DNA of 46,305 nucleotides from a virus (lineage: Duplodnaviria > Caudoviricetes): IMG/VR virus record IMGVR_UViG_3300030376_005538, positions 1-46,305 of that record; one strand, given 5' to 3'. The position numbers were made by a program, and so were the translations under genes. The notes beneath the pieces are model-generated. The model did not search any database. It saw only the letters and a program-made list of their open reading frames with translations, and had not been told where the DNA came from. Positions 1 to 46,305 of this stretch are shown in pieces; the stretch's first letter is position 1, and the number at the start of each line of letters is the position of its first letter.

Positions 1-3000
1 ATTGCAGCCCTAAACTTGGAAAGCACTTCTATCAGACCAGCACGATCACTCACGCTCATTCTGTCTGCGAGTCTGTTTTTCTTGCTCACGAGCCCCCAGA
101 ATGCTGATGATAGTGACTCCATTTTGCTGAGGCTAAACTCAACTGAAGCTCCTGCCATGCCAGCCCACTGATTTGTTATCATGGACTCAAAGAAGCTGTT
201 CAACAGTTCTTCTTCTTGAGCTGCTGTTAGCTTAGTAATATCTGGCATCCCCCTTTCATTAAGCTGATCGGAAGTGAGATTGTAGTCAATTAGAGTAGCA
301 TTTATCCAGCCAGAAAGCATTGCATTTCCTCCTCTCTTTCCGAGGTCGTGCAGCTCTTGAACAAGGGCCTTTCTGTGGGTTTCGTTTTCATAAACCTCTC
401 TAAGGCCTGCGTGCCCAAGCTCGTGAATAACGGCTTTTGAGCTTGTTTCTGGGCTAACAATAATGCCAACAATCTTGCCGTCTTGAGTTACTGCAAGGGC
501 CTCAACCTCAGACACAGAAATGCCATTTTCTTCCGCGTATGCAATAACATCTTTATCCTGCTCAAAAGCCTTTCTAGATCCGTGAGCAGTGGTGTATGCG
601 TTATTTGAAATAAACGGAGCAACACTTTTTAACAAATCAATGACTCCTTCTTGGAATCTAGAGTTAAACTCCTCATCATCCACCTTTCCCTCCATATCCA
701 AGGTGCCATCTTCTAGGGCTCCCTTAATTATAAGCACATCGTTTTCCCTTGCAATTTGAGCGTCGAGATCATCGTCGTACTCCTTCATTCCCTCTTCCGC
801 CTCATTTTGAAGTGACTCAGTCTCTGGGTCTGGCTTAGACGTAAGTCCCTGAAGCTCAGCAACCTCTTCTGGGGTGGCTGGTCTCTCAGTCATGACTTGT
901 TCGAGCTGATTGCCTTGACCGTCCCTTGCCTTAAATGTTACTGGCTTGCTGAGGGCTTTTGCAGCATCCCCTTTCAACTCCTCCATTCGCTGAACCGCCT
1001 CCTCGATGTTTCCGTGGATACGGTCTTGATCTTGTTTTCTTTGATTTTCGTCTTCTATTTCGGATGCCGCATCGTATTCAGCCGACAGTCTTTGCATGAT
1101 TGTGTTCAGGGAAATCATGCTGTAAGCAATCTGCTCATGCTCCCTTACCAAAGTATCTGCCTGATCAACAGCAATCTTGTCTTTTTCTGTAAGTCTGTTT
1201 TGAAGCATTTTAGCTTCGTCCATCATAGAAGCCCTAGTAGACTCTGGGAGGTTTTTATTCATCAACAATCTGTTGATGTTTATCATCCTCTGCGCGTCGG
1301 CGCTGTTCTTTTTCTCCTGATTTCTTATGGTTTGCTGAAGATTGTAAACCGTAACAAATTCAGGATTTTGCGCTAGGCCATCTGCAATCATTTTTTCTTG
1401 CTTGGCAATGCCAACGCCAGTCATGACCGTAGACCCAGCTGGAGCCATCATAACACCCATCATGTAATCGTGCTTGGATTGCTCCATAGCTTCATTCCAG
1501 TTCCACTGCTTACCCGTGATAAGGCTTTTGTTGTATGACTGCCACAAGCCAGTCACGACCTCTGTCAACCCCTCCTCTGGAAGGTTTATGGCTTGAGAGC
1601 CAAAGTATCCGATTAGGTAGTCCTTAAAACGACCCATTCCAGACGCCTTGATTGTTCCGTCCCCCCACTTGCCAAGCAATCCTGTAAGGCGGTTGGCAAG
1701 AAACTCTGGAACCCCCTCTGCCAACCCATCACCTATGGCGTGACCATAGATCTTAAACTCACTTCTGTCCACCTTGATACCAAGGTCCTCAAACGTGTTT
1801 GCTTTACCCATAAACCTGGCCTCTGAAAGCATGTTCATGGCTTCGGTTGGATCAATGCTGTTCCCCTCAGAGTCGGTGTAATTGTCGTACAGGTACCTTT
1901 CCTTTTCGTTGGAAATGATATCCAAATACTTGGCTCCATAAGACCTGATACCCCCGACAATTCCCGCAGAGGCCTCTTGCAATCCAATGCCCCTAATGAT
2001 TCCTCCAGCCCCGCCCTTAAACCCACCGAGAGATCTTCCCCCGCTAAGCGTTACGGCTGCAAACTGATTGTACAAGTTGCCAGGCATAGACTCAGAAGCA
2101 TCCATAAACTCCTCCCTAGCAAAGCTGTCTCCGAGACCAACCAAGTAGGCAAGACCGTTGATGGTCTTCAGGTCGTAATCAATCAGGTCTTCTGCTGAAA
2201 TGTCCATGTATGCTGAGTCGCCAAACTTTTCATACATGGTTCTGTTCATAACTTGTTGAGACCTAAGAGATTTAGCGTCCTCAAGCGATGAATTAAAAGT
2301 GTTGGCCCAAGCTTCAGATACGCCCTCAAGCTTACCACCGCTTACAAAGTCAAACAAAGACAAGACAACGCCACCAATGTCTTTGCCCAAGGTGGCTGTG
2401 CCCGCGCCAAAGCTTACTCCAAAATCCTTTAGAAAAGAGTTTACTCCGCCAGCATAGTTGTCTCCAGTAAGGTCTATCTTGAGGTTGTGGCGATCAAATA
2501 TGTGTCTTTCTGCTGCCTGAAGCTGCTCTAAAGACTGATCCTTAAAGGTGTTCTCAATCATGAAATCTCTAAGAAATCGAGACTCAAAAAACACATCGTA
2601 GCTCTCGTTTCTTCTGGCTATCTCATTGAGTGCCAGCATGTAGGCCTTATTCGTTCTAAGTTTTGCGGGATCTATGTCTTCGACATTTCTTCCGCCAAGA
2701 ACCTGCTCCACAACTTCCGTTGGAGACATTCCATCGTACATTTCAAGCCCCTGCCCAAAGGTGGTCAAAGGCTCGTTCATCATCTCAGTATAAGCGGAAT
2801 CTTCGGCCCTGAGTGCTGCATACTCCTCTGGCTTATCCTGCATAAGCTCCACCAAGTCGAACATCCCAAGATCTCCAACGTGCATGTTGCCAATGTTTCT
2901 TTGCTCCCCTGTAAAAGCGGTCCAAACAAAGGGCTGGGCTACGTTCTCGGGCATTCGATTTGTGTTAGGGGCGTTTTCCCTGACACCATCCATGTATGCG

Positions 3001-3782
3001 TCGTTGATAAGCTCTGATTTTTTCCCTTCAGAAATTTTTTGAGACTCTACCTCAATGTGCTTTTGAGCATCATCAAGCCACGTTTTCTGCTGCTTTTGAG
3101 TCAGATTATAAATCTCTACATCTTTGTTGTACTTCGGGAGAATAGCATTGTATTCCTCAGCGTTTTCCAAAAAACGAGTAACCGCCTCTGGATCATACAC
3201 CTCATCGTATGTTGCTTCATCCCAAGAAACCGTAGGTCCTGGGGCACTTTCCCCTGGCATCAGTATATCCTGATTGAGCTCAATCGGTGCGTTTTTCAGG
3301 ACTTTTTTTGAAAGAGGGGCGAGAGGCTGCCCATGGTCTTTCATCCATTGCATGTTCTCGGTGAACCTGGGTGTGGGCATAGCGCCCAACACAGAGTCCG
3401 ATTCCAGGTACTCCATGGTTGCCGAACTTCTATCCTGCTCTTGTGCCGCGTCAAGCTCTGCTTGTTGACCCTTCGTTAAGGTCTTGTTGTTGTATATGTC
3501 AGTGTACCTCAGGTCTTGCTCATTGCTCAAGCCCACTGCGTTCCCATCAATCTCACCCAGATCTCTACCGATCTGCATTTTGTCATCAAAAGAAGGAGTC
3601 ATACTACCCCCTGCCTCTTCAAGTCTTTTGTTAAAGATGGGCTCCCACGCATCTCTTGTGTATGTCTTGTCGAGTTGCTTTGAGAGTTGGTCCCAAGAAG
3701 TGCCCAGGTCCAGTGCCGATTGAATATCACTATTTATCAGAGACTCCTGATACGAGGGTCTCTTCGCAGCGCGAATTGCCAT
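1..3782 (-). CDS. Giant virion/ejected (cargo) protein, N-terminal >1260 aa, truncated by the window edge; contains a zincin HExxH motif
   Basis: Absent from the ORF track, consistent with no stop inside the window. ATG at 3782 gives MAIRAAKRPSYQESLINSDIQ and the same frame is open at base 1 (..DRAGLIEVLSKFRAA). VIHELGHAGLR at ~402-431. Gly/Ala-rich hydrophobic segments. Position follows two cargo-type genes. Confidence 0.8.
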   Translation of the reverse strand, partial: MAIRAAKRPSYQESLINSDIQSALDLGTSWDQLSKQLDKTYTRDAWEPIFNKRLEEAGGSMTPSFDDKMQIGRDLGEIDGNAVGLSNEQDLRYTDIYNNKTLTKGQQAELDAAQEQDRSSATMEYLESDSVLGAMPTPRFTENMQWMKDHGQPLAPLSKKVLKNAPIELNQDILMPGESAPGPTVSWDEATYDEVYDPEAVTRFLENAEEYNAILPKYNKDVEIYNLTQKQQKTWLDDAQKHIEVESQKISEGKKSELINDAYMDGVRENAPNTNRMPENVAQPFVWTAFTGEQRNIGNMHVGDLGMFDLVELMQDKPEEYAALRAEDSAYTEMMNEPLTTFGQGLEMYDGMSPTEVVEQVLGGRNVEDIDPAKLRTNKAYMLALNEIARRNESYDVFFESRFLRDFMIENTFKDQSLEQLQAAERHIFDRHNLKIDLTGDNYAGGVNSFLKDFGVSFGAGTATLGKDIGGVVLSLFDFVSGGKLEGVSEAWANTFNSSLEDAKSLRSQQVMNRTMYEKFGDSAYMDISAEDLIDYDLKTINGLAYLVGLGDSFAREEFMDASESMPGNLYNQFAAVTLSGGRSLGGFKGGAGGIIRGIGLQEASAGIVGGIRSYGAKYLDIISNEKERYLYDNYTDSEGNSIDPTEAMNMLSEARFMGKANTFEDLGIKVDRSEFKIYGHAIGDGLAEGVPEFLANRLTGLLGKWGDGTIKASGMGRFKDYLIGYFGSQAINLPEEGLTEVVTGLWQSYNKSLITGKQWNWNEAMEQSKHDYMMGVMMAPAGSTVMTGVGIAKQEKMIADGLAQNPEFVTVYNLQQTIRNQEKKNSADAQRMININRLLMNKNLPESTRASMMDEAKMLQNRLTEKDKIAVDQADTLVREHEQIAYSMISLNTIMQRLSAEYDAASEIEDENQRKQDQDRIHGNIEEAVQRMEELKGDAAKALSKPVTFKARDGQGNQLEQVMTERPATPEEVAELQGLTSKPDPETESLQNEAEEGMKEYDDDLDAQIARENDVLIIKGALEDGTLDMEGKVDDEEFNSRFQEGVIDLLKSVAPFISNNAYTTAHGSRKAFEQDKDVIAYAEENGISVSEVEALAVTQDGKIVGIIVSPETSSKAVIHELGHAGLREVYENETHRKALVQELHDLGKRGGNAMLSGWINATLIDYNLTSDQLNERGMPDITKLTAAQEEELLNSFFESMITNQWAGMAGASVEFSLSKMESLSSAFWGLVSKKNRLADRMSVSDRAGLIEVLSKFRAA

Positions 3783-3785
3783 GTC

Positions 3786-5399
3786 TTATCGGTTTGTGTA
3801 TTTGTTGTAAATATACCGCGCTCCCTCTTTTTCAGCATCTCCTGGCGCAGCGTTTATGGAATTTCCGATAGCCCTGTAAAACGCCTCGGCTTGATCGTTA
3901 TCAAGGATGGCGTAATATGGCATTGGAACCTTCTCCTCAATCATAGTCACAGCCCCTTGCCCCTGTTCCACCAACAACCTTCTTGTTTCCTCTGGAATGC
4001 TAGGGTCTGGAACCATTCTAGTTCCATACTTCACAAACTGACCAACGAGTTTGTTGTCAAGGTTTCCTCTTTCAGAAAACACGAGGGACGCACCTACAAG
4101 CTCATCTCTCAGCTCACCCATCTGGATAGCCTTTCCAAGACCTGTCATTGGACCAATGTCCTTAAAATCGTCTCTGGTAAGGAAGTTTTGATTAAATGCG
4201 CCTTTACCTCCGTAGTTCTGCTGTGGGCCTCCTGTTTCAGCAAGAACGACGTCCTGATAGGCTTTGTTGCCTTCAAACGGAATAGGAATAATCTTATTGT
4301 CGTTAAGCATTTCGCTTCTAGGGACGACATCTTTATTCTTGTGTCTCGCTTCGTATTCTTGAATCATGTTTGACTGACCGAGCTCCCAAACTTTTTCAAA
4401 CATTTTGGCATTTGGGATGTTGGGATCAAAATCCATAGAAGTCAACCCCCCGTTGAATCCCATGCCAGAGCCCTCCATGCCTACGAAAATGTCTCTAAGA
4501 GTTTTTATATCTGGAGTGTCTCCAAAAATGCCTGGGCCAAACTGATCAAACACGTCTCTTCTGAAGTGCTTATCTCTACCAAACTGAACGTTGTAGTACT
4601 GCCTCACCTCTTCGGCGCCGCCATCCCCAACAAACTGCTCAGCCTCTTTTGAAGAGGCGTAATCAGCCATTACCTGAGGGTCAACCATAGTCATCTCTCT
4701 AAGGAAAGCGTTTGGTCCCTCGTTGTTTGCCAAAAAGTCTTTTGCAGCAATGTTTTTCATTGAGGCAAGATTAGTTGGGTCACCAACACTGTATGTCCAC
4801 TGATAGTTTTCGTCGTAAAAACCGTCTACAACTTGTTCGTTTCGAGACTTACCAAGATTTCTAGTTCTAAACGTTCTGTTTAGATCTCTCTGAGCGCTGG
4901 CAACGCCTTCATCGCCCTGGTCCAAACCCTTGATAATCACTCTGTTATCTTCGTAAACATTCTCGCCTCTCTCTACCCAGGCGTCAATGGCTCCTAGATA
5001 CCCATAATATGTTGAGTCGGTTTCTTTTGCCGTTTCTGGGTTTCCAACTTCTGCCCTGTAGTTGGTTTTCATTTTTTCAATATCTGTGTAGATACCGTTT
5101 ATCATGGTCGTGTACGTCAGGGCGTCAATTTTGTTTTCGGCAAAAAGCCTTCCTGTTTCCTCGATGTGCTTTTGTTCAACGTTAGCCTGCCACGACCACA
5201 TGTCGTTTCCGTCGAATTTAGCCTGATCGTCTACAATTTGCTTCCGAACCTCGGCTTGGCGCTTTGCTTCAGCCTGATTTCTTTGAGCCTGTACGCGACC
5301 GTAGTCACTTAAGGACTTAAGCGTTGATTGTCTTGACTGAGCAAGGTCATCTGTTATGCCCTGAGAAAACTGAGTGTATTGCTTTAAGTAATTAGGCAT
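3786..5399 (-). CDS. Putative internal virion (cargo/ejection) protein, ~537 aa
   Basis: Long ORF with an N-terminal Gln/Arg-rich coiled coil; lies between the pilot-like gene and the giant gene, as crAss-like cargo genes do. Confidence 0.6.
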   Translation of the reverse strand: MPNYLKQYTQFSQGITDDLAQSRQSTLKSLSDYGRVQAQRNQAEAKRQAEVRKQIVDDQAKFDGNDMWSWQANVEQKHIEETGRLFAENKIDALTYTTMINGIYTDIEKMKTNYRAEVGNPETAKETDSTYYGYLGAIDAWVERGENVYEDNRVIIKGLDQGDEGVASAQRDLNRTFRTRNLGKSRNEQVVDGFYDENYQWTYSVGDPTNLASMKNIAAKDFLANNEGPNAFLREMTMVDPQVMADYASSKEAEQFVGDGGAEEVRQYYNVQFGRDKHFRRDVFDQFGPGIFGDTPDIKTLRDIFVGMEGSGMGFNGGLTSMDFDPNIPNAKMFEKVWELGQSNMIQEYEARHKNKDVVPRSEMLNDNKIIPIPFEGNKAYQDVVLAETGGPQQNYGGKGAFNQNFLTRDDFKDIGPMTGLGKAIQMGELRDELVGASLVFSERGNLDNKLVGQFVKYGTRMVPDPSIPEETRRLLVEQGQGAVTMIEEKVPMPYYAILDNDQAEAFYRAIGNSINAAPGDAEKEGARYIYNKYTNR

Positions 5400-6883
5400 C
5401 ACTTTCTAAATTGAGGTTGCGCCAACAAAGATCCCATATAATCTGCGAGTTTCAAAGCCGCATCTATTTCTTCTTTCGATCTATTTCTTTTCACCTTTGT
5501 GCCCATGTTGGCGTATAGGTTTTCTTCGCCCCCCATGGAGTCCATGGTGAGGTTTTCAATCATGCTGGACATTTCGTTATTAAAAATAAGCTCATCACCA
5601 GTAGTAACCGCCTGAACCATGTCGTTATCTTGAATGTCCCTATACGACTGAATTTTGCCAGAGTCAAGTCCAGACTTAAGATCTTCTTGATCAATCAGCA
5701 CTTGGTCATTGCCTGTTTCTGGCTTGTTTGGGTCTCCATGATTGAATTCACCTTTTGTTCGATCAACCATTCCGCCATCCTCTTTGGATAGATACCGAGT
5801 CGCTCTCCCTCCGTCCTCCATAAACTTACCTCCTGAGTTAAGGAAGTATTCGAGATTGATAAGAGCATCAATCTTACCGCCTCCCCTACCCTCAGGGATC
5901 GCTGGAGCGCTAGTGGCAGCGTCTGTCTCACCGCCTGTGTTAGAGGGATCTGGAGCGTCACCGTCATTCTCGCCCTCTTCAGGGGCGGGGTCATTAGAAG
6001 GCTTTTGAATCTCCTGCATCGTATCCCTCATAAAGTCTCTTGACCGATATAGCGCTTCAGTGGTAGAGTGTGAAGATTTTATAAAGTCACCGAGGTAGTT
6101 TCCACCACCTTCTGCAAGAGTTTTAACTCTTCCCCCTTCCTCGGCGTCTTCGAAACTAATCCCTGCGGCTGCAGCGCTAACACCAGCAGACGCTATGTCT
6201 CCTCCCAGCTGAGCCGTTCGAGCAGCATTGGTTACACTAGCTTGAAGTGGCATGGCAGTGGCCTGATATCCAAGGTCGAATCCTTGATCCTGAGCGTCGA
6301 ACATGAACTTTTGCAGAGCATCTTCTTTTGCCTGCATGTACTGATTCTTGAAGTTTGCGTACTGCTGATCAGCCATGTTCTGAGCTGCAGCATTTTTTGC
6401 ATTGATGTCAGCCTCCATGCCGCCTACGGCAAGCTTGGCATCGACATCGTCCTTAGCAAGCTCTGAGGCTGTTTGCTTAACGCCCTGCTTGTATTGCTGG
6501 GTGGCCTTGGCGCTCGCGTATGCCTTGAGTCGAGGATCGGCGCTAGAGCCAGCAATAGCGGTAGCCATAGCTGCATCAGCCCCCTCCATGTAATTCTTCA
6601 TGGCTTCGTCGCTACGAGCATCGTCTAGAGCGTCGTAGGCGGTCTGAGGCATCTTTACGTCCTCTGGGTCAACCCTTTCTATAGGAATCGGTATATCTCC
6701 TGATCGGAGAGACTCCAATTCGTCCATCATGGTATTAGCTCTCTGCTGAAGAACGTCTTCCTGAGCGTTCAGTTCTTCAGCAAGCTTTTCCGCAAGTTCT
6801 TTTTCTCTTTTGTTTGCGGATGCCGTTGAGATACCGTTTACGATAAGGCCCCCAGCTATTACCGCTCCTATAATTATTGGCAT
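5399..6883 (-). CDS. Putative ejection/pilot-type cargo protein, 494 aa
   Basis: N-terminal hydrophobic Gly/Ala helix (MPIIIGAVIAGGLIVNG), Ala/Gln-rich coiled coils, several xxxGG motifs; directly downstream of the tail stabilisation gene. Confidence 0.65.
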   Translation of the reverse strand: MPIIIGAVIAGGLIVNGISTASANKREKELAEKLAEELNAQEDVLQQRANTMMDELESLRSGDIPIPIERVDPEDVKMPQTAYDALDDARSDEAMKNYMEGADAAMATAIAGSSADPRLKAYASAKATQQYKQGVKQTASELAKDDVDAKLAVGGMEADINAKNAAAQNMADQQYANFKNQYMQAKEDALQKFMFDAQDQGFDLGYQATAMPLQASVTNAARTAQLGGDIASAGVSAAAAGISFEDAEEGGRVKTLAEGGGNYLGDFIKSSHSTTEALYRSRDFMRDTMQEIQKPSNDPAPEEGENDGDAPDPSNTGGETDAATSAPAIPEGRGGGKIDALINLEYFLNSGGKFMEDGGRATRYLSKEDGGMVDRTKGEFNHGDPNKPETGNDQVLIDQEDLKSGLDSGKIQSYRDIQDNDMVQAVTTGDELIFNNEMSSMIENLTMDSMGGEENLYANMGTKVKRNRSKEEIDAALKLADYMGSLLAQPQFRK

Positions 6884-6911
6884 AATGTGGTGTTTTCTAC
6901 AAAATTAAACA

Positions 6912-9900
6912 TTATCTTCTTTTGGTTCTACGCCTTGCGGCTGATTTTGTTGAAGTGGTAGATGATTTGATGTCTACATCATAATCGACCTCAATTCCAA
7001 AAACATGATTTTCTGCAAGACTCGACGTTTCGCACTCAACCTCAAGGAATCTTCCCCTCACCTTAGTGCCCTCTCCAGCGCCTTCTGGATATCTAGAGTA
7101 AATTGTTTTGATTCTTTTTAGGTCTTCATTAAGGTCCCCGCTAAACAATCCTAGGCGGACAAGCCAAGTAAGATATGTCACCTCCTGCAGGGCATCATCA
7201 AAATTGATTTCTACATCCGTCACCTCACTAAAGCCCTCGCTTGTAGATCCAAATGCCCCCAAGAAAGCAAGAAGGTCTGCAGTGCTCACCGAGTCGTCGT
7301 CATTGAAGTCACCAACTAGGTCTTCCCCAACAATGTTGAACTGATTTAAGAACGCCAAAAGGTCCGAAACAGTTATCGCTCCATCAGGCCCATTGGGCCC
7401 AATGTCAAAAATTTCATTCTCCCACACCTGACCAGTTTCTGTGACTGTTTCCCCGTAATTCAGGTAGTTCAGCGCAAAGCAAAGCTGTACGTTTTGAGAC
7501 CCAAAAATTCCAAACGATCCGTCAGATCCGTCTGTAAAGTAGTAAGAGTAAAGAGGTGAGAACATGAGGTCCATGAAACTCGTAAACCCTGTATCTATAT
7601 CTTCTTCTGGCCACAAGTATCCGCCCGACAGCCATGGGTCTCTGACATTTAAGAAGCCCTCTCCCAAGCCTCCCTCTACACCCCCGTGGAGAAATTCATT
7701 CTCATTGTAAAAGGTTTTCCATTCGTCAATTCTTGCTGGAGGTATGTTCTTGAAGTCAGCCTCAAAAACGATGTTATAGATTTCAAAATCCTGACCACCT
7801 ATTGGGCTGTATCCAACGTTGCTTAAGGACGTAACCCTATCGTAAATAACATCAACGATTCTCCACCTGGCTTGCTCTGCTGCATTCTGAGTGCTGTATG
7901 CTGAATTAAGAGCGATAACACCGTTTAGCTTGTTTATACCAAGGGGTCTAGTTCTCCTCATTTTAGTTTCTTCTCCATCCCAAGGGGTGGATGGCTCTCC
8001 AACCTCAAAACATCTTGATGCGTCCCCCTGAGGGAACGCGGTTTGGAAAACGGGGTGACCCGCTGGGTATGGCATTTTCACCTGAAACTTGTTGCCGCCA
8101 ACCCACTTGAAATTAGGAATAAACTTGCACCACTTACCATCGTGATCATTGATCGGGAAAGTCGGTATTTGATACATCTGAGAATAGTCCAGCGAAGACG
8201 GATTGAGTACAGACTCTTGTTGAGGAGGAATTGGTCCGTACCACTTTTCGTAGTATCTCTTAAAGTTTGAAAACGGAATTGACACCTCAATGTCGTTGTC
8301 CTCATTGATCAACTTTCCAGTCTTAACTTTTACGTTCCATTTATCTTCTGAGTCTATGGCAACAGCATTAAATGTTTTTGACTCATTTAGCCTGTCGTTA
8401 ATCACAGATGTGAATTTAGCTTTTGCTGCCTTGCCGTGTATGTAGTTCGGACTAACTTCGTCCGAGCTGTGAAGCCAAGCGTATGTGCTTGTTTGATCCC
8501 CACCGTTGTCAGGGTGCTGCACCCCCGTGGCATGGAATGATATCAAATTGTCCCCAAGAGATACGTAGTCAGACGAGCTAAAGCTATACCTTGTTTTCCA
8601 AAACTTTTGAGTTTTTAGATCAAAAGCGAGAGTCTTAAGAGGCTCGTAGTCTGCTTCAGAGTCAGGCCAAAGTTGAGCATCACCCAGCTTATGCAGTGTA
8701 ACCAAAAGCTCTCTATTTCTAGGGTCGTACCCAGTGGATATCTTCAAAGGAGTTCGAGGCCCGTAAAGGAACTTTGAAAGCTCCTCCTTAAAGTAGCTAG
8801 AAACATTAAGGTTGGATATAATAACAGGGGCCTGCCTGTCCCTAAGCATAATAATTTCAGACTTGTCTGGGTTGACAAAGAAGTAGTTTTGATCTATGCG
8901 AATTACAGACTCAGGGTGTTTGCCCACACCTCCGTTATACTCCCTTTCCTTCTCCGTACCGTAGACCTTTGTTGCAGCAACAAGAATGTCCTCCTGGAGG
9001 GAGCTAATCATGTTTCTGTTGTACGGAACTCTAGTCACCTGATTTTCGAAAAAGACGTTCATAAACGAGCCGTCATAGTCTATTTTCTGTATTGATCCAA
9101 ACGTAGTGTTCAAATCCTTAAAGTTTCCTACTGGAGGAAATGAAAGCCAGTTTATGTCGTAAGAGCCTGGGGCGGTAAGCTCGGAAAAAGAAATTGAGCT
9201 TTCTCGTCTTGTCTCCGTTTGATTAGGGCTGACGAAATGAAGTCTACCGTAATTTTTGGATTTTGACACATAGAAGTCCGTAAATCCATCAGCCTCCAAG
9301 TAATACAGAGCAAAATCATCACTTCTTTCTGGGTAATTTGAGGTTCCAGAAACCACTGGAACATACTCCCCCAATGAATCGTCGTAGTCTTGAATGTTTA
9401 CAGGAACACCCCTAAAATACACGTCACCCTGAAACATATTTATGGTGTTGAACTCGTGAGTTCTTGAATCAGTTCCCCCGTTGGTGACCCTCCCTCCGTA
9501 GTTAGTCTCGTAATAAGGCCTAGCCTCATCTGAAAGCGCGTCCTTTGGCCTTACTATTTCTACAATGCACCTATTCTTCCAGAAGTCTGAAGAGTTTGAT
9601 ACGTCGCTAATAGAGAAGTTTGTTGCCGACGGATTGTTTTCCACCACAAGCATTTGACCGCTTCTAGCTATGTTAAAAGTTGGGTCAGAAAGCGGTCCAG
9701 AGTCGGTAAAAAATAGTGGGTGATCTTCCGTAGACAGCTGAGGAGACAGCGTAACAAGATCAACGATTGGAAACTCCCAAGACTGATCTGGGTACACCAC
9801 ACCCCCCGTGGAGTCAGAGTAGTAAAGAACTCTTAGAAAATCACCCTCAGCAAACCTATACAGCTCCTTTGACCCATCGTACTGATTTACAGCTGGGTAC

Positions 9901-12900
9901 TTTCCGTTAAACGAGGCAGAGTCCCCTTGGAGAGTGTTTAGATTAACATACAGGTTTCCGTTTCTCTCATACGCCCCGTCCACTGAGTACTGAATAAATC
10001 TTTCTACGTTGTTGTTTCCAGCGTAAACAATCCTGTAGTTGTCTGCCCATATTGGGGGAGCATGATTTATGGTAAGCGATATTCTAGCGGGACCACGTTT
10101 TCCGTCGGGCCTTTCACTGTAGCCAGGAACAAAAACAGATGGGCATGGCTGAACACCACCATGTCTTCCTTTTTCGTCGTAATAAACAATTCCAAACTCG
10201 TGAGACGCATTGGTCTTAAACGAGTAGCTGAACAGCTCTATGGAGTCTGAGTTTATTGACGCCACCCCATTTGTAAGCTTTGCGGAAAGCGAAACTGGCC
10301 ATGAGTCCTTAATTGTTTTTTCGTAACTCCTATCAAATTGATTGTAACCAAGAGATGTTGACACGTAGGAGTGAGATGAACTCAAGAACGACGTCTGAGT
10401 GCCGTATACGGTCAAGGCGTTGCCTAGCCCCGTGGTAACACCTCCAAAATACATTGGCACGTTGACTACATCACCAGCTTGCGCCGTAGACATCTGAAGG
10501 TTTGTGTCTCCTGCTGGTGGCAAAAACTGACCCACAACAGCCACTGTGATCTGCTGAGGCCCCCTAATCATTTTTGGATGAGACTTAACAAATGTCCTAG
10601 AGAGGTTAGAGTCTCTAAACATCAACGATCTAACTCCCTCAGGAGTGAATCCCTCAAACTTTGATATGTCCCTCTTTGTGATCTCTCCGACAAGCATGCC
10701 AGGCATGTTGTCAACAAACCCCAGCAGGCTCCAAGCGGTTACAGACCCCCTCTTGTTTGAATAAGAACCACAGATGTTTTTTGAAATATCAGAAAGATCA
10801 TGAGTTCCGTTCGTAAATGGATCTCCCCAAGCGTCGCCCGTGCCACCGCCGTTGTAACCATATCCTCTTGTCAGTGCAGCATCTCCGCCCCCTGGACCTG
10901 CGAATCCATCTACCATAGAGTAAATAGATCTAGATCTAAGCGCAGCCAGTGACCCAGTGGGCCTTTGATGAAGGGTGTAGCCTATTTTAGATATTCCCTC
11001 GTAGCCAGCTTCGGTTAGATACAGGTTCTCGTTTGTAAAACCTCCCTCGTAGTATTTAGATAGGTTTCCAAGCATTGTTGAAGGCCTTCCTGTAAGGAGT
11101 GTGTCGCTTCCATATTCGTCAGAACCTGGAACGTCCTTGTGGGCTGAAAAACCGAACCCAACCCAACCTGATAAGCTGACCGTGGATGCGTTATCGAAAA
11201 CCGCCCAGCTTCCGATAGGCGCGGGATGCCAGTCGCATTGAATTTTTCCATCAATGCCGTTCCCATCCATGTCGAGCACTTGACGTTTTGTTGCAAATAC
11301 AGCGTCCGTGTGCTGACCAGTTGAAGGCGGCGTTGGTGCGCCAGAAAGAGGGAAGCCAAGATCCGTGCTGTACTGAACTTTAGTAGTTCCTGATGATATG
11401 GTGTCAACTCCACTCGAGAAAATTGCGTTAGGTATGTGCTGCATCGCTGGTCCGTGAGCATTTTCCCCGACCACGAGTTGTTTTTCAATGGAGGGCCACT
11501 GAAGTGTGTCAGCTCCATTGAAGGTCCCTCGGTCCCATCTCGACGTACCTCGACCAACATACCTTCTTGCGTTAAGTCTCTGGGTTGGGTCTGACTCTTC
11601 GTCTGCATATCCCGTCAACCCATTAAAAGACTCTTGAGAAATCAAAGACCCAAACGTAGTGACTGGAAGCGGAACACATGTTTTAATGTCAATGTCGTCG
11701 ATGTATCCAAGCGTTAAGAATACGCCCTTGTATGTGGCGCTTCCACCCTCTGGCAAAGTAAATTTGTACGATCCAGTGTTTGCTATTTCCCCAAAAAACT
11801 TGTTATATCCAGAAACAGAAGTAGCTGGTTCTAAGCAGAAGTTAGCAGAAACTCTGTTTACAATCCCGAACGCTTCAGGAGCGCCTGCGTTTTCTTGCCC
11901 ACCCTTAGTTGAGTCAAAGTTCTTAGTAAAGGATATGACGAGATCTGAGTTTTCATTTCCTTCGTGATCAAACTGAGAGCCGTTGTCAAGGTTCAAATTA
12001 TAAGAATGATTTGCAAACCAGTCTTGATCAGTAATCGGAAAAAGCTGTGCTCCTTCAGAGCTAACAATGGGGTTTTCGGCTGCGGGTAGACCAAAGAAAG
12101 CGTGAAGCAAGGAGTCTACAAAGGTAAACTTTGGAACACCCGCATCTGGAACCCTTATAACGGCCCTAAACTTCAAAATTCCACCCTTCAGGATAAACGG
12201 AGAAGTATTGTGTCTTCCCGTGCTTACATCAATGGAGCCGCTTGTTGAGTTCCATGCGAGCGAACTCATGTTTGGGTTTAAGTCAAGCTCAGGGCGTATG
12301 CTTACACCCCTGTTTTTCCCCTTTCTAGAATCAAAACCAACTGGAAAGGATGGGTTTAATAGGTCTTGATCCGTGGGTACACCCTCTCTTGAGTGCGGCT
12401 GAAACTTACCAAAAGAGCCTGTCGCGTTTATGTCAACGGGACATACGTCGCTTTGATACGTTTGGTTTTCAAGCGTGGTAGGGGAGGCCGTAAAATTGTT
12501 TCCAGTCCCGCCTTCGCCAAAAAACAGGTGAAAGTTTTTCTTGGGAGAAACATTTATTGTTATGTCGTACTGACCTGCTGCGATTGTGTCGGGAAGAGAA
12601 GAGTCGTCAACACCAAAGCCAACCTTTTCCTCATGCCTGTTTTGAGTGGCATTTAGAGATACGAATGAGGCGCTGATGTTTCCGTCTTTGTTTTTTCTCT
12701 TAAAAATCGTGGGTATGAGCTTAAGGTTAAACTCATATCCAGGCTCTGGAGCTTCGTAAAACTCAATGCTTGTTGTTACATCTACATCCAGGTTGTTAAA
12801 ACCTTCTTTGTAGTTCGCATAATTGACCCTGTCCTCAGTAACCTCCTGGGCAAATGCTTCTCTAGGTAGGTTATCGAATGTCTTCAACGCCTCAACCTCG

Positions 12901-13511
12901 CTAAGTATAGAACCGCTTACGTCATTTCTAAACGGATAAAATCCAGCCGTTGCACCCGTACTGTCCTCCTGAAGAGAGTTTGAAAGACCCTCCTCAAAAA
13001 AGATGTCTTCCACAATTCTTAAGGCGCCGTCATTGCCTTCTCTAAAAAGGAATCGGTATCCTGCTACCTCTGCACCAGGAAGAGGAAAATAAACATTACA
13101 AACGTTTTCTACGTCAACATCAGCAAGGGTTGATGTCCCCGTTCCAAATATGGCTGGGGGTATAGCAAGATCGCTAAAGGGCGCTGGGGCGCTTATAGGC
13201 CCCTTTCTGTAAATGACCTGATAGGAAAACTGTATTCCTCTGCTTTTCTTAAAGAAAGATCTTACGGTACCGTCGTTTTCAAATTCAAAAACAAGGGGCC
13301 TAAGCTCTACCCTAGGGCAAGCATCTAGAAAATCTTTTTTGTCATACCCGCTGACACTACCATTGTAAAGTCCAGACCCATCAGTCTTTGAAACAAGTGC
13401 GTCCTCTACATTGATGCACTTGGGCTCTCCCTTGCCGTTTGTAAACAGAAGGAGATCGTTTTTGTCTTCAGTTGAGTCCGAAAATACAGATATGTTTACT
13501 TCACTTGCCAT
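6912..13511 (-). CDS. Tail stabilisation/muzzle-like protein, main (C-terminal) part, 2199 aa
   Basis: Motifs resembling crAss-like/P22 gp10-like tail proteins: LLLFTNGKGEPKCINV, KTFDNLPREAFAQEV..RVNYANYKEG, SFKTNASHEFGIVYYDEKGR, FKDLNTTFGSIQKI, GVGKHPES, GYDPRNRE, KVRGRFLEV. Confidence 0.75.
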   Translation of the reverse strand: MASEVNISVFSDSTEDKNDLLLFTNGKGEPKCINVEDALVSKTDGSGLYNGSVSGYDKKDFLDACPRVELRPLVFEFENDGTVRSFFKKSRGIQFSYQVIYRKGPISAPAPFSDLAIPPAIFGTGTSTLADVDVENVCNVYFPLPGAEVAGYRFLFREGNDGALRIVEDIFFEEGLSNSLQEDSTGATAGFYPFRNDVSGSILSEVEALKTFDNLPREAFAQEVTEDRVNYANYKEGFNNLDVDVTTSIEFYEAPEPGYEFNLKLIPTIFKRKNKDGNISASFVSLNATQNRHEEKVGFGVDDSSLPDTIAAGQYDITINVSPKKNFHLFFGEGGTGNNFTASPTTLENQTYQSDVCPVDINATGSFGKFQPHSREGVPTDQDLLNPSFPVGFDSRKGKNRGVSIRPELDLNPNMSSLAWNSTSGSIDVSTGRHNTSPFILKGGILKFRAVIRVPDAGVPKFTFVDSLLHAFFGLPAAENPIVSSEGAQLFPITDQDWFANHSYNLNLDNGSQFDHEGNENSDLVISFTKNFDSTKGGQENAGAPEAFGIVNRVSANFCLEPATSVSGYNKFFGEIANTGSYKFTLPEGGSATYKGVFLTLGYIDDIDIKTCVPLPVTTFGSLISQESFNGLTGYADEESDPTQRLNARRYVGRGTSRWDRGTFNGADTLQWPSIEKQLVVGENAHGPAMQHIPNAIFSSGVDTISSGTTKVQYSTDLGFPLSGAPTPPSTGQHTDAVFATKRQVLDMDGNGIDGKIQCDWHPAPIGSWAVFDNASTVSLSGWVGFGFSAHKDVPGSDEYGSDTLLTGRPSTMLGNLSKYYEGGFTNENLYLTEAGYEGISKIGYTLHQRPTGSLAALRSRSIYSMVDGFAGPGGGDAALTRGYGYNGGGTGDAWGDPFTNGTHDLSDISKNICGSYSNKRGSVTAWSLLGFVDNMPGMLVGEITKRDISKFEGFTPEGVRSLMFRDSNLSRTFVKSHPKMIRGPQQITVAVVGQFLPPAGDTNLQMSTAQAGDVVNVPMYFGGVTTGLGNALTVYGTQTSFLSSSHSYVSTSLGYNQFDRSYEKTIKDSWPVSLSAKLTNGVASINSDSIELFSYSFKTNASHEFGIVYYDEKGRHGGVQPCPSVFVPGYSERPDGKRGPARISLTINHAPPIWADNYRIVYAGNNNVERFIQYSVDGAYERNGNLYVNLNTLQGDSASFNGKYPAVNQYDGSKELYRFAEGDFLRVLYYSDSTGGVVYPDQSWEFPIVDLVTLSPQLSTEDHPLFFTDSGPLSDPTFNIARSGQMLVVENNPSATNFSISDVSNSSDFWKNRCIVEIVRPKDALSDEARPYYETNYGGRVTNGGTDSRTHEFNTINMFQGDVYFRGVPVNIQDYDDSLGEYVPVVSGTSNYPERSDDFALYYLEADGFTDFYVSKSKNYGRLHFVSPNQTETRRESSISFSELTAPGSYDINWLSFPPVGNFKDLNTTFGSIQKIDYDGSFMNVFFENQVTRVPYNRNMISSLQEDILVAATKVYGTEKEREYNGGVGKHPESVIRIDQNYFFVNPDKSEIIMLRDRQAPVIISNLNVSSYFKEELSKFLYGPRTPLKISTGYDPRNRELLVTLHKLGDAQLWPDSEADYEPLKTLAFDLKTQKFWKTRYSFSSSDYVSLGDNLISFHATGVQHPDNGGDQTSTYAWLHSSDEVSPNYIHGKAAKAKFTSVINDRLNESKTFNAVAIDSEDKWNVKVKTGKLINEDNDIEVSIPFSNFKRYYEKWYGPIPPQQESVLNPSSLDYSQMYQIPTFPINDHDGKWCKFIPNFKWVGGNKFQVKMPYPAGHPVFQTAFPQGDASRCFEVGEPSTPWDGEETKMRRTRPLGINKLNGVIALNSAYSTQNAAEQARWRIVDVIYDRVTSLSNVGYSPIGGQDFEIYNIVFEADFKNIPPARIDEWKTFYNENEFLHGGVEGGLGEGFLNVRDPWLSGGYLWPEEDIDTGFTSFMDLMFSPLYSYYFTDGSDGSFGIFGSQNVQLCFALNYLNYGETVTETGQVWENEIFDIGPNGPDGAITVSDLLAFLNQFNIVGEDLVGDFNDDDSVSTADLLAFLGAFGSTSEGFSEVTDVEINFDDALQEVTYLTWLVRLGLFSGDLNEDLKRIKTIYSRYPEGAGEGTKVRGRFLEVECETSSLAENHVFGIEVDYDVDIKSSTTSTKSAARRRTKRR

Positions 13512-13512
13512 T

Positions 13513-16500
13513 TTAGATAATGTTGTTGAACTGAGTAGTATCAGGAGTCATAACAGCTAGTCCAAAAGAAACGGTATTGGGCTCGGGGTTGGTTATACCA
13601 CCAGTCCACTCTGCGTTAATTTTTACTGGATACCCCCAGTTAGTCCTAGGGTCAGAATAGTCGGGAAGACCTGTATCTGGGTCTGGGAAATCAGTGTTTA
13701 GAAGAATATCTTCAATGCCAGGCGTTGGTCCAGGTCCGTGGGACTGAAGAGAAAACGCCAGTCTTACCACCACACATCCTTTCGGAGGGACATCAAACTC
13801 AGCAGTTCTCCACCCTCCGTGGTAGTGGTCTTTGTTTTGACTAAACAGGACACCCTGAGCCGATTGCCAGTTGTAAGCACCTTCAGCTGCATCTGGGTTC
13901 CACTGAGAAGCGCTAGAAAATAAGCCTTCGTAATCTGGCATATTTCCTGGATCTGTATTTGGGGCGATGTAGAACGGAGTGGTCATAAGCCATGCTGTTC
14001 CTAGAGTTCCCGTTTTGTTAGGATTGGGGTTTCCTGTTCCTGGGCCACCCGTAAAAACAGAGTCATTTATTTCTGTCCCAGGCTGATTCCATCCTCCAGT
14101 GCCGAGAATGTCTTGCACAGAGGCGACGTCGTAGGTTCCTTCTTCGTTAAATTCAACTCCGTTGGCATGAAACCAAGGAAGGTTTGTGTCTCCTATTATC
14201 TTGACACTGGCTGGAGATCCATCAGTAGACGAGTTGTAAAAAGCAATATCTACCGACCCCTGTCCTGTTGAGGTCCTTTGTGACCAAAAATTAAACCTGT
14301 CTTGCCACTGATCTGGGTTAAGGCCACCAACAGTGCTTCTTGATGGGTTGGCATAGATGTCATTTGAATACAGTCCCGCAAGAAAGAATTTTTCTCCATC
14401 CGCTTCCCCATAATTTCCCAAAATGCTTCCTTCTGGAAGGAAAGAATCAAGAAATGCCGCCCCTGTTGACCCTCCAAGAACCTCGTCTGACACGAGCGGG
14501 TGACCGTTTGCAAGAGGCGTTTTTGGAGCCCAAATCTTAAGCGGTCCAACGTAATCTGGGTCTACGTCATAAACAACAGTAGAGGCAAACACCGTGGTTG
14601 AAAATGTTCCTGACAAACCGCTGTTGTCTACGCTAGTCTCGACGAACACATCAAGAGCGTCGCTGTTTTGAGATCCAGTGGAAGAGTTAGGTTCACCCCA
14701 GAAGCTGTATGGGCCGCTATTCCCAACATATACATCAGAAATAGTACTGTCTCCGCCAATTTCAGCTCCGCCACCACTAAATCCAGCAGTAGCAAAAAGA
14801 CCCTCTGCGTTAGAGGCGTAAAACCTAACCAATATACTTGACTCTCCTGGAATCTGAAATACGTTTTCAGGCTGATTCGTAAACCATCCCTGCAGTGCTG
14901 CGACTCCACTCATGCTAGACCCAAGTGGTGGTTCTCCCGCACCAAATTCAAGATTTGTATATCTGTTTGAAAACAAGTTATGAGGCCCACTTATGAGTGT
15001 GCCGCTGCTTGGATCTAACAAATCGAAGTAAGTCATTTCCCACATGCCTCTCCACCTTCCTTGATTTTCTGTTTCGAACCCCTGTATGTACTGCTGGAGA
15101 TCTTGACCAGAGTAATTATCGAAAAGATCGTTGTAAGCAGTTTTAGACCAATCCGTATTTATGCGGAAAAAACCTTCAGTTTCGCCGTTGTTTGTAACCG
15201 TAAATCCAAATTGCTGCTCCTGTCCAGAGTACTCAAATGTGTTGTCGTCTACATGGGGTGCAAAAACTGCTTCAGAACCTATGGCCCCAAAGGGATTTTC
15301 CACAATAATTTGAGGAGGGGTGGGCACGTCGGAAACCTGAGCGACAAAGTCTCCCTCATGGAATGAAGATTGTCCCGATGTGAGGGTGAACTCTCCTCCG
15401 TCTTGAAGAAGAATCGTGAAAGGTATTACAAAATCTGGCCCGTAATCATCAATCCAGTCTATTGTGTCTGTTGCCTTTACAATCCAAAAACTAAATGTTT
15501 GATCCGCAAGAGGGATGTCTCCAGCAATAGTTGTATTAAGAGAGGATTGATAGGAAGAAAGGGAAGTCGTAGGGGTGGGGACGAAAACATCCGCAATCGA
15601 ATCTGCAATACCGCCTATGGTCCACGCCCCTTGGACAGGAGATTGAGAACCCACTGGAGCGGTGTACGCCTGAAAAGTTAAGTCTGGCCTGTATTGAAAT
15701 TCATTTGGCTCATCCCCAGTAATCTCAACCTGAAAGGGGCCAATGATGGCGTTAAACTCATTTTCTGGAATCTCGCCCAAATCGACAGCTCCCCAGTCTT
15801 CGGCAAACACATTTGGAGTGTTTGTAGTCTGAAGGAAGTTGGTTCCTTGATACCTAACGACGAAGTTTTCTGGGTAAAGAATTTGAGGCGACACAAAATT
15901 AATGGTCTCAGTATACTCCTGAAAAAATGGGGGGCCTGTAAGATTTCCAGTTTGTTGTTCAGACACCGTTACCTTAAATGGAATAGAGAAGTCTCCACCC
16001 GCATTAGCAGCGTTACTGACAGTGAAAGAAAATGGAATCTCTAGACCAAAACTTGATCCAGGAACAGTGATGGTGGCAGTGGCTGTTCCCTGATTTGAAA
16101 AAATTGGGGCTGCCGTAACTCCAGTTCCGTTTGCGAGTACCTCAATAGTTATGGTCGCCGTTGCATTGGCCGTGCCAAAGTTTCCAACAGTTATAGATCC
16201 ACCTTCGTACTGAAATCCTGAGGCATTATAGTCTGCAGTTGTTATTTGATAGGGGCTGGGAAATGTTGGAGGAGTAACTATTGAAAATGCTGAGGTACTC
16301 CCTTCTTCTTCAGTCAATCCATCATCTTCAAATGGAGATGTATCATCACCAGTAGCCCCACTAACTGTTGAGTCTGTTCCCGTGTCTATTTTTCTTACAG
16401 GAACCCTTATAAGGTCGGCATCGACAAAGTCCTTACTAGAAAAGTCCAAGTCGTCGTCCCTAAGCAAGCACATAAGGGATATTTCATTTTCACCAGTCTG

Positions 16501-16809
16501 CTTAAGAAGATAGATTGCACTACTCTTTCCGTTTGATCCTTCGCCATGAGCAAAGTAATAAACCCTCTGCTTCTCCTGATCTACAAGATGACCGACTACA
16601 TTTTCCGAAACCCCAATGTCAGGAAATGGGAAATTCTCAGGATCGGCAACAACACTTCTGATAGTGCCGTTACCCTTCTTAATTATATTGCCGTCTCCCC
16701 CATCGTCTGAAGTTACCAAGATGTTTAGAGCATCTGTAAATTCATTCGGTTTGATGGCAGACCTGTTGGCGCTTTTGTTTAAGAGCCTTGGGAAAAGTTT
16801 ACCAATCAT
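13513..16809 (-). CDS. Muzzle-like N-terminal segment fused to a ~950-aa acidic G/T/S-rich extension, 1098 aa
   Basis: First ~140 aa (LNKSANRSAIKPNEFTDALNI..GNIIKKGNG..VVGHLVDQEKQRVYYF..LDFS) resemble the usual muzzle N-terminus; the remainder looks beta-rich and adhesin-like. Confidence 0.65.
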   Translation of the reverse strand: MIGKLFPRLLNKSANRSAIKPNEFTDALNILVTSDDGGDGNIIKKGNGTIRSVVADPENFPFPDIGVSENVVGHLVDQEKQRVYYFAHGEGSNGKSSAIYLLKQTGENEISLMCLLRDDDLDFSSKDFVDADLIRVPVRKIDTGTDSTVSGATGDDTSPFEDDGLTEEEGSTSAFSIVTPPTFPSPYQITTADYNASGFQYEGGSITVGNFGTANATATITIEVLANGTGVTAAPIFSNQGTATATITVPGSSFGLEIPFSFTVSNAANAGGDFSIPFKVTVSEQQTGNLTGPPFFQEYTETINFVSPQILYPENFVVRYQGTNFLQTTNTPNVFAEDWGAVDLGEIPENEFNAIIGPFQVEITGDEPNEFQYRPDLTFQAYTAPVGSQSPVQGAWTIGGIADSIADVFVPTPTTSLSSYQSSLNTTIAGDIPLADQTFSFWIVKATDTIDWIDDYGPDFVIPFTILLQDGGEFTLTSGQSSFHEGDFVAQVSDVPTPPQIIVENPFGAIGSEAVFAPHVDDNTFEYSGQEQQFGFTVTNNGETEGFFRINTDWSKTAYNDLFDNYSGQDLQQYIQGFETENQGRWRGMWEMTYFDLLDPSSGTLISGPHNLFSNRYTNLEFGAGEPPLGSSMSGVAALQGWFTNQPENVFQIPGESSILVRFYASNAEGLFATAGFSGGGAEIGGDSTISDVYVGNSGPYSFWGEPNSSTGSQNSDALDVFVETSVDNSGLSGTFSTTVFASTVVYDVDPDYVGPLKIWAPKTPLANGHPLVSDEVLGGSTGAAFLDSFLPEGSILGNYGEADGEKFFLAGLYSNDIYANPSRSTVGGLNPDQWQDRFNFWSQRTSTGQGSVDIAFYNSSTDGSPASVKIIGDTNLPWFHANGVEFNEEGTYDVASVQDILGTGGWNQPGTEINDSVFTGGPGTGNPNPNKTGTLGTAWLMTTPFYIAPNTDPGNMPDYEGLFSSASQWNPDAAEGAYNWQSAQGVLFSQNKDHYHGGWRTAEFDVPPKGCVVVRLAFSLQSHGPGPTPGIEDILLNTDFPDPDTGLPDYSDPRTNWGYPVKINAEWTGGITNPEPNTVSFGLAVMTPDTTQFNNII

Positions 16810-17543
16810 AACTTGTTAGCCAGCTTAAAATTCTTTCTAATTGTCTTGAGCGCCTCCTCTTTGGAAAAGCTAGATGCTCTTGCCTTGGCAAGTCTCATAT
16901 CATTGTAGTACTCCTTCCTTGCTCTTTGCTTTTCGGAAATCGGTACGTTTGACTTTCTCTCCACGATTTTGTAGTACATGTAAGACTTAACTGCGTCTTC
17001 GTAGTACTCATGAATCTCTGGATTACTTGCGATTGATGGGTCCTCAATGTACTCTATCAGACACTCCGTGTACTTGCTGGAGGTGTCAAAGTAAATCTTG
17101 TCGTTAGCCTCATCTATTCTGTACGCTCCAACTGATTGCCCAGCAGCAACGCCGTAAATTTGACCATAGTTTCCATCAAGCAAGTAGTTGTGAAACACAA
17201 AGTCATTGAAGTCATCATCCGTACTTATTCCCGCACCAGCGCTAGGCCCAGATATGAATGAAATGTTTTTGTTCTCTTTGAAAACATAAATAAGGTCATC
17301 ACTGCCAATGATTCCTACTTTTGTAATCTTCATAACCTCTGAGGGGATGTCTGCAGAAGATGTGTCCGTAGAAATCGTAAGTTTTTGAGACTTTATCCCA
17401 CCGCTCAAAAAACCATCAGCATAAATTGATCTAATTGCTTTTTTACCGTGTATCCAAACAAGGTCTGGATTTACAGAGTAACCAAAGTCATTGTCCTCAA
17501 TAGAGTACATGAACTCGTCGTATATTTCTTTGAGGCTTATCAT
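16806..17543 (-). CDS. Tail ring / tubular protein, 245 aa
   Basis: Size, position before the muzzle gene, and C-terminus (EDAVKSYMYY..KEYYNDMRLAKAR) typical of crAss-like ring proteins. Confidence 0.65.
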   Translation of the reverse strand: MISLKEIYDEFMYSIEDNDFGYSVNPDLVWIHGKKAIRSIYADGFLSGGIKSQKLTISTDTSSADIPSEVMKITKVGIIGSDDLIYVFKENKNISFISGPSAGAGISTDDDFNDFVFHNYLLDGNYGQIYGVAAGQSVGAYRIDEANDKIYFDTSSKYTECLIEYIEDPSIASNPEIHEYYEDAVKSYMYYKIVERKSNVPISEKQRARKEYYNDMRLAKARASSFSKEEALKTIRKNFKLANKL

Positions 17544-18331
17544 TAGTCAAAGTTCTTTTTTTCGGGCTGAGAATCCTCCATGTTCCCGTACTGATAGATC
17601 ATGTTTTCCTCAAGCTGTATGCCTATGAGTTTTGCCATCTCCGCTACAACCTCAGAGAACTGACTGGCAGGAAGATCAAAGTGCTTGGACTCATAGCTTT
17701 CAACCCGTTGAATTCCGCCCTGAAGTGTCGTTACACCTAGTGCTGGCTGAGCAATAGTCAAAGATCCCTTAACGATGCTTCCTGGAGTTCTGTAGTAGTT
17801 AAACTGGACTTGCTTAGAATTAAGCAATGCGTTGATTCCTCTTTTTATAACAATTCCATCTCCGCCCGAAAAGAAGCCGTTGTAATCAATCTGATCGCTT
17901 GAGGTGGTAAGAGAGTAGGGCTTAGTTGACCTTTCTCTTACTGCTGGGTCGTCGTACTTAAAATTAACAATCGTGCCATCAACATCCTCGGACGAACTCC
18001 GCGACGAACTGTCCTTGACATACATTGACGAAATAAACGAAAAGTCAGACGGGAGCGTTAGCCTTCCATCGGCATTCGTTATAAGTGTCTTTTGAGTAAA
18101 GTAGTGTGCCTGACGAGTCTTGGACTTATTGTACTCAGAGGTACCTCTATTAGAGCTAAGACTTGCTCTGTGAATCTTTTTCGCCTCAGCCGAATTGTCC
18201 ATAATCTCATTGTAGATATTCATCTGAGCAATGGGGGCAAAATCACTGAACGAAGAAGGGGTAATGAATCCCGATTGATCCTCGTTGGCCAAAGACTTCA
18301 AAGTGTTAAATACCTGTACAATGTTTACCAT
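17543..18331 (-). CDS. Head-tail adaptor / ring protein, 262 aa
   Basis: VFNTLKSLANEDQSGFITP..AQMNIY, LPSDF, NYYRTP, FDLP..MAKLIGI pattern; position in the tail module. Confidence 0.65.
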   Translation of the reverse strand: MVNIVQVFNTLKSLANEDQSGFITPSSFSDFAPIAQMNIYNEIMDNSAEAKKIHRASLSSNRGTSEYNKSKTRQAHYFTQKTLITNADGRLTLPSDFSFISSMYVKDSSSRSSSEDVDGTIVNFKYDDPAVRERSTKPYSLTTSSDQIDYNGFFSGGDGIVIKRGINALLNSKQVQFNYYRTPGSIVKGSLTIAQPALGVTTLQGGIQRVESYESKHFDLPASQFSEVVAEMAKLIGIQLEENMIYQYGNMEDSQPEKKNFD

Positions 18332-18362
18332 TTGGGCCTATTTATCGCAAATATACGAAAAA

Positions 18363-18381
18363 GGCCAGCACTAGGCTGGCC
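18363..18381 (-). terminator. Probable intrinsic terminator
   Basis: GGCCAGC/GCTGGCC inverted repeat followed by a T-run on the minus strand, in an intergenic gap. Confidence 0.6.
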
Positions 18382-18405
18382 CTTCGTTTTGGTATAGAAT
18401 CGGTC

Positions 18406-19239
18406 TTAGAGGTCGAGTTGCTTCTCGATATCTGAAACCACTGACGAGCCTTTTTCTGTAAGACAAAACCTTACCATGATGTCTTCTGGATTTTGACCGT
18501 GCGGTACGGACACAATAAGACTGTTGGAGTCAAACCAACGAACTGAGTCTTTCGCCACTTTGATAATTTGATAATCTTTTGCTTGACGAACAAGAGCTTT
18601 CATCTTCACTGCAGGATCATCAAAAGCCTGAATGAATTTAGTTGGGTTCCTTTTTGCAATCTGAAGAAGGTCGTACTTTATCTCATTAGTTTTTCTGTCA
18701 ATGTTGACGTTAAAAAACAGGGCTACAGAAAGAAGATCCTCAAGCTCTGAGTTTTTCATCATAGAAATTGCCTCAAACTGATTCATCTCCTCATTAAGCT
18801 TAACTTCAGCGTCTTTTGCTTCATCCATTTGCTTAAACAAATCACCCCCGTTAGCCATATTTTGAGGGTGGCGATCGAGAAACTTTCTGAGATTTGGTTG
18901 TTTTCTTGGCACGATAAGCTTTCCGTTTCGGAAAATGATGGCTTCTTTCCTTGCGTTTTCGCTTTGCTCATCGACCCAAATTGAAGGCTCATTTGGGCAG
19001 TATCTCATTTCCCTAACTGTATCCCTTTCGTCGTCGTAAACAGTTACGCCTTTCTGAGGAATCATGTAAACAATACCGCCCTTTTTTGGAATTTCGTAAA
19101 CCCTTGCAATGTGGGGGTCTTGCTCCTTTCTTTTGAGAGATACCTTTTTCTTAGCGGGAGGCGGTGTTGCTGGGATGGCATTAGCCTCTGTCTGAGCTTT
19201 TTTGGGGCGCCCAGGAGCCCGTCTAGTTGTTTGTGACAT
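18406..19239 (-). CDS. Conserved phage protein of the capsid module, function unknown, 277 aa
   Basis: Clean ORF with a basic N-terminus (RRAPGRPKK), its own TATATTTG element upstream and a terminator downstream. Confidence 0.7.
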   Translation of the reverse strand: MSQTTRRAPGRPKKAQTEANAIPATPPPAKKKVSLKRKEQDPHIARVYEIPKKGGIVYMIPQKGVTVYDDERDTVREMRYCPNEPSIWVDEQSENARKEAIIFRNGKLIVPRKQPNLRKFLDRHPQNMANGGDLFKQMDEAKDAEVKLNEEMNQFEAISMMKNSELEDLLSVALFFNVNIDRKTNEIKYDLLQIAKRNPTKFIQAFDDPAVKMKALVRQAKDYQIIKVAKDSVRWFDSNSLIVSVPHGQNPEDIMVRFCLTEKGSSVVSDIEKQLDL

Positions 19240-19271
19240 TGAATTAGAATTAAAAACTTATGCAAATATAA

Positions 19272-20117
19272 TCAAGAACTGATTACCCCGCTTGACTGCG
19301 TGTATCTAGTGTCCCAGTCTGCTTCGTAAACGACAACAGCAAAGTTGTTTGAGCTACCAGTTACATCTGCTGACGCTTGAATTTTGATCTTCAGCTTCTC
19401 ACCCTTTGTAAGAGCTGCGTTGTCAAACAAAAAGTGAACTACGTCCTGATCATCTGTAGCCGTTACAGCCACCGTTTCTGACTCGACATCTGTGTCGACC
19501 CCAGTTCCAATGGCGTCCTTCTCAACGGTCATTGTAAGGTTTCCTGCTCCGCTTAAATTAGAGAACCTAAGCTGTACGCTTTTTACAACAATGTTGCATG
19601 GGCAAAGCCAGTCTGCGTAAGAGTTGTTGTCGGATGTTTGCTCGGTCGGTGGTCCGTTTAGGGGAAGATAGTGAGTAAGAGTTCCGATGTCGTCAAAAAA
19701 TCCACAGGTAATAGATCCGTATGTTGGGCCTGCTGGACCAGTAGGACCTGTTGCCCCCGTGGTCCCCGTTGGCCCCGTAGGACCCGTAGGACCTGCTGAG
19801 GAGCTTGGGTCTGCTGTTGTGGTGACTGAGGAAATAGCCGTAACGTCTGCCACGGAGAAGAAGTTGTCAACATCATCAAAGAGAATCGAACTAACTGATG
19901 ATAGTGAAGACGTCACATTGGAGATGCTTGAGATGACGTCCTTGGCTTTGCCTGAAGTGACAGAAAGGACAACCACGGTAGTAGCGTCCTTTCCAGATTT
20001 AGTTGTCTTAAAAAACAAACTGACAGAAGTGTCAGATGTATACTCTGTTCTTAAAAGAGCGGAGGCAGGCAAAGCTACTACGTCTGTAGCTGTTTTAATA
20101 AACAGGAATTGCTTCAT
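19272..20117 (-). CDS. Virion fibre/decoration protein with a short collagen-like segment, 281 aa
   Basis: Eight G-X-Y triplets (GPTGPTGPTGTTGATGPTGPAGPT, 19722-19793) between two beta-rich domains. Confidence 0.7.
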   Translation of the reverse strand: MKQFLFIKTATDVVALPASALLRTEYTSDTSVSLFFKTTKSGKDATTVVVLSVTSGKAKDVISSISNVTSSLSSVSSILFDDVDNFFSVADVTAISSVTTTADPSSSAGPTGPTGPTGTTGATGPTGPAGPTYGSITCGFFDDIGTLTHYLPLNGPPTEQTSDNNSYADWLCPCNIVVKSVQLRFSNLSGAGNLTMTVEKDAIGTGVDTDVESETVAVTATDDQDVVHFLFDNAALTKGEKLKIKIQASADVTGSSNNFAVVVYEADWDTRYTQSSGVISS

Positions 20118-20140
20118 GAATTACAAATATACTGCAAAAG

Positions 20141-20167
20141 AAAAAGGCCCCCGCAGGAGCCTTTCTA
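20141..20167 (-). terminator. Probable intrinsic terminator
   Basis: AAAGGC..GCCTTT inverted repeat with a long T-run on the minus strand, after the 20193-20561 gene. Confidence 0.55.
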
Positions 20168-20192
20168 GTAGTCTTTAAAAGACCTATTTAGA

Positions 20193-20561
20193 TTACGATG
20201 CGTCGAGCTCACCAACACCAAGTGCAAGTGGCGCCCAAGCCTCACCATTCCAGATCAGCGTGCAAGATTCGTCTGTAAGGTCAAGCTTAACTTTTACAAA
20301 GTCAGCAAAAACATAGCTGGCAATCGCTACAACAACGTCGTTAGACGCGCTTCCGCCTTCCATAATCATCGTCAAGATTTGACCTGGAACAGTTCCATCA
20401 GCAAGTGTGAAGGACTGAGTTCCGCCAGAGTTAATATCAAAAACAATAAGGCTGGTGTCAATAGGCAACGCAGGAGTTGAGTCATCATTAAGTTCTACCG
20501 CAGCGCCCTTAAGGTACAGAGGAAAAACATGATTTTCTCTTTTAGAATTTACTAGTCCCAT
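20193..20561 (-). CDS. Probable capsid decoration/auxiliary protein, ~122 aa
   Basis: Start reassigned to MGLVNSKREN; TLADGTVPGQIL and CTLIWNGEAW beta motifs; directly after the major capsid gene. Confidence 0.55.
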   Translation of the reverse strand: MGLVNSKRENHVFPLYLKGAAVELNDDSTPALPIDTSLIVFDINSGGTQSFTLADGTVPGQILTMIMEGGSASNDVVVAIASYVFADFVKVKLDLTDESCTLIWNGEAWAPLALGVGELDAS

Positions 20562-20582
20562 AATTGTAAGTATTATGAAGAT

Positions 20583-20609
20583 AAGGGGAAGCCCCAAAGG
20601 GCCTCCCCG
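20583..20609 (-). terminator. Stem-loop after the major capsid gene (terminator/attenuator)
   Basis: GGGGA-AGCCC-CAAA-GGGCC-TCCCC hairpin immediately after the MCP stop. Confidence 0.5.
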
Positions 20610-20623
20610 TCACTTCAGGTTAA

Positions 20624-22081
20624 TTATCCCTTGAGCAATACGTGCTGGTTAGCAGCTCTCGTGATCAAGTTAATCTCAGAGCGGTAGTGGAACGTAGCAA
20701 CGTCCTTACCATCGTCTCCGTTATTGTTGAATCCGAGAACACCGCCACCAGACACCCAGTGCTCCATTTCACGGCTGTAGCCGTTAGCAGCCTTGTAGTT
20801 CATTTCCAAAGCAGGAGCCTTGATGCCAGACTTAGGATCAACAACTTGCGTCATTGGAACCATGGCGCCTTGAATGGCACTGGCATTGTTCATCGCACCA
20901 ATCAACGTTGGGTCGTTCAACAACTTCCAGTCGTGCTTGTGGAAAGTGTAGCCACCGCGAGTAAAGCTCTTAAATCCGAGCTCAACAGCCATGTCAGCAG
21001 AGTTTTGGAATGCACCGAACTGACCAGCCAAGCCAGCAGTCACCTGAGTGGCGATACCGTTTGCGAGCAAGTCGTCGATAGCCAAGTCTTGAGTTCTGTT
21101 GAGGTACATAGCGTACTCAGCAGGAGCTCCTTCCTTGTCCAATTCCTTGATGATAGTGTCAAACTCAGACATTGCAGAGAATGGGCTTGCAAACAAGCCA
21201 GACTGAACGAGACCTCTGTCTTCGAGAGCTGCAAAGTAGCCCTCAGATCCAGTGATGTCGTCAACAGTTGTGCCTGGGCCTGTGCCTGGGCTGTTTCTTT
21301 CGGCGAACAACATCATCATCTCTCTCTTGTCTTCAAAGCGAGCGCGAGTGTCTTGCTCACCCTTGATGTACCATCTGTAATCGCCGTTACCGAGGTTCAC
21401 GTAACCAATGTTGGTTGCCGCAGAACCAGTAACTTGGTAGCGATCCTTGATGATCATGAATGGGTTCACACGCTTCACCAAGCCTGGCTCCATGTGCTCA
21501 CCTGGCTGAGCTGTACCCTGTGGGTACATGTTGCCGAGCATAATAAATTCAGCTGCAGCTGCGATGGTGTTGGAGGTGTTGCCATCCAAAGTAGACAAGT
21601 TTACATCCACAGCATCACCGTCGTTTCCGTCGGTTACTGCGTTTACGATGTACTTTTGTCCATTGGACTTGTCCATAATGACGTCGTACAACTGAGGTCC
21701 GTTTCCGTCAGCAAAAGTAACGTTTGCGAGCAAGCCGTTTGAGTTTGAAACGGTGCCTGACTCGGTGCAAACGAGAAGCTTGTGACGTCTAGCCTCTTCG
21801 AAGTAGGTAACTTCGTCTTGAGTAGCAGCCGCATTGACAGCGCCTGTGAGCTTCAAGAAGCCAGTGATACCTTGATCGCCATAGGTTTTGATAAGAGCCT
21901 CACGAACATCGGGCTTAGCGTATTCGCCGATGAGTTCGCCGATTGTTACATACTTTGAAGGATCCGCCTTAAACGATCCTGCAACAGTTGATCCGTTTGT
22001 GACGAGTGGGTTGTCGGCGGGGGTAAATAAACCAGTACCGCTGTTTACCGAACCACCGTCTACGGGGTTTGAAAGTGCCAT
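20624..22081 (-). CDS. Major capsid protein (crAss-like), 485 aa
   Basis: TYGDQGITGFL, GSEGYFAALEDRG, LGFKSFTRGGYTFHKHDWKLLNDP, HYRSE motifs; strong codon bias; follows a scaffold-like gene. Confidence 0.85.
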   Translation of the reverse strand: MALSNPVDGGSVNSGTGLFTPADNPLVTNGSTVAGSFKADPSKYVTIGELIGEYAKPDVREALIKTYGDQGITGFLKLTGAVNAAATQDEVTYFEEARRHKLLVCTESGTVSNSNGLLANVTFADGNGPQLYDVIMDKSNGQKYIVNAVTDGNDGDAVDVNLSTLDGNTSNTIAAAAEFIMLGNMYPQGTAQPGEHMEPGLVKRVNPFMIIKDRYQVTGSAATNIGYVNLGNGDYRWYIKGEQDTRARFEDKREMMMLFAERNSPGTGPGTTVDDITGSEGYFAALEDRGLVQSGLFASPFSAMSEFDTIIKELDKEGAPAEYAMYLNRTQDLAIDDLLANGIATQVTAGLAGQFGAFQNSADMAVELGFKSFTRGGYTFHKHDWKLLNDPTLIGAMNNASAIQGAMVPMTQVVDPKSGIKAPALEMNYKAANGYSREMEHWVSGGGVLGFNNNGDDGKDVATFHYRSEINLITRAANQHVLLKG

Positions 22082-22086
22082 AATTT

Positions 22087-23199
22087 TTAGATTCTAGGAT
22101 TGAAAGAAAGTCCGCGACCCATGCTTCCGATTACTCCTTTGAGCTGCTCGTTTACTGGGTCAACGGGGTTTTGATTTGGGTTTGTCTGTGGAGACTGAAC
22201 ACTAGAATTAGCGACTTTGGTGACAACGTTCTTAGATCCGTCGCTGATACCCTGACGGTATGCGTTAGCAACGATATGATCAATGTTGTCTACCACAGCT
22301 CTATGTGAATTGAGCTTGTCGTAATCCCAGGTTCCGTCTTCACGGACATAGGGGTCGAAGTAATCCTCAAGTTGAGAATTCTTTTCGATAAGTTGATTCC
22401 GATAGGAGTCGTCCAATCCGAACTGGAAACTGCTTCCGTTGCCAAGGTCAAACTCTAGACCCGTAAGCGCGGATGTTTCTCGTCGCATGTCCGCCAACCA
22501 TTCGTCGTCAAGAAAAGACTCAGGATCGGATGGAGCCTCTAAAGCGGGAGCCTTATAGGTCTCTCTCACTTCGTTAATAGATTTTCTAGCCTTCTCTGAG
22601 TCTACTTTGAGCTGAAGCTTTGCTAAGCTGACCTCTTGCTCAGAATACATGGTCTCATCAAGCTTGTACTTGCTGTGAGTAAGCGTTCTCACTTCCTCAC
22701 TAGAAAGGCTTGGGTAGTCCATTGCTGTGTTAATGAGAAGAGCCGACATATCATCCATGTTCTCTGGGTTTAGACGTTGATACGCCATCCAGTCTTCTGG
22801 AGATCTGCCTGTCTCTTGCACAAAGTCAGCAATCTTCTGAATTCGAGAGTCGAGCTGTAGAGGCTCTTGCTCTGTATATGTCAAGTCGTCGAGCGAGTTG
22901 ATGTCTCTTCCCAGCCTCTCACTGAGATATCCAAACATAGCCTGCTCGACTTGTTGATTCGTGTATTGCGGTTGCTCTTGCGGAGTCGGTTCAACAGATG
23001 CGGCCTCTGGATCCACGTATGGTGTTTCCTGTGGCTGCTCAGGCTGGGCCTGAGGCTGCTGCATAGACTGAGCAAAGTCTTCCGCGTTGTCAAAGAACTG
23101 TACTTCTGGCTGAGACTCCTGGGGAGCTTCAACCTGAGGTTGTTCCACTTGTGGTTGCTCCACCTGAGGAGCTTCGGTAGTAATGTTTTCGTTTTCCAT
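22087..23199 (-). CDS. Putative capsid scaffolding protein, 370 aa
   Basis: Acidic with PQVEQ repeats, FVQETGRSPEDW and AYRQG motifs; directly upstream of the MCP. Confidence 0.7.
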   Translation of the reverse strand: MENENITTEAPQVEQPQVEQPQVEAPQESQPEVQFFDNAEDFAQSMQQPQAQPEQPQETPYVDPEAASVEPTPQEQPQYTNQQVEQAMFGYLSERLGRDINSLDDLTYTEQEPLQLDSRIQKIADFVQETGRSPEDWMAYQRLNPENMDDMSALLINTAMDYPSLSSEEVRTLTHSKYKLDETMYSEQEVSLAKLQLKVDSEKARKSINEVRETYKAPALEAPSDPESFLDDEWLADMRRETSALTGLEFDLGNGSSFQFGLDDSYRNQLIEKNSQLEDYFDPYVREDGTWDYDKLNSHRAVVDNIDHIVANAYRQGISDGSKNVVTKVANSSVQSPQTNPNQNPVDPVNEQLKGVIGSMGRGLSFNPRI

Positions 23200-23220
23200 A
23201 AATTAAATTGTTTTTCTATA

Positions 23221-23592
23221 TCAGTGACCGAAGTATACAATGTACCCTCCAGTCGTATCGTCTGAAGACTGCATTGAAACCTCAGTCCATCTTCCATAAA
23301 TCGTCATGCCTTTGGGGAACACCGCAGTGTTTGGAATAGCGATTCCACCCGCGCCTTCTACAGCAGTGGGGCTATCAACAGAAAGACTGTTGGCAGCGTG
23401 CGCCCTGCTAATAAGATTGTCTGGCTCAGCAGAAACAAGATCGTTGAGCGTCGTGTCCTTCAAAAACTGAATCGCCACAATAACCATACCCGTTGGGGGC
23501 TGAATCTTGTCGTTTTGTTGATTCTGATAAGCGCTTCCAAGCTGCCCAAAGGCAACATTATTGAACTCGCTTTGATTTGTAAGTTTTGCCAT
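23221..23592 (-). CDS. Small virion structural protein, 123 aa
   Basis: VAIQFLKDT and FPKGMTIYGRWT..YIVYFG beta motifs; lies in the portal-MCP interval. Confidence 0.6.
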   Translation of the reverse strand: MAKLTNQSEFNNVAFGQLGSAYQNQQNDKIQPPTGMVIVAIQFLKDTTLNDLVSAEPDNLISRAHAANSLSVDSPTAVEGAGGIAIPNTAVFPKGMTIYGRWTEVSMQSSDDTTGGYIVYFGH

Positions 23593-23601
23593 GTTTTCTA
23601 A

Positions 23602-24009
23602 TTATGAGTACTTAACTGCTGAGCTGTCGAGACCAAACACTGCAAATTCGACAATTTGATCAACGTCAGTACCATATAGTTTCAGATTCACTGCTGGATC
23701 AACAGGCATAAAGCAAAACTCACCACCGCCAAGCTTGGCGAGGACGGGATCATCAGCAGAAGTGTCAGCGTACACATAGGCGTACTTTTCAACTTCTGTC
23801 CCGAGATTTCTGACATACAAGTAAGCTCTGTTGAGTTTCTCGTTTGCCTTGTGAATGCTTTGAGCCGAGGCGCCTGCCGCCGTACCTAATACCTTTACGC
23901 GCTGAACATTACCACTGTCTGCAATCAATGTTACAGCAGCAGAAATGTCAATGTTTGAGGCAAGGACATCTACAGTCTGAATCCTAATGTTGGACCGAAC
24001 TGTACCCAT
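23602..24009 (-). CDS. Virion structural protein (paralog group A), ~135 aa
   Basis: Start reassigned to MGTVRSNIR, overlapping the upstream stop; YLYVRN..KLGGGEFCFMP motif. Confidence 0.6.
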   Translation of the reverse strand: MGTVRSNIRIQTVDVLASNIDISAAVTLIADSGNVQRVKVLGTAAGASAQSIHKANEKLNRAYLYVRNLGTEVEKYAYVYADTSADDPVLAKLGGGEFCFMPVDPAVNLKLYGTDVDQIVEFAVFGLDSSAVKYS

Positions 24010-24437
24010 TATGAGTGGTAAATAGCCAAGTACTCCAGCGTGATAGATGTAGACACGCTTGGGGTAATTGTAATGTCGGTGTTGTTTGCTGCGCTGTAGG
24101 GAAGGAACATCCAATCTCCAGCATACAGTCTTCCAACCTCCAAGGCATTAGAGTCTCCAGTTCCATTACCCAACTTAATAGTAAAGTACTCAGAGCTGGT
24201 AGTGCTTGGATTCTTGATGTAAATCTTGTGAGCGGGGTCCGACGCCGCGCCGAAATCGGTTTCGTCAAAAAGAACAGCCTCAGATGCAGAGGTGTAGATC
24301 TTTCTGTTTACGCCTGTTGTTTGATCCAACCCAGTAACGCTATTACCCTTCGTGAGGGTAGTAGAGGTCGAGATGGACAAAGAGTCACCAGTCAAATCTG
24401 AGCTGGAGAGCGTGAGTGTTGCAGTTGTAGTTGCCAT
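24009..24437 (-). CDS. Virion structural protein (paralog group A), 142 aa
   Basis: KIYIKN..RLYAGDWMFLP motif; TATATTTG element upstream. Confidence 0.65.
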   Translation of the reverse strand: MATTTATLTLSSSDLTGDSLSISTSTTLTKGNSVTGLDQTTGVNRKIYTSASEAVLFDETDFGAASDPAHKIYIKNPSTTSSEYFTIKLGNGTGDSNALEVGRLYAGDWMFLPYSAANNTDITITPSVSTSITLEYLAIYHS

Positions 24438-24469
24438 TTGTGTTTGGTGGTTTTTTGCAAATATAAGTG

Positions 24470-24724
24470 TTATTTCTTTTTCTTCTTTCTAAGCTTCGGC
24501 TTATACCTTGACACTCTGCCTTTTGTCTTCTTTTCCTTTGCTGCCCTAGCTTTTTGAGCGGGGGTCAACTCAGACCATGTGGAAGGTGTTTTAGAAGAAA
24601 CTCTTTTTGTGGGCCGAAAGGTTCTGTCGCTTCCGCTATACCCTTTCTTACCGCGTGGTGTACGCCAGTCTTCCTTGAACCAGCGCTTGAGGGCAAGCCC
24701 CTTTGCTGTTTTCCTGACTGCCAT
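24470..24724 (-). CDS. Small basic protein, 84 aa
   Basis: LKRWFKEDW..RPTKRVSSKTP motif, recalled from aquatic phage proteins (DUF5872-like, unverified). Confidence 0.65.
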   Translation of the reverse strand: MAVRKTAKGLALKRWFKEDWRTPRGKKGYSGSDRTFRPTKRVSSKTPSTWSELTPAQKARAAKEKKTKGRVSRYKPKLRKKKKK

Positions 24725-24882
24725 TACTTCTTTTTGCTCTTGTTGCCCCAGTTCTTAGCACCGACTTTGCGGCACTTGGCCACGGCGCCAGAGGCGTAGG
24801 CCGAAGGCCACACTTTGTATCTGCGCTTTACCTTATGGTAGCAGGCATCCTTGTTGGTACCCCCCTTCTTCATTACCTTCAT
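24724..24882 (-). CDS. Small basic protein, 52 aa (not in ORF track)
   Basis: MKVMKKGGTNKDACYHKVKRRYKVWPSAYASGAVAKCRKVGAKNWGNKSKKK; overlaps the start/stop codons of both neighbours. Confidence 0.7.
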   Translation of the reverse strand: MKVMKKGGTNKDACYHKVKRRYKVWPSAYASGAVAKCRKVGAKNWGNKSKKK

Positions 24883-25070
24883 GACTTAGCGTGATTTGCC
24901 ATCTTGAACTTAGCTTTAGCTACAGCTCCAGGATGCGGTTTGTAATCGCCAGCCATAAGGTAGTATCTACCACCCTCCTCCATCCAGTGATAACCTTTTG
25001 GGGGGTCAACAGTCATCGTCTTGTTTAAGACGGTGAAGTTTTTTGTCTTTTTTCCCTTTACCGTTTTCAT
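24879..25070 (-). CDS. Small basic protein, 63 aa
   Basis: MKTVKGKKTK..PPKGYHWM..YYLM..YKPHPGA; translationally coupled to neighbours. Confidence 0.65.
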   Translation of the reverse strand: MKTVKGKKTKNFTVLNKTMTVDPPKGYHWMEEGGRYYLMAGDYKPHPGAVAKAKFKMANHAKS

Positions 25071-25372
25071 TAGCACTTCCACTTTCTAAGGGCAAGGGCC
25101 TTACGTGTAGGCTTCCCGTTTTTTCTCATAGGGCCCTTTACACCCTTCATTCGAGCACAAAAAGAACGCTTACGAGGACCACCTCCAGGCTGTGGAGCCT
25201 TTAAGTTGGATCCCGTTTCTCTGTTGTACTTTTCTCGGCCAGCTTTGGTCAAGCCCCCAGTGCGAGACTTGTGCTTTCCCATTCTGAGCTTGACGCCCTT
25301 CTTTTTCACCCTACCGCCTTTCTTTGCGGTTCGCGGCGTAGAGGACGCATTATTCTTTTTTACACAGTGCAT
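25070..25372 (-). CDS. Small basic protein, 100 aa
   Basis: KHKSRTGGLTKAGR..RKRSFCARMKG..ALRKWKC motif (DUF6321-like from memory, unverified). Confidence 0.65.
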   Translation of the reverse strand: MHCVKKNNASSTPRTAKKGGRVKKKGVKLRMGKHKSRTGGLTKAGREKYNRETGSNLKAPQPGGGPRKRSFCARMKGVKGPMRKNGKPTRKALALRKWKC

Positions 25373-25381
25373 GAGACAAAT

Positions 25382-26437
25382 TTAAGAAATTTGATATTTC
25401 TGTTTTAGGAGCCTACCGAGCGCTGCTGATTTCTGACCATCAATGGCTTTTCTAAACAATCCCCACTCTGCCAAATACACTGCATCACCATCTGAAATCT
25501 GAGCAACTGACACATTGTCAACTGCCCTACCGCCAGTTATTGAGGTAATATCTCTGTTCTTACACTTGGGTCCAAAGCTATCTACAAAAATGTCGTTGTT
25601 ATTAGCAGCGTCAAAACGTCCGATGTTCTTCTTTGCATTTATGAATCCAAGAGCATCATCATCATAGACTGAAAAATTACCGCTTGTGTCTCTAGAGAAA
25701 ACGATAATCACCATGTCGCCATTCGCTGTGGTCATTTTGGATTGAAGGTCCTGACCAAAATCATCTGCATTAAGAATTGAATCATAACTTGTAGCAATTT
25801 GATTATCACCCCTTAGTCTAACTTTCATCTGCTGCGAAGAATTAAGAACCTCAAGAACTGGATTTGTTGTCTCTCTTACTGTGCTGTAAACCCAAAGAGG
25901 TGACATTGCAGCCTTGAATGCAGACTTGTCGAAAGAAAACACCGCATACATGGTGAAATCTCCACTAATCTTTAGCCTTTCTCCGTTGCTTCCGTCTTCC
26001 GCAACTCCACCGAAGTGAAAAAACTTAGATTCGTGAGTATCACTGGTGGCGTCGGCCACAAACTTCATGGCCCCACCAGTAAAAGGATTGTGAGTGTCCC
26101 CGATATTAAAGACAGGCTTGTCTACATCGGATCTAAAATTAAGTTTTGATGGGTGGGACAAATTCATGCCCGTCTCTTTTCCGCTGTTTAACCATGTTTG
26201 AACTATAGCTCCGCTTGAAAGCCCAGAAGTAGATGCAACAAACCTTATGTCTACGTTTTCTAAAATATCCTCAAGAGTCGCTGCGGCCCCAATAGAGAAA
26301 TCTCCAAAAGTGTCTGGGTTTGCGACATTGAATTTAACGTCACCAGCCTCTATTGAAGATGATATTTCAGAAGAAGATTGAGCCTGAAAGCTCACCGTAG
26401 CATTCTTCTTTCTGGGTAGAGTAAATTCTACGGCCAT
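25382..26437 (-). CDS. Virion protein with a probable LamG/ConA-like beta-sandwich, 351 aa
   Basis: SGAIVQTWLNSG, DFTMYAVF and YLAEWGLFRKAI..LKQKY pattern. Confidence 0.5.
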   Translation of the reverse strand: MAVEFTLPRKKNATVSFQAQSSSEISSSIEAGDVKFNVANPDTFGDFSIGAAATLEDILENVDIRFVASTSGLSSGAIVQTWLNSGKETGMNLSHPSKLNFRSDVDKPVFNIGDTHNPFTGGAMKFVADATSDTHESKFFHFGGVAEDGSNGERLKISGDFTMYAVFSFDKSAFKAAMSPLWVYSTVRETTNPVLEVLNSSQQMKVRLRGDNQIATSYDSILNADDFGQDLQSKMTTANGDMVIIVFSRDTSGNFSVYDDDALGFINAKKNIGRFDAANNNDIFVDSFGPKCKNRDITSITGGRAVDNVSVAQISDGDAVYLAEWGLFRKAIDGQKSAALGRLLKQKYQIS

Positions 26438-26847
26438 TACCTAAGGGTTACATCCGCAGAGACGGTAAACGTTCCATAAAACCAAGTTTGACTAGAAGCG
26501 TCTGAAGACTTGTCTGCGCTGATGTCATAAAAGTATGTTCCTGGACCAATGCCAGCAATAGCCTCTCTTGTTGCAAAGATAGAAAGGGTTCCATCAGCCG
26601 CCCCAGAAAGCGTCAAAAGCAAAGAGTTTTTTCCGCCAGGAGAGTCCGACAAAACCACGTCGGTCCTTGTGTTCTTTAGCTTAGGGGAAATGTTGGACCG
26701 AATGTCCATACTGAAGTTGTATGCAGTAAGATCTACCGCATCTCCATCCGTGTCTTTTACGGTAACATCAAAGCTAAGAGTGTCACCCCTTCTGATAGTG
26801 ATGTCAAGCTCTTTTGATACGTCAAGATTTAGTTTAGTTGCCGCCAT
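26437..26847 (-). CDS. Ig-like virion protein (BppU-N-like), 136 aa
   Basis: LDITIRRGDT..VDLTAY..GTYFYDI..GTFTVSADVT. Confidence 0.6.
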   Translation of the reverse strand: MAATKLNLDVSKELDITIRRGDTLSFDVTVKDTDGDAVDLTAYNFSMDIRSNISPKLKNTRTDVVLSDSPGGKNSLLLTLSGAADGTLSIFATREAIAGIGPGTYFYDISADKSSDASSQTWFYGTFTVSADVTLR

Positions 26848-29281
26848 CTGTCAAGTTTCTGATGATATTCTGGGTAGTTGAATTGGTGAGCTCACCTCTT
26901 CGATCTTTTCTTTGGCTCATGAGCTTGGATTGAGCGACAGCCTGCTTGTCAACGCGCTCATCTTTTCTATCCTCTTTCAAGACTTCGAGCTTTTCTTGGA
27001 ACTCCTGATCATCAGTCTTAAATCCAAGTGTCGCCTGAGCTTTGATAATTTCAAGCTCCTTCTTCATTTCGTGAAGGGCAGTCGCGACCTGAATGTCAGA
27101 CTGAGCTTTTGCTTGAATCTTTTGAACTTCAATCTGAGCCTGCATCTGAATCTCCTGCTGTCTGGCCTGCGATGCGCTCTGAGCAGCTTCTTGAGCTTGC
27201 TTGGACTGCATTTGAGAGTTCTGAGCAGCCATCTGTTGAGTTTTAGCCTCTCTCTTCTGCCTTCTAACAGACAAGAGTCTTTCTGCCTGCTCAACATCTT
27301 TGAGTTCACGAACAGCCATAGCATCCTCCAGACTAATCGCCTGCTGCTGAAGAGACATTTGAATAGACTGCTCAAGGAACTGTCTTTCCCTGTCGTCCAT
27401 ATCCTTTTTCACCTGAACGCCAAAATTAAACATAGGCAGATCACTAAATGAAGTGACAGCAGCCATGTTTGAGCTTCCAATCGCGTTTGCGTATGACTGA
27501 AAGACAATAGATTCCTGAGGAAGAATTTGAATGCACTTTACAAGATCTGAACAAACCTTTTGGAACATCAAGAGAGCAGAATTTGTGATGTCGTAAATAG
27601 CATTGTTTCCTGCTGCAATCGCTTGCTCTCTTACCCCGACAAGAGCGTCACCCTTTGGGGTAGAGGCATCCATAGCCTCGTTAATTCCCGTGACATCACG
27701 GATCATTCTAAGGTAGTGGTTGTACAGGTTAATCAGCTCATTGATGTTTCTAATGCTGTTGCCAATCTCTCTGATAGGTGGGTTTTGAAATCCTCCTTCT
27801 GGGTTTTTACTTCTATAGTAAAAGACACCAGTTTGCTCGTAGATGTCATGAAGGTCAAGAGGCTGAAGCTCACCAGCCTTTCCAAGCTGGACGTTCTCAA
27901 GACCCTCGATATCAATGATCAGTCCGTCAGGCTTGGCCTTTGCAATGGCCTGCTGAATCTTGAGGTGAGTCAGCTGAAGCATGTCCGCAAAACCCTTTGT
28001 GCTGCCAATCATGGACTTAGGCACCATGTTGTCAAGGTTTGTTGCGACAACGGAGTAAGAAAGGTTTGTTCTGCTGAGGTCGTAAGCGTTGCGAGGAGTG
28101 TTTGTCTTCATACCGTAGTCGAAGAGGTAGTCACACCCCATCACGTAGAACCCTCCGTAGGCATTTGTTACGTCAAGACGATGTGGGGTTCTTGAGAAAA
28201 CTCCACCAGTCTTTTCCTTGTAGTTGTAGCCCTGCATGTAAAAACCTACATTCCCAAACCGATTTCCTCTTTCTTCAAAGTGAAGGGTGTCGGTAGAAAG
28301 AAACTCAAACTCAAGAAGCTCGACAGTGTACTCGTCATAACCGTAAACTGTTCGTCTAGCCTGATTATCGTAATAAGTTCTGTTCAGCTTTGATGAGTCG
28401 TTTCCGTTTTTAGAGGCAGATTTTTCTGCAATCTTTTTGTATTGTTCCTCAGTAAGCTTATCACCAGCCAATCTCTTCAACTCCTGAATTGAGATTCTTC
28501 TAACAGATCCTGCGTAAGAAATGTCTTCAAAATTTGGATCCTCAGTGTAGCTGTGAACAAAGTCTTTTGGGTCAATGTACTTCAGCGTAATTCCAAGAGA
28601 AGGATCATTGACTCTTTTGACAACACCCATTCCGCAAGCAACCAAATCGTTAACAACTCTTCTAAAGGTCGTTTCGCTAAAGTTGTTCCAGGACAGTGTC
28701 AGGTTGGTAGATATCTGAGCAGCAATCTCTGCATCCAGCTTAATGCTTTGACCCATGAAAATCTCAGCCTCTTCGAGAGTCTCTGGAATTTGATCTGGGT
28801 CCATGTTTACAATAACCCCATGAGCCTTCTTAAGCTTCATGAGTATGTCCCTGTTAGCAACTAGAGTCTCAAGCTTTTTCTTTTCAATGTCCTTGTAGGA
28901 CGTAGAAAGGGGATCTACCGCCTCAATGTTGGGATAGAGATTCCTAGATAGAATCTTGTTTACAACAATTTTGGCAAACTTGGGAAGAATCGGTACTGGA
29001 CTGTAATCCAGGTTTATAAGAGATCCGTCGCTTGAATTTGGGTCAAGGGTGTTGAGGAGCTTTTTGTAAATATCAACATCTTGAGTACCGTTTGCGTACT
29101 TCCTGTTTCTGTGAAACTCCTTGTTTCTTCTGTTAATGGAGGAGTCATCTGGGGATGACCCGCTCCACTGGGCTTCAATAGCCTTTGCATACCCCAAACC
29201 ATATTCCTGGCTCAACTTTTCCTCCTGACTTGCAAGCGGATTAGGAAATGATTTTGAGGCTTTAGTTGAGCTTCCGTACAT
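26834..29281 (-). CDS. Portal protein (crAss-like), ~815 aa
   Basis: SFPNPLAS..YGLGYAKAIE, LDYSPVPILPKF, QTGVFYYRS, IRDVTGINEA, C-terminal Gln-rich coil; adjacent to terminase. ATG 29281 preferred because the TTG at 29305 lies inside a promoter element. Confidence 0.85.
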   Translation of the reverse strand: MYGSSTKASKSFPNPLASQEEKLSQEYGLGYAKAIEAQWSGSSPDDSSINRRNKEFHRNRKYANGTQDVDIYKKLLNTLDPNSSDGSLINLDYSPVPILPKFAKIVVNKILSRNLYPNIEAVDPLSTSYKDIEKKKLETLVANRDILMKLKKAHGVIVNMDPDQIPETLEEAEIFMGQSIKLDAEIAAQISTNLTLSWNNFSETTFRRVVNDLVACGMGVVKRVNDPSLGITLKYIDPKDFVHSYTEDPNFEDISYAGSVRRISIQELKRLAGDKLTEEQYKKIAEKSASKNGNDSSKLNRTYYDNQARRTVYGYDEYTVELLEFEFLSTDTLHFEERGNRFGNVGFYMQGYNYKEKTGGVFSRTPHRLDVTNAYGGFYVMGCDYLFDYGMKTNTPRNAYDLSRTNLSYSVVATNLDNMVPKSMIGSTKGFADMLQLTHLKIQQAIAKAKPDGLIIDIEGLENVQLGKAGELQPLDLHDIYEQTGVFYYRSKNPEGGFQNPPIREIGNSIRNINELINLYNHYLRMIRDVTGINEAMDASTPKGDALVGVREQAIAAGNNAIYDITNSALLMFQKVCSDLVKCIQILPQESIVFQSYANAIGSSNMAAVTSFSDLPMFNFGVQVKKDMDDRERQFLEQSIQMSLQQQAISLEDAMAVRELKDVEQAERLLSVRRQKREAKTQQMAAQNSQMQSKQAQEAAQSASQARQQEIQMQAQIEVQKIQAKAQSDIQVATALHEMKKELEIIKAQATLGFKTDDQEFQEKLEVLKEDRKDERVDKQAVAQSKLMSQRKDRRGELTNSTTQNIIRNLTDGGN

Positions 29282-29330
29282 CTTGTGTGGGATACTTTTT
29301 TGCAAATATAGTAAATGTCGCGGTGCTCAG

Positions 29331-31436
29331 TTAATTCCTGTATCTTCGGAAGAATCTAGCTTCCTTAAAATCAGAGTGTTTGATTTTTGGTTTGGCTTTT
29401 TGAGCGGCGAGCAGGCATAGTCCAGAACTAATGGTGAGGTCAAACTTTGTTCGATTGTCGATCTTGTAACCAATCCAATCCTCTAAAGTCCTGTTAAAAT
29501 ACATCTTTCCCATTTCACCACTTTCGTGATTTGCTCCGACGTGATCGTGGACGTATGCCTCGATAGCGTGGGCATGGGCCTGAATCACATCCTGAGAGTT
29601 AGACGGGATACCCTTAGTCTTAACGTTTACCTTAGCTGATTTTGAGGTAAGATGTCTTGGTCTGTCCATTAGATACCCATCGTAACCCCTTGATTCAAAG
29701 TATCTTGCAATTCCATACTTGTTGTTTTCAATAAGTATTGGGTAACCATAAAACACAGCAGACTTCAAAACGTCTTCATAAAAGATTTTGGCCAAAGGCG
29801 GACGGGACGCATACTCAAGTACAAAAGTGTTCGATGGGTGCTCCATGTGAAACTTGTTGTACATGTGTAGCGCTCCTTTTGACCCCCGCCCATCGACGGT
29901 GGCATCAAGGTCATAGGAGTCAACCCCGCCTACCCCCAGCTCTGCATTTGGCGCAATTCGCTTTCCTCTCTCAAGCTTTTTTTGATTCCTAAGATCAAGA
30001 GGTGGCATCCATGAAATTCTAAATCTTCCTGCAGGGTCGGGGGTAAAGATTACCTCTGTATCTTTCTCGCCGCCCTTCCAAACAAAGTTTCCAGTAACAA
30101 CTGGATCTGGGTAGATCTCGTCGTTCCACTGTATTTGCTCGTAAATCTTACCCACATTAAAAAGACTTCCCTCAATACTATCTCTAAAAGCCTCGTCTGT
30201 GGTAAACGGAAACTGCCTGACAATCTCATTCATCTCAGAAGCGTCATGCTTCAAAGCCTCTCTTTCGTTTTTGAGGTATCTACGGGATCCCATTTCGATA
30301 TCCACTCCATCAACGCCCTCAACAGGCGACTCAGGATCCTCGTGTACGGCCCTACCGTGCTTGTCAAAAAATCCCTCCAGCGCCATGTCTGCAGGAATAA
30401 AGAGTCGGTAGAGTCCTGATCTAGTCCTCCCATTCTTGTTCCTCTCCTCTGGGTCTGAATCTCTCCAGAGATCCTTGTACTCTTTTCCACCCTTGTCCAT
30501 CGGATTGACGGTGCTTCCCACCATTGCTTTTCCGACGATTTTTCGCCCGACGATCAAACAAGTCCGTTGAATCCTCCAGGCGTCCCTTATGTCTGTAGGT
30601 CTTTCCCATTTACCAGCTTCGTCTAGATAGAGCAAATGTAGCTTTTCTCCATCATAGGCGTTGTTGGTAGTGTTCTTCCAATTTATGACCGTATTAAGAG
30701 CCTCGCCCGTCTGCGTAGTCTTATTGTTCTTCGTGATTCTCTTAGACGGCTCGCGAAAAGCCAGCTCCATGCGCGGATTGGTCGTTCCATCCTGAATAGG
30801 TTTGAAGAAGAAGGGATAGTGTCTGAACATGTACACCACCTTCTTCATGAATATATTCTCCTGGGCGTCCTTACCAGTCTTCGACTGTATCCCCAAGAGC
30901 TTGTCTTTGACTTGTGTGGCTTCGTCTAGAAGCACAGCAGAGCAGATGTTGGTATATCCGCTCCGCCTACATTTAGTATACAGCTGCCCGATACATCGGG
31001 GGTCCGCCTCACACGCAGACAAATGTACAAAAATTTCTCTTTGGAACTCTAAATAGTCTGGATACCCGATATCCATTCGGGTCCACTGAAGCATCATGTA
31101 ATGCCTGCCCGTAATATATGTAGGGACACCGTCATTATAGAACCAAAAGCCTTCACGCCTACGGCGAAACTCCTCCTCGATATACGGACGAAACTTTTCT
31201 CTGAAGGGGCGGGGCATCTCGGCCCACTCATCCATACTCTTAATCCGAAGCATTTCCTCGGGCATAGGAATCCTTTTCCACAGCTGCAGGTGGTTTGGCT
31301 TTCCATATCCTGCAATTTTCGTCTTGGGAGGCTGAGCGGGAAGTGCAATGTCCAGCCCACCGATTCGAACAACGTCTCCTTTCGTACCGTTGGGGCAAAT
31401 TCCGACAATGTCCTCAGCATCAGTAGACCTGGCCAT
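29331..31436 (-). CDS. terL: Terminase large subunit, 701 aa
   Basis: Walker A-like KCRRSGYT, Walker B LLYLDEAGKW, GST motif, nuclease GGVDSYD, LIENNK, FDLTISSG. Confidence 0.92.
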   Translation of the reverse strand: MARSTDAEDIVGICPNGTKGDVVRIGGLDIALPAQPPKTKIAGYGKPNHLQLWKRIPMPEEMLRIKSMDEWAEMPRPFREKFRPYIEEEFRRRREGFWFYNDGVPTYITGRHYMMLQWTRMDIGYPDYLEFQREIFVHLSACEADPRCIGQLYTKCRRSGYTNICSAVLLDEATQVKDKLLGIQSKTGKDAQENIFMKKVVYMFRHYPFFFKPIQDGTTNPRMELAFREPSKRITKNNKTTQTGEALNTVINWKNTTNNAYDGEKLHLLYLDEAGKWERPTDIRDAWRIQRTCLIVGRKIVGKAMVGSTVNPMDKGGKEYKDLWRDSDPEERNKNGRTRSGLYRLFIPADMALEGFFDKHGRAVHEDPESPVEGVDGVDIEMGSRRYLKNEREALKHDASEMNEIVRQFPFTTDEAFRDSIEGSLFNVGKIYEQIQWNDEIYPDPVVTGNFVWKGGEKDTEVIFTPDPAGRFRISWMPPLDLRNQKKLERGKRIAPNAELGVGGVDSYDLDATVDGRGSKGALHMYNKFHMEHPSNTFVLEYASRPPLAKIFYEDVLKSAVFYGYPILIENNKYGIARYFESRGYDGYLMDRPRHLTSKSAKVNVKTKGIPSNSQDVIQAHAHAIEAYVHDHVGANHESGEMGKMYFNRTLEDWIGYKIDNRTKFDLTISSGLCLLAAQKAKPKIKHSDFKEARFFRRYRN

Positions 31437-31605
31437 ACCTATTGCTTCTGAAGCTAGGGGCGCCTGACTTTGGATTTTTCAGCTCCATGTACTTGCCACA
31501 CGGACACTTGATGTCATGGTAAGCACCATCGTTGTTGAACTTGATGGACACTCCGCTTTTTGACTCTTCGTGCTTGTCTTCGCACTTGCAAATGTATTCA
31601 GCCAT
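31420..31605 (-). CDS. Small zinc-ribbon protein, 61 aa
   Basis: YICKC..H and KCPCGKYM; overlaps the terL start. Confidence 0.6.
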   Translation of the reverse strand: MAEYICKCEDKHEESKSGVSIKFNNDGAYHDIKCPCGKYMELKNPKSGAPSFRSNRYGQVY

Positions 31606-31619
31606 TGTATTAAATTTTG

Positions 31620-31693
31620 TACGCCTGACAGGATTCGAACCTGTGACCGTCTGCTTAGAAGGCAGATGCTCTATCCAGCTGAGCTACAGGCGC
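31620..31693 (-). tRNA. tRNA-Arg(TCT)
   Basis: GCGCCTG TA GCTC AGCTGGATA GAGC A TCTGC CTTCTAA GCAGA CGGTC ACAGG TTCGAAT CCTGT CAGGCGT A: canonical cloverleaf, CCA not encoded. Confidence 0.95.
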
Positions 31694-31698
31694 ATGCC

Positions 31699-31920
31699 TT
31701 AGCCCTTGCTGTTGCGCTTCTTTGGCCTGTTGTTGGCTCTGTTAATGCTTGCTTTCAAAAACCCTTTAATTTTTGACCCAGAGTGAGCGGCATCCTTGCC
31801 GTCTCGATTGCCATAGGTCTTTTTCTTTCTATTGTATTTGTTGAGGGCAGCGCGATACTTTTTGGCTGCACGGCTTTTACCGTACTTCTTATATTCTTTT
31901 TTGTAATCGCGCTTCTTCAC
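31699..31920 (-). CDS. Small basic HNH-like protein, 73 aa
   Basis: RDYKKEY..DGKDAAH..ASINRA resembles short phage HNH proteins; probably degenerate. Confidence 0.5.
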   Translation of the reverse strand: MKKRDYKKEYKKYGKSRAAKKYRAALNKYNRKKKTYGNRDGKDAAHSGSKIKGFLKASINRANNRPKKRNSKG

Positions 31921-31935
31921 AAAACAAATATACGA

Positions 31936-32067
31936 TTATCTGCCTTGACCTCTGTACTTCTTAGAGTAGTGCTTAGAGGACTTGTTGTTAGAGTGCTTAG
32001 TCTTGGAGTGTACATCAGCTCTCTTTATGCGCTTCTTCTGAATGTAGGTTGATGCTTGTTTTTTCAT
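31936..32067 (-). CDS. Small basic protein, 43 aa (not in ORF track)
   Basis: MKKQASTYIQKKRIKRADVHSKTKHSNNKSSKHYSKKYRGQGR. Confidence 0.6.
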   Translation of the reverse strand: MKKQASTYIQKKRIKRADVHSKTKHSNNKSSKHYSKKYRGQGR

Positions 32068-32080
32068 TTGATTTAATTTG

Positions 32081-32157
32081 TCCGCGAGGTGGGACTTGAA
32101 CCCACATGTGACCAGTTACCCTTTCTACAAGGTATAAGCTTGAGGGGATACTCGCGG
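32081..32157 (-). tRNA. Non-canonical tRNA-like gene, anticodon TAT (Ile), no normal D-arm
   Basis: Acceptor CCGCGAG/CTCGCGG-A, T-arm GTGGG-TTCAAGT-CCCAC, anticodon arm CAAG-CTTATAC-CTTG; only TATCCCCT where the D-arm should be. Confidence 0.7.
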
Positions 32158-32239
32158 TTAGTCCTCAAACTCATCATTCCAGGAGTCCTCCCAAAACTTA
32201 AAGTCTGTTCTGCTGTACTGCCATACTATTTTTTTCCAA

Positions 32240-32530
32240 TCACTTAGAGAATCTTTCAGCGAAACCTCCGCTGTAGTCTTTTGCTTCTTCGATTGATCCA
32301 TTAGTACTAATATCTTTGATCATTTGCTCCAATCGCTGTCTCTCAACGATTAGCTCTTTACAGTCCGTGGCTGTTTGTTTAATTGACTGAAGCTCTGCTT
32401 TTCTGGCAGCACCTCCAGCTTCTGGATCAACTGGCTTTTTAACCTCGTCGATCATGTTGTTGATGGCTACCTCCATAGACGCCATTAGGCGCGTGGCGGC
32501 CTCAACCGTTGTGAACTTCTTCTTCGACAT
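32240..32530 (-). CDS. Helical protein, candidate terminase small subunit, ~96 aa
   Basis: Coiled-coil, ends in GFAERFSK, upstream of terL; function inferred from position only. Confidence 0.4.
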   Translation of the reverse strand: MSKKKFTTVEAATRLMASMEVAINNMIDEVKKPVDPEAGGAARKAELQSIKQTATDCKELIVERQRLEQMIKDISTNGSIEEAKDYSGGFAERFSK

Positions 32531-33107
32531 AGTAGATATCAGTGTAATCAACCCTGTAGTACTCTACATCGTCGATTTTGAATCGGTAATCCATGTTCTT
32601 TTTGAAACCCACGACGTCACCAACCTCAAGGCCAAGTTCTTTAGTCTTCTCAGACTCAAATGATACTACCCCCCTTGTGACGGGGTCCTCCTTGAGCCTA
32701 ACAACTTCGATGACCTCCGACTCGGGCTCCTGCTCTTCCTCGACGGGTGAAAGCACGACCCATCCTCCAAGAGGATGCACCTCGCCAGTATCTTTTGATT
32801 TGTAGGCAATGGCTTGATTGTTTATCACCGAAATGCTTGGATCACAATACCTTACGAGGTAGTGATCTTCGTGCCCAGTTAGCACTTGACCCTCATTAAG
32901 CACAACTAAGTGATGGAAGAACAAAGTATCTCCTGGCTGTGCGCCAGTGTCATACTTAAAAGGAACAGCAACCAAAGGGCCAGCATTAACGCGATGCTTA
33001 AACTCGTTGAAGCGGTTGTCCACATATAGCTCCAGGCCCGACGAAGTTTTAATAGTGTCATTGATTTGTTTTTCAAGTTCAACGACGAAGAGATCAAATG
33101 TCTTCAT
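32502..33107 (-). CDS. GroES-like co-chaperonin with two tandem domains, ~201 aa
   Basis: Domain 1 FVVE..KTSSGLEL..VAVP..PGDTLFFH; domain 2 HPLGGWVVL..RGVV..LEVGDVVGF..FKIDDVEYYRV..DI. Confidence 0.7.
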   Translation of the reverse strand: MKTFDLFVVELEKQINDTIKTSSGLELYVDNRFNEFKHRVNAGPLVAVPFKYDTGAQPGDTLFFHHLVVLNEGQVLTGHEDHYLVRYCDPSISVINNQAIAYKSKDTGEVHPLGGWVVLSPVEEEQEPESEVIEVVRLKEDPVTRGVVSFESEKTKELGLEVGDVVGFKKNMDYRFKIDDVEYYRVDYTDIYYVEEEVHNG

Positions 33108-33111
33108 TGAA

Positions 33112-33351
33112 TTAGAAATTGAGATCGAACTCAAGCAAACATGGCATGTCGTCTACGACCTTCCACAATACTTGGGACTCGTCTTCCTCTTGCAAATATA
33201 CAAGATATCTCTTCTTTCCGTGCACATGTAAGTGCTTTTCATCCATTACTATAGCGCTGACTTTGCCTCTTCCAGCGTTCATTCCGACGTAATACGCCAT
33301 GGCATCCTTCGGGTCTCGCCCGATGATAATTTTTCTAATAAGTCCTTCCAT
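33112..33351 (-). CDS. Conserved hypothetical phage protein, 79 aa
   Basis: LIRKIIIGRDPKDAMAYYVG..VLWK..MP..EFD; tightly packed operon. Confidence 0.65.
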   Translation of the reverse strand: MEGLIRKIIIGRDPKDAMAYYVGMNAGRGKVSAIVMDEKHLHVHGKKRYLVYLQEEDESQVLWKVVDDMPCLLEFDLNF

Positions 33352-33352
33352 T

Positions 33353-33658
33353 TTAATTTAGTGATATACCCAACCCATTCAAAAGGTCATCTAAGTCTGG
33401 ACCGTTATCAGGCGGGGTGTAAGAGTCTCTCATAAATTCAGTGATGATTTCAAGCTCATCCATAGTCTGCATATTGTAGTTGAAGAAAGCCTTCATATTG
33501 CTTTGATCTTCAGTCAATGGCTCAAGAAGACCAACTACAACGGCAGAAATGATACGATCCTCCATGCCATACTTGTGTACAAGCTCTTGAATTGCTCCAG
33601 AAATCTCCTGTATTTCGTACCAGAAGCCTTCTTCTTCCATATCTTCATAGTTCCCCAT
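33353..33658 (-). CDS. Acidic hypothetical protein, 101 aa
   Basis: Clean ORF abutting the next gene. Confidence 0.6.
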   Translation of the reverse strand: MGNYEDMEEEGFWYEIQEISGAIQELVHKYGMEDRIISAVVVGLLEPLTEDQSNMKAFFNYNMQTMDELEIITEFMRDSYTPPDNGPDLDDLLNGLGISLN

Positions 33659-33667
33659 ACCTCAATT

Positions 33668-34120
33668 ATGCCTAAAAGTTCCGTGTCAAAAAAGAAGCTC
33701 TTCCGAGACTTCTCTAAACTGAATCAAAGGTACGTCAAAAAGAACTACCTAAAGAGGATTAGATCCGTTACCAGTGACTTTTGCAGAAGGTACGACATCT
33801 TCGAAAAAGAGCTGCAATTCATGCTCTGGGCCTACGATCTAGAGTTCTGGACACTAGATTACGCAGCACAGGATTACGAATACAATAAAAAGAAGCTAGG
33901 CGAAAGACTTGTGTATGAGTTAGTTAAAAACAGTTACGTCTACAAACACTTTGACAAACTGACACCTTCAAACACATACGAGGATCATCTATTCAGAGAT
34001 GAAACGAAGTACAACTACAGGGTTAGGTACGCACTCACCCAAAAAGCAAGGCTTCTCGTCCAGACATATTACCGCTGTCTAGAAGACGCTGATACTTCGT
34101 CGGGTGTACCGCGATCCTAA
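33668..34120 (+). CDS. Putative winged-helix DNA-binding protein, 150 aa
   Basis: Start MPKSSVSKKK; ELQFMLWAY..LVKNSYVY..YALTQKARLLV resembles a MarR-type wHTH; opposite strand to its neighbours. Confidence 0.55.
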   Translation: MPKSSVSKKKLFRDFSKLNQRYVKKNYLKRIRSVTSDFCRRYDIFEKELQFMLWAYDLEFWTLDYAAQDYEYNKKKLGERLVYELVKNSYVYKHFDKLTPSNTYEDHLFRDETKYNYRVRYALTQKARLLVQTYYRCLEDADTSSGVPRS

Positions 34121-34619
34121 AGCGATCCATGTACTCAAACTTCTGACGATCGAACCTGTATTTTAATCCAATGTGCTCCACAATCTCTTCGATCCGATGG
34201 TCAATTTCATCATAGTCCACCTCTAGCACATTTGTAAAAAGAGAGCGAACACCTTCAAGCTCAATAAGAGCCTGAGAAATTATCTCTCCATACTGAAATG
34301 GGAAGGCATCACCCACGCCCGCTGGAAACTCGTTTTTAAGTGACTCAATCACATCCAGCGGATCTCTGTTTATGATGACTACAGGGCGATCTCCGTACAC
34401 GTTATAGAAGTCTTTTGCCCAAAGCGGGAAGCTTGAATCAACGCCGCCGATTGCACCTAGTATTCCAGGCCACAAGTCTGCGGGCACAGTGCCGTTCATG
34501 ATTCTAATTCCAGGTTCATGCTCACAGCACGACATGGTGCTTAAGTAGTGAGCCAACCAAGCCCCGCGAGTGCGAGGCAAACCAGTCACAAAAAATGACT
34601 GTCGTTCATTATTTTCCAT
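34035..34619 (-). CDS. Sulfotransferase-like P-loop protein, 194 aa
   Basis: FFVTGLPRTRGAWL, HEP, VVIINRDPLDVIES, LEVDYDEI. Confidence 0.65.
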   Translation of the reverse strand: MENNERQSFFVTGLPRTRGAWLAHYLSTMSCCEHEPGIRIMNGTVPADLWPGILGAIGGVDSSFPLWAKDFYNVYGDRPVVIINRDPLDVIESLKNEFPAGVGDAFPFQYGEIISQALIELEGVRSLFTNVLEVDYDEIDHRIEEIVEHIGLKYRFDRQKFEYMDRFRIAVHPTKYQRLLDSGNMSGREALLFG

Positions 34620-34631
34620 TCAAGTTAATTG

Positions 34632-35357
34632 TCAATCCTTGAGGCTCTTGTACATGTTTCCCTTGCCTGTAATTATATTGACAGGAAGAGCCTCATTATA
34701 GATCACAATATCTAAAATTTCACCATTCAATCCAAGCGTTCCGTCGCTTTTTCCCAAAACGTGATCAATGGGGAACGTTGAGGAGATGCCATTGACGTTT
34801 ACCGCAGCAGCGTCTGCAATCTTGTCTCCGTCTATGTTGTAGATGTCAGCCGCGGCGGGGAATGACGTCGCATCCACCACGATAGCAATCATTTCTACAT
34901 CTGATCCAAACGTGTAAGAAGTGGTGCTGTTGGCAGTTGAGTTTATAGGGTAATCTCTCTCTCCAGCGGCAGCCTTGCTACCGTCGGCCTTGAATATAAC
35001 ATCTGCACCCCCAGCCTTAATTCCCCAGTGAGCATCGTTTGACGTTCCGCTGATCAGCCAAGTGTCATTGGTATAGTCACCATTGGTCCACGCACAAATC
35101 ATTGTGTATCCTGTGGAGATCGGACTTATGGATTCTGTTGAGGCAAGACTCATGACATTTCCTCCATCGCAGCTTGTACTACTTACTATTGGCAAAACAG
35201 AGGAGTGAGCGTTGCCTATTGACTTCGCTGTGGGCTTTTTTGATGAAGTGGCTTGGGTAAAGTTGTTTGCGTTGGATCCCTTGCTTGCCTTTGATGCCAC
35301 TGCTGTTCCGTTTGCAGTGTTTGAAGCTTTGAATCCCAGTTTTATTCTTCTTGCCAT
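34632..35357 (-). CDS. Virion protein with a LamG/ConA-like fold, 241 aa
   Basis: YTMICAW and LG..LNGEILDIVIYNEAL pattern. Confidence 0.5.
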   Translation of the reverse strand: MARRIKLGFKASNTANGTAVASKASKGSNANNFTQATSSKKPTAKSIGNAHSSVLPIVSSTSCDGGNVMSLASTESISPISTGYTMICAWTNGDYTNDTWLISGTSNDAHWGIKAGGADVIFKADGSKAAAGERDYPINSTANSTTSYTFGSDVEMIAIVVDATSFPAAADIYNIDGDKIADAAAVNVNGISSTFPIDHVLGKSDGTLGLNGEILDIVIYNEALPVNIITGKGNMYKSLKD

Positions 35358-35359
35358 GA

Positions 35360-35905
35360 TTATGATGGTTTGTCGATTGCAGTGTCAGCGCTTACCGTTT
35401 GAGCCGAAGTATATCCAGAACTAGTGACAGTAAGCGTGAATCTGTAATTGCTTGAGGCGGCGGTTCCCGTTATATCATCACCTCCGAAAGTACTCAAATC
35501 AATGAGCGCTGAACCTTCTTCTTGAAAATTAACTGTGGAAATTCCTGATGGGGTGTTTACGGCGCTGAGATAGATTACCCCAGGGCTGTGGCCAGAAGTG
35601 CTAACAGCCCTATATGCGTAAACCGCACCAGAAGACGTCCCTCCAGTTCCTGATATTGGACTGTTAGATCCATCAAGCCTGCTCACCTCTAACGTGTAAG
35701 TTCCCCCCTGCTGATCACCAGCGCTGTTGTTGGCCCCGTCATAACCTAGAACGTCGTCTAGAGTTTGATCGGAAAAGGATGCAGCAAAAATAACGTTTTC
35801 GTCATCAGGGGCTTCATCGACAATTAAAAGAGTAAAAGCCGACAGGGTGATTATTGATTCGTCGAGAGCGGGGGCAGTGGTTAGTGTGTTTCCTAGTCCT
35901 AGCAT
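35360..35905 (-). CDS. Putative fibre/structural protein, 181 aa
   Basis: MLGLGNTL N-terminus, common in virion fibre proteins; S/T/G-rich. Confidence 0.5.
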   Translation of the reverse strand: MLGLGNTLTTAPALDESIITLSAFTLLIVDEAPDDENVIFAASFSDQTLDDVLGYDGANNSAGDQQGGTYTLEVSRLDGSNSPISGTGGTSSGAVYAYRAVSTSGHSPGVIYLSAVNTPSGISTVNFQEEGSALIDLSTFGGDDITGTAASSNYRFTLTVTSSGYTSAQTVSADTAIDKPS

Positions 35906-35906
35906 A

Positions 35907-36386
35907 TCAGAGAGTATTAAACATTACTTCGTAGTAAACTTTTCCCTCATCGTCACGACAAGCTTTGAGGCAGCGACCACGATTAACGCCATCATGCACA
36001 TAACTGACGTGAACCCAATCAGGATCGTCTGAATCGCCAAATTCCCACACCATTTGATCAAACGTAACGTTTTCTCGTATCCACTCGAAGATTTGAGAGT
36101 TTGTACAGCGTCCAAATACGTCTGCGTCAAGGTCGAGTGCTCTTCCTTCCATGTGTTGACTACGAAGCGAACCCCCGATAGCACGGTTGAGCTCAGGGCC
36201 ACGATAGCCTGACGACACGTATATAGGGCACCCGAAAGCCTCCCTAAGAGGTTGAAATACATGTTCTGCAATCGCCTTGAGATTTTGAATGACCCATTCA
36301 TCGTCTGGAGTGTTATTGATTCCCAACCTTAAAGCGGTAGTGCTTTTTGTGCACTCCTTAAGTGTCAGGTTCTTAGATAGTTGCAT
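35907..36386 (-). CDS. Endolysin, peptidase M15A-like, ~159 aa
   Basis: LSKNLTLKE, SSGYR..LNRAIGG..SQHMEGRALD, FDQ..WEF, WVHVSY (H/D/H zinc ligands). Confidence 0.85.
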   Translation of the reverse strand: MQLSKNLTLKECTKSTTALRLGINNTPDDEWVIQNLKAIAEHVFQPLREAFGCPIYVSSGYRGPELNRAIGGSLRSQHMEGRALDLDADVFGRCTNSQIFEWIRENVTFDQMVWEFGDSDDPDWVHVSYVHDGVNRGRCLKACRDDEGKVYYEVMFNTL

Positions 36387-36416
36387 GTTCATTAACGAAT
36401 TTTTACGATCAAAAGC

Positions 36417-36446
36417 TTGCACGGAATTGATTTTTATCCGTACAAT
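36417..36446 (+). promoter_or_regulatory. Candidate -35/-10 promoter
   Basis: TTGCAC-N18-TACAAT upstream of the plus-strand ORF at 36506. Confidence 0.35.
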
Positions 36447-36505
36447 GAGATCAGCAAGCAGCTCAAATTTACGAAATTCAGTTTAATCCCTTAATACCTT
36501 ACACA

Positions 36506-36676
36506 ATGAAATTTACCATTGCATCAGCCGCCCTTATCGCCGTCGGACTTCTTTTCATGGACACTCCAGAGCGCAAAGTCAATCGTTGCACCGATCGAAT
36601 GAACCGAGCTCAAATCCAAGAAGCCATCATTACGATCAACCACTTGAATTCTCCAATGCCGTGGGAACGGGATTGA
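36506..36676 (+). CDS. Small membrane/exported protein, 56 aa (not in ORF track)
   Basis: MKFTIASAALIAVGLLFMDTPERKVNRCTDRMNRAQIQEAIITINHLNSPMPWERD; N-terminal hydrophobic helix; followed by a terminator. Confidence 0.55.
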   Translation: MKFTIASAALIAVGLLFMDTPERKVNRCTDRMNRAQIQEAIITINHLNSPMPWERD

Positions 36677-36694
36677 TAGGATGTATATAGAATG

Positions 36695-36719
36695 AAAAAG
36701 GGGCTCGCGCCCCTTTTTT
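36695..36719. terminator. Bidirectional intrinsic terminator
   Basis: AAAAA-GGGGC-TCGC-GCCCC-TTTTTT between convergent genes. Confidence 0.85.
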
Positions 36720-36723
36720 GTTT

Positions 36724-38088
36724 TCAGTATTTTCCTCCGAACCTGTACGTTCGGCCTCCCAAGCTCATCATCTTGTCAATTTTATCCAACATAAACTTAG
36801 GTATTTTCCCTCCGCCTCTGTAGGATGTCTTGTCAATTTTATCCAACATAAACTTGGGTATCTTCCCTCCGCCTCTGTAGGCTCTACCGCCCATACCTCT
36901 TTGCGCCTCCATCTGCTGCATCATCTTAGCCAACTCGATCGCCCTAGCTTTTTCTTCTGGGTTGATCACGGTACCACCCCCTGGCTGAATAACGCTTGGA
37001 TCTGGTTCTTGGTAGCGCCCACCTCCCAGAACGTTGAAAGTATTGTCTTGAATAGTGGGTCTTACGCCGAGGTCGATGCCTGACGGACCTGGACCACCTG
37101 TTGGTGTTGGGTCTTTGAGGGGTCTCATGCCTCCCTGAAGGCTGGGCTGAGGTCTATTCATGGGGATTTGACTTGGCCCTATTCCTGGAATAGATGCCAT
37201 GGGATCACCTGGGCCAGACTGCATTGGTGGGTCTGGGATAATTGTCTCTGGAACTTCAGTCTCTGGAGACACATCTCTTCTGTCACCTCTTCCCAGCTGA
37301 GCATACCACGTCAGATCGTCGGTGTTATCCCCCTTAATAGAGCCATCATTCTTGATTCTTCTTTTGTTTGTCTGAAGAAACTCAGCACCAGTCGGTACAT
37401 CAAAGACCTTGAAGTTGAACTTACCAGCGTCGTCGACGGTCCCGAGGTCTTTTGTGTCTGCAGAGATCATGGCTCCAAGGGGGATCTTGCCCTCAACAAC
37501 ACCAGTTGCGAAGATATCACCAGCTTCTCCGTCGTACCCTCTGTCAAGCATCGCATTATCCATCACGCCGACATCAAACTTACCGCTATTTATTCTAGAG
37601 TAAAGGTTAGCAGTCTCTGTTGCCACGGGAAGATCAGCTTGTCTAGCCAATCTAGTAAGTCTGTTAGTCTGAGTTTCGGAGTGATTTGGGTCCGCAGCTT
37701 GAGACAACTGATATACGGTTGCATTCTCAAGTCCTCCAGGAATGTTCTCTTTGGCCCATGCCACCTTTTTAGGATCGCTTTCGATCTGAGACAGAAGGCC
37801 GCCTCTTAAAGGAGAGAGGTTTTCCTCGATTTTAGCCTGAGCAGTAGAGAAGGGGCCTCCTTCTCCGTTGACACCACCTTCATCATAAATCTTTCCGCCC
37901 ATTCCGTAGTCCTTCATAGCCCTCATGCCCATTTGAGCGTACATATCCTTATCCTGGGGCCCCATTGCCTTCATGCCCACAGCGGCATACTTGTCAACTT
38001 CAGCTGGGGTCACCCCGAGCATTTTGGCTACGGCCTCTTTTCCCTGAGATGTCTGACTGAGAGCCCTTTGTCCTTTGTTCAGTTTCAT
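36724..38088 (-). CDS. Probable internal virion protein with many xxxGG motifs, 454 aa
   Basis: YGMGG, YDEGG, YRGGG x2, MSLGG, YRFGG; Pro/Gly-rich linker. Confidence 0.65.
   Translation of the reverse strand: MKLNKGQRALSQTSQGKEAVAKMLGVTPAEVDKYAAVGMKAMGPQDKDMYAQMGMRAMKDYGMGGKIYDEGGVNGEGGPFSTAQAKIEENLSPLRGGLLSQIESDPKKVAWAKENIPGGLENATVYQLSQAADPNHSETQTNRLTRLARQADLPVATETANLYSRINSGKFDVGVMDNAMLDRGYDGEAGDIFATGVVEGKIPLGAMISADTKDLGTVDDAGKFNFKVFDVPTGAEFLQTNKRRIKNDGSIKGDNTDDLTWYAQLGRGDRRDVSPETEVPETIIPDPPMQSGPGDPMASIPGIGPSQIPMNRPQPSLQGGMRPLKDPTPTGGPGPSGIDLGVRPTIQDNTFNVLGGGRYQEPDPSVIQPGGGTVINPEEKARAIELAKMMQQMEAQRGMGGRAYRGGGKIPKFMLDKIDKTSYRGGGKIPKFMLDKIDKMMSLGGRTYRFGGKY
36771..36881. repeat. Two-copy tandem repeat, 57-nt period
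   Basis: 36771-36824 and 36828-36881 differ at 2 positions; encode YRGGGKIPKFMLDKIDK twice. Confidence 0.9.
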
Positions 38089-38089
38089 G

Positions 38090-38524
38090 TTAGCTTGCTA
38101 TAAAGATTTCAACCTCACAGGCTCCTGTGTCCGCAAGGGCTTCGATTTCGTCAATGTTTGTAAGAGATGCTGAGGCACCAGTGCCTGCATCGTTGGCATC
38201 CGCCACTGAGTTGCCGAGAATAAAAGAATCTCCTGCTTCAATCTTCACGAAGTACTCTTGAACACTTGTTTCCCTCACGCGAAGCGTGATAAAATTTGTC
38301 GAATCCAAATTCGTGATTCTGAGATGCTTTACAGATCCGTCTGCGAAGGCCACACCAGAAGCGGCTGAAGCGAAGCTCACTAAGTCGATATACCCTGAAG
38401 TCGGTACATCTAAGATTCTGTGCAATACATCAGTCACGCCAGCGACCGTTTGAGTATTGGTTGCCCCGAGGGATGTCCCGTTCAGGGTGACCGCTTCTGT
38501 TATAGTGAGTGTCAGATCTGCCAT
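38090..38524 (-). CDS. Virion structural protein (paralog group A), 144 aa
   Basis: MADLTLTITEAVTLNG, HLRITNLDSTNFITL, KIEAGDSFIL, EVEIFIAS. Confidence 0.65.
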   Translation of the reverse strand: MADLTLTITEAVTLNGTSLGATNTQTVAGVTDVLHRILDVPTSGYIDLVSFASAASGVAFADGSVKHLRITNLDSTNFITLRVRETSVQEYFVKIEAGDSFILGNSVADANDAGTGASASLTNIDEIEALADTGACEVEIFIAS

Positions 38525-38548
38525 GGGTGCAAATATAGCCTATTATGA

Positions 38549-39928
38549 TTACTCGGAAAACATCCTTGCAGCTGCCCCGTACTTCATCTTGGCACCAAAT
38601 CCACCTCCTTCTGCTTCTGCAAGGTTCTCAAAGAGCAGGTTTGTGTCCAAACCGAGCTTTCTAAGCTCAACCAGCTGGGCATTGATCTGATCCGTCTTAG
38701 ACAGAAGGTCGCCTCCAGCCACCAGGTTGGTTATGTTGGATATCATCTCGGGAGGTACATTCTCATAGTTTCCCCCCATGGTCTTCTTAAAGGCATCGTT
38801 GTACATAGCCATCTTCTTAGGATCAATGGGGTCACCCTCCTCCAGTCTTCCTCCTTCATCCATCTGCTGGCCAAGCTTGAAGTCCTTGGGTAGCCTACTG
38901 GGATCAAACTGACCTGCGACAATACCTTTTACATAGTCACGAGTCTCTTTCGGCCAGAAGTAACCATCGTACTTACCTTCACCCTTGGCATCCATGAGGG
39001 CCACTAGCTCTTCCGAGTTGGTTGGGTTGATATCAAATCCAGCCTTCTTTGCTGCATTCCATCCTTCAACGGCTTTGCGGCTGCCCTGATTGTACCCACT
39101 GTACGCTCTGGCGAGCCTACTGATGTCGCTTTCGGCGTTCTTGACCCAGGACTTATTGTACATCTTATCAATGTAGTAGTCTCTGACCTTCTCATTGACT
39201 GCCTCATCGTACACATCCGATCCCTCTGGGACAATGCCATCCTTAATAGCGTCGGTCAAGGCACCCTCAGCAATCCCATAAAGACCTCCTGCATACCCAG
39301 AATCAGCCTTGGGGTTGTTCGAGCTTTCGTAATACCTCTGAATAAACTTCCTCTCAGCACTCGTAGTTGGGGTGCCACCACCGCTTGTCGGCTGAGCCTG
39401 GGTCTGAGGCTGGTTATTCGGTTCTTTTATCGCTTTAACGGGAGCTGATGAGTCACCTGCAAACTCTGGGGGAGCATTTCCTGTGGTGTCAGCTACGTCG
39501 AAGGGGCCTTCTGTGCGATTGTACACTGGGTCAAATGACCCGTCGGAGGGACCCTTGTCTCTTTGAGGGAAGGAAAGCCTCGTGGCCGCCTGCTCTTCCT
39601 CACCACCAGAAATGTAATTCATAACCGAATCGTAGGCTTCACCACCAAGAGACTTAATGTAGCTCATAAATCCTCCTTCTGACTCAGGTGGGTCATTCTG
39701 CTCCCCCGCAAGTGGTTCTACTTGATCCTCGTAGGGGCGTGACTTGTCCCAACCTAGCGGAGCATTGAGGAGGTTGTTCATATAGGTGTCTGCATCCTTC
39801 TCTGCCTCCTCCTTTTCGGGGTCACTAAGCTTAAACCTAGTGCCGTTGGCAGCAAAGTAGTCCAGAGGCCTTGGCGACCGTCTTTTTTGGACCTGAAAAC
39901 CCTGTGGGCGTCGTGTTCGTGTAATCAT
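38549..39928 (-). CDS. Virion protein with a lytic transglycosylase (SLT)-like domain, 459 aa
   Basis: YESSNNPKADSGYAGGLYGI, AYSGYNQG, PKETRDYV. Confidence 0.7.
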   Translation of the reverse strand: MITRTRRPQGFQVQKRRSPRPLDYFAANGTRFKLSDPEKEEAEKDADTYMNNLLNAPLGWDKSRPYEDQVEPLAGEQNDPPESEGGFMSYIKSLGGEAYDSVMNYISGGEEEQAATRLSFPQRDKGPSDGSFDPVYNRTEGPFDVADTTGNAPPEFAGDSSAPVKAIKEPNNQPQTQAQPTSGGGTPTTSAERKFIQRYYESSNNPKADSGYAGGLYGIAEGALTDAIKDGIVPEGSDVYDEAVNEKVRDYYIDKMYNKSWVKNAESDISRLARAYSGYNQGSRKAVEGWNAAKKAGFDINPTNSEELVALMDAKGEGKYDGYFWPKETRDYVKGIVAGQFDPSRLPKDFKLGQQMDEGGRLEEGDPIDPKKMAMYNDAFKKTMGGNYENVPPEMISNITNLVAGGDLLSKTDQINAQLVELRKLGLDTNLLFENLAEAEGGGFGAKMKYGAAARMFSE

Positions 39929-40688
39929 ACAGCTATTCCTGTGTCTAAAACAAAGATACCGATTCTTTCTTTTCCAAATTCAACAGTGATGAGGCCATGT
40001 TTGACTCAAACACTGTGAGATCGCGAAGTTATAAAACAAATTTTGAAAAGTCAACCGTCAAGTAAGGGTTTATGTAACGTCGCTTACGGTATTGATTATG
40101 AGAAAGTTAGAATCATACACCCGTCTCAAGGCATATAAAGGGACTGAATCAAGATCCGTCAAAAAAGGGGGTGAGTTATGTTCACCGTGGGGATTATATA
40201 TATTTGCACACGCTGCCTTATGAAGTCCGAAACGGACTTTGCCGACCCCCCCCTGCTACTTTGTAGCAGTTTTGCGTACAACTTTCAGCTTTTTCTGACT
40301 GAGTATCAGTCAGTTAGCATCGGTTACCTCGACCAACGCATGAGACTGCAGGAAGCATCGTGCTGTCTGGCAACGTTGGACAATCCCCCACCTAAACCCT
40401 TGGTTTAGATATGTAGCCCCAATAGAGGGGAAACACTATTAGCATTTCAATACTTCGTATTGAGGTTGTTGCCAAACGGAATTATAGTTTCAAACTCACT
40501 ACTTCGTAGTGAAGTCAATCGGCTTTCTTCACACACACAATACCCTGCGAGTCAACTAGTTGACCCTGCGGTATCGCGACCTTTACTCTAACCCTGTTAG
40601 AGTACTTCTGGCCAAGGTAGAGATATGTATTAGAAAGAATGAATTCTATGAATTCTTTCTAATACATTATCTCATAAACAGTTTTCAA
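39929..40688. other. Non-coding control region between the divergent late and early blocks (possible genome end/origin)
   Basis: No credible ORF; coding strand and composition switch here; several hairpins. Confidence 0.6.
40620..40673. repeat. Long imperfect inverted repeat (early hairpin, divergent copy)
   Basis: GAGATA-TGTATTAGAAAGAAT..ATTCTTTCTAATACA-T-TATCTC, just before the first early gene. Confidence 0.8.
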
Positions 40689-41201
40689 ATGTCAAACTTC
40701 CAATTTTCCGACTGCAAGAAGGCAGTCAACCAAGCCCTCTTCCGTCCAACCGCAGACCGCAAGGCAGCCGCAATCAAAGCTTTGCAAGAAGCTTTGGAGT
40801 TGGTCACTAACCTCGAAGAGGTTAAGGACAAGCCGAAGGCTTCCAAGACGAAGAAGCGTCGTCGTAAGACGACGAAGAGGACACCTTCACAGAAGGTGGC
40901 AGACCACATGGACAAGGCTTCGATGAAGACCAACGAAGTTGGTCCAGTCAAGCCTTCGAAGAAGGCTAAGACAGCTTCCGTCAAGGAAGCTAAGGCATCT
41001 CTGAAAGAGATGGACGCCAAGAACAAGGCGAAGAAGCAATCGAAGATTGAGGCCAAGAAGGTCGCTATGGGGGTCAGTGAAACTGACCGAGTAGCTTCCT
41101 TGGAAGCTAAGATTGAGGCCTTGACGCAGTGCTTGGCCATGCACATGGAGACTACGTCTCTCCCCTCTGCTATCGAAGATAGCAATAATGTTCCCTTCTA
41201 A
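40689..41201 (+). CDS. Lys/Ala-rich early protein (histone H1-like composition), 170 aa
   Basis: Start MSNFQFSDCKK; KPKASKTKKRRRKTTKR and KPSKKAKTASVKEAK tracts. Confidence 0.75.
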   Translation: MSNFQFSDCKKAVNQALFRPTADRKAAAIKALQEALELVTNLEEVKDKPKASKTKKRRRKTTKRTPSQKVADHMDKASMKTNEVGPVKPSKKAKTASVKEAKASLKEMDAKNKAKKQSKIEAKKVAMGVSETDRVASLEAKIEALTQCLAMHMETTSLPSAIEDSNNVPF

Positions 41202-41207
41202 TCGTTC

Positions 41208-41289
41208 TAGTATCTCTTACTACACACTCTCTTCATTTATGAAGAGTGTGTAGTTAGAGAGACTTACCACTCAAAATTTCAAACTTCAA
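41208..41289 (+). repeat. Early hairpin repeat, copy 1
   Basis: TAGTATCTCTTACTACACACTCTCTTCATTTATGAAGAGTGTGTAGTTAGAGAGACTTA, followed by AAACTTCAA. Confidence 0.95.
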
Positions 41290-41300
41290 ACCCCATACCT

Positions 41301-41441
41301 ATGGATAAGCAACTGCGCCGTCAGCTCATCGCTGACCTCCTGACCTCTTCGTTCGACTTCGACCTCCTCACATCCACATCCGAGTGGGACGAGCTGACCT
41401 GCGACGAGCAAATGACCTTGGCCGACCTCATCGACTGCTGA
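41301..41441 (+). CDS. Small acidic early protein, 46 aa (not in ORF track)
   Basis: MDKQLRRQLIADLLTSSFDFDLLTSTSEWDELTCDEQMTLADLIDC; early-type codon usage and conserved leader. Confidence 0.7.
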   Translation: MDKQLRRQLIADLLTSSFDFDLLTSTSEWDELTCDEQMTLADLIDC

Positions 41442-41451
41442 AAGCAGTACA

Positions 41452-41504
41452 GGTACACTGACGAGTCCTGAATGGACGAAACACCCCTTTGGGGTGTCTG
41501 TATC
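41452..41504 (+). ncRNA. Type I hammerhead ribozyme
   Basis: GGTACA CTGACGA GTCC-TGAAT-GGAC GAAA CACCCC-TTT-GGGGTG TC|TGTATC: full catalytic core, three stems, GUC cleavage triplet at 41496-41498. Confidence 0.92.
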
Positions 41505-41523
41505 AAACTTCAATTCATCTACG

Positions 41524-41889
41524 ATGACAAAACTTCAAGAACTATACTTCACCATCCAAGGATGGGACGGGTTCAGTGTCAAGCACGACCTGAACGAGTA
41601 CGGAGGCGGTGGTTACGCTGTGGGCGGAGCGTCCAAGTGCTTTGAAATCAAAGCCGACGACCTCTCATGGAACCACTTTGCCTACACCATCATGCCCCAC
41701 TTGCGTGAGCTGACACGGGGCAAAGCATCAAACCTCCTCCTTGGAGGATGGGTCGATGACGACGGCATGGCCTACATCGAACTCTCCACCATCGTGCAAG
41801 ACCGCAGGCAGGCGATTGACTTGGGTGTGGAGCGCGAAGAGAAAGCCATCTACGACCTTTGGAACAACTGCGAAATCAAACTCACATGA
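41524..41889 (+). CDS. Early phage protein, 121 aa
   Basis: Start MTKLQELYF; DGFSV, GYAVG, LGGWVD..AYIELS..AIDLG..KAIYDL. Confidence 0.75.
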   Translation: MTKLQELYFTIQGWDGFSVKHDLNEYGGGGYAVGGASKCFEIKADDLSWNHFAYTIMPHLRELTRGKASNLLLGGWVDDDGMAYIELSTIVQDRRQAIDLGVEREEKAIYDLWNNCEIKLT

Positions 41890-42056
41890 ACACATACGCA
41901 TACTACGTGTACTACGGACGCGATCGAGACGACTGGCGCAAGGACACCATCCAAGCGTCAACCCTTGACGGAGCAATCCGCAAGGCACAGGACGAGTGGG
42001 CTACAAGTGGCTACACGGTCTGGAACAAGACATTCAAACTCATTGACAATCAGTAA
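41886..42056 (+). CDS. Small early protein, 56 aa
   Basis: MNTYAYYVYY..; ATGA overlap with the upstream gene. Confidence 0.7.
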   Translation: MNTYAYYVYYGRDRDDWRKDTIQASTLDGAIRKAQDEWATSGYTVWNKTFKLIDNQ

Positions 42057-42079
42057 ATTAACCCCTCAAACTTCAACAA

Positions 42080-42202
42080 ATGGTACAGCTACTATTCAAC
42101 ATCAACCTCGCATTGGCGGGAGCCTGCGGACTTGTGGGCATCATCATGCTGACAGGCATGGCAATGGACTCTGTTAAGAACTTGAAAGACAAGCAGTTAT
42201 GA
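42080..42202 (+). CDS. Small single-TM membrane protein, 40 aa (not in ORF track)
   Basis: MVQLLFNINLALAGACGLVGIIMLTGMAMDSVKNLKDKQL; ATGA overlap with the downstream gene. Confidence 0.6.
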   Translation: MVQLLFNINLALAGACGLVGIIMLTGMAMDSVKNLKDKQL

Positions 42203-42387
42203 ACGCCCTCTTCAACCGATTCTTCAACCCGTTCCGTGGCCTTGCACACGACGAGTTGGTGCTCTCGTACCTTCACATGAGCGACGCAAACGACTACGAA
42301 GGCGTAGCGATGGTGGCCGACGCCTACGATGAGGACACTTTCATCGACCTCAGACCCTTCGGCATCTCCACTCGGGACTTCAAATAA
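42199..42387 (+). CDS. Small early protein, 62 aa
   Basis: Early-type codon usage; ends just before hairpin copy 2. Confidence 0.7.
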   Translation: MNALFNRFFNPFRGLAHDELVLSYLHMSDANDYEGVAMVADAYDEDTFIDLRPFGISTRDFK

Positions 42388-42390
42388 TGT

Positions 42391-42470
42391 TAGTATCTCT
42401 TACTATACACTCTCTTCATTTATGAAGAGTGTATAGTTAGAGAGACTTACCACTCAATGTTAAACTTCAA
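42391..42470 (+). repeat. Early hairpin repeat, copy 2
   Basis: Near-identical to copy 1, with a compensatory C-G to T-A change in the stem. Confidence 0.95.
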
Positions 42471-42481
42471 ATTTCCATATC

Positions 42482-42712
42482 ATGGACAACTTCTTCAAAC
42501 GCCCCGTCGGTGCGGCGGTGCTCTACCTCAACGACTTGCACTTCGGCAAGCATCTCAATGACCTCAATCGGTGTGCTCGGCTTGTGCCGAAGGACGTAAA
42601 AGGCATGGCCTCCATGCTGTCCAACACCACATTCATGAGCGACGACGCGAAGGATGCGGTCATTGACACTCTTGTTGAATGGGCAAACGATGCCGAAAAC
42701 TCCGAAGCATGA
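42482..42712 (+). CDS. Small early protein, 76 aa
   Basis: Follows the conserved leader; ATGA overlap downstream. Confidence 0.7.
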   Translation: MDNFFKRPVGAAVLYLNDLHFGKHLNDLNRCARLVPKDVKGMASMLSNTTFMSDDAKDAVIDTLVEWANDAENSEA

Positions 42713-43023
42713 AATTCAAACTAGACTTCAAGACCACGCTACCACACGTAGCTATGACCACGGCATACGACATTGACATAGACCGAGCCACGGGCGTAGA
42801 GATGGACACCACCGTAGAGATTGACCCCAACCACGGAACAGGTGGGTGGTACGAAACCTACGACCTTGACACGGGAGGTGACCGCTTCTATGCAGGAGGA
42901 ATCCTCGAAGTGTATTGGGATGACAACGGAGATGTACGCCTCACGGGGTACGATGGATGCTTCGAACTCCCTGAATTTATCACCGATGCTCTTGAAAAGA
43001 AGGGCGTAATCATTGACCTATGA
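42709..43023 (+). CDS. Acidic early protein, 104 aa
   Basis: Start MKFKLDF; YAGGIL..LTGYDGCFELP motif. Confidence 0.7.
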   Translation: MKFKLDFKTTLPHVAMTTAYDIDIDRATGVEMDTTVEIDPNHGTGGWYETYDLDTGGDRFYAGGILEVYWDDNGDVRLTGYDGCFELPEFITDALEKKGVIIDL

Positions 43024-43214
43024 GCGATTACAAAAATCACGACACGTGCCACAAGTGCGGAGGCACTGGCATCTTCCTCGAATCCCAAGAGGTTGGCTAC
43101 GGCCAACACGGAACATCCATGTGGCTCTACGACTACGAATGCGAGGACTGCCAAGCAACGTGGGACATAAGCCTTGAACTCACCCCTGTATCACGAGAAA
43201 ACCACGAATCATGA
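43020..43214 (+). CDS. Zinc-ribbon early protein, 64 aa
   Basis: CHKCGG and CEDC pairs. Confidence 0.7.
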   Translation: MSDYKNHDTCHKCGGTGIFLESQEVGYGQHGTSMWLYDYECEDCQATWDISLELTPVSRENHES

Positions 43215-43411
43215 CACAAGAACAATGCGAACGTGCAGTCAAAGCACTGCAAGAGTGCGGACTCACCGCCTCCCATGTGCAGGGTGCGCCTGACGACCAC
43301 GGCGTGTGGTTGGACAGCGTATGGAACGAGCAATTACAAGAAACATTCAGCTTCCGACTCCACGACGAGGAAGTAGAGTGGTGGGGAATCGAAACAACAA
43401 AAGACAAATGA
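43211..43411 (+). CDS. Small early protein, 66 aa
   Basis: ATGA overlaps on both sides. Confidence 0.65.
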   Translation: MTQEQCERAVKALQECGLTASHVQGAPDDHGVWLDSVWNEQLQETFSFRLHDEEVEWWGIETTKDK

Positions 43412-43554
43412 CACAACACGAAAGACTATCCCTCCGACAGACCCACTGCGGTGGCTTCGAACGTGCGCTCATCGAGGCGTGGTTCAAGGCAGACATGGGC
43501 AACAAGGCTACCCTCGAAGAAGCCTTCAAGAACACCAACTTCGACCTTACATAG
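43408..43554 (+). CDS. Small early protein, 48 aa
   Basis: MTQHERLS..GGFERALIEAWFKADMGNKATLEEAF. Confidence 0.7.
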   Translation: MTQHERLSLRQTHCGGFERALIEAWFKADMGNKATLEEAFKNTNFDLT

Positions 43555-43637
43555 AGAGTGTTAGTATATATACTCTCTCTGAACGTAGTGAAGAGAGTAT
43601 ATATACAACACCTCTCAACAACATTTTCAAACTTCAA
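43554..43637 (+). repeat. Early hairpin, divergent copy
   Basis: GAGAGTGTT-A-GTATATATACTCTCT-CTGAACGTAGTGA-AGAGAGTATATATAC-AACACCTCTC, followed by TTTCAAACTTCAA. Confidence 0.85.
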
Positions 43638-43648
43638 ATCCAATACCA

Positions 43649-43909
43649 ATGGACAACATCAAAGACATGACGAACGACGAGTTCATCAGCCACCTCATGA
43701 CGGGGTACAACAAGCACGGAGCACTCGTGCAGATGGTGGTCATGGACTGCCTTCAGCGTGGTCTTGACCACTACATCTCAGCCAAGGAGCAAATCCTTGA
43801 GGAGCACAACAAGTCCCGTGAAGACGGACGTATCTCACTCATCAACATGGAGGCATGGGTCTCCTGCTGTGAGGACACTAAGCAACGAATCGAAAACAAG
43901 TACTCATGA
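43649..43909 (+). CDS. Early protein, 86 aa
   Basis: MTNDEFISHLM..HGALVQMVVM..INMEAW. Confidence 0.7.
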   Translation: MDNIKDMTNDEFISHLMTGYNKHGALVQMVVMDCLQRGLDHYISAKEQILEEHNKSREDGRISLINMEAWVSCCEDTKQRIENKYS

Positions 43910-44049
43910 AAAACATCATCGAAGTAATTGTCGAACTCTCCCGTATGCAGGGACAGGCCATCGACAGGGCGCAGGCAGAGGCCATCAACAATGCCGTAGA
44001 GAAAGCCCACGACAAGTGGCAAAACGAACAAAAAGATTTGGTTGATTGA
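43906..44049 (+). CDS. Small helical early protein, 47 aa (not in ORF track)
   Basis: MKNIIEVIVELSRMQGQAIDRAQAEAINNAVEKAHDKWQNEQKDLVD; ATGA overlap. Confidence 0.65.
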   Translation: MKNIIEVIVELSRMQGQAIDRAQAEAINNAVEKAHDKWQNEQKDLVD

Positions 44050-44061
44050 AGTTTGACCACA

Positions 44062-44125
44062 GGGGGGACGCCTTTCGGGATGCAATTCGATCGGATGCGA
44101 GTGTGAAACGTCACACCTTCCCCCC
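44062..44125 (+). ncRNA. Structured RNA element 1 (closed multibranch)
   Basis: GGGGGGA/TCCCCCC closing stem with an internal GTGTGA-AACG-TCACAC hairpin. Confidence 0.5.
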
Positions 44126-44135
44126 GATTTTTTCA

Positions 44136-44257
44136 AGGGAGCGCACAACACATGGCAGATGACCCTCGTGGTAGATGACCGACGTGTGGGTGCGTACATC
44201 AAGGCATCAAGCGGTGCCAAGGATGGCAGTTGTGTTCGAATCCCAACCTCCCTTCTA
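44136..44257 (+). ncRNA. tRNA-mimic RNA A
   Basis: AGGGAG/CTCCCT acceptor-like stem, GTTGTG-TTCGAAT-CCCAAC T-arm, then T-CTA; long internal hairpins replace D and anticodon arms. Confidence 0.55.
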
Positions 44258-44291
44258 TTAGTCGGCGGACGTTAAACGCATACTAACAAGT

Positions 44292-44364
44292 GACCTTGAA
44301 TCCCGTCAAGTGTGGATGCGGCAGGGTCGAGATATATTCCACACGCCCCGATACCTCGTGGGGT
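44292..44364 (+). ncRNA. Pseudoknotted structured element
   Basis: GACCTTG/CAGGGTC stem; loop GTGTGGA pairs with downstream TCCACAC; then a GCCCC/GGGGT hairpin. Confidence 0.45.
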
Positions 44365-44380
44365 AACAAGCATCAAGGGA

Positions 44381-44448
44381 GAGTGCGGGCAAGGAGAGCA
44401 ATGCCACTGAACGGGTGACACCTAGACGTTCAGGCTCCACCTGCATTC
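44381..44448 (+). ncRNA. Long interrupted stem-loop element
   Basis: Nested helices GAGTGCGGG/CCTGCATTC, GGAG/CTCC, CTGAACG/CGTTCAG. Confidence 0.5.
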
Positions 44449-44455
44449 GTTACAT

Positions 44456-44587
44456 GGCAGTGACACTAGCGATGGAGGCATCGCATTGGTGTGTACACAG
44501 CAATATCTACTCCTTCTACCCTTTACCGAGGGCTTATGGCAACGAGTATGAGCTTGTGTGGTGGTTCGACTCCACCCTCTGCTACTA
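44456..44587 (+). ncRNA. tRNA-mimic RNA B
   Basis: GGCAGTG/CTCTGCT acceptor-like stem, perfect GGTGG-TTCGACT-CCACC T-arm, then A-CTA; internal ACACTA-GCGATG/CATCGC-TGGTGT hairpin and a branched ACACAG/TTGTGT arm. Confidence 0.6.
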
Positions 44588-44589
44588 TC

Positions 44590-44674
44590 TAGTATCTCTT
44601 ACTATACACTCTCTTCATTTATGAAGAGTGTATAGTTAGAGAGACTTATACGACTCAAAATTTTCAAACTTCAA
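44590..44674 (+). repeat. Early hairpin repeat, copy 3
   Basis: Hairpin identical to copy 2, followed by TTTTCAAACTTCAA. Confidence 0.95.
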
Positions 44675-44685
44675 TTTAATCCATC

Positions 44686-44910
44686 ATGCTACAAGACATG
44701 AACACACGGCAACTTGCCGAAGCAATTCAGGAGGACCTGAGCAAGGTCAGCCTCATCCTCAACTTCAGTCGCCACCGAGAGGTGCCACAACTAATGAGTA
44801 TGTCATGTGCGGCCTTGGAAGGCAAGCACTCATGCAAGACCCCTCTTGCCACACTCATCTCCAACATCGACGAGGCATCTGACCTCATCATCGAAAAAAC
44901 CTACAAGTAA
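44686..44910 (+). CDS. Early protein, 74 aa
   Basis: Follows the conserved leader; TAATG coupling downstream. Confidence 0.7.
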   Translation: MLQDMNTRQLAEAIQEDLSKVSLILNFSRHREVPQLMSMSCAALEGKHSCKTPLATLISNIDEASDLIIEKTYK

Positions 44911-45503
44911 TGAAACAATATGCAGTAATACACGCTGTCGCAGGACTCTTCGAGGGGTACAGCGACACCACTTGTGAGTTCTTCTCCAAGCGGGGATTCG
45001 CAGACAAGCACCTCAAACAAGTACTTGACGAATACCGCAAGGATGAGATGTGTGTCAGGATTGAGCATGACGGAGACAGCACCTATGTCACCCTATCCCC
45101 TGACGCTGACGACTACGCCGCTTGCGTCCCATCTGACATGGAGCACGACGACTACGTGGCAGAGAACATGGACGACGTGAGTGTCGAGGTGTTCCGCACC
45201 ATCGAGCTTGACCTGTCCAACCGCTCCGACTCCACTGAGTCATGTTGGCTGACGTGGAACCAACTAGATGCCACCCAAGCATGGGACTACACCCCCTTGT
45301 GTATGTCCTTGGTGGCTCGTGTCTCTTCCGATGTCATGGACAACACAGGCAAGTACACCGACTATGCGTTGACTTTGCAACAGCTCACGGAGTTCATCTC
45401 TGCTGTGTACTACCGCAAGCACGCATTCATCGACGTAGACGACTACACCATGCACGCTTTCCGTATCCCCAAACCCAAAAACTCTGACAGCTATGACGCC
45501 TAA
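44910..45503 (+). CDS. Acidic early protein, 197 aa
   Basis: Long ORF with early-type codon usage. Confidence 0.75.
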   Translation: MKQYAVIHAVAGLFEGYSDTTCEFFSKRGFADKHLKQVLDEYRKDEMCVRIEHDGDSTYVTLSPDADDYAACVPSDMEHDDYVAENMDDVSVEVFRTIELDLSNRSDSTESCWLTWNQLDATQAWDYTPLCMSLVARVSSDVMDNTGKYTDYALTLQQLTEFISAVYYRKHAFIDVDDYTMHAFRIPKPKNSDSYDA

Positions 45504-45717
45504 CCCATACTACATCTACGTTACGCTCCACCTGATGGAGTGCAGTTCGGAATCCTTTGCACAAGAAGCGTGCGACATCAAGTGGGACATCGCATCCGAG
45601 GTGTACCAAAAGTTTCTTGACTCCAAGTACAACGTCGAAACCAAAAGCGAGTACGACTGCATCGAAGAATTTCTCACACACGAACCTATTATCTATGACG
45701 AAGAAACAACTGCTTGA
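45493..45717 (+). CDS. Early protein, 74 aa
   Basis: YQKFLDSKYN..SEYDCIEEFL. Confidence 0.7.
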   Translation: MTPNPYYIYVTLHLMECSSESFAQEACDIKWDIASEVYQKFLDSKYNVETKSEYDCIEEFLTHEPIIYDEETTA

Positions 45718-45916
45718 CCTCATCGCAGAATACCCTGACGATGCAGAGGTAGTAATAGAGGTGCATGACACCACGCTACACGAAGACCTGTACGACTTCA
45801 CGCTAGACCCCATCCAATGGACTCGGTTCAATCACGAAGCGGACAATCCAATGGATTCTTTTGACTACAAAACCATGCACGAGCTACGGCTCTGCCCAAT
45901 CAAGAACGAACAATGA
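45695..45916 (+). CDS. Early protein, 73 aa
   Basis: MTKKQLLDLIAEYPDDAEVVIE, a common phage N-terminal pattern. Confidence 0.7.
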   Translation: MTKKQLLDLIAEYPDDAEVVIEVHDTTLHEDLYDFTLDPIQWTRFNHEADNPMDSFDYKTMHELRLCPIKNEQ

Positions 45917-46026
45917 CTAAAAAAGAAATCATCGAAGACCTCCGCGACAAAGTAGCGGACATCAAATACGACTGTCAAGTAGTGCTTGACATCCTTGACA
46001 CCCTATATCATGAAGACAATGAGTGA
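45913..46026 (+). CDS. Small early protein, 37 aa (not in ORF track)
   Basis: MTKKEIIEDLRDKVADIKYDCQVVLDILDTLYHEDNE; ATGA overlap. Confidence 0.55.
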   Translation: MTKKEIIEDLRDKVADIKYDCQVVLDILDTLYHEDNE

Positions 46027-46261
46027 AGAAACCTTATACGACCTGCGGTGCTACGTCAGCAACTGCTTCAACCACCGTGGATACAAGTCCGACGGCATCA
46101 CTTGGGACGACAGCGGTTACCAACAGCTATCTCGCCTTATGACTACGGAGTACGACCTCGACAACAACGACGTGGACGAGGTGGTCAGCGAAATCGAGGA
46201 CATCCTGTCCAAGTTTATCATGGAGAACTCCCCAAAATTTACAGACAATGAAGAACACTAA
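46019..46261 (+). CDS. Acidic early protein, ~80 aa
   Basis: MSEETLYDLRCYVSNCF..; start could instead be 46010. Confidence 0.65.
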   Translation: MSEETLYDLRCYVSNCFNHRGYKSDGITWDDSGYQQLSRLMTTEYDLDNNDVDEVVSEIEDILSKFIMENSPKFTDNEEH

Positions 46262-46305
46262 AGCATACGACGTAACCAACCGAATCATCGACTACGAGAT
46301 GGGGC
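46248..46305 (+). CDS. Early protein, truncated at window end
   Basis: MKNTKAYDVTNRIIDYEMG.. Confidence 0.55.
   Translation, partial: MKNTKAYDVTNRIIDYEMG

Follow-up and report, generated by a model that had tools for sequence, protein, structure and literature searches.

Long palindromes in the place of a host promoter ahead of the early genes of Bacteroidota podoviruses

Five hairpins in the early region

The stretch of DNA analyzed here (hereafter the window) is the 46,305-nt IMG/VR record IMGVR_UViG_3300030376_005538, from a marine virus of the Caudoviricetes. The genes and features considered below are as follows.

3..3782, minus strand: N-terminal 1260 aa of a giant virion protein, truncated by the contig end
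40188..40600, no strand assigned: non-coding stretch where early and late genes diverge, with a cluster of short palindromes and TATATTTG at 40199
40620..40673, plus strand: hairpin 1, 54 nt; class C apex (GA-AT-TCT-AT-GA); the ATG of the first early gene follows 15 nt on
40689..41201, plus strand: first early gene, 170 aa, without a Pfam family; the anchor of the hairpin/promoter comparison
41209..41264, plus strand: hairpin 2, 56 nt; class A apex (CT bulge, TCA-TTTA-TGA)
41281..41289, plus strand: A/C-rich leader motif AAACTTCAA, located after the hairpin and ahead of the ATG
41453..41503, plus strand: type I hammerhead ribozyme, 23 bits (Rfam cut-off 34 bits), core complete
42392..42447, plus strand: hairpin 3, 56 nt; class A apex
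43554..43616, plus strand: hairpin 4, 63 nt; class B apex (CT bulge, GA-AC-GTA-GT-GA)
44563..44584, plus strand: tRNA-like T-loop and acceptor 3′ strand, recognized by inspection of the sequence
44591..44646, plus strand: hairpin 5, 56 nt; class A apex; the tRNA-like 3′ end lies immediately 5′ of it

The hairpins, which a first-pass annotation had described as three near-identical and two divergent palindromes, are real. Their folding z-scores range from -4.9 to -6.6, with no equally stable sequence among 200 shuffles of any one of them, and the five perfect stems of at least 12 bp in 40500-46305 compare with none in 100 shuffles. A search for further copies, proposed in the same annotation, returned no perfect stem of at least 12 bp within 1-40499. 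As reported there, a single compensatory pair sets hairpin 2 apart from hairpins 3 and 5, and no hairpin carries a U-tail. The spacing to the ATG, given as 15-40 nt, measures 15, 36, 34, 32 and 39 nt for copies 1 to 5 (the ATG after hairpin 2 is at 41301). The proposal that hairpins begin near an upstream stop codon or RNA end is borne out for copies 2 to 4, which lie 7 and 4 nt past a stop or overlap one. Copy 5 begins 6 nt past the tRNA-like 3′ end, which is a putative RNA end because both ARAGORN and Rfam make no call at 44563-44584. The longer left arm corresponds to a 2-nt CT bulge in copies 2 to 5, but many relatives have no bulge, and the apex of copy 1 becomes symmetric once tandem G·A is counted as paired. 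The apex of hairpin 4 likewise can be drawn as a C(GNA)G triloop above putative tandem G·A pairs. When the window was scanned with Rfam, only a tRNA scored above the gathering cut-off, and the matches to the hairpins were generic and far below it.

Further copies of AAACTTCAA lie at 41505, 42068, 42462, 43629 and 44666. The hammerhead precedes this same leader motif, and relatives hold 30 distinct copies of the ribozyme. Within 40188..40600 is a conserved GGGGATTATA..CCGAAAC motif that probably marks a genome end. The short palindromes at this left end were rejected as N4-like promoters, as their GAA loops face either direction among relatives.

Exchange of hairpin and host promoter at the first early gene

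Hairpins of this family are found throughout the Bacteroidota podovirus clade of the window (seven in the complete relative G003) and in unrelated podoviruses, including the cultured HMO-2011 with its two copies (4-42 and about 1190-1256 of NC_021864), where the layout is the same. Such hairpins are absent from the cultured phages phi18:3 (whole), MW202828 (1-50000 of 60850), Ymer, CRP-1 (1-9000), ICBM1 (1-8000) and elemoA (1-34000), and the early strand of elemoA carries full host promoters over that same interval.

We compared 83 distinct regions upstream of the first early gene, defining a full host promoter as TTG-N18-22-TAnnTTTG (-33/-7). A hairpin alone is present in 66, a full promoter alone in 16, and a hairpin with a bare -7 box in 1, and none has neither. 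On this comparison of sequences, the hairpin and the full host promoter are mutually exclusive at the first gene. At least four switches between them are forced on the gene tree (79 rows), and genomes in which a promoter comes first still have at least one hairpin further downstream. The palindromes thus occupy the exact host-promoter slot of some relatives, and it is therefore likely that they act as folded DNA at which transcription begins. The earlier suggestion of hairpin or cruciform promoters gains strong comparative support from this swap, and from the DNA-type pairing described below.

A host promoter hidden within the stem was rejected, since the exact -7 box TAnnTTTG occurs in 0 of 33 first-gene hairpins. 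The TAnnnT found in the right arm in non-Bacteroidota phages is inconsistent between phages and was dismissed as a promoter. Late genes, unlike the hairpin sites, do have TAnnTTTG boxes. The reported absence of this element from the early region holds at and between the hairpins, but one TATATTTG is located at 40199, 420 nt upstream. It was rejected as the early promoter because it is without a -33 box and its position is not conserved (16 other regions).

Two further readings were considered. One is that the hairpins are landmarks in the DNA, used when gene modules are exchanged or when the genome enters the cell, and do not directly take part in forming 5′ ends. Early gene order is indeed shuffled among relatives, with copy 5 absent from some, the pairing is of a DNA type, and PeSL repeats are described as mediating gene-module exchange in T4-like phages (PMC4122927). 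We consider this reading unlikely, given that a copy lies ahead of the first gene and is exchanged for a promoter, that orientation and start-codon spacing are fixed, and that a recombinase family was not found among the 57 scanned ORFs of G003. Integron attC-like cassettes were rejected on inconsistent GTTRRRY ends (judged by eye) and on finding no integrase family in the scanned G003 ORFs. The other reading, in which the hairpins are terminator, pause or RNA-stabilizing stems of the upstream gene in the manner of PeSL, would fit the start of copies 2 to 5 where an upstream gene or RNA ends. It is very improbable, as the U-tract is absent, copy 1 has no upstream gene, G·U pairs are avoided and no host promoter box is embedded (exact -7 match 0/33).

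Stem pairing, apex loops and RNA processing

The stems contain 17-34 paired bases (mean 23), and their sequences vary freely while Watson-Crick covariation is maintained. Conservation is focused on the apex instead of the stem. An operator for a dimeric protein was rejected because stems change freely, even within single genomes.

G·U pairs are scarce. They make up 4 of 745 pairs in the 33 hairpins found by position, which represent only 5 clusters at 80% similarity, and 9 of 2071 pairs in 86 hairpins found via the apex pattern. The corresponding counts are 28/180 for hammerhead stem I from the same phages, 98/550 for phage tRNAs, and 22/104 for T7 RNase III stems, where we take the positions R0.3-R1.3 on NC_001604 to be the RNase III sites. 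An aligner that rewards G·T exposed no wobble-rich stems (75 G·T versus 243 A·C). Separately, homogenization of the arms through template switching could reduce G·T without any DNA function.

The apices also differ from those of the hammerheads. UUCG or GNRA loops cap 0 of 105 hairpin apices but close stem III in 15 of 30 hammerheads, and C(GNA)G triloops are present in 4 of 30 hammerhead stems as well. In class B, the sense strand presents the loop C(G/A)NA G and the template strand C-TAC-G above T·T/C·C. The C(GNA)G loop is described as much more stable in DNA than in RNA (PMC13037366) and as promoting extrusion at N4 promoters (PMC4496689). By a textbook estimate, extrusion of the hairpins would be favorable at a superhelical density of -0.06, borderline at -0.045 and unfavorable at -0.03.

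The class B apex also occurs in other phages on a short stem of 5-9 bp. All 7 cases tested lie antisense within genes for a replication initiator or a helicase loader, a location in which it likely acts as DNA. Among GTDB bacterial genomes there is one exact match to the 25-nt class B pattern, in a probable replication gene.

The main rival to a promoter is RNA processing, in which RNase III would cut at the stems, as it does in T7, and so divide one long early RNA into units that are translated separately. To our knowledge, RNase III is present in all host phyla. The hairpins are intergenic and sense-oriented, and their mean of 23 bp agrees with the 22-bp optimum given for the enzyme (PMC3867540). 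Moreover, among 133 contexts of the slot before the same leader, 63 hold hairpins, 32 hammerheads and 4 tRNA-like ends; therefore, RNA cutting makes such 5′ ends too. Some phages have the ribosome-binding site or ATG in the right arm, and a 5′ end inside the hairpin is therefore needed. A metatranscriptome-library contig from a ~90% relative starts ~130 nt before hairpin 1 and runs through it, although this contig comes from one unstranded study, is possibly DNA, and has the sequence further upstream uncovered in that run.

Against these points stands the G·U content of 0.5% versus 21% in T7 sites, a value typical of such sites and not a strict requirement. In addition, among the 60 hairpin-first regions that extend for 400 nt or more, none has a full promoter 140-620 nt upstream, although a non-consensus promoter could serve, and elsewhere the promoter takes the place of the hairpin and is not added to it. 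Bacterial RNase III recognizes boxes in the stem (PMC3867540), whereas hairpin conservation sits at the apex, and the same apex appears antisense in replication-initiator genes on stems of 5-9 bp. Processing by RNase III, raised as an alternative in the first-pass annotation, is weakened by the scarcity of G·U and the missing upstream promoter, and we regard it as a possible but lesser explanation.

Candidate readers and comparison with known systems

The virion-delivered RNA polymerase anticipated in the first-pass annotation was not found, since large proteins and the complete relative yielded neither DFDxD nor a polymerase family. The DFDxD motif is missing from the 11 window ORFs (the giant gene being cut at 1260 aa), from every ORF of 400 aa or more in G001-G005 and from the giant protein of MW202828, and T7-type motif B was not found in the giant proteins. 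Pfam identified no polymerase family among the 57 ORFs of G003, and a PHROG scan identified none in the giant proteins, while the same scan detected the T7-type polymerase of G020. A PF00940 scan of 18 genomes matched nothing, controls included. The giant virion proteins of these phages span 1200-2900 aa, with large portions outside known families. A full-length relative of the window protein has a C-terminal LPD38 domain, and the shared C-terminal 937 aa are predicted to fold as a helical, LPD38-type structure. With this 937-aa end, one structure search matched nothing in the PDB at E up to 0.001, and in a further search all matches were of a generic helical kind (Z up to 8); the ESM Atlas returned only leads under 0.9 or nothing. 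None of these structure searches gave a polymerase, but a polymerase would still be compatible with them. A phage sigma factor was rejected as the reader, being present in 1 of 18 genomes.

N4-style promoters read by a virion polymerase too divergent for recognition are consequently hard to credit, though the hairpins do replace a promoter, share the C(GNA)G loop with N4, and accompany giant virion proteins with large uncharacterized parts. Besides the results of these searches, it is the non-template strand that carries the stable loop, the stems are three times the N4 length, and the apex is common to unrelated phages whose giant proteins are unrelated.

We favor, with a probability of about one half, the view that the hairpins are start signals in DNA that form cruciforms and are probably recognized by the host polymerase. 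Long palindromes would substitute for a host promoter ahead of early genes by acting as folded DNA, extruding as cruciforms once the entering genome is supercoiled. The sense-strand arm would stay folded through its C(G/A)NA G or TTTA/TTTG loop and tandem G·A pairs, whereas the template-strand arm, whose apex is unable to pair, would melt and leave a preformed bubble, in mirror image to the N4 arrangement. Host RNA polymerase, whether or not an injected helper assists it, would then likely start within the right arm or just past it, with no need of -33/-7 boxes. More tentatively, such a structure-only promoter may be used by many podoviruses that lack an early RNA polymerase of their own. The sense-arm hairpin, extra-stable as DNA, would keep the template strand open and allow host RNA polymerases from different phyla to initiate without sigma boxes, and the same fold may help to open the strands at phage replication origins.

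The natural swap of hairpin and promoter points to the element responsible for early expression in abundant marine podoviruses without an RNA polymerase gene or early promoter boxes. If this element is a promoter, it would act through DNA structure and need no dedicated polymerase and no sigma-specific sequence; if it is a processing site, it would represent an uncatalogued family of RNase III substrates with DNA-like pairing.

The N4 vRNAP promoters P1-P3, as described in PMC4496689, are also hairpin-forming DNA at the first-entering genome end ahead of early genes, with a C:G-closed G-N-A triloop and stem bases that are free if paired. However, the stable loop is on the template strand in N4 and on the non-template strand here, and N4 stems have 5-7 bp where these have 17-34. 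The hairpins further differ from N4 in having tandem G·A or a bulge below the loop and in lying as 4-7 copies between genes, and in this phage family no virion polymerase was found. The T7 early RNase III sites R0.3-R1.3 (NC_001604) are similarly long intergenic early-gene stems, of ~22 bp, before start codons. The T7 stems, in which 21% of pairs are G·U, follow the annotated host promoters A1-A3, whereas the hairpins contain 0.4-0.5% and the first is without a full upstream host promoter.

PeSL cassettes of T4-like phages resemble the hairpins in being repeated between the genes of a variable early region where gene order is shuffled, but combine a promoter with a terminator-like stem (PMC4122927); the hairpins have no promoter box or U-tract and alternate with a promoter. 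The crAss-like phage phi14:2 is likewise a Bacteroidota podovirus with host promoter motifs in later and not early genes, but its gp66 carries the DFDxD not found here (bioRxiv 10.1101/2020.03.07.982082). Its early starts are described as having no common upstream motif, and the word "hairpin" does not occur in the main text of that report. Matches to the crAss muzzle, below the cut-off, hint at tail parts related to those of phi14:2. Finally, the mini-hairpin DNA d(GCGNAGC) of the G4 and RSF1010 origins (PMC13037366) has the same loop chemistry, in keeping with the class B apex in replication-initiator genes, although here the predicted fold tops a long stem before genes and its closing pairs are A-T and then C-G.

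Hairpins ahead of the early genes

The 46,305-nt phage contig occurs in marine metagenomes, and its host is probably a member of the Bacteroidota, since its terminase shows 40% identity to those of Flavobacterium elemo phages and Maribacter phage Panino and type IX secretion sorting domains are found in its relatives. From 39928, structural genes extend leftward, many of them preceded by TAnnTTTG boxes; we take TTG-N19-21-TAnnTTTG to be the Bacteroidota (host) promoter consensus. Small genes run rightward from 40689 and, given this genome layout, are presumably early. The region at 40188-40600, where short palindromes (loops GAA/TTC, CTAG and CTTG) cluster densely after a conserved GGGGATTATA..CCGAAAC motif, resembles stretches found in relatives and in unrelated podoviruses and is probably a genome end. 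A 54-nt direct repeat, its two copies 96% alike, lies at a late gene end (36771-36881).

All five hairpins reported in the first-pass annotation are present with the spacing it described, and they are the only stems in the window with at least 12 perfect pairs.

40620-40673 (+), hairpin 1, ending 15 nt before the first early gene
41209-41264 (+), hairpin 2
42392-42447 (+), hairpin 3
43554-43616 (+), hairpin 4
44591-44646 (+), hairpin 5

Hairpin 5 is cleanly absent (44587-44661) from some related strains, wherein a tRNA-like end is joined to the leader.

Pattern scans of IMG/VR matched 24, at least about 150, and 32 stretches. From 123 distinct apex matches, 86 with long stems were kept and 37 short-stem or chance matches were dropped. 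Near-complete relatives carry up to seven copies, exclusively in the early region, and in the complete genome G003 every copy begins at or close to a stop codon, leaving about 10-30 nt between its end and an ATG. Stem sequences differ wholly between copies while Watson-Crick pairing is kept: the 86 hairpins contain 1985 such pairs. Among their 123 mismatches A·A, T·T and A·G predominate, while G·T accounts for 4 and A·C for 6. Three apex types recur. Tandem GA/GA would form sheared pairs, and TTTA and TTTG are probably stable as DNA loops.

Apex classes of the hairpins (sense strand)
Class A: TCA-TTT(A/G)-TGA under a 2-nt bulge
Class B: GA-AC-(G/A)NA-GT-GA, with or without bulge
Class C: variable; GA at the end in most

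Two records (L075 and L127) hold 70-nt tandem repeats with a class B apex that lacks a stem.

The same layout is present in unrelated podoviruses (G007, G008, G017, G018, G019, G020 and G030), including genomes whose terminase matches cobaviruses at 60% (G007), whose DNA polymerase matches HMO-2011 at 67% (G019), or in which a T7-type polymerase gene lies downstream (G020). It was the class B pattern that led to these genomes, which makes this apex present by construction; further copies found independently of the pattern keep the 3′ (G/T)GA and similar loops. The first 8.5 kb of cultured HMO-2011 contain two copies, and after each come a ribosome-binding site and an unannotated ORF (ORF starts at 95 and 1289). 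A short palindrome, AGTCCG-N4-CGGACT, occurs in this genome (L421) after both long hairpins (57-75 and 1260-1276) and alone before gp03 (1926-1941).

Rfam has no family for the hairpins, and they are undescribed in the full text searched, the main text of mostly non-subscription articles; promoter tables for HMO-2011-type phages may lie in supplements. The class B apex presumably resembles CGTC-type REP repeats. Related single-stranded DNA hairpins, without a class B apex, appear in passages of the Ssn paper (PMC11893778). The hairpin family is real and, in the sources searched, undescribed.

DNA-type or RNA-type pairing

RNase III processing stems, which the first-pass annotation proposed as an alternative, typically show RNA-type pairing with G·U. 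In the 86 hairpins G·U accounts for 9 of 2071 pairs (RNAfold) and, once they are clustered to 19, for 6 of 495, versus 22/104 in five T7 intergenic stretches holding RNase III stems, 98/550 in 60 phage tRNAs and 28/180 in hammerhead stems of the same phages. Because the 86 had been picked by Watson-Crick score, pairs were recounted in 33 first-gene hairpins found by position, a set that every promoter-less region before a first gene passed into; G·U made up 4 of 745 pairs, though the 33 sequences form only 5 clusters. A cruciform would need strict Watson-Crick pairing, because wherever one strand has G·T the complementary strand has A·C. UUCG or GNRA loops cap none of 105 hairpin apices versus 15 of 30 hammerhead loops, a loop argument for DNA that is weakened by C(GNA)G in 4/30 hammerhead loops.

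Longer ORFs (11 listed) also contain the class B apex in antisense, there on a stem of 5-9 bp. All seven scanned, which share the SSLRSE frame, match replication-initiator, primosomal or DnaD-like families; the other four overlap long-stem intergenic copies. In L057, L120, L123, L124, L132-L134 and L260 the apex lies in replication-initiator genes, encodes SSLRSE and adjoins short direct repeats. It is possibly a shared origin element of temperate phages.

Hairpin, promoter or RNA cutting

Homologs of the first early gene gave 155 sequences, the metagenome part being the best 80 of 247. After removal of 8 without the anchor motif and 3 too short, and merging of duplicates, 83 upstream regions remained: 66 with only a hairpin, 16 with only a full host promoter (its -7 box 48-58 nt upstream of the ATG), one with a hairpin and a bare -7 match, and none with neither. 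No full promoter was found 140-620 nt upstream in the 60 hairpin-first regions with at least 400 nt. Strong branches of a 79-row tree (four short rows out; few columns) force at least four state changes, and a 33-row tree three. The swap is recurrent, yet the Fisher value overstates the evidence because at least four changes are forced on the tree. In the stretches covered, each of three genomes from the deep promoter-first clade shows a single hairpin, versus up to seven in hairpin-first genomes; this single clade hints weakly at fewer hairpins where a promoter comes first.

Against a promoter role, these phages also make 5′ ends by RNA cutting, judging by the hammerheads and tRNA-like ends that precede the A/C-rich leader motif. 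Among 133 leader contexts, 63 follow a hairpin, 32 a hammerhead, 1 both, 4 a tRNA-like end, 1 a promoter and 32 nothing recognised (many within genes). A type I hammerhead, below Rfam's cut-off, directly precedes an early-gene leader at 41453-41503 (+), and relatives contain 30 distinct copies. The 530-nt non-coding block at 44060-44590 (+) holds two elements resembling tRNA, with T-loop motifs close to 44235 and 44563, that neither ARAGORN nor Rfam calls; folded whole, the block scores no better than shuffles. At 42040-42064 (+) the pre-leader slot is filled by TTGA(C/T)AATCAGTAA(A/G)TTA, which is conserved in several relatives and adds a fifth type of element.

RNase III processing draws support from stem length, which fits the enzyme (PMC3867540). 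At least a quarter of first-gene hairpins have their ATG no more than 1 nt from the stem base, and the right arm contains the ribosome-binding site in G007 and G017, so the 5′ end has to lie within the hairpin. RNase III yields such an end naturally; a promoter does so only by starting inside an opened bubble. An RNA-library contig from a relative begins some 130 nt upstream of hairpin 1 and runs through it. Another spans both hairpin 2 and the hammerhead, which makes crossing compatible with cutting. Cruciform extrusion is energetically borderline at in vivo supercoiling, by textbook constants.

The favoured reading, at about even odds, is that the hairpins work like a hairpin promoter outside the N4 family. 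Negative supercoiling of the entering genome would extrude the palindrome, the mini-hairpin apex would hold the sense-strand arm folded, and the template arm would melt, perhaps aided by SSB in the way described for the weaker strand of N4. Host RNA polymerase could then start on the exposed template; bacterial polymerases can start at preformed bubbles. Read-through RNA may also be cut by RNase III, the two roles being compatible.

Candidate polymerases and comparison with N4

The virion RNA polymerase that the first-pass annotation suggested seeking did not emerge: full-length relatives of the giant virion protein (1565 to about 2800 aa, LPD38 at the end) showed no DFDxD or T7-type motif B, and the 57 G003 ORFs scanned (at least about 95 aa) gave no polymerase family. 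The shared C-terminal 937 aa, modelled at pLDDT 74 and mostly helical, match other phage LPD38 proteins and nothing specific in the PDB. With the N-terminal and middle parts covered by profile and embedding searches, a novel polymerase in this protein is unlikely. G003, with terminal repeats and seven hairpins, is the one genome among 18 searched with a sigma factor gene, a full sigma-70 family member in the early region (L043:14460-15326) with a hairpin and a TTGACA-type promoter after it.

Of the N4-style proposal, promoter-like working is supported by the swap with the host promoter, whereas N4-family membership falls on strand. N4's stable hairpin forms on the template strand (PMC4496689), whereas the stable hairpin here is on the opposite, non-template strand.
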